A stretch of 64,000 bases of DNA, from positions 92,538,037 through 92,602,036 of the forward strand of contig JARFYF010000001.1 of assembly GCA_030265395.1 (NCBI GenBank), given 5' to 3'. Source of the DNA: Rhina ancylostomus (taxonomy: Eukaryota). Both the position numbers and the translations under genes were made by a program. Below, in pieces: positions 1-64,000 of this stretch (positions within the stretch are counted from its first letter, which is position 1; each line of letters opens with the position of its first letter). Under the pieces are notes generated by a model, which was not told the origin of the DNA, did not search any database, and was given only the letters and a program-made list of their open reading frames with translations.

Positions 1-60
1 AACAACCCACCCCCCACCCCCCCCCCCCCCTCCCCCCCCACCCACACCCACACACACACA
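1..60. repeat. Poly-C / (CA)n simple repeat
   Basis: Visible C-runs followed by cacacacaca. Confidence 0.9.
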
Positions 61-262
61 GATGCTGCTCAACCTGCTGAGTTCCTCCAGCAGATTGTTG
101 CTCCAGATTCCAGCATCTGCAGTCTCCTGTGTCCTCTCTCATTATTTTCCCTCACAAGCCCATCAGATGAAGGGTCTCTGATCTGGTATGTTCATTTTGT
201 TTCTCTTTCCACATATGCTGCCTGACCTGCTGAGAGTTTCCCTGCACTGCTGTTTTTATTAT
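57..262 (+). mobile_element. Two tandem Penelope-like element terminal fragments
   Basis: cagatgctgctcaacctgctgagttcctccagca…ccagattccagcatctgcagt and cagatgaagggtctc…atgctgcctgacctgctgag; the same motif recurs throughout the window. Confidence 0.65.
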
Positions 263-1769
263 AAAACAATGTGTGTTAATAAAATGTGCATCAGTGGAAC
301 ATGAGCACCCAAGACTCCATCCCAGAGCAAGCTGCTCAGGGAAGCCTTTCTCCCAGTTGAGAAGGCCTTATCCCAACCCAAACACCTTAGGAGGAAACAG
401 CATTCCCACTGAAATCCAAAAACTCAGTGACAAAGAGCTTCAATCACATCACACACAACTGGGAAGAGGGTGATGTACCAAGAGGTGCCATAATCACAAC
501 TAATGATCTACCAGCATGGGTTCAATTAAATGCCTTAAGCATTTTCTAACATTAAGAGTGCAGAAGAATGCAGAGGAATTTTAATTTCAGAATACTTTAG
601 TATTTCTGGATTTTGACACTATGCTGAAGAGAATTATATTATAAAAATGTAATGGATAAATGAATTAAAATGTTTTGAACACTTCTATAAAGTACACTAA
701 ATAGATTTTGAGCATTACTAAAAAAAATCCTATCTTTCAAACAACAGTTTAATAATACAGCTTAGAGCCTGATTACTTAAATTCAGCCAAGCTTCTGGCT
801 TAGTTTTTCCCTCCTGAAGAGGCATAAAAACACACAATAACCAATCCTGGTTTAATGACCATGCCCAAAAACCACAACATTGGCAAATCAGTGCATTTGT
901 AATGAGAAACCACACACTTCGTAATCATCCAACGCTGCTTAAAAAGCATCTCTCTCATGCTGGGCATTCCTTCCTTTTCAGTAAGTGACACACCACCTTA
1001 ACACCTACAACTTGCCAAACATAATATCAGCATGTGTCATTCCCAGGCAATATGCCAAAACATGTTTTCCATTGGTACTTCTCTATGGACACTATTCACC
1101 AATGTATTTGTCACCAACTTATCAATATTATTTAAAAAATTCACTTGGTTTCAGGATACAGCATTCATCTGTGAACTCTGCCTGATTTCACATTACCCAG
1201 GGCCTTTCTTGTGGGTAATATAAAGGGCAAGCTACAATGCTTATTCATATGTTGTTCTTATAATCAATTTCATTCCCCTACTTATTGAACTGCATTTCAA
1301 ACATACCAGTGGGCAATCATATATCTGAATTGGCACCTGATCAAAGAGCCTCAGCTCTGGTACAGGATAATGTGTAATAAACTGCTGTTGTGCCTCAGAC
1401 CGTGCTGTCTCTAACTAGAGACAAGGTCAGTAATGTTTGAAACAGAAAACACATGGGTTGCTCATCCAGAATAGATATTTTCTTGCAGAGTTTAAATCTT
1501 CATGAGGACAGTGAGATTTGTTCAGGTAATATTCCACAGAGTCCATGACAAGACAGGACAACTGACTGACATGCTTATTCTTCCTCCAGATCCTCAATAC
1601 AATCCTTATGCAACAATATTGATCACATAATCTGCTCACTGAATTGTTAGTTTCCTTACTGCACTTTACATTGAACTTGAAGCAGAGTAACAGACCTTTT
1701 ATCCAGTTTCTCCAAGTATTTATGATCCATTTGATCACACTGCCATCTTTTCTCATCTATCAACAAAAC

Positions 1770-2440
1770 CCTCTTATCCCTTCCCTCTCATTTGCTTCCC
1801 CTGAAAACACATCCATGCTATTCATTTCAGCTACTTCCTGCGGCAAGGAGTTCCAAACTTGCACCACTCTTTCAATAAAGAAGTTTCTTTTGAATTCCCT
1901 ATCTGATTTCTTGGTGAGTACCTTACATCGATAGTTTCATTCTTCCCCACTACTGGAAACATAGTCTGTTTCTTCCTGATTAAAATCTTCCAGAATGTTA
2001 AAAATGCTTTCAGATTGCGCTTCAGCCCTTTCCCNNNNNNNNNNNNNNNNNNNNNNNNNNNNNNNNNNNNNNNNNNNNNNNNNNNNNNNNNNNNNNNNNN
2101 NNNNNNNNNNNNNNNNNNNNNNNNNNNNNNNNNNNNNNNNNNNNNNNNNNNNNNNNNNNNNNNNNNNNNNNNNNNNNNNNNNNNNNNNNNNNNNNNNNNC
2201 ATAGTCCTTCTAAATTGTTTTTCTCTTTCTATTGTGACCATAACTGTACTGTACACTGTACTCAAAGCTTGGCTACAACTTGAGCACAAATTCCCAGCTT
2301 TTAATTGTATCCTTCCAGAAATAAAAGCTAGTTCTTTGCTTTCTTATTACCTATTATTTTGCATCATATCTTCATTGATTTATGTATTTGCTCTTTCAAA
2401 TCCTGCTTCTCTATGCCAATTTGATTCTTTTTCTTAAGTA
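1770..2440 (-). mobile_element. Decayed CR1-type LINE fragment (contains a gap)
   Basis: ctacttcctgcggcaaggagttccaaacttgcaccactct and catcttccccactactggaaaca-like motifs are the reverse complement of the CR1 3' region seen at 16915-17460. Confidence 0.6.
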
Positions 2441-2464
2441 ATGAGTGACTTCATTTTATATTGG

Positions 2465-3058
2465 CATGAACTTTGCAGAGTTTTGCCAGCAGTTCCTCAT
2501 GGAACTCCCACAATTTCTCAGCTCAAGTGCTGGTAAATTTTGGGATGCAAAATTTACTGGCTGACCTCCACCAGCCATTTGCCAGCTGTGCTCTGCTGTT
2601 GGTCTCCCTGTGGATCTGAGATTCAAATGAGGATTGTAGAGAAGAATAAGGCAAGTTATATGTTTTTTTTAAAAAACTAATTGTTTGGTTTAATTACTAA
2701 TATTTTTAAATATTTTGATTTTTTTTTAGATGTATTGCTTAAATTTTTGACCCTTTGTAATTATTTCATTTTATACAGTTATTCAACAGCACAGAATGTC
2801 AGTGTCACTCAGAAGCATTGGGAAACATTGACACCTCTGAAAGACAGCAACAAAGGCAAAATGTTATGGATCTTCCAATTTTTTTCCCCCCTGGAGAAGT
2901 TTTGGATGTGGGCATGTTCAAGCCTACCCACATTATTCGAGGCCTTGCCACTGCCCGGGGACCTGCTGCCGAGCTCTGGGAACTTCTGAAGCAGCCAAGA
3001 TTGGTCATTTGGCTGTTCTGAGGAACGGCAGTGGGGCTGACTGAGGAAAATCCAGGCC
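2465..3058. mobile_element. Non-autonomous DNA transposon-like element with GC-rich arms and an AT-rich core
   Basis: GC-rich flanks, central tttttaaatattttg core, ends gaaaatccaggcc; similar architecture at about 39750-40200, 49880-50400 and 54030-54610. Confidence 0.4.
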
Positions 3059-3149
3059 ACATGTAAAAATGAATTTACCAATATAATTTGGCATGGCTTT
3101 CCTCAGAACGATTATCCCAACAACATTCCTAATCAAAAATAACAAAATA

Positions 3150-3245
3150 TGAAATGCAAACAGAAAATGTTGGGAAAATTCAGCAGGTCAGGCAGAAAGA
3201 GAAATAGTAAACGTTTCAAATCTGGGATCTGTCATCAAAATTGAG
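3150..3245 (-). mobile_element. Penelope-like terminal fragment
   Basis: aaatgttgggaaaattcagcaggtcaggcag…aacgtttca…tcatca, the reverse complement of the PLE terminus. Confidence 0.55.
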
Positions 3246-3498
3246 CAAGAGAAGTTAGTCAAGGTAGCAGAAAAGGTAAAAGAGGCCAATTTCAATTAGT
3301 GGAACAAAGGGAATTTCTCTTACAGGGTGAAATAATGGGGCAGATGAGGTAAGGTTAATCTTTGTCTGTATAGTTTATTGTAAAATTGTCTGTGTAATGT
3401 TACGTAGTCTGAATCTATGAAAAAAAAGGAAAAGGAAAAAAAGAATGGCAAGCAAAAATGGCCAGTTCGCAGAAAAAAGGCAAGAAAGAAAGAGCAAC

Positions 3499-4000
3499 TT
3501 AAAGTTGGAGAATTTGATAGAGTCCTGCAAGCTGCACCCTGCCTTGACAGAAAATGGTGTTTTTCCTCGAGCTTGAATTGGGTCTCATCTTAACATTGCA
3601 AGAAGCCACAGATAGAAAGGTCAGAGTGGCAGTGGGATGGTGAATTAAAATGGCAGGCAACCAGAAACTCAGGCTCTCTCCTGTTGACTGAGTCATGTGC
3701 TCCAGTGAGTGATCACCCAAACTGTGTTCAGTTTCTCCAGTGTAGAGGGGGCCATGTTGTGAACAATGAATGCAGTACACTAGATTGGGAGAAGTGCAAA
3801 TGAGTCGCTGCTTTACCTGCAAAGACAGTTTGGGTCCCTGAATGGTGTGAATGGAAGAGGCGAAAGGAGAAGTGTTGCACCTCCTGCGGTTGCATGGGAA
3901 AGCATCGTACGACAGAGAATGGCAGGCGGGCCTGGAAGAGTAGACCAGGAAGTTGCAAGGAAGCAATCCCTTCAGAATGTTGAACAAAGGAAGATGGGAA
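3499..4000 (-). mobile_element. Penelope-like retroelement, decayed GIY-YIG endonuclease region
   Basis: ORF 3499..3987 reads GPKLSLQVKQRLICTSPNLVYCIHCSQHGPLYTGETEHSLGDHSLEH, i.e. the PLE GIY-YIG signature (xVYxIxCxxC…YxGET…R…EH), degenerate. Confidence 0.85.
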
Positions 4001-4224
4001 CCTGTGTGAAAGCTACAACATGCCAGAATAAAAAAGGGACTGTCAAGTAGTGGGCTAGATTTCTTTCAAAGAGAATTTTCACATTTTGCCATAATTATCA
4101 CCCTAATTTCTGAAGAAAGTACTAACATTCAAAGTAATACAAGCCTTAAAATATGAAATATAAAACAGCTTTAACTAAAATCATTGCTTTATAATTAACT
4201 CAAATGATCAGATTTTAAAAAAAA

Positions 4225-4510
4225 TAATTTATGGGATGTGGACATTGTTGATGAGGCCAATATTTACTACTCTTCAGGAGATGGTAGTGAGCCACCATGA
4301 ACTGCTGCAGTCTTTTTGGTGCTGTGGTGGAATCAGTAAGCAGTTGGGCTGGTGGTTGGGTGACAATCAAGACCATTTAGCTCTGGAAGGTGTCAAGCTT
4401 CTTGAGAGTTGTTGGCATTACACTCCTTCAGGCAAGTTGAGAGTATTCCATTGCACTCTTGCCCTGTAGCTTGTAGATGGATGCAGGGCTACAGGGAGTT
4501 GGGATGGAAT
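4225..4510 (-). mobile_element. Decayed non-LTR retrotransposon 3' fragment (CR1/L2-group family)
   Basis: gagatggtagtgagccacc…gaactgctgcagtc…caggcaagttgagagtattcca; same family as 20160-20800 and 42545-42920. Confidence 0.55.
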
Positions 4511-4564
4511 AATTCAATGGTCTTTGAGAATCACATGATTTATCATGTGATCTAGCAGTGTATC

Positions 4565-4775
4565 AAATGATCCACCTATCACGTACCAGCTCTTGCCCCA
4601 ACCCTTCCATCCATCTTTTTATACTGGCTATTTCCCTTCTACCTTTCAGTCCAGATGAAGGGTCTTAACCCAAAACGTCAACTGTCCATTTCCCTCCATA
4701 GATGCTGCCTGACCTGCTGAGTTCCTCCAGCATATTATGTGCTGCTCCAGATTCTAGCATCTGCAATCACACGTC
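4565..4775 (+). mobile_element. Penelope-like terminal repeat containing a degenerate minimal hammerhead ribozyme (4647-4684)
   Basis: cagtc-CAGATGA-agggtcttaaccc-AAAA-cg-TC-aactg followed by agatgctgcctgacctgctgagttcctccagca. Confidence 0.75.
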
Positions 4776-6559
4776 TTACTATATAGCATTGGTTATTCTT
4801 GCCTTGCACTGTTTAGAATTTTTATTTCTGATAATGGTGCAAGTTGGTAACAACATACTGGGGGCTCACAGAGCCAAAGGAAAACGGCAAGCAACTGTGC
4901 ATGTGCTAAACTAAACCCATCTGCTGAGGTACTGTGAAATAAATGGTGCAAGGACTGGGAAGAAGTTCGAGACAGAGTGTATCAATTTAATGACAAATTG
5001 AGACCAAAGAAGAAATAAAGAAAGACTTGCATTTATTTGGTACCTTTCAAGAAGAGATGAAGCATAATAAAGGATGTAGAGACAGAAAATTATAATTGAG
5101 AGAGAAAATAATAAAAAATAAAAATTTTTCACTTTGTAAATCTCAACCTGTAATTCAAAATTGTAGAAACAAGAGTCCAGGCCTGTAATAACTCAATTTC
5201 AATTTCCAGAAGAGCATATGGCAGTGATTAAACAATTATTACCATCATTAAAAGGTTTCAAACTTAAGTGAACAAGACTTAACCTTTTTTTGGCAAGTTT
5301 GCTATCTATCCATGAGAGTAAATGTAGCAACTAAATACCATTCAATGCATTTCAAAAGTGAGGCAATAAGCAAAATGCTATTTTTATGACACTAACAGAA
5401 AAGCAGCATGCTGCATATTCAAGACAGCAACATTATGTACATATATACACATGCTTGCTGGAATATTTTTGCACAAATAGTGCCGAGCATCATTAGCCTA
5501 TGATTTTGACAGTAAATTCTTGACTTCTGCAATTGGGCAAGGCAGGATGAAAACACATGGCTTTCTAACAGCCCATGAAAGGACATCTTTTGCTTGTCTT
5601 TGAAGCAGCAAAAGTACTGCCATTTCTCAGCACTTGTGTGATTTACATAAGCCTGGATAGGTCTTGGATCTCTAACTTGAATCACCTCCATACTACATAA
5701 ACATAAAAACATTAAAGTTGGTTAATAGGACTGTCCTATGTTTAGACACCACAATAGCAATAATTCTTTTAAAATTTCACCAGAATAGCAAAGTAAATGA
5801 AATTGATTTGCAAAAAAGACTTGAAATTTCAGTCATGTTGTTTACTATAAATGAACTGTACTCAAGTTATGGTACTTATGAGAAATGCTATTGTGACTAT
5901 AATGGTGACTCAATTTTCCATTCTAATGTTTGGTTCCAAGAAAGCAAGCCATTCTCACTCTCTCTAAAATGAATACTAGTAATAACTTGGAACTTATGAA
6001 GTACATACCTTTGAAATAAATATACAAGGGAGATGTGATGAAATAACTGCACTAATTTCTTTTTACTGTCTGCCCTTTTTTTAAGCAAATTAAACAAAGG
6101 AGTTTCTTAATTCGTTCCAATAATATGTTGCAATATCATTCTTAGTCTTTGTTTCAGTCTAATTTCAGCCACAATTGAGGCAGCTGGAGCACTCAGCATG
6201 GAATTTACAGCCTTGTAATACAAAATGGTTAAGTGCCTTACGTGTCCATAAAATTTATACTCAATAAAACTTCTCTTGTGAATCCAACTTTCATATAATC
6301 AACTGCACCCTTAAACAGCCAAATTTCAGAATTTAAATCATAGCAAATAATCAATGCATTTTTCAGACACATAATTATTTTGTAATTAAGCATGAATGAG
6401 ATCTCCGGTGGAAGGGAAAATTCATGGAATCATGGAGAAAGGAGTACATTTGGTAGTTAATTGCCCACATAATTGGAACTATAATTCAGTGTTTGAAATT
6501 ATAACAGCTGTAATCAAAGTTATCCAGGAATCCACAACTTGGCATCACTATCAAGTGTG

Positions 6560-6825
6560 AGTTTTAGATCTGTTGCCAAGTCAGAAGTTGAGTTCAAGTC
6601 ACACTCTAAAAGCTTGAGCACTTAATTTAGGCCTTCACTTCATCTTCAAAGACTGGTATACAAGATCACATTCAAAGAGCAGCAAAAGTGATGCTCTTGA
6701 TATTTTAAACTGTCAAACCAACATCAATAAAGCAGATTATTTGATCATTCATTGCATTGCTGTTTGGGACCTTGTTCTGTGCAAATTGCATTTCCTATAT
6801 TACAGGCATTACACTTCAAAAGTGT
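6560..6825 (+). mobile_element. Deu-SINE (SacSINE1-like), decayed
   Basis: B-box-like gagttcaagtc head, cagattatttgatcattcattgcattgctgtttgggacc body, and acacttcaaaagt tail. Confidence 0.6.
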
Positions 6826-8569
6826 CAGTGCACAGAATTCCCAGGCAAAAGAATGAAAATAAAATTATTTTACTTTTTAAAATCTCCAACATTAAGATCT
6901 GAAGGAATAAAATTCCACATTTATAAAAGTTAAATTTCATACCAGGGTGACATATTTATGACAGGATGGACAAGTCCCAGCATTTCCTGGCAATAATGGT
7001 CCACACGCACAAGACAAGCTCAGCACTTTACATTGTTCTACTCTTTTCAATGCGACATCTCTTGGCAGGACAACCATTGTTCTCCTGCTCCAAAAACTGG
7101 GCTACATCTTGGATGAGAGAATCACTGGATTTTTGCAATTAACTGAGCACTTGTAGATGTTGGAAGTTGCTGCAAAATTTCTATTTTGATAGTGGTGAGC
7201 ACTGTCAATTCTATAGCAAAATTTGATCCATCAAATTGTGTGCAAGAAGATAAATACATTTTGAAAAGATCAAGAGTTGGTAAAACTAGGCATACTAATA
7301 AAAATATAATATTAATAACTATGCAGTACTGTTCATTCATACAAAAGAAATAATATTAACTCAACAAACTGCATCAGGGCTGAAAATTGTTCACATCCTC
7401 ATTACAGGCTCTTATACAGGCTTCCTTTTTTATCTGCCTTATTTGTATTTCAGCAAACTGGTTATTGAGATGAACACCATCTACAAACTTGCTAACTATT
7501 TAACTTTGTGTACACGATCCCATTCCACTTGGGTCCATATTTTTACATCCTGTATTTAGCTGAGGTCACCTGCAAATGGCTAGAGTACATTGCACCAGAA
7601 AGATGTAATTGAGTACCGTAAATCAAGACTGAGCAAAGGAAAGGACGTTGATTTTGTTGAGCCGGTGCACTTGTGCTCTCACATGAGAAGGCTTGGGGTC
7701 ATGGCCTAAGACAAACCCTTGAGAATATGACCTAAGTTGGCAATCCAGAACTGTCCCAAAGAAATGCTTTATTTTAGATGAGACATTAAAGAGAACCATC
7801 TGACGTGGATGCAAAAGATCCTATGAAAATATCCGAAGCATAGTACTTCCGCTAGTCGCCTGACAAGCATTCAGCTTTAACTCCACCCACCAGATCCTTT
7901 CCCCAAAATTATACTTCATGCATAAAACACAGTTAAAAGGGACATTGCATTGCTTTTGTTCACAGTACCAAGCATATCATTATATTTGTTTGCAATATTT
8001 ATGTTATGCCAATTTTTCATTCTGAACCATTACCACACCAATAACTTTTACATGTTATTGCACAAGGCCCAGTCCCTCAATTTGTAGTGGTAGGAGGATC
8101 CTACATTATGGCCTTTCCCTATGGAGCCCATGCACTGGTTGCACTGAGCTTCAGTGCAGATGGTCCTGCGCCTTACAATGTGCAGCATTCCATTGTGGAC
8201 CACACCTTCCATTGGAAGGCCAGTAAACATCAGGCTAATCAAAGTATATCCTCCACTGAGTTAATGATCTTCCAGCAGCAGTCCTAGTTAGTCTCAGTGT
8301 GTCCCTGGGAACAGTCTGTACAGCACAGAGCCCTGTGTCATACAGCTGCTCAATAATGACTACTGCAAGGACACTCTTAAGGATGAAAAGTTGGATAACT
8401 CACATTCACAATTGAAAGTGTATTTTCACATGTCCCCACATTTTTTTGCTTTTTGGAAAGGAACTGTGTTTGTATAAAGTCAGTAATAAATTGTACTTAT
8501 TATAGATTAAATTTATGTTGAAGGATATAAAAATAAAGTCAAAACTCCACAGGAAATCTAAAACTAACT

Positions 8570-8772
8570 GCAAAAAAAAGTGCTGGAAGTAAATCAGCAG
8601 GTTAGGTAGCATCCATGGAAAGTGAAAAAGAGTTAACGTGTCAGGTCAAAGACCCTTCACCAGAACTGGAAGAAAACCATTTTTCCCTCATTCTCCCAGT
8701 ACTGATGAAGGGTGTTAGAATCAGAATTAATATTTCAGGATGCACAGATGCTTCCTGATCTATGTGCTTTCA
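8570..8772. mobile_element. Inverted pair of Penelope-like termini with two hammerhead relics
   Basis: Minus-strand copy 8631-8669 (CTGGTGA-agggtctttgacct-GACA-cg-TT) and plus-strand copy from 8697 (cagta-CTGATGA-aggg…), flanked by inverted cagcaggttaggtagcatc / gatgcttcctgatc arms. Confidence 0.6.
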
Positions 8773-9399
8773 ATATAAATTTAAAGGCCTTTATAACATT
8801 TGCAGCTGCTTAAAGCTGCAGACTAGAAAAAATTGCTAATAATTATAACTGTTGAGATTGTTGTATTAAGCAGCACCACTGTCACAGTAAATCAAAACAC
8901 AGCAGCCAAGAATTACTGCTTTGGGCACAATTGCCATTTGGGCACAAAATACACTTGTTTTCAAAGTGATTATCTTAAAAATCAAGCTTTTGCTCAAATT
9001 TGCATTTCACAAAGCAAAATATATCCAGATCCAACATGAACTGACTGCATTTCAGAACTTCGTTTCAATATTTAAAAAAATTTTTTGTAATTAACTATTT
9101 CATTATATATTTAAGTGTTGGCCTGGTGCAGTTTTATTAATTCAGCAGAAAATTAAACTATAAGCATTCTTAGGAGAGTGTTAGTTCACAAACTGTGAGT
9201 AACTCAATTATAAATAAATGGTTTTGGAAATGATACAGAGTTGTTTATTAGCTTCATTGAAGTGTTGTAGGCACAGTAAATTAAATGTGGTTAAGTTTAA
9301 CTGTCTCTATATAAAAAGTACCTTAAAGAGCCCCTGTGTCTGAAAACAAAAGCTATATTTTCTGAACATCCTTGTGACATCTAGAATTGATACAATTGA

Positions 9400-9640
9400 C
9401 ATTTCTTCACCAGAGGATGGCGAAGCTTTGGAATTCTCAGCCCTGCAGGGCCGTGCAGGGTCAGCCATAGATTTCATCCAAAATGGAGATTGATAGATTT
9501 CTGGATATTGAAGGTATCAAGGGGTGTGAAGATCAGGCAAGAAAAAAAGGTACATGAAGAACAAGATCAGTCTTGATCTTATTGAACAACAGAATAGGCT
9601 TAAGGGGCTAAGGGCTGGCTCTTGCACATACTTAGTGTTC
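9400..9640 (+). mobile_element. CR1 LINE 3' fragment
   Basis: ttcttcaccagaggatggcgaagctttggaattctc…gagattgatagatttctggat…gatcagtcttgatcttattgaa. Confidence 0.7.
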
Positions 9641-10705
9641 CTATTGGTTGAAAAACTGTCAGTGATTAATTTGCACTGATGGCAGGATCAGTTGGAACAG
9701 AGAACAACACAGGAACAGGCCCTTCGGCCCATGATGTCGTGCCAAACTAATTAAGCTAATATAGTTCTGGTGTGATGTCTTTTAAAACTCATGAAACAAA
9801 ATTGTGGGAAAACTTGCCGGCTGTAAACTTTGCCTGAACTTCTTTAATCTCACAATGGCATGGCGAATTTTGGAAGAAGTGTGCTGAAAACACCATTCAT
9901 AAAACTAGGGGATGTTCCAGATCTGTGACTTTAATCTTTCGTATCTACATACCCACAGTTATGGAGGCCACATATCTGAATTAAACAGTGGAAGGTATTA
10001 AGCAAAACCAATAACTTATACCGAAGACTCTGTTAAGACCAAAGTTTCATTTTTTTGAAGAAAGTAATCAATGGCCAAACTTGCAAACCTCATCTTTCAA
10101 CTGTCAGCAATTGAAGTATTGAGCTTGGCTGACATTTAAGCCTGCCCACCAGTACTGGAATGAGTTATGTGCCAATTCTCCATTACACCAGTAGATGGAG
10201 AGCCTCCTGCTGATGGAGCTTTCCATGTTGGGAAGGCTGATGTTGTTAATTTGACCTCGCTTAACTATGCNNNNNNNNNNNNNNNNNNNNNNNNNNNNNN
10301 NNNNNNNNNNNNNNNNNNNNNNNNNNNNNNNNNNNNNNNNNNNNNNNNNNNNNNNNNNNNNNNNNNNNNNNNNNNNNNNNNNNNNNNNNNNNNNNNNNNN
10401 NNNNNNNNNNNNNNNNNNNNNNNNNNNNNNNNNNNNNNNNNNNNNNNNNNNNNNNNNNNNNNNNNNNNNNNNNNNNNNNNNNNNNNNNNNNNNNNNNNNN
10501 NNNNNNNNNNNNNNNNNNNNNNNNNNNNNNNNNNNNNNNNNNNNNNNNNNNNNNNNNNNNNNNNNNNNNNNNNNNNNNNNNNNNNNNNNNNNNNNNNNNN
10601 NNNNNNNNNNNNNNNNNNNNNNNNNNNNNNNNNNNNNNNNNNNNNNNNNNNNNNNNNNNNNNNNNNNNNNNNNNNNNNNNNNNNNNNNNNNNNNNNNNNN
10701 NNNNN

Positions 10706-10770
10706 GCGGGAATCGAACCCAGGTTGCTGGCGCTGTAATAGCGTCGTGCTAACCACTACGCTACCGTGCA
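10706..10770 (-). mobile_element. tRNA-derived head of a young HE1/V-SINE (body lies in the gap)
   Basis: Reverse complement gcacggtagcgtagtggttagcacgacgctattacagcgccagcaacctgggttcgattcccgc: A box and B box (GGTTCGATTCC), CpGs intact; closely matches the head at 49225-49292. Confidence 0.8.
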
Positions 10771-10999
10771 TCCAGGATGTAATGGAAAATAATTTTGCAC
10801 AGTTGGATAGAATGCATTCTGAAACCATTAGACTTCAACACAATCCATCTTAGGGCAAAAAAGGTCAAAACTGTTGCTCTTTACACAAAATTTTTAAAAT
10901 ATATAAGCATTTGGTAGGCTGGTTGGCTATTTGCTTTGCACATTTAGAAACTTAAGTATTAATGCAAAATATTAAACTTAAGTTGAAGAGCAACACTTT

Positions 11000-11345
11000 C
11001 AGATGGTGGAAAATGCTGAAAATATCAGCAGATCAGGCAGCATCTGAGGAGAAAGAAAAAAAAAAGTTAATGTTACAGGTCGATGACATTTCATGGGAAG
11101 AGGGAGAAGTTGGGAGCACAAGAGAAATGTCTGTGATTGAGTGGAGACACTGACAATGTGAGTCGTGCTGATGCTGGGTGAGAGATGGTGGTGATGGATA
11201 GTTAACTGCAGCTGATACGTTGGAATTAAATACAAAGCACCGCAGTCGCTGGAAATCTGAAGTAAAAAAATTTCAGAAATGCCCAGCAGCTTAGGCACCA
11301 TCTGTAACAAAAGAAAAATAAAATATTATAGGTAGATGATCCATC
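11000..11345 (-). mobile_element. Two Penelope-like terminal fragments
   Basis: aatgctgaaaatatcagcagatcaggcagcatctg and cgctggaaatctgaag…cagcagcttaggcaccatctgt. Confidence 0.6.
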
Positions 11346-12079
11346 ACGACTCAACACAAGTCAACAAATTTCACATAACTAGCTTTTCAAAATGTGTTAG
11401 CATCTTCTGTTTTTAGCTCCACTGGTCACCTAAAGGGTTGATAGATTTTGTGTCACAAGAACAAAATGAGTTCACGCTTCTGCAGAAACAGGTAATGGTT
11501 TAACAACGAGACTGACATTCATGGCTTTTAAACTCCAGCAAAAAGAGATGAATATTGGGTGGGCTCACTTAAATCTTTCAACTAGACTATATTTTGAGAG
11601 ATCAATTAGATATCAAAAGTGGGTAGAATGAAATAAAAAGAAATTTCAAATGCCATCTGATGTTGAGTCATCTGAACTTCAAAAAGAATGCAAGACCTTA
11701 CACCAATTATTTTCCACTGAATCCTTCTTTTACTCTCCATTTCTAGGAGAAAGGGTAGATTTGGCTGCAGTATGCAAATACAAATGCATGCTCCCTGCTA
11801 CCACCCTAAGGGCATGCATTTGTATTTAGACACCAGGAGGCAAGTGCCTAGAAACTGTAGTGCACCCAGAGGTAAATGATTGGTCTCTGAGGAAAACCCC
11901 AATGTGTGCAGCTGATGTGAGGAAAACTTTCTCAGCACACCTTTGAGGTCGGGCATCAAGTTCAAAAGAGGGAGTTACAAAAAGGTTGAGGGGTGGGGAA
12001 TTATAAAAAGACTGGCAAGTTGTTCTAATCCAGTGCTGTGGGAGGAAAAACCCATTTATCCTGGGAATTGTGTAGAAAA

Positions 12080-12385
12080 TGTGGCAGTCAATTTGTACCA
12101 ACCTCCAACAAATAGTAACATCATAATCAATTTTCTGACAATGTTGGCTGAGGCTTAAACATTAGCTAGGACACCTCAAATAACTCTACTGATTTCAGAA
12201 TAGTGTCACTGGGTCTTTTGAGTTTATTTTAGGGGGAAGATGGAGATTGAGTGCATCTTTCCTCAAAGGATCATCGCACTGAAAGAAAATCAGCATTATG
12301 GAACTAAATATTGAGGCAGAATTACTTATTATGTCTTTAACAAAGGCCAGACTACCTGATATTTGTTCACTTCCTTGACTGTACA
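12080..12385 (-). mobile_element. Deu-SINE (SacSINE1-like), decayed
   Basis: atgtggcagtcaatttgtac…ccaacaaatagtaac…aatagtgtcactgggtctttt…aaaggatcatcgcactga, reverse of the 36480-36850 element. Confidence 0.5.
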
Positions 12386-12460
12386 CAGATCCAAAAGCGC
12401 AAAGAGTCTAAGGTGTAGGTTTTTTTTAAGCTAGGACCCTAGAAAGGTTGCATAGTGCTG

Positions 12461-12560
12461 NNNNNNNNNNNNNNNNNNNNNNNNNNNNNNNNNNNNNNNN
12501 NNNNNNNNNNNNNNNNNNNNNNNNNNNNNNNNNNNNNNNNNNNNNNNNNNNNNNNNNNNN
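12461..12560. other. 100-N assembly gap with duplicated flanks
   Basis: taggaccctagaaaggttgcatagtgctg occurs on both sides (12432-12460 and 12561-12589). Confidence 0.9.
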
Positions 12561-15500
12561 TAGGACCCTAGAAAGGTTGCATAGTGCTGTGGTTTAACAA
12601 GATGCTTTGGGCTGAATCTTAGCTCCAACACAATGCTGGGTTTGCGTCAAGAGATTTGAAACAAAAACAAAACTCAGAAACAAAAATCAAATCCACTCAC
12701 TTTTGGATTTAGAATTGGTTGGATTTAAAGAGGAGGCGGCAACCAAATGCTCCTGGGAATTGTGATTTCAATGGGACTGCCTGCCTTTGTTTTAACAATG
12801 ATTCAGTTGTTGGTGGCTGGCCTTCCTTAACCTCATGAATCAGCAGCTGAAAGAAGCAATGTTGCAAGGGCCTTTACACCATTATTTGTTGACCAGGATG
12901 AGCAGCTTTTCTTCCAAACCTAACATCGACCAAGTGATAACTTCTGCTCCAGTCACTTCCACAATACACCTACCAGCTCTTGTAGGCATCAGCCTCGTGA
13001 AACAGGTTTCCTACCCAAAGTTCTATCTGAAAACTGCTAACTATGGGTGGAAATCCCACTAAAAATATTAAAAGAGCCCTCCAGTTAAAACAGCAAGACA
13101 TTTGGGGTAACGTATTCTTCGGGATCTCTGAACTTCATAACAGGTTCCTCAGAATTCATACAAAAGGCTTAAAAAAAAGATATTTACAAAACTAAACCAG
13201 AATTCAGCTTAAGCAGTTGGATAAAATACTCCTGGTCTTATAGTTGTACGGATCCCACAAGAAATGTTTATGTGAAGTCTTAACAGTTGGCATTAATATT
13301 CAGTTTGGAAGCATCACACAAAAATAAAATGGTTTACTCCACCAGTGGGAATCTCATTTCAATATTGGGAGAAAACTAATTTGGGACCTTCCTGCTTCCA
13401 AGTCATTGAAAAAGACTGGGGAGGGGGAAAAAGGAACAATTGTGTTTTTCATACAAATATATTTCTCAAATATCAACCTTGGAAAATTAGATGATATAAT
13501 CAAGGAACATTTTGGAAACTATGCCAAATATATTAAAAAAATAAAAACAGATGGGGGCTTTCATGTTTTGAGCCAGCTTTCTGCAGAGATCACTCTCTAT
13601 ATTATGAGTCAGTTGTATGTATTTAATTTTCCTCCATCAATTCCAATATCTTTGCCAGAAACTGGAATCTCAGGATNNNNNNNNNNNNNNNNNNNNNNNN
13701 NNNNNNNNNNNNNNNNNNNNNNNNNNNNNNNNNNNNNNNNNNNNNTCCATGCCAACCTTTTCACACAACTACACTAATCCCATTTGCCTGCACAAGATCC
13801 ATTTCCTTCTATGCCTTACCTATTTAAAGGCCTGTAAATGTCTCTTAAAAATTGTCATCACCATTTATGGAAAGTTCTCACCGACTGAACCAATTCACAA
13901 ATGGGATTGCCTGGTATGGCAGGGTGCTCTGAAACAGCAAATTGATTGCACTGATCATTTTCAGGTCCAGAGTGGGCCTCAACAGTCTAACATATGGGCA
14001 GTAGCTGCTGTATCTATATTACACAGAGAAATACACCAGTTATATGCATTATGAGAGAAAAGGGAAGGGTCCATGGCATTGCTTTCTTTGCAAATTTAAG
14101 AACGTATCCAACACTCTGCCAAGCTCAAGGACCCATTATGTACATTTGATTGAAGCAAAAGCAAAAGACCATTGAAGGGCACTGACTAAAAGTTAACATT
14201 TAATAGAAATGCATTATTGAATTTAAAGCTTGTCAGTCTCCAGTCAATCCTTCCCTTATGCTTCTGACCCTCTCTGGTTATCATTTTTCTATCTAATGAT
14301 CCAAGTGAGGACTTGGGCTCGTAAGCCAATTTGTAGGGATCAAGTGACATATGAAATTTGGTGGAAATTCCAGCTCAGACAAAAAGTCAGTGGGGATGCC
14401 AACTATCTCACATTCTAACATTTGCAATCATATTTTACAAAGATTCCTGGGTAGTCTAATGGACTGTCAATAACAAAAAGAGTCCTTAAAAACTGAACAA
14501 AAACAAATTCTGGAAGAACTCAGCCACTCAAGCAGCATTTGTGGAAAGATAACCCAACTAACATTTCAGATGCTGCTTGAGTGGCTTTGAGTTCTTTCAG
14601 CATCTCTGTTTTGTTTCAGATTCCAGTTTTTTGTTTTCCATCCTTGAAAATTGGTCTCATATCCGCCTCCAGGTATAGCTCAACCAATGCAAGACCCAGT
14701 ACATTATTTCTCCGAGTAGTTTCACTCCTCCTGCCTTCAGGTGAACATAAATCAGTTCAGCAAGTGCTGCTTCGCATCAGCACACCATGAAATCCACTTT
14801 GCATTGCTGCAAAGCGGTGGTACGATTGGCTCACAGACAGATGTTAATGCAAATTGATTTCCACAAAATTCATTTCTCACCTCAATTCATGCCATTGTTA
14901 ATCTTGGAACCAAACCAACCCTCACTCGTGCTATCAATTACTCTGTTAGGTGATGAAGGCAATGAAGTAAAGACAAAGGGATGAAATGAGGTGTCAACAG
15001 TTACCAGGACTAAAGGAAATCCATGGAGGGAGGATGTGTCATTCTGGAGATATTGCACATATGTTGGACAGTGTGTAGTTGCAGATTATGGAGAAGTGAC
15101 TGCTTAATCTGGGAGAAACTGTTCACAAACAAATCTCTTTTAAATTTCAAGGATCCTGTAAATTTAACAAGTATGATGAAAATCAAAGAACGGAGTTGAT
15201 GAGCAGCAGGGCATGAAGTGGGGAAGGGAGAAGAGAGAGGATGGAAGAGAAAGAAAGATGGCAAGGATAAAGGAAGGGGTCAAGAATAGCACGAGTTGTG
15301 GAAGAGAGGAGAATGGGGTGGTCTTGTCCTCTTTATTGGATCACGTAGCAGAAATTAATCCAGTTTCATGTGTGCTTGTTTCTGTTAATATTCATGGGTT
15401 ATGTTTGCTCATATTTATCAAATTGTATTCTCTACCATCATAGGCTGTCAGATTGAAGCAGGTTTAAAATTTACTGTTGGCCTTTTACACCTGACATCAG

Positions 15501-15899
15501 TTTAAAAATTAACAATGCACCAAAACACTTGTCAGTCAGGGCTTCTGAACCTGCACGTGAAGATGTTCTTAGATGTGGAATGGAACAATTTTATTCATTC
15601 TGGTCCTTCATTCTGTTTAAACTGTGATTCAAAAAGGGCACAAAATGTCTGTCCTTTGATCCCATTGCAATATCACTTGTCATAACAGTGATAACGATGA
15701 TAAGTGAACAGAAAAGAATACAAAGCCAGCAACTACAAAAATCACAGAAACAATTGTTACATTTTTTTTTAAGATGTTAGTCCTGAAGTTTACTCTCCAG
15801 GCTCAAAGGCAGAAGTCCATTAAGTACCTTCTGAAATAAGTGAACAAATCATCAAGTCATAAATAAGCTCTGCCATATTTTGCCATGTTTAGCTTCAGT

Positions 15900-16220
15900 G
15901 CCTTTCAGTCGATGTCAGTCTTGTGAAGCATTGAGTCTTCAGCTGAGGGAGGGTAGTAAATGGTAATTAGCAAGGCTTCCTTGCCTTGTATAACCTAATG
16001 TCATGACACTACAGTGGGATCTGGTCAATTCTGAGGACTCCCAAGGCTACTGCTTCCTCACTGAAGATCAATGTAGTGCCACCTCTGCTGGGTCGATCTT
16101 ATCTTTAAAACCAGGTGTATTCAGAAAGGTGACACGTGAATCAAGGACAGTGGATGATAGGTATTCATCTGTGAGTATGACTGTGTCAGGCTGCTGCCTG
16201 ACATGTTATTGAGAGCACGA
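15900..16220 (-). mobile_element. LINE AP-endonuclease N-terminal fragment
   Basis: Reverse of gtgagtatgactgtgtcaggctgctgcctgac encodes RQQPDTVILT(D/E), typical of the APE 'PDIIxLTET' motif; gaggactcccaaggc…gccacctctgctggg context fits. Confidence 0.55.
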
Positions 16221-16459
16221 AGAGATCACATAATCAGCAGATCAGATCAAAACAAAACTTTGTCGTCCTGCCATATCCATTCATGAACAATAAAATAACA
16301 ATTTTATTGTTATAAAATTGTAATAACAATTGTAATAATAATTTTATTGTAATAACAACAGACTAACAATAAAAAGATGATCTTTAAATGTTTCCAACCT
16401 CAATGATGGCAAAGCTCAATATGAAATTGCAAAATGCAAAACTGGAGAATTTACAATCA

Positions 16460-16830
16460 ACTTTATCCAGGTGTCTGATCCATCCCAGGATGCTCCTGAA
16501 GACACCACCATCACAGAAGCAAGACCTCAGCTAATTTGATTTTAAGAACTGACCGAGTGCACTGGACACAGTGGAGGTTACGAATCCCAATGCCCCAACT
16601 GTGAACCAGTCGTACTTGCAGCCAAACTTTTCCAGCATAACTGCAAAACTGCCATCTGCACAGTGATATAGAAAATTGCCCTGGTAATGTGCAATAACAA
16701 GCAGAAGTCAAATATGAGCACCAAATCATCCAACTCACAATCATCAACAAAGTGATGAAAAGTTTTTTTTGAAAATGCAATCAAGTGAGAAGTATTCATG
16801 AATAAATTGCTCACAGGCTTAATTTTCATT
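16460..16830 (+). mobile_element. LINE reverse-transcriptase upstream fragment
   Basis: gcagccaaacttttccagcataactgcaaaactgccatct…gaaaattgccc…aagcagaagtcaaat…atcatcaacaaagtgatg, resembling 'LAKLFQxSxxTGIxPxxWKxAxVxPVHKK…NYRPISLLSIISKVME', decayed. Confidence 0.65.
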
Positions 16831-16914
16831 CTGCTAAGACTACTGACCCTCAGATCTTTTAAGGTCCTATTCTAAAAAGGGCTGAATTCCCAGAAATTAG
16901 GTAGGAGTGTTACC

Positions 16915-17460
16915 TGATGACATCAGTACTGTGTACAGTTTTGGTCACCCTGTTATGAGAAAGATGTAGTTAAATTGGAAAGAGTGCAGAAAAGATTTAC
17001 GAGGATGTTGCCAGGACTAGAGGGCCTGAGTTATAGGGAGAGTTTGGCCAGGCTACGTCTTTATTCCTTGGAATGCAGGAGACTGCGGGGCGACCTTGTA
17101 GAAATACTTAAAATTATGAAAAGGCATATATAAAAGGTGGATGGAAACAGTCTTTTCCCCAGGGTAGGAGTCCATAACTGGGTGGGTGAGGGGGAAAAAA
17201 ATTTAAAAGGGGCCCGAGGGACAACTTTTCTTTGTTTACGCAGAGGGTGGTGAGTATATGGAACGAGCTGCCAGAGGAAGTGGCTGAGGCAGGTACAATA
17301 GTATCATCTAAGAAAAAACTGGATCGGTACATGGAATGATGGGGCTTAGAGGGATATGCTCCAAGTGCAGGAAATTCAAACTAGCTGGGTGTGTACCATG
17401 GTCGTTATGGACTGGTTGGGCTGAAGGGCCTGCATCTATGCTGTATTGCTCTATGATTAT
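16915..17460 (+). mobile_element. CR1/HER1 LINE, 3' end of ORF2 plus 3'UTR
   Basis: Encodes YCVQFWSP…KDVVKLERVQKRFTRMLPGLEGLSYRE…LYSLECRRLRGDL; ends gggctgaagggcctg…ctgtattgctctatga. Confidence 0.9.
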
Positions 17461-17464
17461 GAAT

Positions 17465-17765
17465 TGGGGGAAGGAATGGATGTGGGAGGAGAGAAAGGAA
17501 TAAGGGAATGGAGAATAAACAGAGATAGGTAGAAGACAGATAAAAGTGGGGAGAAGATGGAACAAATGGCAGGGGAAAAAAAAGAGAATGGAACAAATAG
17601 GGAATGCAGAGAACAGAAGTTGGAGAATGACTTGCTGTACCTGCATACAAGCCTTTAGCAATTCATGCACTGGATGAGGGGTGGTGGATGGGGAAAGAGT
17701 ATAATGGGGAAGGAAGGGAAACAAATATGAATAAAGCAGTGGTATTGGAAATGGGAGAGAAGACA
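17465..17765. repeat. Purine-rich (G/A) low-complexity tract
   Basis: ggggaaggaatgg…gagaaaggaataagggaatggaga…; almost entirely purines. Confidence 0.7.
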
Positions 17766-17799
17766 AAAAGATAGTTATTTGAAAAAGTAAGAATTACTG

Positions 17800-18470
17800 T
17801 GGATAAAGGGGAACCAGTGGATATTCAACACTTAGATCTCCATAAAGCATCTGACGAAGTTTTGAATCAAAGACTATTGTGAAAAATTACATGGTGTAGA
17901 AGGTAACATATTGGAATGGATAGAAGTTTGGCTGGCAAACAGGAAACAGAGAGTAAGATGTTAATGCAGGGAAGTGGGATTAGACTGATACCTGGAACAG
18001 GGAGGTTGCCTTATCAGGAAACGTTGGGCAGACTAGGCTTGTATCTGTTGAAATTAAAAGCAAGAGGGGACTTGATTGAAAGACATTAGATCCTGAAGAG
18101 TCTCGACAGGTGAATTCTTTTGCTTTAACACAAACCCAAGTACAAACATATGAATTAGGATCAGGAGTAGGCCATTTGGCCTCTCAAGTCTGATCGGACA
18201 TTTAATAAAATCATAGCTGATCTGACTGCAGTCTGGTTAATTCTATTCTACCCCCAGTAACCTTTCATCCACTGGCCCTTATGGGAGGATGTCAAACCAG
18301 GGGTCACTGTTTAAGCATAAAGGGTTGCCATTTATGATATAGATGAGATGCAATTTATTTCCTTAAGGATTGCAGGTCTTTGGAACACTCTTCCTCAAAG
18401 GGTGGTAGAAGCAGAGTTTCTGAATTTTTTTTTGAAAGGTAAAGGTAGTTGCATTCTTGATAAGCAAGCA
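17800..18470 (+). mobile_element. Nested CR1 fragments (RT region and 3' end, with an antisense CR1 tail at about 18145-18270)
   Basis: gataaaggggaaccagtggat…cttagatctccataaagcatctgac (VD…LDFxKAFD), tggatagaagtttggctggcaaacaggaaacagagagt (WIxxWLxxRKQRV). Confidence 0.75.
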
Positions 18471-19054
18471 GGAGAATGAAAAATATTCATTAGTTAACTA
18501 ACTTCCTGATCTGTGTTTTGAACATGGAAAAATACAAGGAATGCAAAAAGTACAAGATAGGTAATCTATAGGTACAATAGAAAGAACAATGTGAGCATTT
18601 CTTGCAAATATCAAGAGACCAAGCAAATCAGCACACTCAGACAGATGAAGGATAATTCAGAGTTGGACCAATGCTGGGTATTACTACATTTACAGTAACT
18701 TACATCTAATTAGAGATGAAGAAAAACACCTGTTTATGATCCATATTCAACTATCAATTCCATACTTAGATCAAAATACTTCCATCACATTAAAAGCTGT
18801 TCAGCTCTCAGTGTTATGGTTAGGCTGTCCAAGGCTCCAGACAGCAACTTAGCTAAGTGCCTCAATACTTCCAGAAAACAAAAAAACAAAAAGAACAATG
18901 ATATGTCTTTTAAAAAAAAATTGGCTCCATTTCCATTTAGTTCCCATCAAAATGATTTTACGTTTCTAAATGTTTATTCGTGTTCTGAACTTAATGTAGT
19001 GCAATGTATTTTCACTCTAGAGCAAAAATACAAATAAAACACCCATTACAAATC

Positions 19055-19380
19055 TACAAGACTTGCTTACACTCGATCCCCAAAGTGTAGAAAAATGTCC
19101 CAAGGCACTTTGCAAGAGTGTTACCAAACTAAATTTGATACCAGACCAGACATGAAAGGAAGGATAAGGGTAGGAAGCTTAAGGATCATCTTAACGGATG
19201 AAAAAGACACAGGACTGGAACAGAGGCTTAGTGAGGAAGAGAAATCTACCTAGAGCTCACTGCCTAGGTAGCTGAAGGTTATATCCAGAAATAAGCGAGA
19301 TTTTAAAATCAGGAATGTGCAAACAGGCTGCATTGAAGAAGTGCTGATACCTTAGAGGACTGTCGAACGTTACAGAGATC
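19055..19380 (-). mobile_element. L2 LINE 3' fragment
   Basis: aagacttgc…aaaatgtcccaaggcactttgca…ccaaactaaatttgatacc…ctaggtagctgaagg; same family as 29260-29560. Confidence 0.55.
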
Positions 19381-19619
19381 TTACAGTTTATGTAGATGCC
19401 AAACCAAGTATACTTGTATTAGTGAATGTGTGGTTCCTTGTGTCTTCTTTGCTCAAGAGCAAGGAAAAGAAGATAGACAAGTTTGTTCAAACTTAATCAT
19501 TCCCTGTACACTTCAGGATTACCAATTCCATGAGAAAGCAAACATTATTTCATTTTGGAAAAAACTTTCCATTTAGTGTTACTAACTAGTTTTGCAACTT
19601 GTGGAAAATGCCAACAACA

Positions 19620-19795
19620 TAACAGAGAGAAACTGCTGAAAGAATTCAGAAGCTTTGGCAAGATCTGTGGAGAGGGAAAGAGTTAATATTGTGGGTTAAC
19701 CATCTTCTATGAAAACTGGATGGCAGATGAAAGCATTAATTTTCTCTCTCCACAGGCGCTACCTGAATTGGCAGTGCTCCCAGCCTTCACTGCTA
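19620..19795. mobile_element. Inverted pair of Penelope-like termini
   Basis: gatctgtggagagggaaagagttaat…attaattttctctctccacaggcgctacctga form inverted arms. Confidence 0.5.
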
Positions 19796-20159
19796 TCATA
19801 AAATTTATTTATTAAAGAGGTCTAATACAATGAAATATCAATTTATAGTTGTAACCAATATAAAATATATCATTATACATCATTGCCTTCCCCCCCCCCT
19901 CTTTTCCACAAGCTTAAAACTGAAGATTATTGACTACAAGAGAACATAATACATTATTTACTAAAATATACAAAATACTGCAGCTGTTGGTCACAGAAAT
20001 AAAAGCAAAAAACAGTTGGAAGTATCAATGCAGAGAGAAACAGCTAAACAGGACTTTATCATTTAATTAGAACTAACATAAATAACTTAACAGAAGTATG
20101 AAGCTTTCAGCTCCAAGGTTAGGATGAACACTCTGGAGTCCATTCTCTTTTTAAAACAT

Positions 20160-20800
20160 TTTTCAAGCTCTGAACATCACTGACTAGTCCATTAATTATT
20201 TCCCATCCTAACTGCCCTTGAGAAAGTGATAGCAAGCCACCTTCTTGAACCTCTGCGAAAATATTTCCATAGTGCTGTCGGATAGGGAGTGCTAGGATTT
20301 AGCTCCAGCAATGGAGGGCCAGCAACTTATTTCCAAATCACAATGGAGTGTAATTAGGAGGGTTTTGCACTTGCTGTTGTTCACACTCACTCACTGCCGC
20401 TCACAAATACTCGCTGCCCTTGCCCTTCTTGGTGGTACTGGTCACACGTTTGGGTAGAGCTGTCAGGGTAACATCAGCAAGTAATTGTGGAGCATTTTGT
20501 AGATGATGTACACTAAAGCCATTGTGCACCAGTGGTTGTGGGAATGACCATAGTGGGTGGTGAATGGGGTGCAGTCAAACAGGTTGCTTTGCTCTAGATG
20601 GGGTCGCACTCTGAGTATTCTTGGAGATGCACTCATCCATGCAAGTGTTCCATCACACTCCAGCTGTGTGCCTAATATTTGGTGGAAAGGCTTTCATGTG
20701 TCTTGAGGTGGGTCAGTCAGTGCAAGATACACAGCTTCTTGTGACCACAATGTTTGTGTGGGTGGTTCACTTTCAGGTTCTGGTCAACAGCAAGTCCCAG
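20160..20800 (-). mobile_element. Non-LTR retrotransposon 3' region (CR1/L2-group family)
   Basis: cccatcctaactgcccttgagaaagtgatagcaagccaccttcttgaacc…gggagtgctaggatttagctccagc…gcactcatccatgcaagt. Confidence 0.7.
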
Positions 20801-20839
20801 GATGTTGGCCAATCCAAACGTATTGCAAAACAATGTTAC

Positions 20840-20980
20840 ATAGAGTCATAGAGTAATATAGCATGGAAACAGACCCTTCGGCCCAATTCATCCATACCGA
20901 CCAAGCTGCCTATCCAAGCTAGTCCCATATCCTTCTAACCTTTCCTATCCATGTACATAACCAAATGTCTTTTAAATGTG
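20840..20980 (-). mobile_element. CR1/HE1 3' tail
   Basis: catagagtcatagag…cagacccttcggccca…tttcctatccatgtac. Confidence 0.7.
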
Positions 20981-21329
20981 CTGACTACTCCAAATAGTTT
21001 CACTTGTTTAAGACTTCTTTTGCATCTACAAGCAGACACCTTCATGAAAAGGAAGAAAATAATCTTTCAAACCTCTATGGACAATCCCAAGGTCTTTACA
21101 ATAGAGCCCAAGTACTTTGAAGGACCAGTGCTATAACATAGGAGATACCAATTTCTGAACAGTGTGGTCTCTTATAAAAAGCAGCATAACAATGATCAGT
21201 TAGTCTGTTTTAATTACATGGGTTGACTACACATTCATTGTGTAAACCTTCATTTACATAGGAATGCTGAAGCAGGTTTGACTATGAGCCCCGTTTGGCA
21301 CATTAGGCAAGCTCCACAAAATCTCAGTG

Positions 21330-21752
21330 CCACATTTCCTAGCGTAACTGTAGGGAGCTGGTCACTGCTGGAGCCAGGAGTCCAGTATTCAGGGTCTTGC
21401 ATTTCTTCAGTGTTGTTCCACAAGATGCTTTATGAAGGCCAGTGCAATCTTTTAAACAGTACCTAAAAATGCTTTTCAGCATTTCATAATTAGTGCCAAA
21501 AATATAAATTTGTTCTATAAGATTGTTCGATAGTGAATTGGAGGGCTGGAACATGCTGAGAAAGCATTTGTAATTTTGCGTGGAATTACTGGTACCTCTC
21601 AGTATAAATACCATCAGGTTCAGATTCTCAGCAATCTTATATTTACTGTCGCACTTCGATGCCTCCTTGTTCATTCTCCAACACTGGACTGTGGCTTCAG
21701 CAGATGAGGGTGAACTTGCTGCAGTTCCCTACAGTTACGCTAGGAAATGTGG
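21330..21752. repeat. Long inverted repeat / palindromic MITE-like element
   Basis: 21330-21360 ccacatttcctagcgtaactgtagggagctg pairs with 21722-21752 at 30 of 31 positions; inner arms 21365-21388 and 21681-21703 also pair. Confidence 0.85.
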
Positions 21753-22519
21753 TGCTAAACATGATTGGCTAATTGTTAGACAATAAACATAATTCAACTT
21801 TTCACAGAATAAATTAGGAAAGAGTGGCCTTGGATTGTCTCAAAGGTCTTTTGCCAATTTATGCTGACAAAGATCTTTTACTCTATCTCAGAGGACTGAC
21901 TTAGAGACCCAAAATAAACTTAGATAATTTAGCAATATTTAAAAAAAATTAAAGCCATTGACAACTTTACTCAAAAACATCACATGCAAGTTAACTAAAT
22001 CATTGATATAAATTTAACAAAAAGGAATAAAAACAAACTTCCTAGGTTCTTTTAACCCTTTAATGGAGGTTGACTGCCTCATTCACATGAATGAGGGCAC
22101 ACGGGATGTATCAGCTTCAGATGGTAAAATGCTGAGCGGCCAGGTTGAAGTGTATAGGACCCTTCAATTCACCATGTTACAGAAATGCCTACAAACTCAG
22201 TGTTGAGTCCAGCAGTGGAGCAAGAGGCAGGTGTGACACATGCACTGCAGCCAACTTACTCCTTTTACATGGAAGCACCGACTAAAAATTAGCATGATGT
22301 AGCTCTTTAATTCTATATCCGCAATGGAACTAGTGTCATGTGTTAACAGTTTCAATGTTGTGACTCATATCACTGAATATTTCCCTACCTCCTTCCTTGT
22401 ATTCCATTCGTAGCACTACCAACAAAGGCTTCCATTGGTCATTCATTTTAAGTCCCAATGATTTATTTGCAAAGTATCAATTTTGATAAAGATTATTTTT
22501 TTTCAACAAGGGTTGCTTA

Positions 22520-22780
22520 TGTTTGATGGGTTGGCAATTGCACTTCTCAGACTAAAGATTGCATATCTTTTGAACTCCCTTCCTCAAAAGACAATGGAAG
22601 CTGTAATTTCCAACTATTTTCAAGGAAGAGGTAAATGGATTCTCAATAAGCAAGGGTTAAAATTACTGGGAATAGTCAGGAAGGCAGAGTTGAGGTTGCA
22701 ATCAGATCAGCCACAATTTTATTGAAAGGCTGAACAAGCTCATGGGGTCAAGGGTTCTACGCTGCTCCTAATTCATGTTC
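22520..22780 (+). mobile_element. CR1 LINE 3' fragment
   Basis: ttttgaactcccttcctcaaaag…ttcaaggaagaggtaaatggattctc…cagatcagccacaattttattgaa. Confidence 0.6.
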
Positions 22781-25700
22781 ATACATTGATGTTAATTAGC
22801 ATTAATTATTCTCATAGCTGGTGTCTCTGATGCACAGGAATGTGTACTGCTGTTTGGTCCCCTCAGTGGCTGCTGACAGTATTACTGCAAATATTACTCA
22901 ACATTAATATTGTTAAGAAAATTCCACATGATTCAAAATGCCGACTTATATAAAACTATTAAAACATACTAATTAAAATGTGCAATTAGGTGATCAGAAG
23001 GTAGGCTTTCAAAATGCATATGGCCATCATTGATCATACCTTTCCTTCCTCATTTACAGCTTTCCCTTCACAAACCAGCAACCTCAACATTGGGAAGAAA
23101 TACAATGGCAGCAAAATAGGTACACAAACCTAAAGGATATGTTTTTATCATGAGTTCATTGCTCGAACTGCAAAATAAATCACACATGCCTTTTCAAAAG
23201 CAGAAGTTTTAAATAGAATTACTCCAAGTACTCAGTATTCTGAGAGAGGTGGAACTGCTAGAATATGCATGGTACGGTAGCGATGAACAAAGATGCTGCA
23301 AACTTGTTTGAAAAGAAATTGCTTTTAATATTACCTTAAATTTGGCTTCATGTTGGCTTACACTTAAATTAGCACAAAGCTTCCATCAGACAGAACACCA
23401 ACACCAAATATTTGAAAAGTGAAACCGAATGCTCATGTGCTTTGAAGTAAAGTCCAAAAACAAGTCCTTGGTGTGGGGTAAAATGGAATACATTTTAAAA
23501 GCTTTGTTGTTTAACAAACTACTTACATGGAAAAGAATCCAAAGTGCTCTTCCACTTGGCTAAACTGGAATCAATAACAGATTACAAAAAAAGACAGACG
23601 TTTATGCTCAATGAAAGGGAGCATTCTTATAAAGTGCTTTGCAGATCAAAAAAGCACCATAAGTTTTGAAACCATGAGATGATATATACTTGTTTTTATT
23701 TCTCTTACAAATAGCTCGAAACACTGATTCTTGCACAGTCTACACTTTTTACTATTTCCTCACGCAGAAAAAAAATGAATCTATTCAAATAGCATTAAAG
23801 TGGTCTGTTTACTTACATCACATTGCTAGAGATAGCTGGTTCCTTTTATCAAAAATATTGCTTTCATCTAGCACCATTGAAGAATTAGTTTTCATTCTCA
23901 AAGCAAATAAATATCATTAAGAGTCAATGAAGTTTATAATTGGGCGAGAGGGTGTGATAATTGATGTGTTAAGTTTTTAATCAAATTGGTAAAACTTCTC
24001 AATCCTTGTAGTTTCTATTATCAATCTAAGTAGTTTACTCCCTTGCTAACAAAGGATGTGCAGTCGTCATCTCATTTTCATATTTAGGTCACCAGTTAAC
24101 ACCAACACTATGTTCTACCCTTCTTCATGATACCATGCAGTCACAATTTTAGGTTCACCTTAAAGCATTGTTCACTTGGTCTTTAAATTTGCCATCTTCC
24201 AATTTCATTTTGCCAGTAGAAATCTTCACAAATAATTCTTATATTATCAGTTCTTTTGCTACTTTCCTCGTAATTCCATTTCAGAACTGTTGCACAGCAC
24301 TGTTTTCTGCGGCGTGATTTTTCATTTTCACCAGAAGAATCACCAAGATTCTAATCAGATTTAGTGACAAATTACAAATTCCTATACAGAGAAAACTAGC
24401 TGAGATCCTGGGTTTTATGTTGCTAAAATGTATTATTGTGAAAAAGATGAGTGAAAGCAATTAAGGTTTGTCTGTGATGCCCTTTGCAGAGGCACAATCC
24501 ACCAAAAGCCTGCCGGACTTTGAACTAAAAGGTAGAAAAAGCAATGTGAAATTATCCATCAGCAAGCTTCAACATCATCCAGATGGCAGATAAAACCAGA
24601 TGAAAAGGAGATTTTCATCCTTCATAATAACTTCCACACTCAATACAAATTAACTACGTTCAACCTCGTCCTTGTGGCAAGTTTGATCCCATTTGCCCAA
24701 TTAACTCCCACCAGTAATCAGATAACTTGGTGGGACTGTGCATGTGCAGACTGAGCATTAAATACAAAAGGCATCAGTGTGCTATGTTTTATGGCATTCC
24801 ACGTTACAGAGGAAAATCGGGGTGTTTAGGTGAGTGAAATAATATTGGTTGAATCTATTTTGTCCACAAAAACCATTGCAGAAATGTGGTGTCAAATAAA
24901 AATTTGTGACTTTTTCCATTATATAGAGGTTTCATCTTACCAGTTATAGTCCACTTAAAAATTTGACATACCCCAAAGTGGTTATTCCAAGCAATAAGAC
25001 AAGCCTTGTCATTTTTAGTGGGTACCTCACAGCGCTTTCATGCCAGAATCTATGTATTGAAGTTCCTGGTTGAACATTTTGCATTACTGCAGGAATAGAC
25101 AGTTGAAGAGACAATAATTCCAAACTGAATCAGAGTTTTATTTGCCTTCATGAAAGTCAAATTCCTCAGGGATAATGAATATCTTCAAGTTAGATTCTTT
25201 GAACATAGCAAAGTTCCTTTGTCTTGAACTTCAATGGAGTTATGAACCTAGTTATTTGAAGCAAGGGAATTTCATACTAATCCATCAAACGATTGCATGC
25301 TAATATTTGTACAGGCTAATCTCAAGGTAAAACAATCCTAATTACAATGCTCTTTTAAATCAGGAGTCTTTGCAGGGTTTGGCAAGGTTATGGTTGCATC
25401 AAACTATTATCATTGAGCCAACTCCCCACCCCCACAAGAAATGGAATTGTGGAAGATGATTAAAAATAAACTGAAACAAATCAAAGCAAGCCAATAACTA
25501 AAAACAAAATCGATTTCATTCAATTAATACATAAATGTACAGCTCATTGTAAACTGACAGTCATCAATTAGAAATCCTGAAATCCAAATAATAAACTAAA
25601 ATGCAACATCGATTGTGGTCTAATTTTCCCACAATTATTCACTCATTAAACCATTACTGAACAAAAACATATTCTTCAAGATAGTTGGAGGCAAAATACT

Positions 25701-25989
25701 AACTTGATTAGAAAAATGCTTGCGTTATTTTGTTACTTTTTGCTTCACTTAAGGAGAGAAAATTGCATATCCGACATAAGTATCTCGGTGACTGTTAAGG
25801 CGGCCAATTTTATTCTTATAGACTTAAGCCTTGATAAAATCCAGAAATTGAAAAATCATATTCTTAAGTTCAATACAGAAACTATATTTCTGATGCTGGA
25901 GGGCATTGTATCTGGAGTTGGTTGAAAAAGAGCGATTCAAACTAATCCCATCTTCTGTTCTAGCATTCGTCACCCTGCAGGTTATGGCT

Positions 25990-26280
25990 CAACTATTGTT
26001 TCAATGTGATGAGGGGGTTCTGCCTCAACCAATCTTTCAGGTAGTGTTCCAAACTCATACCACTTTTCACTTCTTTTACTCCGATTCATGGTCCCCTGGT
26101 TTTTGCCCACTCCACTCAAGAGAAATAGGAGATTCCTGTTTTTGCAGTCCAAATCTTTCATAAATTTATATAGCTCAACTAAGTCTTCCCTCATCCTCAT
26201 TTGTTCCAAAACAAAATGATGCTAGCTAACCTAATCCTTTCCTACTAGCTATAATTTTTAAGTTCTTGGTAACTCACAGT
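25990..26280 (-). mobile_element. CR1 LINE fragment
   Basis: ORF 25982..26209 begins MEQMRMREDLVELYKFMKDLD, the CR1 'LEqRRlRGDLIEvYKim' motif. Confidence 0.7.
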
Positions 26281-27629
26281 AAGTTCCTGCTTCAGTTTCA
26301 TTAATGCGATAGATAATTAAGTATAATTTAATCTAAGTGGTTTCTCTGATTGATCAATTTATTCATAAAGCTGATTTTGTTGTTTTGTGGAGTAGGGTGA
26401 GAAAATTACTGCATACAATGGTCTGTATCTCTGCTTCTTAATGCACGACTCCTTTGTTCATTTCAAAATATGTAAGTGCATCTCATGCAGTGTTTTTAAA
26501 CATAGTTAAAAATTATAATGTTTACTTTATTTCAACATAACACGGGGATAATTAAAATCTGCTCCAACAACTAAAATAGTTCTGTTACAAAAAGAGTAAA
26601 GACACTGAATGGAAATTTGTTTTTGGACACCTACCCGAAACGTGTAGTAGGAGAGTCCAACCTTGGATGAGTAGTAGCTTTTACCAGCTAAAACTTTTGA
26701 AACACAAAATCAGCACTTTCAGCCCCTCCCATAAACTTTGTATCCTCATCACCAGCACCATCCCTGCTTTGTTCGATTGAACAGACTATTTGTATCGTGG
26801 TACATTCTCTGACCCAGACTGAGCTTTCTACCAGATATCCTCTCCCTCACAAAGAAGAACACCATCTGCTATCTCCATTTCCAATTGTGCTCTTCTGCTG
26901 CCAAGCTCTTCATTCATGCTTTTGACAGCCCTCTAATACATTTCTCCAAACCTTTTACTTGACCACATGTAAACGTACACTTTCTCAATAACATTTTTAC
27001 CCGAGGACGACTGCAGGAATTAGCATTAAATAGTGTTCTGGGTCACCCTGATGCTGTTTGTGAAAGTAAGTCAACAAACTTTAGTTGGGTGGCAGGGGGT
27101 TGCAGACCAGCACCATAGGCTCTCCCTGTGTAATGCTGCACTAAAATTGATATTGTTGGTTTGAATGCAACACTCTTTATTGATGTGTGGCAAGTTCTTT
27201 CAGCTATCACCAATTAACTCGGTACATGCAATCTTTCTAAGTCATCCTTAAAGGGGCACATCACTGTGCAAATAACACTCTTGCAGTCATTGGGAAATGA
27301 GGCTGCTAAACAAATGGATTTTGCAGTGATGGAAGAGGTGTGGAAGAATGTTCCCAGGTATGAGGGGAACTGGAAGTGTCTGCAAGAAGCACATGTTTTG
27401 TGTGCTGGTGCCATGGAGACCCTCCCAGGCTTGCATATTCTTATTTCTTCAATTAAATCAATGAACAGTGCACCCTACTTCTTATGTGATGGATTGGCAG
27501 GATTTTAATCCCAATTTTAGAATGTCCTTTATATTTCAAATATTTTAAATGAGCAACATCTTTTTTTGCCAGGGCATGCAAATAAATTAAAATGAATGCC
27601 TTACCTAATACTTAGATATCTTACTTAAT

Positions 27630-27935
27630 AGCAACACAGGAAGTGGCCATTCTGCCCAATAGGTCCATGCCAGCTTGCAGGGGAGAAATCCCATTAGCTC
27701 CATCACCCCACTTCCTTATTTCCCAATTCCCCTGCAATTTATTCTCTCTCTCATGCTCATCAGCTCCCTTTTTATTCTTCTTGCCATTAATCTACACTAA
27801 TGGGTAAATTGCAGGAGCCAATTAACCTATCAGCACATCTTTGGAATGTGTGAGGAAACCCATGTGGTCATGGAGTGTGTGAAAACTCCGCACCAGAGGT
27901 CAAGATCAAAGCTGGGTCACTGAAGCTGTATATCG
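27630..27935 (-). mobile_element. HE1/V-SINE
   Basis: ggccattctgcccaat…ccaattaaccta…tctttggaatgtgtgaggaaaccc…aaactcc…gatcaaagctgggtc (V-domain and B box in reverse). Confidence 0.75.
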
Positions 27936-29259
27936 CAAGTCTTTCTTTAAAAAAAGAATTGTTCAGCTTACCTACTAACATTGCAAAAATATATGGCTCT
28001 CAAAGTAATTTTCTGTTCACAACCATTGCTGCATGCCTTCACTGTGTGGGCTGCATTCTATCCATTTAACTTTATAGGATAGAAAGTGGCACTCACTCAA
28101 TGTTTACTACAAACAGATATAGATCTGAAAGGCAGCTGTTGAAATCATACTCGTGTTGCTGGTGTCATGTATAAGATGTTCTATTTATTGGGTTCATGGC
28201 GTGGGCAATGCCTCAAACAGAAGCTTCTGTCAGAGGTGAGAGTTATGGAAGACTTTCAGGAAATGAGCCTGAAAGAACTATGTCCGGAAACCAATTTGGA
28301 TTAAACAGAGGCAGAAGTACTACTATTAGCTGACCTAGATTATCTTCAATGCAAACTTACATAAAGTTGAGCAAAGAAATTGCTAGGTATTTACTGAGGT
28401 GAATAATAGTGTCATTCACATTTAAAAAAATATTTAACCAGTAAAGTCTGTATTTGAAGCTGCACATTCCAAACATATTTTCCTGCTTTATAATGAAATA
28501 TAATCATAGAACATTTAAAATCTAAAGCACGAAACAACTTTGAGAAAGGATACCCAAAAACTTACGACCTGTGTTTTCCTCTGAAAGATACGTGAGATTG
28601 CATAAAGTCCTGTCATCTCAAACTTGTAAAAAGGGCACAAAAAACAAAAATCCCCTTAATTATAAATGGATGGAACTGCTAATATTATTCCCTGAACAAC
28701 AGAAGTATAGAGTCATGTGGAACCAAAATAAAACCAGACTTATTTCAGTCACACTCAAACAGAGGCTGCAGTTATTTGTAAACTCTGGCAAGGCACCAAT
28801 GTGTACTTTCTCATTATTGCAACAGCCAGAATCTCCAATGACATATACAGAGTGGCACAAGTATTAGTGAAAATAAATGGACATTAAAAACTGCAGAAAT
28901 CTCCAACAGGGACATAATCAGGGACACCAACTTAAATCTTTTAATATTCTACTTGTAATTGCAGTATTGTCAATCTTAATGTTTAAATGTCTGGCCAGTT
29001 AAGAATTAGAAATAATGTTTTTGCATAAATTTAGTTTTTGATCTGAGTTTATTTAACAATGAAGTTCAGATTGTGGGTGATGCCCAGTATGCAAAATGAG
29101 ACATTGGAGTAGGAGCAGACTATTTGACCATTTCATCCAGATCCACCATTAAATAAATGGAAGGCTGATCTGCCCCTTTAACTTCATCTTCCTGCATGAT
29201 GAGACGAGTGACACCTTCCATTAGTACAGGGCCTTGGACACAAATGACACCTTCCATTT

Positions 29260-29560
29260 ATAAAGGATCTTTAATGCTGTAGAATATCCCAAGACCATTA
29301 TCCCACAAGACTTTTACCAGCCAAAATTAGACACCGTGCTACATCAGGAAATAATAATAAAGATGACAAGTTTGGTGAAAGTAGTGGCTTTAGGGAGTGT
29401 TAAAAGGAGTCAGGAGAGGCTGAAAGGTGTAGGAAAGGAATTCCAGAGCTTAGAGTCTTGGCAGCTGAAATCACAGCTGCCAATAGTAGAGCTATTTAAA
29501 TTGGGATTAATCCAATATTAGAGGAGACCAAGTACTTCCAAAGGTTATACAACTGGAGTA
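29260..29560 (-). mobile_element. L2 LINE 3' fragment
   Basis: ccaaaattagacaccg…gatgacaagtttggtgaaagtagtggctttagggagtgttaaaaggag…ggaattccagagctt…ggcagctgaa. Confidence 0.6.
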
Positions 29561-30034
29561 TTTTTCTGCAACACATAACTTCATTAATTCCCTCATTATC
29601 CAAAATCTAATAACCTTTGTTTTCAACGTACACAATAACCAATCATCCAAAATATTCTATGGAAGAGGTTCGCAATCCGCAATTAATAAGCTAATGAAAA
29701 TATTGGTAATTCTGAAACCACAATTTCTGCAAAACTGAATATATACACATTAACTTTTGCTTTGCTTCAATTTCCATGCAACTACAAAGGCAAAGTAAAC
29801 ACAATGACAAATGTCAGGGCTGAATATTCTTCTGTGCCATGCAATGTTTCGATTCATGCTTCGTGAATGAATTTTATCTGAAGTCTTATTTCTTGCATGC
29901 AGGTGACATGGGGTAAGCCTCTACTGCAGCATTAGTCAGAGATGGTTACCCCTGTGCCACTGCAGGCAAGTCTAGTACAGCAATCATTTTCCAGATTTGC
30001 CTGCCTTTAAATACTTCCCTTGATGTTCACTCAT

Positions 30035-30475
30035 ATCCCAGAGAGCTGGGAACGCAGCCCAGTCCATCACACAAACCAGCCTCCCCTCCAGTGACTCCAT
30101 CCACACTTCTCACCGTCTTAGGAAAGTAGCCAACATAATCTTGGACCCTCCCACTCTGGACATTCTCTCTTCGCCCCCTCTTCCATCAGGCAGAAGGTAC
30201 AAAAGCCTGAGAACATGTACCACCAGACTCAAGGACAGCTTCTTTCCCCACTATTATCAAACTCTTGAATGGACTTCCCACACACGAAAGACGGATTCTT
30301 GATCTCCCAATCTACCTCATTATGGCCCTTGCACTTTATTCATTTACCTGCACTGCATTTTCTCTGTAGCTGCATTGTTTTCTTTTATTACCTAGATGTA
30401 CTCAAGGATGGCATGATCTTCCTGGAGGGCACACAAAGTTTTCTCCCCCCACAGTACATGTAATAAACCAATACA
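30035..30475 (+). mobile_element. Rex1/Babar LINE 3' end
   Basis: Encodes …PLPSGRRYKSLRTCTTRLKDSFFPTIIKLLN, the characteristic Rex1/Babar C-terminus, followed by a 3'UTR with aataaa. Confidence 0.85.
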
Positions 30476-31639
30476 CTCCTGCATATTCCTCATTGATATT
30501 GAGTGGTCAATAAACTGGCAATTCAAACCCCACCTGAACAGCCTAATCGTGCGTCCACTCATCATCTGACTGCGTACCCATCCTACACCCCTGCCCAATT
30601 TGCCCCATCCCCCACCCCACCCATCATCATCCAATCAAGTGTGCCCTGATGCCTGCCCCTTGCTCACCATGCCCTTACCCCACCAGTGCTCCTAATGACC
30701 TGACTTCAGACCAACCCAGCCACCTGCTGGTCCCTATCTGCTCACCATCATGATCCATGCCTACCCATGCACTTTCACCAGCTACACAATGCCTAATAGA
30801 ATTAATCTGCCCAAGGGCCTCGTACGAAACTACCTCAGGACACCGACATAATGGCATACCATCCATGATTTCAGACATGGAACTCTCTAATTTATTCCCA
30901 AGTTTCCTGATAACTATTACCATCCTTTATCACTTTGTAGTAACAAGTCCATTTTTTAAAAAAGAACTCAATTCAAATCAGGAAAAAAATTTCAAACACT
31001 TAATGTCAATACCCATGCGTGAAATGTTGTGACCTAACAGCCATGAAACATTCCATTTTACTATTTCTATATCCCAACAAATGTGGGTCTTATGGCAGTT
31101 ATTGAAGGTGGAATTCAGATAAAAATTAGCTTAGACAAAAGGTGTCTGCCACTTCAGAACTGGGTACATGGCATAAGTGCCGGAATCATTTTACTCCAAA
31201 GTAGGAAGCTGCATCTGTTGCCATGCCAGTTCTTAGAAATAATTATCCATTTATCCCAATTCATTCCAAAGTAATTGAAAAAAAATATTCTTCCATAGTG
31301 TTTTTGACACTGCATTCCGTGACTGAGTTATCTTTTTACGTAAAAATACCTCGAAAAAGTCTCCACCCCATCCTTTTGTAAAGTAAAAAGTATAGCCTTT
31401 AGTTCCTGACTCACCAACCAGTGGAGATAGATTTATCTTGTTAGCTATCAATTCTCTTTTAAGCCCAGTATTGTATCTTCAATTAAACATTTCAAAAGGA
31501 TGAATATTTAAAAACACTCCATTTTTTTTTGTCTAAGACCTCATGTTCTCCATGAACTGCTTTAGGCATAGTGCAGTTCAAACTACTAGAGAATTGTGAT
31601 GTTTGCAAAGTAACTTTTGTACTACTTCGCAATGACAAC

Positions 31640-31955
31640 TGTTTAGATACTGCTCACTGCTCCAGCATCCTAGGGTTTGATCCTAACCTCCAAAGCTGTC
31701 TGTGTGGAGTTTGCAAATTATGCCTGTGATCATGTGGGTTTCCCCCCAGCAAGCTCCACTTTCAATTCCCTACATGTGTAGATTAATAGGTTAACTGGTG
31801 ACTGCAAATTTACCCTTTGAATGTAGGTGAGAGGTAGAATCTGGGAGGAGTTGGTGGGAATGAGGGGAAAATAAAATGGGACCAGTGTAAATAGGTGCTT
31901 GATGATGTGGACTTGGTTCACTGAAGGGCTTCCTTCCAGTGCTCTATGATTCTAT
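31640..31955 (+). mobile_element. HE1/V-SINE
   Basis: B box gggtttgatcct, V-domain gtctgtgtggagtttgca…tgtgggtttccccc, CR1-like tail tgaagggc…gtgctctatgattctat. Confidence 0.8.
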
Positions 31956-34704
31956 ACTGCAGGCATATAAATATACTGCTGCCCTTTTCACCATTGTAAA
32001 GTGCTTTAAGACAAAATCTGGGGGCTGCACAGATGAGAAGAGGAGAGCAAAATGGTTAAGAATCTATCAGAATAGTGTAATTTTGATACCTTTTCCTGTT
32101 GCATGAGCAGAACCTGGCATAATTCTGAATTTGTTCCAGTTTTCTGTAATCTTTGACTGTAACCATTCTTGACAATGAAATATATCAACAAAACTAAAAA
32201 GTACAACCACAAAACAAAACTAGAAAGCTGTGCTTACAGCAATTGAGTGACAATTAGGAATACATCAGCCATACCAGTGTAGGTTTTAGTTTAATTAAGA
32301 TTTTAGTTTTAATCTAAAGCCATTGCTTTTTAAAACAATAACAATGGCATAAGTTCTCATTCAGTATATTTCAATTAATTTACTCCACTGTTTCACTGGA
32401 CAATATTCCTTGGAAACTTAATTTAAGGAACTAATATATCACATAAACAACCTGACAGTTTCTTAAAACAACAAACTACAGGAAAATTGTTCTCCTAAAT
32501 CTTGCTGGATAGAGAACTTCCTCATTCAAGTAAATCAGAAGTCCATCAAGTACCAACACTAAGTGGCATGCCACCCTGTAGATTATTTATAAAGATTCAG
32601 AACTAATCTGATCTGAAGCCGTGAGAACTACAGCAGGATCACACAGACTCTGTTTATACTCTATTCTTGGTTTCAGATTTTACCCTGAGTTTGGTATGAA
32701 GTAGATCTGGGCTTTCTGGGAGTAAATGTTAGTGCTGGGCATAGGCCAGTATTATTCTTGTTGTTTTACAAAATCCAGCACTGAGATATCTCTTAATTTA
32801 TTTATATCATTTAACTGATTTGTGGTGTACAAAACATTACAAGCATTAATATTTCTGAGAAAGACAAGAGATTAGAAATTTTAGTGTGCAATGTATTATT
32901 GCTCCTATGCACAATAATTTTTCCTTTAATACAACCACCTCTTTAAGGATGCTACAAGAATATTCAATGAGAAAAGTTCCAGAAGGAGTCAATTGGAAAG
33001 TAACCAACACTAAAATGCTGATTCTGTGAACTGTTTCATGAAAATATACTTGTTGATAGTCAATAATTTAAATTATTTCCAGTAACTTAGAAAGTGAATG
33101 GGGAAAATATTGAGACATTGTCAGAAGTGGTGATTGATGAAATTTATATACCATACTTAGATAAGAATACAGAACATCAGGTAATTTACCCCTCCTCCTC
33201 ACCCAACCCCTGACCAAGATAACAGGTGAACATGCACTGAGATAATAGAAAGCTGTGTGATTCAATGGAGTGAGTATACATTGAAACAAATGGAACGACC
33301 CAAACCAGTAAATTTTCAGGTAATATGTTTGGAGAATGGAGAAAGTGAAGGTTGGAGTTCACTGTGTTTATTGAGCTGGCTACGGCAGATAAACCATAGC
33401 AGGCTAAAAATAAAGATATTATATCTTACTGGTCACAAGGGGACAGACCTGTACCATGCTGTAAACTCCTCAANNNNNNNNNNNNNNNNNNNNNNNNNNN
33501 NNNNNNNNNNNNNNNNNNNNNNNNNNNNNNNNNNNNNNNNNNNNNNNNNNNNNNNNNNNNNNNNNNNNNNNNNATGAGACTCTGATGTACCAGATTCATT
33601 AAAACCATGTTGCAACATGCCTAGAAATGAAATGGTGGACCGTTAACCTCTCTTTTTCACTCAACAAGAACTACGAAATTCCTTTCTCTTTCAAAAGAGA
33701 CCTAAAATTTTTAGCAGATAATTGCAATTTCACAGATTTAAAGGATCTGTTCATCAGATTGGATTATTTGTGGAACCTGGGAGTTTAGCCTGAGGGAACT
33801 GCTACTGTGACTCAGAGTTAATCCTAGAAAAGTGTAAACAGCAATGCAAAGCTTCAGAGCTATTCAAAACCAGATGAAAAATGTTGGATGGCCAATAATA
33901 GGAAATACATGTTGCAAAGCATGAGGCAAAAGGCAGAAAAGGGAAAGCCTGCTTGTATTTTGCAAGGATTGTGGACAGTGGCAGGAGCAGTTGAAAAATA
34001 AATGCTCTGCACATAGGAAAAAAAGTACTTAATATGCATCGTAAAACCATTTGTACAAGCCTTACGTGATGAAGAGGACATCAGAGATCCATGGAGTGGA
34101 AGAGATGAGCTGGACAAAGAGAGAGGGTTAGATTCAGAGTTCTGGTTGAACACAATGCACGTGGTGTTAAACAAAGGCAATCTGTGAAAGAATGGGCTCT
34201 GGTATGTAGAGCTGGAGGGGGAGTTCACATTTAACCTGCTTCAGCACACCATTCAGTAGAAACTATCTGAGAAGAATTCCATTTTGCAACACACCACCAG
34301 AAGAATTTCAGCGAAGCTGATGTTGCACTGCATGTCTTCAGTGGGATAAAGATGACAGCAGATGATATTGGTCCGGAGAAGGAGAAACAGAGAATGAAGC
34401 ACAGTCAGACTATGACTGATTGCTAATAGCCCTGATGCTGGCAGAAGCAATTGAAGTGGAATGAGCAAAATTTGAAGTTTATGGATCACTTCATCTCTAA
34501 AAAAAATGATCTGAGCCCCAAACCACTAGAAGTCAAGACAGTGAAAGAGATACTACACCCAAAAAGGTACCGCAGGAGTATAACACTTGAGGTACATCAA
34601 CTGTCTGAGACCAGAGTAAAGTGCAAGTCACTCAGACAGCCAATCAATGATGTAGAATGGTATTGGTGAGATACTCTTGATTGAACAGCCAAATATTTCA
34701 AAAG

Positions 34705-35025
34705 GTACATTCACAGCAGCACCTATGTTGCAACGCTCTTCTCGCATCCCCATCAACCACACACTACCCCCACTAATTCTCATGCTAACCACCTCTACTA
34801 GGGGTAATTTACAGTAGCCAATGAATCTATCAATCAACAGATCTTTAACATGGTGGGGCAGAGGGAAGGAAACCAGAATCCTTGCGGGACACCCATGTGG
34901 TCACAGTCCAAACTCAACACAGACATGGGTAAACTCACAGACCTAACTCAAGGTCATGATCAAACATTAAACCCAGATCTCGAGCTGTGATGTAGCAACA
35001 ATAACCACTGCACTACTGTGCCTGT
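34705..35025 (-). mobile_element. HE1/V-SINE, decayed
   Basis: ctaggggtaatttacagtagccaat…gaaaccagaatcc…acccatgtggtcacag…taaccactgcactactgtgcc. Confidence 0.7.
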
Positions 35026-35149
35026 TGGACTTCTACCCAGATCACAGTTCTACACAAGAGATAAACTGAACACCAATCAAACGCATTCACTCCTCAAATG
35101 TGGAAAGAACAGCTGCCTCCACAGAGATAGACAAAGTGCCTACTGACCA

Positions 35150-35480
35150 GGGATGAACGGGGATATCAAGGGAGCACGTGCAGAAATGCAAGCAGTTCTG
35201 ACCTCGAGAAAAGCAAACAGCCAAAAGAAACAATGCACTCTCTTAGAAGATCCTGGGCAAAAGTCAGAGCGAGATTTGTTTCACTGGGATGGGGAAGTGT
35301 ACATTGGATTATATTTCAAATTTCTGGGAGATGGCCTTATAAAACATACACTCATTGACAGTCAATCTCAAGCTTAAAAGACAGATATGGTTGTTCAGAC
35401 AGACAGATAATATGGTTAGACCTTTTGAAAATGTTATTGAATATGACCATACAACTATAAATTTCAACAAGTAATCATGG
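35150..35480 (+). mobile_element. Possible highly decayed AP-endonuclease of a non-LTR retrotransposon
   Basis: GDIKGAR (GDFNAR-like), TLDYI and DH motifs occur in the right order across frameshifts. Confidence 0.3.
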
Positions 35481-36479
35481 ATGTTTGTTAGATGTTTTGG
35501 GAAGATTGATATACAAATTCTATGGAAGAAACTCCAAGGCAAGAACTCCTTTTAACCAAGATTCAAGAAAAAAAGTTACAAGATATTTATTTACTTATCT
35601 TTTAGACATTTTCTCATGTTCCACGTAGAATAGTGCTTGTGCATCACTTCAAGAGTTTGGCTATTCCAAAGTCACAGTACTATTGCAACTAATTGGCAGG
35701 GTTTTTTTTTGAAAGAGCAGTCAACACCTAAGTTTTTTTGAGGTGTGTATGAAGGGCTTGTGGAAGATTCTTGATAAAGAACTCAAGATTAGAAAAGAAG
35801 CTAGTTTTTTTTTAAGAAAGGTATGGACACACAAAGAATTGTGGTTATTATGGCAGAACCAACATCATTTGGAACCACCACCTTCTCAGGAATTAAAGGT
35901 TCAGCCTTAAAAATTTCACAAAGCTGCCTTGACTTGCAGTAGACTATCTCCTTGAGGGACTAAAGTGAATGGAGGCTAGTGAAGAAAACTTCGACCTTCT
36001 GAATCCAGACTCTGTCAAACCCTACATACGGCATCCAACACAAGCTCAGATATCAGTTTCTTGAAGGAAAATGCATCCCACTCCAACAAACCCTCCATAG
36101 CAAGTTCATTGGTTAGCCCTTTCTAGTGCATTCAATATGCTTCCCTTGTTGATATTTTGCAGCAGAGATTGGACTCAGGAACATGTGCCTTATGCAAGCA
36201 CATGACCTGCCTGTTTTCCACCTTCAAACCTTTGCAAGCCACACAATCAGAATTCAAAGCCAGTTTCATACAACATGAAACAGCAATCAATTTCAATTGC
36301 CACTTTTTTTTTTAAAATACAGTGTAATCTTTAACTTCTTGGGACTGAAATGTTTTTGCTGTTTCGTTGAGTTGTTTTAACCCACTCTTCACTTTATTCC
36401 ACTTGTGGTCATGAATTTCACTCCCTCGCACATCAAAAATCAAATCATCAGGCAAATAACTTTGTAATGTTTGTCTCCA

Positions 36480-36850
36480 AGTCAGCAGGTTGAGAGGGTC
36501 TGGGGCACACAATTTGGGTTGACACTCTAGTGTAGTGCTGAATGATGCTGCAGCTGCTGGAGGTGGCATCTTTAGGTTGAGGCTTTAAACTCTCAGGGGG
36601 ACATTAAAAAATTTCATGGTGCTCTTATCTCCAGTATGATGGCAAGTATTTATTACTCAATCAATTTCACAAAAATAGATTATCTTGTCATTATCCCACT
36701 GCAGTTTTGAGAGTCAAAACTGCTTGCAAATTGTTTGCCTCATTTCCTACTTCACATCAATAATTACATTTCATAAGTACTTCACTGGCCATGTAGCACT
36801 TTGGAGGATCCCATGGTTGGAAAAAGCACCACATAAATGCAAGTCGTTTT
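36480..36850 (+). mobile_element. Deu-SINE (SacSINE1-like), near full length
   Basis: gtgtagtgctgaatgatgctgca…tggaggtggcatcttt…agattatcttgtcattatc…catttcctac…tacttcactggcc…taaatgcaagtc (L2-like tail). Confidence 0.75.
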
Positions 36851-39011
36851 GATAGCAATTTATGAAAGAGTGGGAAGTGCAAACAGTATTGGTTTCAACT
36901 TATCAAAATTTTGGCACTTGATTTGTTAACAGGATTGCTCCTTGTAATCTAGAACAGAACTTCTATTCTCTACGCAGCAAAAAAGCAGCAGATCTGGAAT
37001 AGAAATAAAGGTGACGTTCAATTGTTGCTTCCTTGGCAAAATACAACTAATTCCTAACCAAAAGGAAATATGATTTGGCAACAGTCTTTTCCTTTAATAA
37101 AACAAGTCTCTTGTGCATTACAGTGCTGAACCTGGAATCATTCAATCATGAACATGCTTGTGTATTATCTTTCAGGCTGCTGGCAGTAAGCCTCCTTTTG
37201 TGGAGTTCAATTGATTTTGGGGAAGATAAACTCACTCATTTCTCATTCACCACCAAAAAAAGAGACATTCATCAAAATGCAGTTTTAAGAGGAAATTTAT
37301 CTGAAAAAAAATAGTACTGTCATCTTTGGTTCACATGTTACCGCTTTGTGCTGTGATATGTTAGTGTTTTAAAATCTTATTTATGCTATTAACATATTAT
37401 TTAATCTTCATAGTTGTTCCTTTCCAGATCCATACTGTCCCTTGGAAATGGTGGTTGTTTATTACCAACAAAGGATGCATTTATTGAATGACCTAGTTCT
37501 GAACATATAGATCAGGTCTGAAGGATGCATGACAATGTGTGCTTTAAAGATCTTGCATGTGCTGGCCAGTAGAAAAGACAGAATTTAAATTTCTCTCCAG
37601 CATTAACAAGTGAAACTGGTTCTCTGAGGCTCTCCAGTACGTTTGTACACAACGATAGAGTAGACAACATGCATGCACAATACATGCATTACTTTAGTGT
37701 GTCTTCAACAGTTAATTTCGTTTGTATTTCCAGAGTTACTTAGTCTACACTTCCCCGACCAAATCCTGTTCTGAACAGAATTCTAACTGTACATAGAATG
37801 CCAGTCGCTAAACCACATCCCATTCCACATCCATTGTACGGAAGACACCATCCAAGCAAAACATTTAAGTATAACATTTCACCTTTAGTTTGTGGTTTTA
37901 CATGCACTGACTGTAAGCCAAGCATGCCAGCTGTTGTCTAGAGAAAGCAATTTAATAAGTCTATTGACCTTTGGAAATACAGTTTTCTTAGAAAATTTGC
38001 TATATGAATAATTGACCTGCTTTATAAACAAATATGCATTTATCAATTCTTTAACTAGCCACGGGGTACTTGATCATTACTGGACAACCATAAGCTTGCA
38101 AAAAAAATTGCAGTACTTATAACAGGAGTGTCTAAATAAGTTAGGTTATTTCAAGATTCAAACATTGCTTTACAAATGTTTAAGCAAATATTATAAGTAC
38201 ATTGCTACTTCACAGCCCTGATACACTTCCAGTATTAGAATGCCCAAATAGAATTGTTGAGAAATCAACTTTTCTAAAGATGACGTTTAATGTACATTTA
38301 ATTTCTTAACATAAACAGGCAAATGTGGAAATGTTTCTCCATTATTTGATCATGATTTTCTTCCAGAGGTAAATTGTTAAATCTTAAGTGCGACAATTAA
38401 CATATCAGACAGTTCTTACTAAAATATTCACAGTGTAACAGATATTTTATGTTCTATGAGAGAGCTTCACACTAGTCAGGAAAGGAAATCAAGCTTCAGT
38501 GAAGCAATGCCTTTCAGAAATTTGCACAAACTATTCCCACAAGTCTTGCACTAATAAGGCCTTGCATCAGTGCACAGAGCACTGAGCAAAATCTGTATGG
38601 TTTGATTGGCAGTCAAGTTACATATCAGGCTTCCAATTCCCTGCCACCAGTTGACAGAGTTGGTCAATTCTTAACAGGTCTGCAGCACAATAGGAAAATG
38701 ATGGGCCCCTCAGAGAGAGAGAAATGGTTTATTACAAATTCACCAATGGTTGTCTGAATTTATAATTGTCCTTTTGGTATGCTAGGCAGACTGTAAAGAG
38801 AAGTTATTTATGAATTTTGTCTGGTCAACAGATGCTTACCATAAGCCTATGGGATTTCCTTTGCTACATTAGGTTCTCCGTACCACAGTTTCAAAAAAAA
38901 AATTCAAGATCAAAAATGCTAAAGGAATATGTTAGAGAAGATACTTTTTCAAGCCTTTTACTTCCAAATATGAATTAACAACCTGTTCAGTACAAAGATT
39001 AAACATACTAT

Positions 39012-39288
39012 TGTAGCGGCAAGCTATGGGTAAACGAAACTCACTTGTATCGTTGCAGGTTGTTGAACAAGAAGACTGAATCCCTTCCTACCGGCGCTTA
39101 TATCCAGTTTGAAAGTCCCGTGCTCTCGTCGCTTTGCTGACGTCATGCCGGTCAGCTGACATTTGCCGTGCGCGGGCTTTCATCGTTATTAATGGAGATG
39201 TAGGACCCGGCTCCATCTTGGGCCGGGGAGCTCCATTGGCATGAGCTGCCGCGGCAGCTGGTTTGGAGCAGATAGGTGCGTCACTACA
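39012..39288 (-). mobile_element. Solo LTR, probably Gypsy-like (277 bp)
   Basis: Inverted termini TGTAGCG…CACTACA (TG…CA); sharply bounded CpG-rich block; on the minus strand CCAAT, CRE, TATA and Inr occur in U3-to-R order. Confidence 0.75.
39074..39239 (-). promoter_or_regulatory. LTR promoter motifs
   Basis: CCAAT (39235-39239), YY1-like CAAGATGG (39213-39220), TGACGTCA (39138-39145), TATAAG (39102-39097), Inr TCAGTC (39079-39074) about 25 nt downstream of the TATA. Confidence 0.5.
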
Positions 39289-40289
39289 GACCTAATACAT
39301 GGATCACCAATTTGACGCTGATGCCTAGTTGAAAATTCCCCTCCATTCACTTTGAAACACCTTAAAACCAATCCTCACGTTTACTTTAAATTGATGCTGC
39401 ATCATTGTGGTACTTCTGTGTTTCATGACATTCCTTGCGCTGAAATAAAAGTTTATATTCCAAGAGTCTCTTCATGCACCTACTCTTCAAAGATCCTTCT
39501 GCTCTGCAAAATTTCTGCAAGTATTTAAGTTGCAAAATATTTTCAGGATTTTTCATAAAAAGATGTGTTGAACTTTGAGACATTGCTGAGATCAGTGATG
39601 TAGAAAAACACATTGTTCCCCTTCTTTCTGTGCCTGAGGGATTCCTTTGCAGATCATGTTGGCTAATACCAAAGGTTTAAATGTTTGAAATCTAGGACTT
39701 CCATGCATGCGCTGTCAGACATAGAAGCCGTGAATTTACTGATAGATTCAAATCTCTGAATTTTCAGTTCCACATGGGGTTAAAGTGGCAGAGACCAGAC
39801 TTGCTAAGGTCCCCCAGCACTTGTACAGTAGAGTCACCTCTCCAGTCCAGAGCTAGATTAGACCTGCCTCAGGATCTGAGATGCCACTGACTTCTTCAGG
39901 GATTCTAGGACTGGGGATTTAGGAGCCAAAGGGGAAGGGGATTCACATTCTTCAAAATTATTTTGCTTTGTCTAATTTTTTTAATTATTTATTGTAAAAT
40001 TTTAATTGCTTTATTTATTCTAATTTTAATCATTCTTAGATGTCTCAGAAACAAGGAGATTTAAAAGTAATTAAGAATTACTCACAGATGACGTCTGGAA
40101 TAATAAAAAAAAATCGGATAAGTACAGGCATCGGGGACCAGAGGCAGTGATTCTGGGTACATGGGCTGGGGACACAATCTTTGGTCCCTGTTCATAATGC
40201 GCACCCTTCAGAAAGAGGGAGATGAATGCAAAAGGAATATTATAAAGAATTAGTGATAACCAGGTCAGCCTCCTGAAAAGATATTTTTT

Positions 40290-40632
40290 CTTAATTTATT
40301 CACCCATAAAATATAGACATCATAGGCAATGGCAGCATTTGTTGTCCACCCCTAATTGTCCCCAAACTGAGGAGGCAATTAAGGGTCAATCACATATAGG
40401 CCAAACCAGGTAAGGACTACAGATTTCCTTCCCTAAAAGGATGTTAGTGGACCACATGGGTTTTTTCAACAGTGGTTTCAAGGTTAATGCTACTGGGGCT
40501 ACCCATTTTAAAGTATTTAAAATAAACCTGGGATTATAATTTAAATTCCACAGCTGCCCCGATGAGAGTGAAAGTCATACCTCTGGATCAATGGCCACTA
40601 GTCCAGTAAATTAACCACAGCACTAACATACC
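40290..40632 (-). mobile_element. SINE/LINE-tail element, decayed
   Basis: ggcagcatttgttgtccacccctaattgtccc…ggccaaaccagggtaaggac-like…agatttccttccctaaa…ctagtccagtaaattaaccac. Confidence 0.55.
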
Positions 40633-41764
40633 CAATCATCCAGATAGAAACTACACTGTTCCCAATTAGCCTCATTCTCACAACTTAAATGATCTAAACT
40701 GCAAAAGTAAGTTATAGTTTAATATGTAAAGGCAGTGATTATTTTGAATACAACTCATTTACTGTCTTTAAAATTACTTAATTTCTATTTTACATGAACT
40801 CCTACACCTATCTTTGATCAATGAGCAAACAACTTTACAAATTAAAGCAATTTTGGGTTATTATGAATGTTATTATTTGTGTAATTGGCCACATGAAAAT
40901 AAATTCTCAGGTAATTGTTCAATCCATTTTGCAACCATCCATTGAATTTAATTTGCAAATCAATGTCATCTGTTTTTCGGAAGACCATTTATGTCTTGTA
41001 TTTAATGATTTTATATATTTTATTGTATAATTAGAAATTCCTTGCTGCTATTGCCATGAATTATTTACCCTTTCATAAGCACAAACAATATTATAGTTTT
41101 AGGATTCAGCACTCAGGACCTCAAATCTGATGACCTAGATTTCGGTTCACTTTGTGAGCTATTTTGTTTCATTGGAACAACTGCAATGTACATTGTTATT
41201 GAAATGTTAGAAAAATGTAATACAATTAACAGTAGCAGTAAAGCTGAGGGATGATGTCATAATAAATGAAGTTGTATGAGTTTTCACAACATCACCATGG
41301 ATAACTGCAAGAGCCACTATCACAATATTTTTCTGGCTACTTAGATCTCATATTGAGTTACCGGAACATAGGAAAGGCCACATAGTCTCTTAACCCATTC
41401 CAGCATTCAGGACTAATCTGTGACCTGCACAATATATCTGCATTTGCCCTTGACATCTTTAGTTTAAAAAAGTTTGTTGATTTCACATTTAAAAGTAACA
41501 ATTGACACTTTGCTGTCTCAACATCTGATCATTGTCAATATATACTACAGACTTCAAAACATTGCATGTATTGTCAATTTACTGACTTCTTTTGTTCTTC
41601 AGTGTAGACCACACTTGGAATGCTGTTCACTGTTCTGGATGAAGAATATTTGTGAGGTTGCCACACAACAGTTCAGTTATACTTTTCAGGAAAAGTTGTA
41701 AGGGTTGGGGCTAATTAAAAGAAAAAACAAGTTAGTTCTAACCCAGAACTTTAAAATATTGAAG

Positions 41765-41885
41765 ATACAAGAGACCGCAGGTGCTAGAATTGGAGCAAAA
41801 TACAATCTGCTGGAGGAACTCAGCGGATTGAGCATCATCTTGGGGGGGTGGGGGAAGAACTGTCGTGGCCCTGCATCAGGACTGC
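41765..41885 (-). mobile_element. Penelope-like terminal fragment
   Basis: gcaggtgctagaattggagcaa…tgctggaggaactcagcgg…ccctgcatcaggact. Confidence 0.65.
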
Positions 41886-42544
41886 TTATTTCTGTGTTGT
41901 GCTGTTCCTCCATTCACTGACACAATCCATTCCTGGGATTCTGAATCTTCCACATGATAATTTAGCTATATTTTGGTTGAGTTAGTCAGCTTATTCCATT
42001 TTGTTGTTCCTCATTAGCAACTGCTGTCACAAAATATGATTTCAGCCATTAGAGCAATAAAGATGAAATTAATGACTTGAAAATGATCAAAATGATAAAT
42101 TACAGAGTGTGCACATACTCACATAATTACTGTTATGTTGTCAAGCCTAAGGATACTCAGCTTCTGCCTCACTCTGGTGGTTACATTCAATTGCTGCAGT
42201 AATCTGTCAATATTCCTGTATACATCGAGAGCTGTAAACACTACCTATTGGCTTTGAGCCTATTTAGACTTATGTTCTTAGCTTAGAAATACACAGAGAT
42301 CCTGTTTAGTATTGATCATTGTATTGTCCACTAATCATTTTGTAAAAGATCCAAAGGATGTACTTCATGAAAGATGCATCAATCACAGTTTTAATCTCAA
42401 TCCATGTGCTCAGTTGCAACAAAGATGCTAAGATTTGCCCTCGCGTCTCCTTGCTAGTTTATCAGTCAGTGTTCCCAATTGTGATCTTATATATTTGCAC
42501 AAGTCATTTGAAAGCCATGTAAATACTTTGTGGAGCTAGTATTG

Positions 42545-43580
42545 GCCAAAAGGTGGTGGTGAGCCATCTTCTTGAACCACTCCAGTCCTTCTGATAAAGG
42601 TATTCCCAAAGTATTGCTGAGTAGGGAGTTTTAAGAATTGGAACCAGCAACAATGAACCTGTGACAATATAGTTCAAGTCAGGATGGTGTGTGATTTGAA
42701 CCATTGCATAGAGTCTGTTGCTGTTATCCTACTTGAGGTAGGGATCTCGGGTTTGGGAGATAATGGCAGAGAAGCCTAGTTGAGTAACTACAGTGCACTT
42801 TGAAGATGGTACATTTTGCAACTAATGTGTGCTCGTGTTAAGGAAATGAATATTTGGAGTGGTGTATTGGGTAACAATCAAGCAACCTGCTTTATCCTGG
42901 ATAGTGCTGAGGTTCTTATGAGCATACAAACAAAGATATAAGTTGGGGGCAGGAGCAGACCACTAAGCCAGATTCTGCTCTGTCGTTTAATAAGATCATG
43001 GATGACCTCAATGTAACCTCAACCCAGCATTTCCATCTCCCTCAGGTAACCTTTCACCTCGTTTGTCAAGAATTTATTTAAAGGCTCTATCTTCATCAGC
43101 CTTTACTTTTAAACCTACATCTAGATTCTCCAACAAGAGGATGACTTCTCCTGGAGTACTGCACAGTTGTGGTCTCCTTATTTTAGGAGAGTTATACTGC
43201 ATTGGAGACAATTCAGAGAAGTTTCCTGGAATAAAGAGGTTGCCTTGAACAAGTTGGGGCTTATACTTACTGGAGTTCAGAAGACTGAGGAATGATCTTG
43301 TTTTTTTAAAAAAAATCAGATTCTGAAGGAAATTGACAGGATAAATGGCAAAAGCATGTTTCTCTAGAAATAGGGGGACATTATTTCAAGGCATAGTTTA
43401 CAGGTTGCTCTTTTGAGACCGAGACAAAGAGGAATCTTTGAAATTCTGTACCTGAGTAAACTGTGGAGGCTGAATTTATCAAATATCTTCAAGATCAAAG
43501 TAGAAAGATCTTGATTTATAGGAGAGTTGAGGATAAGAGGGAACAGGCACAAAAATCAGATCAGTCATGATTTAATTGCA
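42545..43580. mobile_element. Cluster of LINE fragments (CR1/L2-group family and CR1, both strands)
   Basis: aaggtggtggtgagccatcttcttgaacc (minus family), then tactgcacagttgtggtctccttattttagga…ctggagttcagaagactgagg (CR1 plus). Confidence 0.65.
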
Positions 43581-43584
43581 GTGT

Positions 43585-43892
43585 TCAAATCAGGTGAACT
43601 TGACCTATAGAGGAAATCAAAGTATGACCTTTGTAAAGTCATCAAGGATGCCAAGAGTCAATACCAGTCCAGAATGAATCCCAGATCAACCATCCATTCT
43701 GGCAGGCCTTGCATGGTAAAATGAGCTACAAAATGAAGTCGGGCAGCATCGCTGACAAACGCACCTCCCTCCACAGTGAGCTCAATGTATTCTATGCACG
43801 TTTTGAGCAGAATGGCAATGAAATGACACCACCCACCTGACAGCCTCTAAATGCAATTTACCTTCAGTCACCGTTGCAGATGTCGGATCGGC
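43585..43892 (+). mobile_element. Rex1/Babar LINE internal fragment
   Basis: ttcaaatcaggtga…tatgacctttgtaaagtcatcaaggatgccaagagtcaatac…gagctcaatgtattctatgcacgttttgag (ELNxFYARFE motif). Confidence 0.75.
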
Positions 43893-45235
43893 NNNNNNNN
43901 NNNNNNNNNNNNNNNNNNNNNNNNNNNNNNNNNNNNNNNNNNNNNNNNNNNNNNNNNNNNNNNNNNNNNNNNNNNNNNNNNNNNNNNNNNNNGAGAACCT
44001 GACTGCTGCGGAGGAAATACTATAAAGCTCGCAAGACAACAGTTCACTCAAATCTATTTATGAATGGTTTCTGGCACATGGCGAAATCCATTAAGTTAGC
44101 TACTCCCTAAACGTACTCCCATGGAGGCAGGACAACAAACAGAGCAGAATTTGGTGCTGCAGTCTCAGAAGGGTTTGCATCAAAATCATCCATTAGCAAT
44201 GCCAGAAGGCAGTAGCAAAAATATCTGGGTTTAATCACTTAGCCTGGCTGTGGAATTTAGCTGGCTTTGAATGCCAAGAAAATGGTCATCCAGCATGCTA
44301 AAAGTTCTGGGGCAGTCTGAACCTTGGATCCAATTAAAATGTATGAACTGTGACTTTTCCATGTTTATCAGCAGACTCATCCTTATAAAAGTAAAGACAG
44401 ACAATCTGCTTGATATCTCTTGTGGCACCTTCTTGTAAAGGTGCTTTCAATAGATTTTCCAAAGTCCCTTGGTATTGCTATCTGGTCTTTATAACATTGC
44501 AGCTTCTGCTGCTCACACTTCGGTTATTTTCTTTCCAACATTATGAGGACTGGATGTCAAAGCTACTTCATTGGCTGTGAATCACCTTGGGATAGCTTGA
44601 GATCATGAACAACACTGTACAGATGAAAGTCTTCACATTCATCTGTGACACAGGAGATAAACAAACAGCTTGCACGTATTTGACAATTTCAATGTGGTAA
44701 AACTTCCCAAAGCACTCATCTGGGTTGTAATCTGATGAAGACTGTCTGAAGTAAAGATGACGACATTAAGATAGCCTCATCATAGATACGTTATTATGAC
44801 AGGATAGATAAAGCTAGAGGCCTGCACACTTAAGCAGAAACACTAACTTGGAGCCAATTCCTCATTTGGTCTTGTTCTTACTCTACACCAAATTAACACA
44901 TTAAAATTCAAGACATGATGCAAAAGGAATCTTCCTTGGAAATTCTCCTACAAACAGAAATTTTTGGAACAAATTTAAAAAACAAGTGGGACATTCCGTT
45001 CCATCCTAAGTTTTCATAAACTTCCAAAAATAAATGGGTGTGCAATTTTGACAGGTTTGATTGTTTATTGAACCAGTACTGTTGCACCTGGGCAGTATCC
45101 AAAGGGGAAGCAAACATTTTTTCTGGAAACACTATTTTATTTCTTAAGTAGTGAAATAAAGTTCACAGAATTACCCCATGATCTAAGAGCTTGAGAAAAA
45201 CCCCAACTATTCGAGCAAATCTACCTACATCGATA

Positions 45236-45415
45236 AGAATCAGAATCAGGTTTATTACCACTGTTTTATTTGATGTGAAATTTGTTGTTTTGCAGTGGCA
45301 GTAGAGTGCAAAGACATAAAGTTAACATAAATTACAAAATAAGTAGTGCAGAAAAAAGGAACAATGAGGCAATGTTCATGGACCAGTCAGAAATCGGCTG
45401 ACACGGGGAAGAAGT
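45236..45415 (-). mobile_element. Rex1/Babar LINE 3' tail
   Basis: agaatcagaatcaggtttattacc…gtgaaatttgttgttttgcagtggcagt; (GATTCT)n-type tail in reverse. Confidence 0.6.
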
Positions 45416-45867
45416 AGCCTATGTGCACGTCACTTGGCTTCCCCAGCTCCTTCCTGTCTCAACCCTCTCTTAATGAAGAGTAGTGAGTGAGGAAAATAAT
45501 CTTCAGGAGATTGCAATCACATGTCATTACTTACTATCCATTACTTGGGTCACCTTCAGCACTAAGGAACCTTTTAAATTCACTTTTGAAGAATAACTGC
45601 CATGCATTTTGGAAAGTTTATGGTTAAGGCTGATGATATTCTGTGAAATAAAGTACACAGAATATTTCTTGGCATCTGGTCTAAATCTCTCCGTTGTGTC
45701 TCCGAATTNNNNNNNNNNCTGTACATGTAAAAAAATGCAAGAGACAAACCTGCAATTTCAACCTAATCTGCCTGGAAAGAAATTGGCTCCAAGAGAATAA
45801 AGTCTCGTTCATTTCCTACCAGGCATTACACTAAGGCATGATCACAGAAGTTTGTTCAAAGCAAAAA

Positions 45868-46095
45868 AAGAATACACTGCTGGTGAACTCAATGGGTCAA
45901 GCTGCATCTGTGGAGGAAAACAGATCGATGATGTTTCAGGTTGAGACCCTGCATCAGGCCCGAGTGTGTAGAGGGAAGATAGCCGGCATACAGACGTGAG
46001 AGAAGGGATGAGACAGAGGCTGGTAGGTGATAGGTGGAACTAGAAGAGGCGGGGTGATGGGAAGGGTGGGATGATGGGCAGATGGAACCAGCTGG
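45868..46095 (-). mobile_element. Penelope-like terminal repeat with hammerhead relic (45921-45960)
   Basis: Reverse complement ggc-CTGATGC-agggtctcaacct-GAAA-catc…, followed by cacagatgcagcttgacccattgagttcaccagcagtg. Confidence 0.7.
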
Positions 46096-47409
46096 ATATA
46101 TGAAATCTTCTGGCATGTACTGAAGAGCAGAAGAATTCTATAAATAATTTCAAGACAGTCTCCAACTTTAGCCAGTCACTTACTTTTGAATTGTGACTTT
46201 GCCACAGATAATTTCCACAAAAGTGGCCACATACAGCAACATGAGGGAGAAAAAAATTAATCCTTTTGTTTTAAAAATAAAGTTGGTTCAGGGATTAATG
46301 TAAACCATTACATTAAGTGGAGAACTCACTTCTTCAGTTAGTATCATACACCCACTTGAAAAAGGTCAAGGTATCCTAGTTGAAAGCATTGCCCAAAAAT
46401 TGGCACCTCTAAAATGCTCAGTTAAGTGACATTTAAAATGTCGGATTGAAATGATACAGAGACAAGAATTCTCACACAGATCCAAGGTCGTCACTTCATC
46501 AGTGACGTTGTATCCTGTACAATGCCTGAAACTACCCAGTCACAAATGTACCACACTGCACTGATGCATATTAATAATTCCACCAGAAGTCCATAACTGA
46601 ATTATTTTATCTTTTCTAACATCTGCAGACATCTGCAGGTCATCAAACTTGAACATTTCTTCATTTAAGTCACAGATAAAAGAAAATAAACTTCTATTTC
46701 TAATGCACAACAACAGTCTCAATACAGATTGCTGCTGAACTTGTGTGGAGGTCCCATATGCAGAACAGCTTCAATGAATTACTACCCTATGCTTTAGTGA
46801 ATACACTGATTGTTATCCAGCATTGATTCTTCCCCTAACACCTTACTTAACAGTCAAGGAGGCAAGACATTTTATCAAAGGGTTTTTGTAATTTAACATT
46901 ATATATGTTGGGTGAACATAATCTTTCAACATCTCCTCAAAGTAGTTAAGAATACCTCCATTCTGAAAACTTTTTGTCACCCTGTAATAACAGTTGTGCT
47001 CTTAAATCAATACTTTCTTACATTTTTTGCGCTCTATTTAATCCCTAAAATTAAATTAGAGTCAGGCTGGAACAAAAAAACAGATAGGGATTCTGCACTA
47101 GTTATGATTGCAGAACCACAACATTTATTCTCGCTCTTCTCTGAAAATGACAGCAACTTCAAAATTTTTGCACATGCAGTTTAATACAGAAAATTCTGAT
47201 TTGCCATTGGCCATTTCCAAATACCTTCACAAGGTGCATATCCAACCTCCTCCAGGAAAATCAAGAGAAGTGATAGAAAATGACATGAATTCAAGTCATT
47301 CAGAAACTAGTTCACAATATACCTGAAAATCCTACACTTTGCTAATTCACATTTTAAAGCTCAGCAAATTACCTGGCCCTAAAAAATATTTAGGGGTGTA
47401 TATTGTTAT

Positions 47410-47735
47410 TCCCTGAGTGAATATTTCAAAATAATGAGCCAGAGCTTGCTACCAGCAGCTTGTTGTCACAAGCCACCTAAACTTTTGGTGATCTACGTGG
47501 CAAGTATAAACACGTGTCACAGATTCCCCAATGCCAACTTGGAACCCTAACTGAGACCTTGTCCTCAATAGCAAAGCTGTGTGTTGGGACACACATGGGA
47601 ATCTGGAATGACACTGCCCATGAAACTGCAGGGAAAATTTCCTTGAGAGCTGATTAGGCCACTCTTTCTAGCTTAGGTGGCTGTGAAACCTGCTAGCAAT
47701 GTGGAAGTGCTTCTGAATATCTCTGTCATTCAGAA
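47410..47735. repeat. Decayed nested palindrome (MITE-like)
   Basis: cacaagccacctaa (about 47467) pairs with ttaggtggctgtg (about 47673); gtgtcacagattcccc (about 47514) pairs with gggaatctggaatgacac (about 47597). Confidence 0.6.
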
Positions 47736-48539
47736 ATATGTGACACATTACAAAGCCATTCAAAAATTCAAACAAGCTTTAAAGAACCTGAAATATTTAA
47801 CCATAAGGCAAACATTTAACTGAACTGAATTTCATTAAACAAATGATAAATTGCTGCCTCACATCCAATCCTCTATTAAAAAAAGTGCATCTGCTCTTCC
47901 TGTTCAAGGTTCAACAGGTGATTCCTGCCATAGGTTCAAGCTCCACCACTGGTGGCACTTGTGTGAAGAATCAATAAGCTGGGGCACTTAAGCTAAGAAA
48001 TGCCAGCAGTTCAGAACAAAATTGCCTATCTGACCATAAAATCTGGCCAACCGATTTTAATGTTTATGACCTGTTATTTGCTAGCATAATCATGCACATC
48101 TTCCAATTTTTATTGGGTGCTCTGGACACTTTAAAAGGTGAATTGAATATCTGTCTTTGATTTGTTCCTTCNNNNNNNNNNNNNNNNNNNNNNNNNNNNN
48201 NNNNNNNNNNNNNNNNNNNNNNNNNNNNNNNNNNNNNNNNNNNNNNNNNNNNNNNNNNNNNNNNNNNNNNNTATCACTCTTTGATTTGTTCCTTCAGTGT
48301 GAGTGCACGCTCATCCAGCTTGATGACAACACCATTGGATGCCAGGGATCCTGTTGAACTGTTGTCTGACTGTAGCAGGTAATGGAAGAGAGAAACCTTC
48401 TTTCAGAACAGTGGTAAGTGCTGTGGCTACTCCACAGACTGTGGGTCATGTACAACTATGTTTCAAACTGGTGACAATTCATTTAGTTTTGAGATGATTT
48501 CTCATTCATCTCATTACCTCAACCAAAATTAACAATGTC

Positions 48540-49830
48540 ACATCAAAAACAGAGTTCAAGGTCTTCTTCATCAATACATTTGAGACCAGTCTGCTCAGCT
48601 CCACCCTCCCTTGCCTTAATCCATCAGCTACTTCTGTTTATTCCAGCCTTAGCCCCAAGCTCTCTCACCTTTTGCTAGATTCTCTCTGAACTCCCTTTGT
48701 GCCCTGATCCAAGCTCAGCGAGTCCTTTGGACCAGCTTCTTGCCCTTTTAATCCTATTCCTATTAAACTTCTGACCATTCAAACTTATTTTCCGGGTCCC
48801 ATTTTAGTTGATACCATGAGCAGTTCTTTCTCTACAGGACCTGATCTCATTCAAATCTTCCATGGTCACCACCACTTTCATCTAAATAACAACCAACCCT
48901 TGACACCCTTTTTTTTTTATTTANNNNNNNNNNNNNNNNNNNNNNNNNNNNNNNNNNNNNNNNNNNNNNNNNNNNNNNNNNNNNNNNNNNNNNNNNNNNN
49001 NNNNNNNNNNNNNNNNNNNNNNNTCATCTAAATAACAACCAACCCTTGACACCCATTTTTTTTTAATTTAATGTGGTAACAGGCCCTTTCGGCCCAACAA
49101 GTCCGCACCGCCCATTTTAAGCCCCAAATTAACCTACCCGTATGTCTTTAGAATGTGGGAGGAAACCGGAGCACCCAGAGGAAACCTACGCAGATACGGG
49201 AGAACGTACAAACTCCTTACAGACAGCGACGGGAATCAAACCTCTATCGCTAGCGCTGTAATAGCATTGCGCTAACCGCGAGGCTACTGTACCATCCAAG
49301 TCCTTGCAAATAACCATCTTCAACTTTATCTTTAAGATGCTGTTGTCTCCTAGGACTTTGCCCCTTTTTCTCAGACCCCAGAACTAAATCCTTTCAATCA
49401 AGTCTCTATACCTACCACAGTACTCATACCAAAGTCACAAATTATATCCACTGCGACTGTAAAAAGAAAAAGGCTAATTATTTCTCCTTTCCTTCTCAAA
49501 CCTGTTTGAGAAGTTTGATCACACCAACTTCTTCAACTGCCACTCCATCTCCATCCAGTGGAGTTAGACTGCACCCATTGGATTCCAATATTATAGATCT
49601 GGTTGTAAACAGAGGATGGTTTCTCATCCCTCTCCCACACCATTACCTCTGATCCCCTGCAAGGTCCCACCCTTGGCCCCATACTATATCTCAATTACAT
49701 GCTGACTTTCAGGGATGTAATTTGAAGATACAAAATGGGACAAATTGTCATCTGCCTACAACTCCTAAACATGCTAGCAACTCTTGACTAATCATTTTCT
49801 GACTATGGTCTGATGGACTCAGAGTCCTCG
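48540..49830 (+). mobile_element. Decayed L2 LINE, interrupted by a young SINE
   Basis: caacccttgacaccc…caaataaccatcttcaactttatc…taccacagtactcataccaaagtcacaaatta (ST…KV.ND)…gtcccacccttggccccatactatatctcaattacatgctg (GS.LGP.LF..Y), pyrimidine-rich L2 RT relic. Confidence 0.55.
49070..49293 (-). mobile_element. Young HE1/V-SINE
   Basis: acaggccctttcggccca…gaatgtgggaggaaaccggagcacccagaggaaacc…agaacgtacaaactcc…gcgctaaccgcgaggctac; many CpGs retained. Confidence 0.85.
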
Positions 49831-50539
49831 GATGGACTGCAAATTTTTGGTAATGTTCCAGCATTTACACTAAGAATTGGGCCAACAGAACCTGTGTTAG
49901 GCTGAAGCAGGTAGAGGAACAGCACCTCCATTCATTTGAATGGAGTGCAATAGCTTTTGGGAACAAAGGCCATTGTTGGTAAGTTACGTTTTAATTAATT
50001 GAGTTTAGTTAAAATCTCAATTGTCTTTAAGGGTGCTCAAATATGTTTTAAAAGTTTTTTTTAATATAAAAGAACAATTATTTTACAAAATGTTTTAAAT
50101 GGTCTTATTCTTTGTCAACTTTGAGTATTTTTGAGTGCTTCCTAGCCACCTAGCCAAGTTTTTTTTATGGCTATTTCATTGGTGGAACTTGTTCTGCCAA
50201 TGTTTTCCCCTAACCAGAGTGACAGTGTTTGCATGCCACTTTGCAGGGAATTGGGGTGAAATTGCACAGGATACTGGCACCAAAGGATCCACAAAAAGGC
50301 AGCCTGGACTTTATTCTCGGTCAGCGATGAGTACAGTAGCTAGACACTGCCAGGAACTTCTGGCCAATGTCAGTGTCCACATATATGCTGCCAACCCCCA
50401 ACTCTCTTGAACCCTGTACCATTGAGACTCCTTGTTCAACATCCAGTACCAGGCAAGCAAATATTTCTTTCATTTAAAAGGTGGGCAAGACATAAAGCCA
50501 ATGTCTCTGCCACACGTTTCACTCTGTAAGCAGCAGTTC

Positions 50540-50790
50540 CACCACACATTTTGGCAACTGAGGTTCGAACAGAGCTTACACAACCTTGGTATCATGTGTG
50601 GCCACGGGACGAGCTTCCACCAGCATCCACACCTTCACAACCACCTATTTATACCTCCGCAACATTGCCCAACTCTGACACAGTCTAAGCCCAATTACTG
50701 CTGAAATTTTCATTGACATCTTTGCTATTTCTGTATTTTCCTATTCCAACACATGCCCAGTGCTCTCCAAGCTTATTTCCTTCATAAATG
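50540..50790 (+). mobile_element. L2 LINE fragment
   Basis: cacaaccttggtatcatg…accacctatttatacctccgcaacattgcccaact (NLGV…AYFHLRNIA motif). Confidence 0.6.
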
Positions 50791-52932
50791 TTCAAATCCA
50801 AAGACTTGGGTGTTTACACCTCTTTTGGAACAGCTTGAAGTATGAAGAAATTCAATACATTACATTTCCTCTAACTTTTTCAAATTTATCCTCACAGAAA
50901 ACAAATGAAAATACATTTTCAAGAAGCTTTAAAGATCAAAGACCTAGAAAAATAAGGGCACCATTTTGACCAACAGTGGATATTTGAGGAGGAGATGTAT
51001 GCAAGCCAGATCGTAATGGAACTACCCCAATCATATGCAATTTTGCAAACAAATCATGGAGAAGTGAATACCAGGTACCGACCATATCTTATTTATTTAT
51101 ACGTTAAGAAACATTTGTATTGCTCTCAAATAGTTAAAATTTATGTGCAACTTTAAGTGCAAATGCAGTAGTAAGTATTCTTCAGGATTGAATTTTTCTA
51201 TTTTAATTGATAACTGTAAATAAAGAGAAAATAAGGAATTACTTAGAAAATTCAACTTCTATGCATTTTTCTTTCAGAACGTGGCTTTAAAAATGCAGGT
51301 ATTTTGCCAAGAGTACATCTAATCACATCTGTTTTCTGGATACGTAATAGATTAAACCAAGTCAATGGCATGACTAATTCAAGGGAAAAAAAACAGATGA
51401 GTGACAATGGAGAATAAGCAAACATCATTATNNNNNNNNNNGTTTAATACATTAACCAAAAGTTCAGATTTTGATATCAAAAATATCCAATTCAGTCAAG
51501 CTCGCAAAAAACTTCAATAGAAACCAAAAAAAAATCAATAAAATAAAAATAAAAGCAAGCACAATCCACTTTATAGAATAATTTGAATGATGTTGCCAAA
51601 AAATGTGCATTTTTTATTTTATTTACAGTGTTCTGAATTACCATCATGTTTGACACGAGTGTTAAGCAGAAATGAAAAGCCAAAACAAATGGGAGAATGA
51701 TTACTCTGCATGCACTAATTGAGAATGTCTGTTGTTGCACCATCTGGCTACAAGAATTGCACAGTAGGTGTTCCATGCATAACTATACTCAAATTGTGGA
51801 TGAGAATGTCTCCCTTGAACAAATGCCTGCTGCAGAACATGAATTATTCTTGAAAATTTCATTAAGTGATGCAGACTCCATGAAAAACTAGAATCCGAAG
51901 CAAGACATTCTTTTCATCATTCTTTACAGGATGAAATTAAATGGTTTGTGTGTGTTCAACAGATAATGTCGTAAGTAACAAATCAATACTCAAGTAACTT
52001 TCAAGATGCAGACATCTGCTATATTTCTGACCTCCCTCTCAACAAGCCCATGACGCGCATGTGTGTATGTGCTTGTGTATGTGCAGTCCTTTTTCAAATG
52101 ATGTTCATTCATACTGATCTGCCAGCTCTGATCAAGCCACTTAGCATTTCTGACAACCCTACTTTGGTTTCCCATTACCAGCAACTACAATATTGTTTCA
52201 CAACAGTTAAAATCTCAGTTTTCTAGAGACTAAGGAATGTCTTTTATTCATGGGATTATAAATTATAATATCCATTCCTGAACTGCAAATGAAATATTTT
52301 AATCTTTGGTGTAGGTTTAAAAAAATTAGTTTAATGCCTTAACTACAAGTGTTATCAAATAAGGCCATTTAGTTACATTCTTATGATTGCTTGAAAGGTT
52401 AATTACCTCAGACCAATGTGTTAAGGGAAATAAAATGAAAAGATACGTGGCTTTGGGAAAAAAAAACTGACAGTGAAAACATTTAGGCTTTTAAGAATGT
52501 AGCTAGATAAGTAGTTAATTTTTATACAACTCAATCTATAAAGCCAGCACAACAAGGGTGACTAAAACAAACTGAGCAAAGTAGATAACTTAATTGGCAA
52601 CTGAAGCTTCTCAACGCGAGCCTCTATCCTTATGATCTCCTTCAAAAGGAAGGATGTATCACAAGGAAGCAAACAAAACCAAAACTGAGTCAGCACCTAA
52701 TTCTTCTACAGGTATTTGTTTTCTCATGCAGATTATACAGTTACCCATAACATTTTGGCCAAATACAAGAGTGTTTATTATGCATGTTCTGTTTTACACA
52801 CATGTAATTATCTATCCATACGTCTTGTGCACAGTCAATTTCAAATGCACTCACTGGTATTTTAAATGCAACAACACACACTGCCACATGAACAATTATT
52901 CTCATTTACCTTAATTCATTCATTTATTTTAC

Positions 52933-53100
52933 CTGGAGCATATCCCGACGTAGCAGTGCAGGCTTCCACATCAGGGAATTGGAATACGCTGACACAGGAG
53001 TGCACGATCTCACAGACGCACTGCCCATTTAGCAGATTACAACCAGATACCTCAGGGCACAAGTCATGTTCTGGCACAACATCCTCAATGAATTCTATTT
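52933..53100 (-). CDS. Internal coding exon of a CRIM1-like (cysteine-rich motor neuron 1-like) gene, equivalent to CRIM1 exon 2
   Basis: Minus strand: acceptor tttatttctttcttctgcAG, then 168 nt, then donor CAG|GTaaaa; phase 1-1 and open. Translation xIEFIEDVVPEHDLCPEVSGCNLLNGQCVCEIVHSCVSVFQFPDVEACTATSGYAPx. Cys spacing C-x5-C-x6-C-x-C-x5-C-x11-C, with GCNxxNGxCxC and FxFP, matches recalled human CRIM1 exon 2 (PCNENLIAGCNIINGKCECNTIRTCSNPFEFPSQDMC, C-x7-C-x6-C-x-C-x5-C-x11-C). Confidence 0.85.
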
Positions 53101-56100
53101 CTGCAGAAGAAAGAAATAAATTTAGTTTCAGATAAAGACATTAAAGCATCAGTCAACCTTTTAGTGCAGAAATCAGAGAATTCAACATCGTGCTTCACAT
53201 CTTCAACTATCAATTGAAGGGCAGATACCTTGAAATTTAACGATGCCTGCATCGCCAACTGTGCCGAATACTTCCTTCAGCATATTTATTATGCCTCCCA
53301 GATTCATTCCTTTGATTTCAAACCAATGAATGAATTTCAGAGGCAGGGACAACCACCCTGATGTGATGACAACTTAAGGATGAATTTCAATCCAAAACTT
53401 TCTTAATTTGCTTTCAAGTATGTATTCTATCTCATTTGTTTATTTGAAAAGTATTTTCAATTTGTGTCCTTTTCAACATTCTTGTAGAATGATATTGTGC
53501 TGGATTCCAAGTTTTAAATCAGCAGCCAAGTTGTGCATAGGGGTGGCTTCTCACAAAAACCTCAATTTGAATTTAAGTCTACATATGCAATCCAGACGCT
53601 TATTAAACTAGTACCATGGATAGCAGTTGCTGAGCAGCAATCAACTCTTGCTTTGCCTGTTATCTTTATTTGTCAATTCAATAAGTTAATCTTTCTCAAA
53701 AACAAAAAAAAATTGAATGGAATGTTTAATGCTGCAGTTCGGAAATAAAACCAGATGAATTCTTTCTGAAATGAAATTAAAAATATTTAATAGGACAATA
53801 GAGGTCAAGTTAATGTTTAAAAACATGCTCTTATTTCAAGGAAGACTGCTACAAAATAATGTTTTATAATTTCCCCAGAGGCCTTTGATCTTTTCACTTA
53901 TNNNNNNNNNNNNNNNNNNNNNNNNNNNNNNNNNNNNNNNNNNNNNNNNNNNNNNNNNNNNNNNNNNNNNNNNNNNNNNNNNNNNNNNNNNNNNNNNNNN
54001 NTGGGTATAAATCAGAAACAAGTTTATTGGTACAAGGGATAATGGGTCAAACATGCTGACCAACAGCTGGCATGAAATCACTGGCCTCAGGCTTAGCTCA
54101 TCTTGGACTTCCATGCTCATTCAGTAAAACATGGATATCCTCAGGGAGCTGGAGGTCAGAGTCAGGCTCCCTGACTGCTCAAATTCAGCATCCCAGCTTT
54201 ACCCAATTGATGGCAAATCTACAATTAGCAATTTTGTTCATATGAATGGCATCCATGACCCTGTGGAGAAAGTTAAGAGTTTCAATTAAAATTTAGATGT
54301 TTTTAGTTATTTACATGTATTTTAGTGTTTTTAATTACATTTAAAAATCTCTAACCATCAAAGCCTTCTGAAAACTGTTCTAAAGGTCTTTCACTCTGAG
54401 GAACAATCAAAAGGTCTTCAGACATTCAAGAGAAGGAGCCTCAGCCATATGCCACCTCTTCGTCACCAACTGGAGCATTGCAGGGTGCCTCTTGGGTATG
54501 GAGGGTCAGCTTGATTCAAACCGCCACAGCTGGAAAAGCAAGTCTGAAATGACTAACACTACAGTGGAACAGCCTGGGTACCAGTTGGGTCCAGCACAAA
54601 ATGGCCCATAGCTTGGTCAGTTTATGTTTGATAACTACCTCGTTAAATCCCACATCATCCACACATTTGAGACCGATCATGTAATTGCACTGATGAAACA
54701 ATGTGCTGCCAGAATGCTGAGATAAACTATCATGACATCAAACAAGAACAATGAGTTTGGCATTCCTGCAGGAAGTATTATCTTCTCAAATCAATGTGCA
54801 CAAATCATTCACATGAACACAACCACATCAAGGCTTTTCCTCCCCACCCTGAAGAAAGATTGCCAACATTTTTGATGAAAACAGTACTTCTTTAAAATTT
54901 TGGACTGTCAAAAGGAGTTAATTCAGTCTTTGCCAAGAGCTTCCAGAAAGGCCTGTGTGAAGTCTCTGTCTTTCTCTGTTATAACTACTACGTGCCAGGA
55001 GGCCAGGTGTTAGGAAATTAAAAACTCTGCTTTAGGCCCATGACTGGGAGGCAGTTAGGGGAAATTATATGCTGCAGCCAAGAAATTCAAATGAAAATTA
55101 TTTGTGTTTTTAAACACATGATAGCAATGCCTCCAACAGGACTACAAAAGGACCGCTTCAGCATCTAGGTACATTAACACTTCACATACATGTCTGATTA
55201 TTAAAAGATTTAGGAAGTCAGCAAAAGGATAAAAATCACATTGGCCATCACGTGTCCTAAACCCCAGGCTGCCCTGCGGATGTTATGCCGAAGTGGGAAC
55301 CAAAATATTAATAACATTTATTTTGTAATACCACCAATGGAACCACAAATGGGTGCAAAAATATAATGAATGATTGCCCGATTTAAATCTGGACTGTGCA
55401 GTGGTTAATAAGACTGCAAACTATTCCATTCTTACAGATGCATATTGGTTTACCATCTCTCATTTTCTATGCAATCAGCTCCTCAAGCATGTAAGAAATA
55501 GATTGCTTCTTGCTGGTCTTTACCAAACCAAATAGAAGAGGAGATGCCTATCCAACTCAGGATATGCAATATTCCCAGTTGGTGCATGGAAGAACATAAA
55601 TACCCAATTTTCCTTCTGGCCAATCTGGATAGTTCAGGCACACTGTTGGATGAGCTGTTAAACTGGGAGGAAATAAAGGCTGCACCTCCCGGACAGAGGG
55701 GACTGCAGTAACATTCCCAGCTGTTGAGACAGAAACCTATTGACTGCAAAGCTTCAGGTGATCAAGGAAACCAGTTAAAAGATTCTGTTGTCTGCCAGTG
55801 AAATTTTCAGATTATCACTGGATCTGACGTTCAGCAAAAATCTCGGACAAGCCTTAGCTGTGAGCTCCTCTCCTAGAGACCAGTGAGAGTTGCCAGAAAA
55901 AAAAACAGCTGTGGAAATGCATCCCACCACTGTTACATTAACTGCACTTTCCCTGCACCCATTACAAGTATGGACTTATTCGCTTCCTGTGGTGAAACCA
56001 CAGGAAGTATCAGTGGGATTCAATGAGAGAAGACGCACTGAAACAAATTTACTACTTTTTCATTACTGCCCGAACTTATGGAGCTCCGATTACAGAGCCA

Positions 56101-56739
56101 CAAGGCAGGAATTTACTTGTTAAACCTCGGTCACTTGACTCGGTGATGGTAGAAGCCAAGTTTGTGGAGATGCAAGTGGCACCTAGTGTCCTCTACAGTT
56201 ACATCAGTACACACGCCCATTGTCTTAAAGTGAAACCAGCTGCCACTGAAACAGTCCTGCAATACAAATGAGGCGCTTTCTAAAGGAGTAGGGCTGCAAG
56301 CCAGTGCTAAGGAACTGTTTCAGGAAGGGCACATTGCCTTTATTTGTTTTGTACTTCATCAGCTTGAGAATAGGCATTCTGAGCAGGAAAATCTCTTCAT
56401 GAAATGCTGCCTTACTTTGTAAACAGGGGTAGGGGAGGACAGACAGTGCATAGTTGTTAGTATCACTTTCCCATCCCAAAAACTACCAGTCTGAGTGCAA
56501 AATAAAAGCAAATCAGAGCAGATAAATATAAAATATTATTTATCAATTCAAAATTATACCTGGCTGTTCTTAATATTTTTCTTGTCTGTGGACATGCTTA
56601 GCTATTGTGCAAAATATCAAATCTTTTTTAAACCAGTTAGTTAAACAACTTTTCTAAAACAAGATACACAAATTTCTCCTTTCACCTGAAACACCTTGAG
56701 AGCAACAAGGTGCTTTTCCATGCTGAGAAACTGAGCAGT

Positions 56740-57120
56740 TTATTGGAAGGACACACCTATCTCCTGCTCTTAAGGGGATTGAGAGGGGAGATGCAGGACT
56801 GATGTCTACCAAGGCTGGGATATCCAGAACCCAGGGTCACAATCTCAGAATAAAAAGGTCTGGCAAGTCATGACAGAGTTGAGAATAAATGTCTCAACTA
56901 GAGGCTAATGAATCTTTGGCATTCTCTATCAGAGAGGTTTTTGGAGGTTCAGTCACTGAGTATATTCAAGTCAGAGATGGATACATTTTGAGACTAAGCA
57001 AAACAAGGCATAAGGTGTTAGGGTCAGAAAATGGTGCTGAAGGAAAGGATCAGCCATGACCTTACTGAATGGCAGAAAAGGCGAGAAGGGCTAAATGACA
57101 AGCTCCTGTTTATGTTTTTT
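56740..57120 (+). mobile_element. CR1 LINE 3' fragment
   Basis: ccagaacccagggtcacaatctcagaataa…tgaatctttggcattctcta…gagtatattcaagtcagagatggataca…gatcagccatgaccttactgaatggcaga. Confidence 0.75.
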
Positions 57121-59461
57121 GTGTTATGCCGTGCTTCTGGCTGCTGGGAACTGTGTGGTTCAAGCATGATATGAACTTTCCCACCTTCCCTTCTCACTGA
57201 GCAACCTAGCAGAGGATGAGGGTGCAAACTTGTATTCTCGATCTACCTAAAGTCACAATTAGTTCCACATCCTGTCATAGCAGACTACGTGGAAAATGAA
57301 GAGGCAAAGAAACTGCAGTCCCTGAATGAGTACTTTCCTCTACTTCAAATATGTTATTACAAATTATCCTTTAGGTCTGCAATATTTCAAAATAATTTTA
57401 ATTTCACCATTAAAGATTATGCCTCATTCTGTGCAACTAAGATAAAATAATTATAATTTATGAACTATGTATCTGTTATATTGTTGCATCAGAGAAAATA
57501 ATTTTAATCTTCCATTTACATTATATGGGTTTAAACAGTCAATCAGGTAAAGCCTTATCACAATTTCATGGTTGTGTGTTGAAATTTTCTTTCAGATCAA
57601 TGAAAGCAGATTCTTGCTAAGCAATTTCAAAGCTCAGTTTCTTACATTAAAACAACCAGCTTTTGCCTGTATTGCAAGTGTCTGATTCTCTTATTTTGTG
57701 GTGGCGGTGATGGTTGTGGGCAGCAGTTGGCAGAGGTAAGTGGGAAAAGCAGCTTACTAAAACAAAAGGCTTCTATGGCAGGACTCTAAACAGCAAAAGA
57801 TATGAGAACGCTGCCAACAATTCATAATTTTTTTTGCTTCAAAAAAAAATGCCTCCCTCGTATTGATGTCATGATTTGCACTGTGCTGGAGATGCTCCAT
57901 TTTGTTTTACTTGCACTGCCAGATGGAATTTATTACAAATAATAATCCCTAATCACTATGGAAAGGTCTGTACAAGTTTTTGTGAAAGTGGAAATTGTAT
58001 GGTCAGCTTGGCAGGCTGCATTTTCTGGCCATTCATGCTGAGTAAACAAATGGTGGCCAGTGCTGCTGACAGTGGCTCTATACACACCTGCCAACAGAAG
58101 AGCAAGTAAACCCTGATGCTACTCTTCTAGCCACCCCTTTATATTGCTGAAATAATTAGAGATGCCAGTCATGGAAGAGCTGTGATGCAATGGGGGCTTT
58201 ATTTGGCTGCTTGCACCGAAGGCTTGATAGAAGAACACTGTGTCTGCAAGATGTGCTGTATATAGCAACAACAGGAAGGGGTCCAGAATACATAAAATAA
58301 CTGCCCGAGTTGCTTTGAGAAGAGTGCTCAGTTTGGCTGAAGAGAGCTGAACTTTTGTAAACTCCTGGCTTTAGATCTGTGTCTGCACAGTACGCTATTC
58401 AAAATTACTCACACAAATATACAAATAGCCTTTTAGGCTATTTAAGCAAGGCTGGAGATAAAATGGCTCAACGGCTGCCAATGTGTGGGCGGAGTGTCGG
58501 GAAAGTAAACAGAGGAGAGTCACTTGTGGCACTTTTTACATTGAAAGACACAAATATTTTCATTGGCACAAGGCTAAAATATTTACTTCAGAATTCAACA
58601 ACAGCAAAATTGCTGCTTTGAGCATTGCAGCAATATTAAGAGAACTGCTCGGTTTTCCACAAATGCGACAGAGCAACCCAACTATTGTAGGCATCTTACT
58701 ATTTTCTAAAGTAGACATTCTCTGCAGCCCAAAAGGTCAATCATGCAACAAAGCTTCTTTATATTTTGTCAGCTTTATAAGTGAAACAATTTCCATAGCT
58801 TTAAAGATGGTTTCACCAGGAATAATTTTAATCTGTGAGAGACAAGAGTTTCATTCTGCTGAGAGATACGGTTCAAATGACACCTTCAACAAAAGAATTA
58901 ACAAACTTCAGTGTCACTGGCAGCACATTCTATTGCTTAGCAACCCTGACAAATATCATCAGTGACTAAAGGCTCAAAATTAGTTCATTTTGTTTTAAAG
59001 AAAAGCTGCTGCTGTGGGAATGGTATTTTGTGAAAATAATCTGCTGCTAAACTAGGTGTCAGAATTGTACATTTTTGACAAAATATCTATTTGCTGCAGA
59101 AGTTCTTCAATTCTAAGGAGACACATTTCAGGAGTTGCCCATGAATAGCCTTAAAGGCATATACAAAATATTCAAGAGGAGATATGCTTAGAAATTCAAT
59201 AATTAAAAAAAGCAATGACTTGTCATGAAAACAGTGACTTGAATTTTCTATATTACACTTCCAATATTTTTAGGAAGACAGTACACTTTGAAATTTAAAA
59301 GAAATAGATTGCACCTGTTTTCAATGCAGTGAAGCATTGGTGAATTAGCACAAGCACCCAATGGAGTATCCCTCAATAGGAAATCAAAATTGGTTAAAAG
59401 CAAGTTTGCAACAGCAAGTTATTTTACATGCGGGGGGGGGGGGGGGGGAAGNNNNNNNNNN

Positions 59462-60430
59462 CCCCAAGAGCACCAAGTTGTGGACCTGCACAGCTTCCAT
59501 CAGGACCACAATAATTTAACACAGCTACCCATGCTTTTCTGTACAGCAGTCAGAGAAAGGTGTCAACCCACAAAAGGCACACACTCCAAACCAGCCTGAC
59601 AGCTGCAACATGTATCAAGGCAGATGTTCCACTGCCCAAAAGCTCACTGCCCATCTGCCCCTTTGCGATGGCGTTTGTTCCAGCTCACCTCTCATCACAA
59701 TCTTCCAAGGAACCCCTGCTCTGAGAACTCTGCTGCAGCCAGAAGAGTCAGCCAGTTGCAGTTGTAGAACCACTTTGAAATTCTGAGTTTCCATACTCCA
59801 GACTGCAGGGATGTCATAGCTGTCAGCGTGATCTTGTGAACATCTCATTCACTTTCAGTAGCATTTAAGGGCTTGTTTAAAAATTGTTGAAATTTGTTTT
59901 AAGGAGTTGTTACATTTATGATGGTAAAAAGGACACCAACACACAAAAATCAACATTTAATCATTAAGGGTAATAGAAACATCACTGGTCACCTTTTCCT
60001 TGGGTGTCAATATTTCTCATACATTTGAATGGGACAGTGTCAGATTTAAACCTAGCACAGAATAAATTAATATTTTTCATAGCCTGTTAGCTAGAAAATA
60101 TAGGAAAATTGTGTTGTCTCGTTAGACTCCNNNNNNNNNNNNNNNNNNNNNNNNNNNNNNNNGGTGGTGGTGGGTGAAGTACAGAAGGTATCACTGCCAA
60201 CTTTGATCAATGGTGAGACAGAAACAGGAATTTCCATGCTGATAGGTCCCAGTCTTGGTGCTGCTTCCGGGTGGCAGACGTGTCCCATTATTGCTGCCTC
60301 ACAGAAGGTGGTTCTGAGATTTTCTCAAGGGTTGGTGAATGAGATCGGTGTTGTGCTCCAGGAGATTCACCAGGTCTGCCATGACAGCAAGAGATAGCTC
60401 GAGATGTGCCCTTGTCTCCTCCAGGAGACA
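59462..60430 (-). pseudogene. Fossil PIF/Harbinger (HARBI1-like) transposase
   Basis: Frameshifted minus-strand pieces in canonical order: AHLELSLAVMADLVNLLE; ATGS…HG…SVSPLIKVGSDTFC (ATGSFQ…GISQSSVSRCI…TDAL-like); VVLQLQLADSSG…AGFLG (xNVQxVCD…FPGS-like); GLTPF; IIVVLMEAVQVHNL (IIxACCVLHN-like). Confidence 0.5.
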
Positions 60431-60824
60431 AACACAGAAAGACGGGGTTGCAGAGTGAGGGAGAGTGGGAGCGATGGAGAGCACAACTCCGCGGTGGGGG
60501 GAGGGGGGAGGAAAAGAGAGAATGAGAAAGATCAATTGTGACACAGAAAGAGGGAGAAAACAGTGATGGCAAAACAGAGGGTGAGAGTGTGAAACAGAGA
60601 GCGACGCAGAGACTTGACAGTGCCTAACCAGGCCGGAGGCAATGATCCTCCTTCCCCTGGGGAGAAGGGTCACCAAGGTGTAAATCACCTCAGGCAGAAT
60701 CTGCCAGCTATGCTCATTAACAGTGTTTCATTGTGATTATTACATTTCCACTGAATTGATCCACAGCAGATATCATCAATACAATATATGCTGCTGTATC
60801 ACCACCAAGGTGTTCTGGACACAC

Positions 60825-60940
60825 TAGAGACTGTAGATGCTAGAATCTGGGCAACAAACAAGATGCTGGAGGAACTCAGTGGGTCAGGCAGCCTCTATGG
60901 AGGGAAGTGGACAGTTCACGTTTCAGGTGAAGACCCTTCA
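60825..60940 (-). mobile_element. Penelope-like terminal fragment with truncated hammerhead relic
   Basis: gagactgtagatgctagaatctgg…tgctggaggaactcagtgggtcaggcagc…acagttcacgtttcaggtgaagacccttca. Confidence 0.75.
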
Positions 60941-63900
60941 AAAGTGTTTTAGGCTGAGATTTCAAGTATAACCTTATTCTGTTTGGTCTATTTTAGGAAT
61001 GAGAAGAGGCCCCCTGTTTCCCACTCCTCGAACCAGAATGACAAAGCAGCAGCAGATTGAGGAGTTACAGCAGATGAAGGAATAAGGAAGAGAAAAGTGG
61101 AGGGAGAGAAGGGGGTGGTGGTGCTGACCACAGTGCACCATTGCACCTGATACCCCCCAGCACCACCTCAGAGAATGGCATCACAAGGGATGAGTAAAAG
61201 ATGTCTAGGAGGGGCACACATCATAGAAAGAAACACTCATCATTAGCAGGATACAGTTCACTAATAAAACAGGATTTTATGCAGGGGCTAGGTCCACAAA
61301 TCTGTACAGTCCCAAAAGACTCTAAATGAAGACCACACTTGGATGCTTTCATGACAAGTCTGGTGTGGAATGTACAAGATGTTGCATGCTGTCACGCCCA
61401 CCTGACTGAACGTGGGGGATGAGAAGCAGNNNNNNNNNNNNNNNNNNNNNNNNNNNNNNNNNNNNNNNNNNNNNNNNNNNNNNNNNNNNNNNNNNNNNNN
61501 NNNNNNNNNNNNNNNNNNNNNNNNNNNNNNNNNNNNNNNNNNNNNNNNNNNNNNNNNNNNNNNNNNNNNNNNNNNNNNNNNNNNNNNNNNNNNNNNNNNN
61601 NNNNNNNNNNNNNNNNNNNNNNNNNNNNNNNNNNNNNNNNNNNNNNNNNNNTGAATGGATAGTGATATGATACCAGGGAACAGCTTGGTGGCCTCTGAGC
61701 AGCAAAGACAGCAATCACAAGTTAAAGCAAGGTTATTCTGCACACTTAACACTGGAAAAATACTGGTGTGCTAATGGGGATCAGAACTAGGATGCGCTCA
61801 ATTCAGTTTCACAACTGGTGTGATTTAATCCGGAATGATTGCTGATGTGATTAGTTATGGGTAATAATCAATTTTTAGTGATGTAGGCAATTTGATTTCA
61901 AGGCAATAGTTCCAAAACATCATTAAATTGTACCAATAAATACTCTAAAGTGGAAAAAAGAACAGCTTGAAAAAAAAAACACTGGAATGAAAATTTATAT
62001 TGAAATTCATTAAAGAGAAATAAAGAATTAACTAAATTGACATGGTCAACAGTACAATTGAGTGGCCTGATGGTAACTTGAGCAAAGGGGATCAATGGAA
62101 ACTTTGACCAATGATTCAGAAGGGGCAAAACAGCTCTCCAAAGAACCCGAGGCCAGTACTAATTTATCTCAAAGTATGACATCAGAATAGGTGGTTAACA
62201 GTAGCAATGAACTGTGCCTGCAGAAAATGGTTCCAGATTGATGGTTCAAAGTATAACCCAGGGCTCTACTAATCATGATATTCATCATTCTTCCAGTAAG
62301 CAACCTTCCTCCTCCCCAGGAAGGTTTTAATCATTTTATCACAACCTTTGTTCCAGTGATGTGTTCACACAGAATCTCTGCTGTGTAAAATTCAATAAAG
62401 TGACATGAGAGCTTTAATATTGCAGAAATCTGTCACATCAGAAAAAATGGAAAAATAAATTATGTTTGCAAGCAGGACACTTACAGGCAATAAAGCTAGA
62501 ACCATTTTTGCTTATGGTGAAATAGTCTGATTTGGTAAATGACCTCTCTAATGCTTCAATATGACTATTTTCATTGGTATGGTTCCAACTGAAACTCTTA
62601 CCCAACGAACTTTGCTGCTTTCCTCCAAAGTGTAAATGTTTCAACAAAATAAAACTCCAAAAGCTCAATTGTTAGGATCAGAGATCAAGTTGAATGAAAA
62701 ATACTGCAGAAGATTAAGCATTCTCATAAAACAAATTTCATTCAATCTAACATAATTGAAGGAAAATAAGAGATTTTCTTTTGGTGTGAGAAGGCAAGCA
62801 TAAATGCAGATGTAACAGCTTCTCAGATATTCATTCACATATTATTACTAAAATGTATTTGTAATTTGGATGCATGACTGTAACCAGTAGTGCAGAGTAA
62901 AACATCTAATTTTTATTGTCCTCCATTTCTTAGTGACTTCAAATTGCATGGAGGTTACACTCTGATCATATATCCCTTCAGAAATCTTCTTCCTTACATT
63001 GCCTCACAACTCCACATATTTATACCAAATAAAACTGGATGTTTACTGTTGGCTCAGCAGTTTTCTTTTCAGCAAAGATGAGCAATACAGAATTCCTGTC
63101 ATCAAATAGCAAATCAATTGTTAATTCTGAATTGATATTAATGGAATTTTTTTGATACAACAATAAGAAATACAGATCAGCAGCTTTCTTAGCAATGGCT
63201 CCAGGAGAGCTTTATTATCTAAGCAAGGTCTTTTCCTGAATAACCAAGAAATGGTACTCCACACAACTATTTATTTTCTACTTATTCTTAGCATTTGAAT
63301 CAGATTCAAATGGGGAGTCACTAGATTATCAACTTAAGCAAAGGAGTTGGTGCTACAAATACAAAGAGTAGAGTTGAGGATTCACATTGAAATTATCATC
63401 CTTAATATCATTTACCAAGTCTGTCCTACCCAAATGTTATTTTAATAATTGCACAATCAGAATTGCTCAATTAAAATGAACATCATTCCTTAAGTCAAGT
63501 CTCTACAATGCCTAAGATGCTCATGATATTATCAATTTATCAATGAGCCAATGGAACCTTGAATGTTAAGGAGAGTCAGGGATTAGTTCAAAGTCATTTA
63601 CATTAATGAAAAATTTCTTAAAATTCTAAAGTTAACAAACATCCTTTAACTTTATTCTAAAAGGCCAACAGAATGAGGTTAAGGTCAAAGAGCTATCCTC
63701 ATGTTTTCAACAACATTAATAATACAACACATCAGTATTGATACCAATAAGTGGCAAAGTCTGACAAATCTGCCAGTCTTAGTCTCAAGTGTACAAGGAA
63801 AAAACAGGAATCTACTTGGGCAAAAGTAATGTGTGGTAGATGCACACTGCTTGGGTAGCACATAGAAAGCATTATCCTTTGTCTTAGTTATGTCGCAACA

Positions 63901-64000
63901 AGTCAAAACCAAATCATTGCAAAATACTGTTCTGAACTTTTAACCCAATAGATTTAATCTTGGAATGAACTAATTATCTCTCTGGAGAACTATTATTATT

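What the first reader, a model, noticed from the sequence alone, without database searches (positions are those of the whole stretch)
52933..53100. Hidden exon of a divergent CRIM1-like gene, missed by the ORF track
Seen: canonical AG/GT sites, a strong polypyrimidine tract, and a 168-nt phase 1-1 open frame with six Cys. Established (from recall): CRIM1 exon 2, just after the IGFBP domain, is a phase 1-1 exon of about 174 nt with the same GCNxxNGxCxC…C…FxFP…C pattern; the 2-residue difference falls between Cys1 and Cys2. Inference: CRIM1 orthologues are well conserved in this exon, so the divergent flanks (IEFIEDVVPEHDL, TATSGYAP) suggest a separate paralogue or another protein reusing the module, perhaps a little-studied growth-factor-binding gene lost in mammals.
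Basis: partly seen in the sequence, partly recalled or inferred. Interest (0 to 1): 0.7.

Follow-up and report, generated by a model that had tools for sequence, protein, structure and literature searches.

The report
Exon of fishes' second CRIM1 gene
This is a real, spliced exon of a ray's intact second copy of the cell-surface gene CRIM1, a copy already auto-annotated in many fishes, likely born in a vertebrate genome duplication, likely lost in land vertebrates, and predicted to tether growth factors as CRIM1 does but without CRIM1's integrin-binding module.

Summary
The exon is real: minus strand 53100-52933, AG/GT, phase 1-1, 168 nt, six Cys. Transcript-like contigs of a close relative stop exactly at its edges and join it to exons 42 and 90 kb away. 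It is exon 2 of an intact 14-exon, 895-aa gene, 92-98% identical to ray proteins that RefSeq already lists as 'CRIM1-like'. The two form separate 100%-supported clades spanning sharks and bony fishes, on contigs that share beta-spectrin, SIX and BMP2/4 duplicates: likely a whole-genome-duplication pair. The paralogue keeps IGFBP, five VWC, four antistasin, TM and tail, but lacks the RGD module and sixth VWC. It occurs in chimaera, sharks, rays, ray-finned fishes and coelacanth; no tetrapod copy was found. Function is inferred from CRIM1 (BMP/VEGF tethering). Searches found no paper on it. It matters modestly: zebrafish crim1 is described as a single gene with viable mutants, and many percomorph proteins named 'CRIM1' are this paralogue.

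The parts
52933..53100 (-). Exon 2 (168 nt, phase 1-1) of the CRIM1 paralogue; encodes an acidic linker plus a six-Cys module with no Pfam family, predicted as a beta-hairpin plus helix
   Evidence: Pfam none; model pLDDT 77
53101..53125 (-). Splice acceptor AG and polypyrimidine tract of intron 1
   Evidence: sequence; contig edge
52927..52932 (-). Splice donor GTAAAA of intron 2
   Evidence: sequence; contig edge
53101..64000 (-). Part of intron 1 (41,804 nt); exon 1 (signal-peptide-like start + IGFBP) lies outside the window at G000:C1:92633286-92632941
1..52932 (-). Part of intron 2 (89,923 nt); exons 3-14 lie outside the window at G000:C1:92501045-92434977
   Evidence: no other coding exon of this gene, no Rfam match and one stop-free frame of 170 aa or more in the window

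Best explanation
The stretch is exon 2 of an intact, spliced 14-exon gene for an 895-residue single-pass membrane protein, a paralogue of CRIM1 that likely arose in an early vertebrate whole-genome duplication, was likely lost on the line to land vertebrates, and is predicted to bind and hold cystine-knot growth factors (BMP, VEGF, PDGF, TGF-beta) in the secretory pathway and at the surface of the cell that makes them. Shown: exon, splicing, full reading frame, domain order (IGFBP, six-Cys exon-2 module, one Cys-rich repeat, VWC x2, antistasin x4, VWC x3, TM, tail), separate canonical CRIM1, two clades, shared duplicated neighbours. Inferred: origin by genome duplication rather than a large segmental one; loss in tetrapods (absence from protein searches only); ligand tethering (from CRIM1, C. 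elegans crm-1 and Drosophila crimpy). Because it lacks the RGD-bearing module and VWC6, it would keep the ligand-handling role but not CRIM1's RGD-dependent integrin-FAK role. Exon 2 itself is a frame-preserving cassette that RefSeq models skip in some isoforms, so it likely acts as an optional spacer module between IGFBP and the VWC array.
For: Gene model: 14 exons, all GT-AG, 2688 nt with no internal stop, 821/895 identical to Hypanus CRIM1-like and 878/895 to Pristis CRIM1-like. Domains (scanned on the Hypanus orthologue P0002): IGFBP, VWC x5, Antistasin x4, CRIM1_C, all over cut-off; predicted TM helix 785-818. Canonical CRIM1 on C63:125.44-125.67 Mb with FEZ tail-to-tail at 125.82-125.85 Mb. 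Trees: paralogue clade and CRIM1 clade each 100/100, each holding cartilaginous and bony fishes, invertebrates outside. Paralogon: beta-spectrin exon next to the gene has 4 copies, on C1, C63, C69, C71; SIX on C1 x3, C63 x2, C69; BMP2/4-type domains on C63, C1, C69. Architecture: RGD module present in 0 of 122 paralogue-type and 28 of 28 CRIM1-type proteins; VWC6 in 0 of 122 and 27 of 28; tunicate and hemichordate proteins have both, so the paralogue lost them. Range: all 17 tetrapod-named rows among the 120 listed of 301 hits are canonical; the 120 listed of 362 hits of the coelacanth paralogue hold no tetrapod or lungfish name except one Mustela label on a protein 99.8% identical to tilapia. 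Function of CRIM1: binds TGF-beta, BMP, VEGF, PDGF through its VWC repeats when co-expressed (PMC4731764, PMC3879820, passages); RGD needed for FAK phosphorylation (PMC4725338, passages). Exon-2 skipping: P0383 vs P0002 and P0386 vs P0385 differ by exactly this exon.
Against: No experiment on this protein; which VWC repeats bind ligand is not known to me, and about half of the residues differ from CRIM1 (51% identity). Synteny is imperfect: 2 of 5 marker families (striatin, LCCL) pair C1 with C2, not C63, and no FEZ lies on C1. Timing is unresolved: hagfish and lamprey fall outside both clades (89/89, 93/91; long branches) but placing them with either is not rejected (p-AU 0.13 and 0.23). Tetrapod loss rests on the listed top rows of two protein searches, not on genome scans; 7 rows are unnamed; lungfish appeared in neither class. 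All transcript evidence is contigs from one study of a related organism. Canonical CRIM1 of cartilaginous fishes reads PGD, not RGD, so the integrin contrast may not apply in this lineage. In mouse lens, BMP signalling was unchanged in Crim1 mutants (PMC4725338, passage), so ligand tethering is context-dependent even for CRIM1.
Confidence: 0.7

Rival explanations
1. Same paralogue, but it has changed job: a tissue-restricted adhesion or matrix receptor or protease regulator (antistasin repeats, Kunitz-like exon-2 module) that no longer tethers growth factors.
For: Lost two modules; long stem branch and faster evolution than CRIM1 in bony fishes; the exon-2 model's best fold matches are nearly all Kunitz domains (22 of 23 rows).
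Against: Those matches are weak (best Z 3.3, rmsd 2.6, 39 aligned; Foldseek E >= 1.8); the five VWC repeats are the best-conserved part between paralogues (56-73% per exon); invertebrate homologues regulate BMP (PMC3879820, passage).
Confidence: 0.2
2. The paralogue came from a single-gene or segmental duplication in a gnathostome ancestor and only happens to lie on a chromosome paralogous to that of CRIM1.
For: Immediate neighbours differ (beta-spectrin, DCAF5 vs FEZ); cyclostome sequences fall outside both clades in the best trees; two marker families pair C1 with C2.
Against: 3 of 5 marker families have members on both C1 and C63, and a striatin-LCCL pair (human neighbours of CRIM1, recalled) lies 9 Mb from the gene on C1.
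Confidence: 0.12
3. It is the ordinary CRIM1 orthologue, or a dead exon.
For: Databases name many members simply 'CRIM1'.
Against: A separate canonical CRIM1 exists here; the frame is intact, spliced and 76-87% identical across sharks and rays.
Confidence: 0.01

Closest known systems
[quoted passage not shown] XP_059811032.1 Hypanus, XP_051883854.1 Pristis, XP_015206403.1 gar, XP_064421074.1 coelacanth, XP_073784068.1 zebrafish)
   Same: Same gene: 92-98% identity to ray proteins, same length and exon-2 peptide, one clade.
   Different: Automatic models only, with no distinct name; ray-finned fish members often carry a second copy of the exon-2 module.
[quoted passage not shown]
   Same: IGFBP, six-Cys exon-2 module, VWC and four antistasin repeats, TM and CRIM1_C tail in the same order; matching exon boundaries for the shared exons.
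   Different: About 51% identical; five not six VWC; no RGD module; 14 exons against about 17; 168 vs 174 nt exon 2; different contig and neighbours; not found in tetrapods.
Invertebrate CRIM1 homologues (tunicate, hemichordate, echinoderm; C. elegans crm-1 and Drosophila crimpy from the literature)
   Same: Outgroup to both vertebrate genes; exon-2 module detectable in Phallusia and Strongylocentrotus; reported BMP regulators (PMC3879820, passage).
   Different: Keep the longer ancestral architecture that CRIM1 kept and the paralogue shortened.

Membership tests
CRIM1 family (CRIM1 and homologues) | N-terminal IGFBP domain | tested here: met
   PF00219 35.4 bits over cut-off 28 on the 92%-identical orthologue P0002; exon 1 mapped
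CRIM1 family (CRIM1 and homologues) | Array of VWC repeats interrupted by four antistasin repeats | tested here: met
   5 VWC and 4 antistasin stretches
CRIM1 family (CRIM1 and homologues) | Single TM helix and CRIM1-type cytoplasmic tail | tested here: met
   PF19442 52.2 bits over 27.2; helix 785-818 in the model
CRIM1 family (CRIM1 and homologues) | Cleaved signal peptide | not tested
   Hydrophobic N-terminus seen in the sequence; no predictor run
CRIM1 family (CRIM1 and homologues) | Binds cystine-knot growth factors | not testable with these tools
   Needs biochemistry
Vertebrate CRIM1 orthologue | Groups with tetrapod CRIM1 to the exclusion of other copies | tested here: not met
   Separate clade, 100/100; the C63 gene is 85-100% identical to Hypanus CRIM1 per exon
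Vertebrate CRIM1 orthologue | Lies next to FEZ2 (human arrangement recalled) | tested here: not met
   FEZ matches on C63, C2 and C60, none on C1
Vertebrate CRIM1 orthologue | Six VWC repeats and the RGD-bearing module | tested here: not met
   0 of 122 paralogue-type proteins have either
Whole-genome-duplication pair (ohnologue) with CRIM1 | Duplication after the split from tunicates and before the shark/bony-fish split | tested here: met
   Vertebrate node 95/90 and 92/91; both clades hold both lineages
Whole-genome-duplication pair (ohnologue) with CRIM1 | Both genes on paralogous chromosome segments | tested here: met
   3 of 5 marker families on both C1 and C63; 2 of 5 pair C1 with C2
Whole-genome-duplication pair (ohnologue) with CRIM1 | Assignable to the first or second round | tested here: inconclusive
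   AU tests with cyclostomes p 0.13 and 0.23; hagfish only 0.053 and 0.10
Kunitz/BPTI fold (for the exon-2 module) | Structural match to Kunitz domains | tested here: inconclusive
   Best Z 3.3, rmsd 2.6, 39 aligned; Foldseek E 1.8, TM 0.52; no Pfam match

The most novel reading that the evidence does not exclude
CRIM1 is one of an unrecognised ancient pair that was lost reciprocally: tetrapods kept only CRIM1, percomorph fishes (medaka, fugu, cichlids, stickleback) kept only the RGD-less paralogue under the name 'crim1', and zebrafish keep both, the paralogue buffering crim1 mutants, which are viable while mouse nulls die.
Probability: 0.3. Interest if true: 0.5.

Novelty: new member of a known kind. 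Interest (0 to 1): 0.3.

Why it matters
It corrects orthology in a disease-gene family. A 2025 zebrafish model of human CRIM1 eye disease calls crim1 'the single crim1 gene', reports viable, breeding homozygotes and never mentions a paralogue (PMC11922885, passages), yet zebrafish has this second gene (XP_073784068.1): a double mutant is an obvious test. Many medaka, fugu and cichlid proteins named CRIM1 are this paralogue, so comparisons with human CRIM1 there may be between non-orthologues. A natural CRIM1 lacking the RGD module could separate ligand tethering from integrin signalling. The gene itself is auto-annotated and of a known type, and earlier windows of this scan already flagged it, so the surprise is modest.

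Tried and rejected
Pfam, PDB sequence search and ESM Atlas on the exon-2 peptide: nothing usable. Fold searches of the module: only weak Kunitz-like rows, not taken as a family assignment. Complex prediction of the VWC/antistasin region (P0002 253-735) with this genome's BMP4-type dimer: no answer, score 0.00, alignment not used; no evidence either way. No listed run is on record as RNA. AU tests with lamprey alone rejected both placements only because they split lamprey from hagfish; discarded in favour. The careful tree did not finish; the quick tree is cited. Neighbour hunt: 140 and 148 splice-flanked candidates from 200 kb on each side gave 2 and 3 Pfam hits; it is insensitive, so other neighbours may be missed. 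Search for a second copy of the exon-2 module in intron 2, as in ray-finned fishes: no match. Whether percomorphs have a canonical CRIM1 could not be settled: none among 28 canonical rows or 15 listed of 199 members of the teleost cluster, but canonical CRIM1 of Polymixia and Lampris is only 55-57% identical to ray CRIM1 and scores below the listing cut, and names are unreliable (Chanos, Amia and Callorhinchus paralogues also lack '-like'). Literature: 0 papers for 'CRIM1-like', crim1+zebrafish+paralog+medaka (45), CRIM1+'lost in tetrapods' (73), crim1+percomorph (100); CRIM1+paralog+shark gave 2 unrelated listings (14); searches listed none on a paralogue (listings only). The ohnolog-database paper PMC13450315 (outline, section 8, its one supplementary file) had no CRIM1 in the supplement; its web database could not be seen and may list the pair. 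The 2013 coelacanth genome paper with a list of genes lost in tetrapods (recalled) is not held. Supplements of PMC11922885 were listed, not read. Subscription papers are not covered.

Full report
Observation. The window is G000:C1:92538037-92602036 of a 2.2-Gb genome. On the minus strand a pyrimidine tract and AG precede 53100 and GTAAAA follows 52933; the 168 nt between are open in phase 1-1 and give a 55-residue peptide with six cysteines. It is the only such cassette in the window and none arose in 40 simulated windows. Contigs from three runs of one study (kind guessed as RNA) cover exactly 52932-53102 and run on into sequence that matches exon 1 and exon 3, 42 and 90 kb away; the two listed differences are synonymous. 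The exon is real and spliced.

The gene. All 5 candidates of the peptide search are shark or ray proteins named CRIM1 or CRIM1-like, 76-87% identical over the whole exon. Mapping the Hypanus protein gave 14 exons on C1 minus, 92633286-92434977, all GT-AG, encoding 895 residues without a stop, 821/895 identical to Hypanus and 878/895 to Pristis CRIM1-like, so the organism is a ray. Only exon 2 lies in the window. The orthologue P0002 has IGFBP, five VWC, four antistasin and CRIM1_C domains and a predicted TM helix.

Paralogue, not orthologue. The peptide's second hit in the genome (39% identity) is a 174-nt phase 1-1 exon on C63. It belongs to a gene 85-100% identical per exon to Hypanus canonical CRIM1 (15 exons seen; one apparently misplaced on C61, one not found among N stretches) and is followed tail-to-tail by FEZ. 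Trees of 23-32 chosen proteins give two clades at 100%, each with cartilaginous and bony fishes, and invertebrates outside; fragments and most teleost rows were left out of the trees. Hagfish and lamprey fall outside both, on long branches, and neither alternative is rejected.

Origin. The gene's neighbours are a beta-spectrin and DCAF5. The spectrin exon has four copies, on C1, C63, C69, C71; SIX genes lie on C1, C63, C69; BMP2/4-type domains on C63, C1, C69. Striatin and LCCL lie together on C1, 9 Mb away, but their partners are on C2. From recall, this is the human 14q versus 2p paralogon. Three of five families support C1/C63 directly; I infer a whole-genome-duplication pair without fixing the round.

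Range. Of 150 listed proteins from two searches, 122 are paralogue-type and 28 canonical. The paralogue is in chimaera, sharks, rays, bichir, sturgeon, gar, bowfin, teleosts including zebrafish, and coelacanth. All 17 tetrapod-named rows are canonical, and the coelacanth query's 120 listed of 362 hits hold no real tetrapod record. Loss in tetrapods is likely but rests on protein listings; lungfish was not seen in either class. No percomorph canonical CRIM1 appeared, while percomorph paralogues mostly carry the plain name CRIM1; canonical CRIM1 is fast-evolving in Polymixia and Lampris, so either loss or divergence below the listing cut is possible.

How it likely works. CRIM1 binds BMP, TGF-beta, VEGF and PDGF through its VWC repeats when made in the same cell, slowing their processing and holding them at the surface (PMC4731764, PMC3879820; passages read), and signals to beta1-integrin/FAK through an RGD motif (PMC4725338; passages read). 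The paralogue keeps five VWC repeats, but 0 of 122 members have the RGD module or VWC6, against 28 and 27 of 28 canonical ones; tunicate and hemichordate proteins have both, so these are losses. I therefore predict a growth-factor tether without the RGD-integrin arm; this is inference. The exon-2 module has seven invariant residues across 54 sequences of both genes (six Cys, one Gly), folds as a hairpin plus helix (pLDDT 77), has no Pfam family and only weak Kunitz-like fold matches. RefSeq isoforms skip exactly this exon in two species and the bichir model lacks it, so it is likely optional.

Novelty. The gene is already modelled automatically in many fishes. Nine literature searches found no paper on it (listings only, open-access library). 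Two earlier findings of this scan in other genomes reach the same reading; my reading was recorded before seeing them, and they are not independent support. What is worth following up is the orthology correction: zebrafish crim1 homozygotes are viable and the gene is called single (PMC11922885, passages), whereas mouse mutants die (PMC4731764, PMC4725338), and the paralogue is an untested candidate buffer.

Verdict.

Noticed in passing
G000:C61:15986142-15986270 (L077:5143-5271): A lone exon of canonical CRIM1 (residues 452-494 of the Hypanus protein) lies on C61, while the matching exon was not found on C63, where N stretches lie between the flanking exons: likely an assembly misplacement.
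   Followed up: partly
G000:C1:92.30-92.38 Mb (L049-L057): Downstream neighbours: a WD40 gene whose best natural PDB match is DCAF5, a single-exon GC-rich gene and an acyl-CoA-thioesterase-like exon that I recognise from recall as TMEM187-like and ACOT-like (names from no call).
   Followed up: partly
G000:C1:92.81-92.84 Mb (L039-L041): Beta-spectrin gene upstream on the same strand; four copies genome-wide on C1, C63, C69, C71.
   Followed up: yes
G000:C2:10.5-10.6 Mb and C63:125.8 Mb: The striatin-LCCL pair that follows CRIM1-FEZ2 in human (recalled) is on C2 here, not C63: a rearrangement or assembly break.
   Followed up: no
P0008, P0010, P0025, P0053, P0293: Ray-finned fish members carry a second, diverged copy of the exon-2 module; shark, ray, chimaera and coelacanth members have one.
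   Followed up: partly
P0027, P0048, G000:C63:125575700-125575830: Canonical CRIM1 of cartilaginous fishes reads PGD where most bony vertebrates read RGD.
   Followed up: no
P0321, P0162: Hagfish models also lack the RGD module and VWC6 and have an AAW motif before the TM segment like the paralogue; the models may be incomplete and the tree does not decide.
   Followed up: partly
P0011: An nr record labelled Mustela putorius furo is 99.8% identical to the tilapia protein: a mislabelled record that could be mistaken for a mammalian copy.
   Followed up: yes
L061:1218-1643: Integrase-core match of a retroelement about 14 kb downstream of the gene.
   Followed up: no
window 3502-4065 (-): A 188-codon stop-free frame with no obvious protein character, the only one of 170 aa or more in the window.
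   Followed up: no
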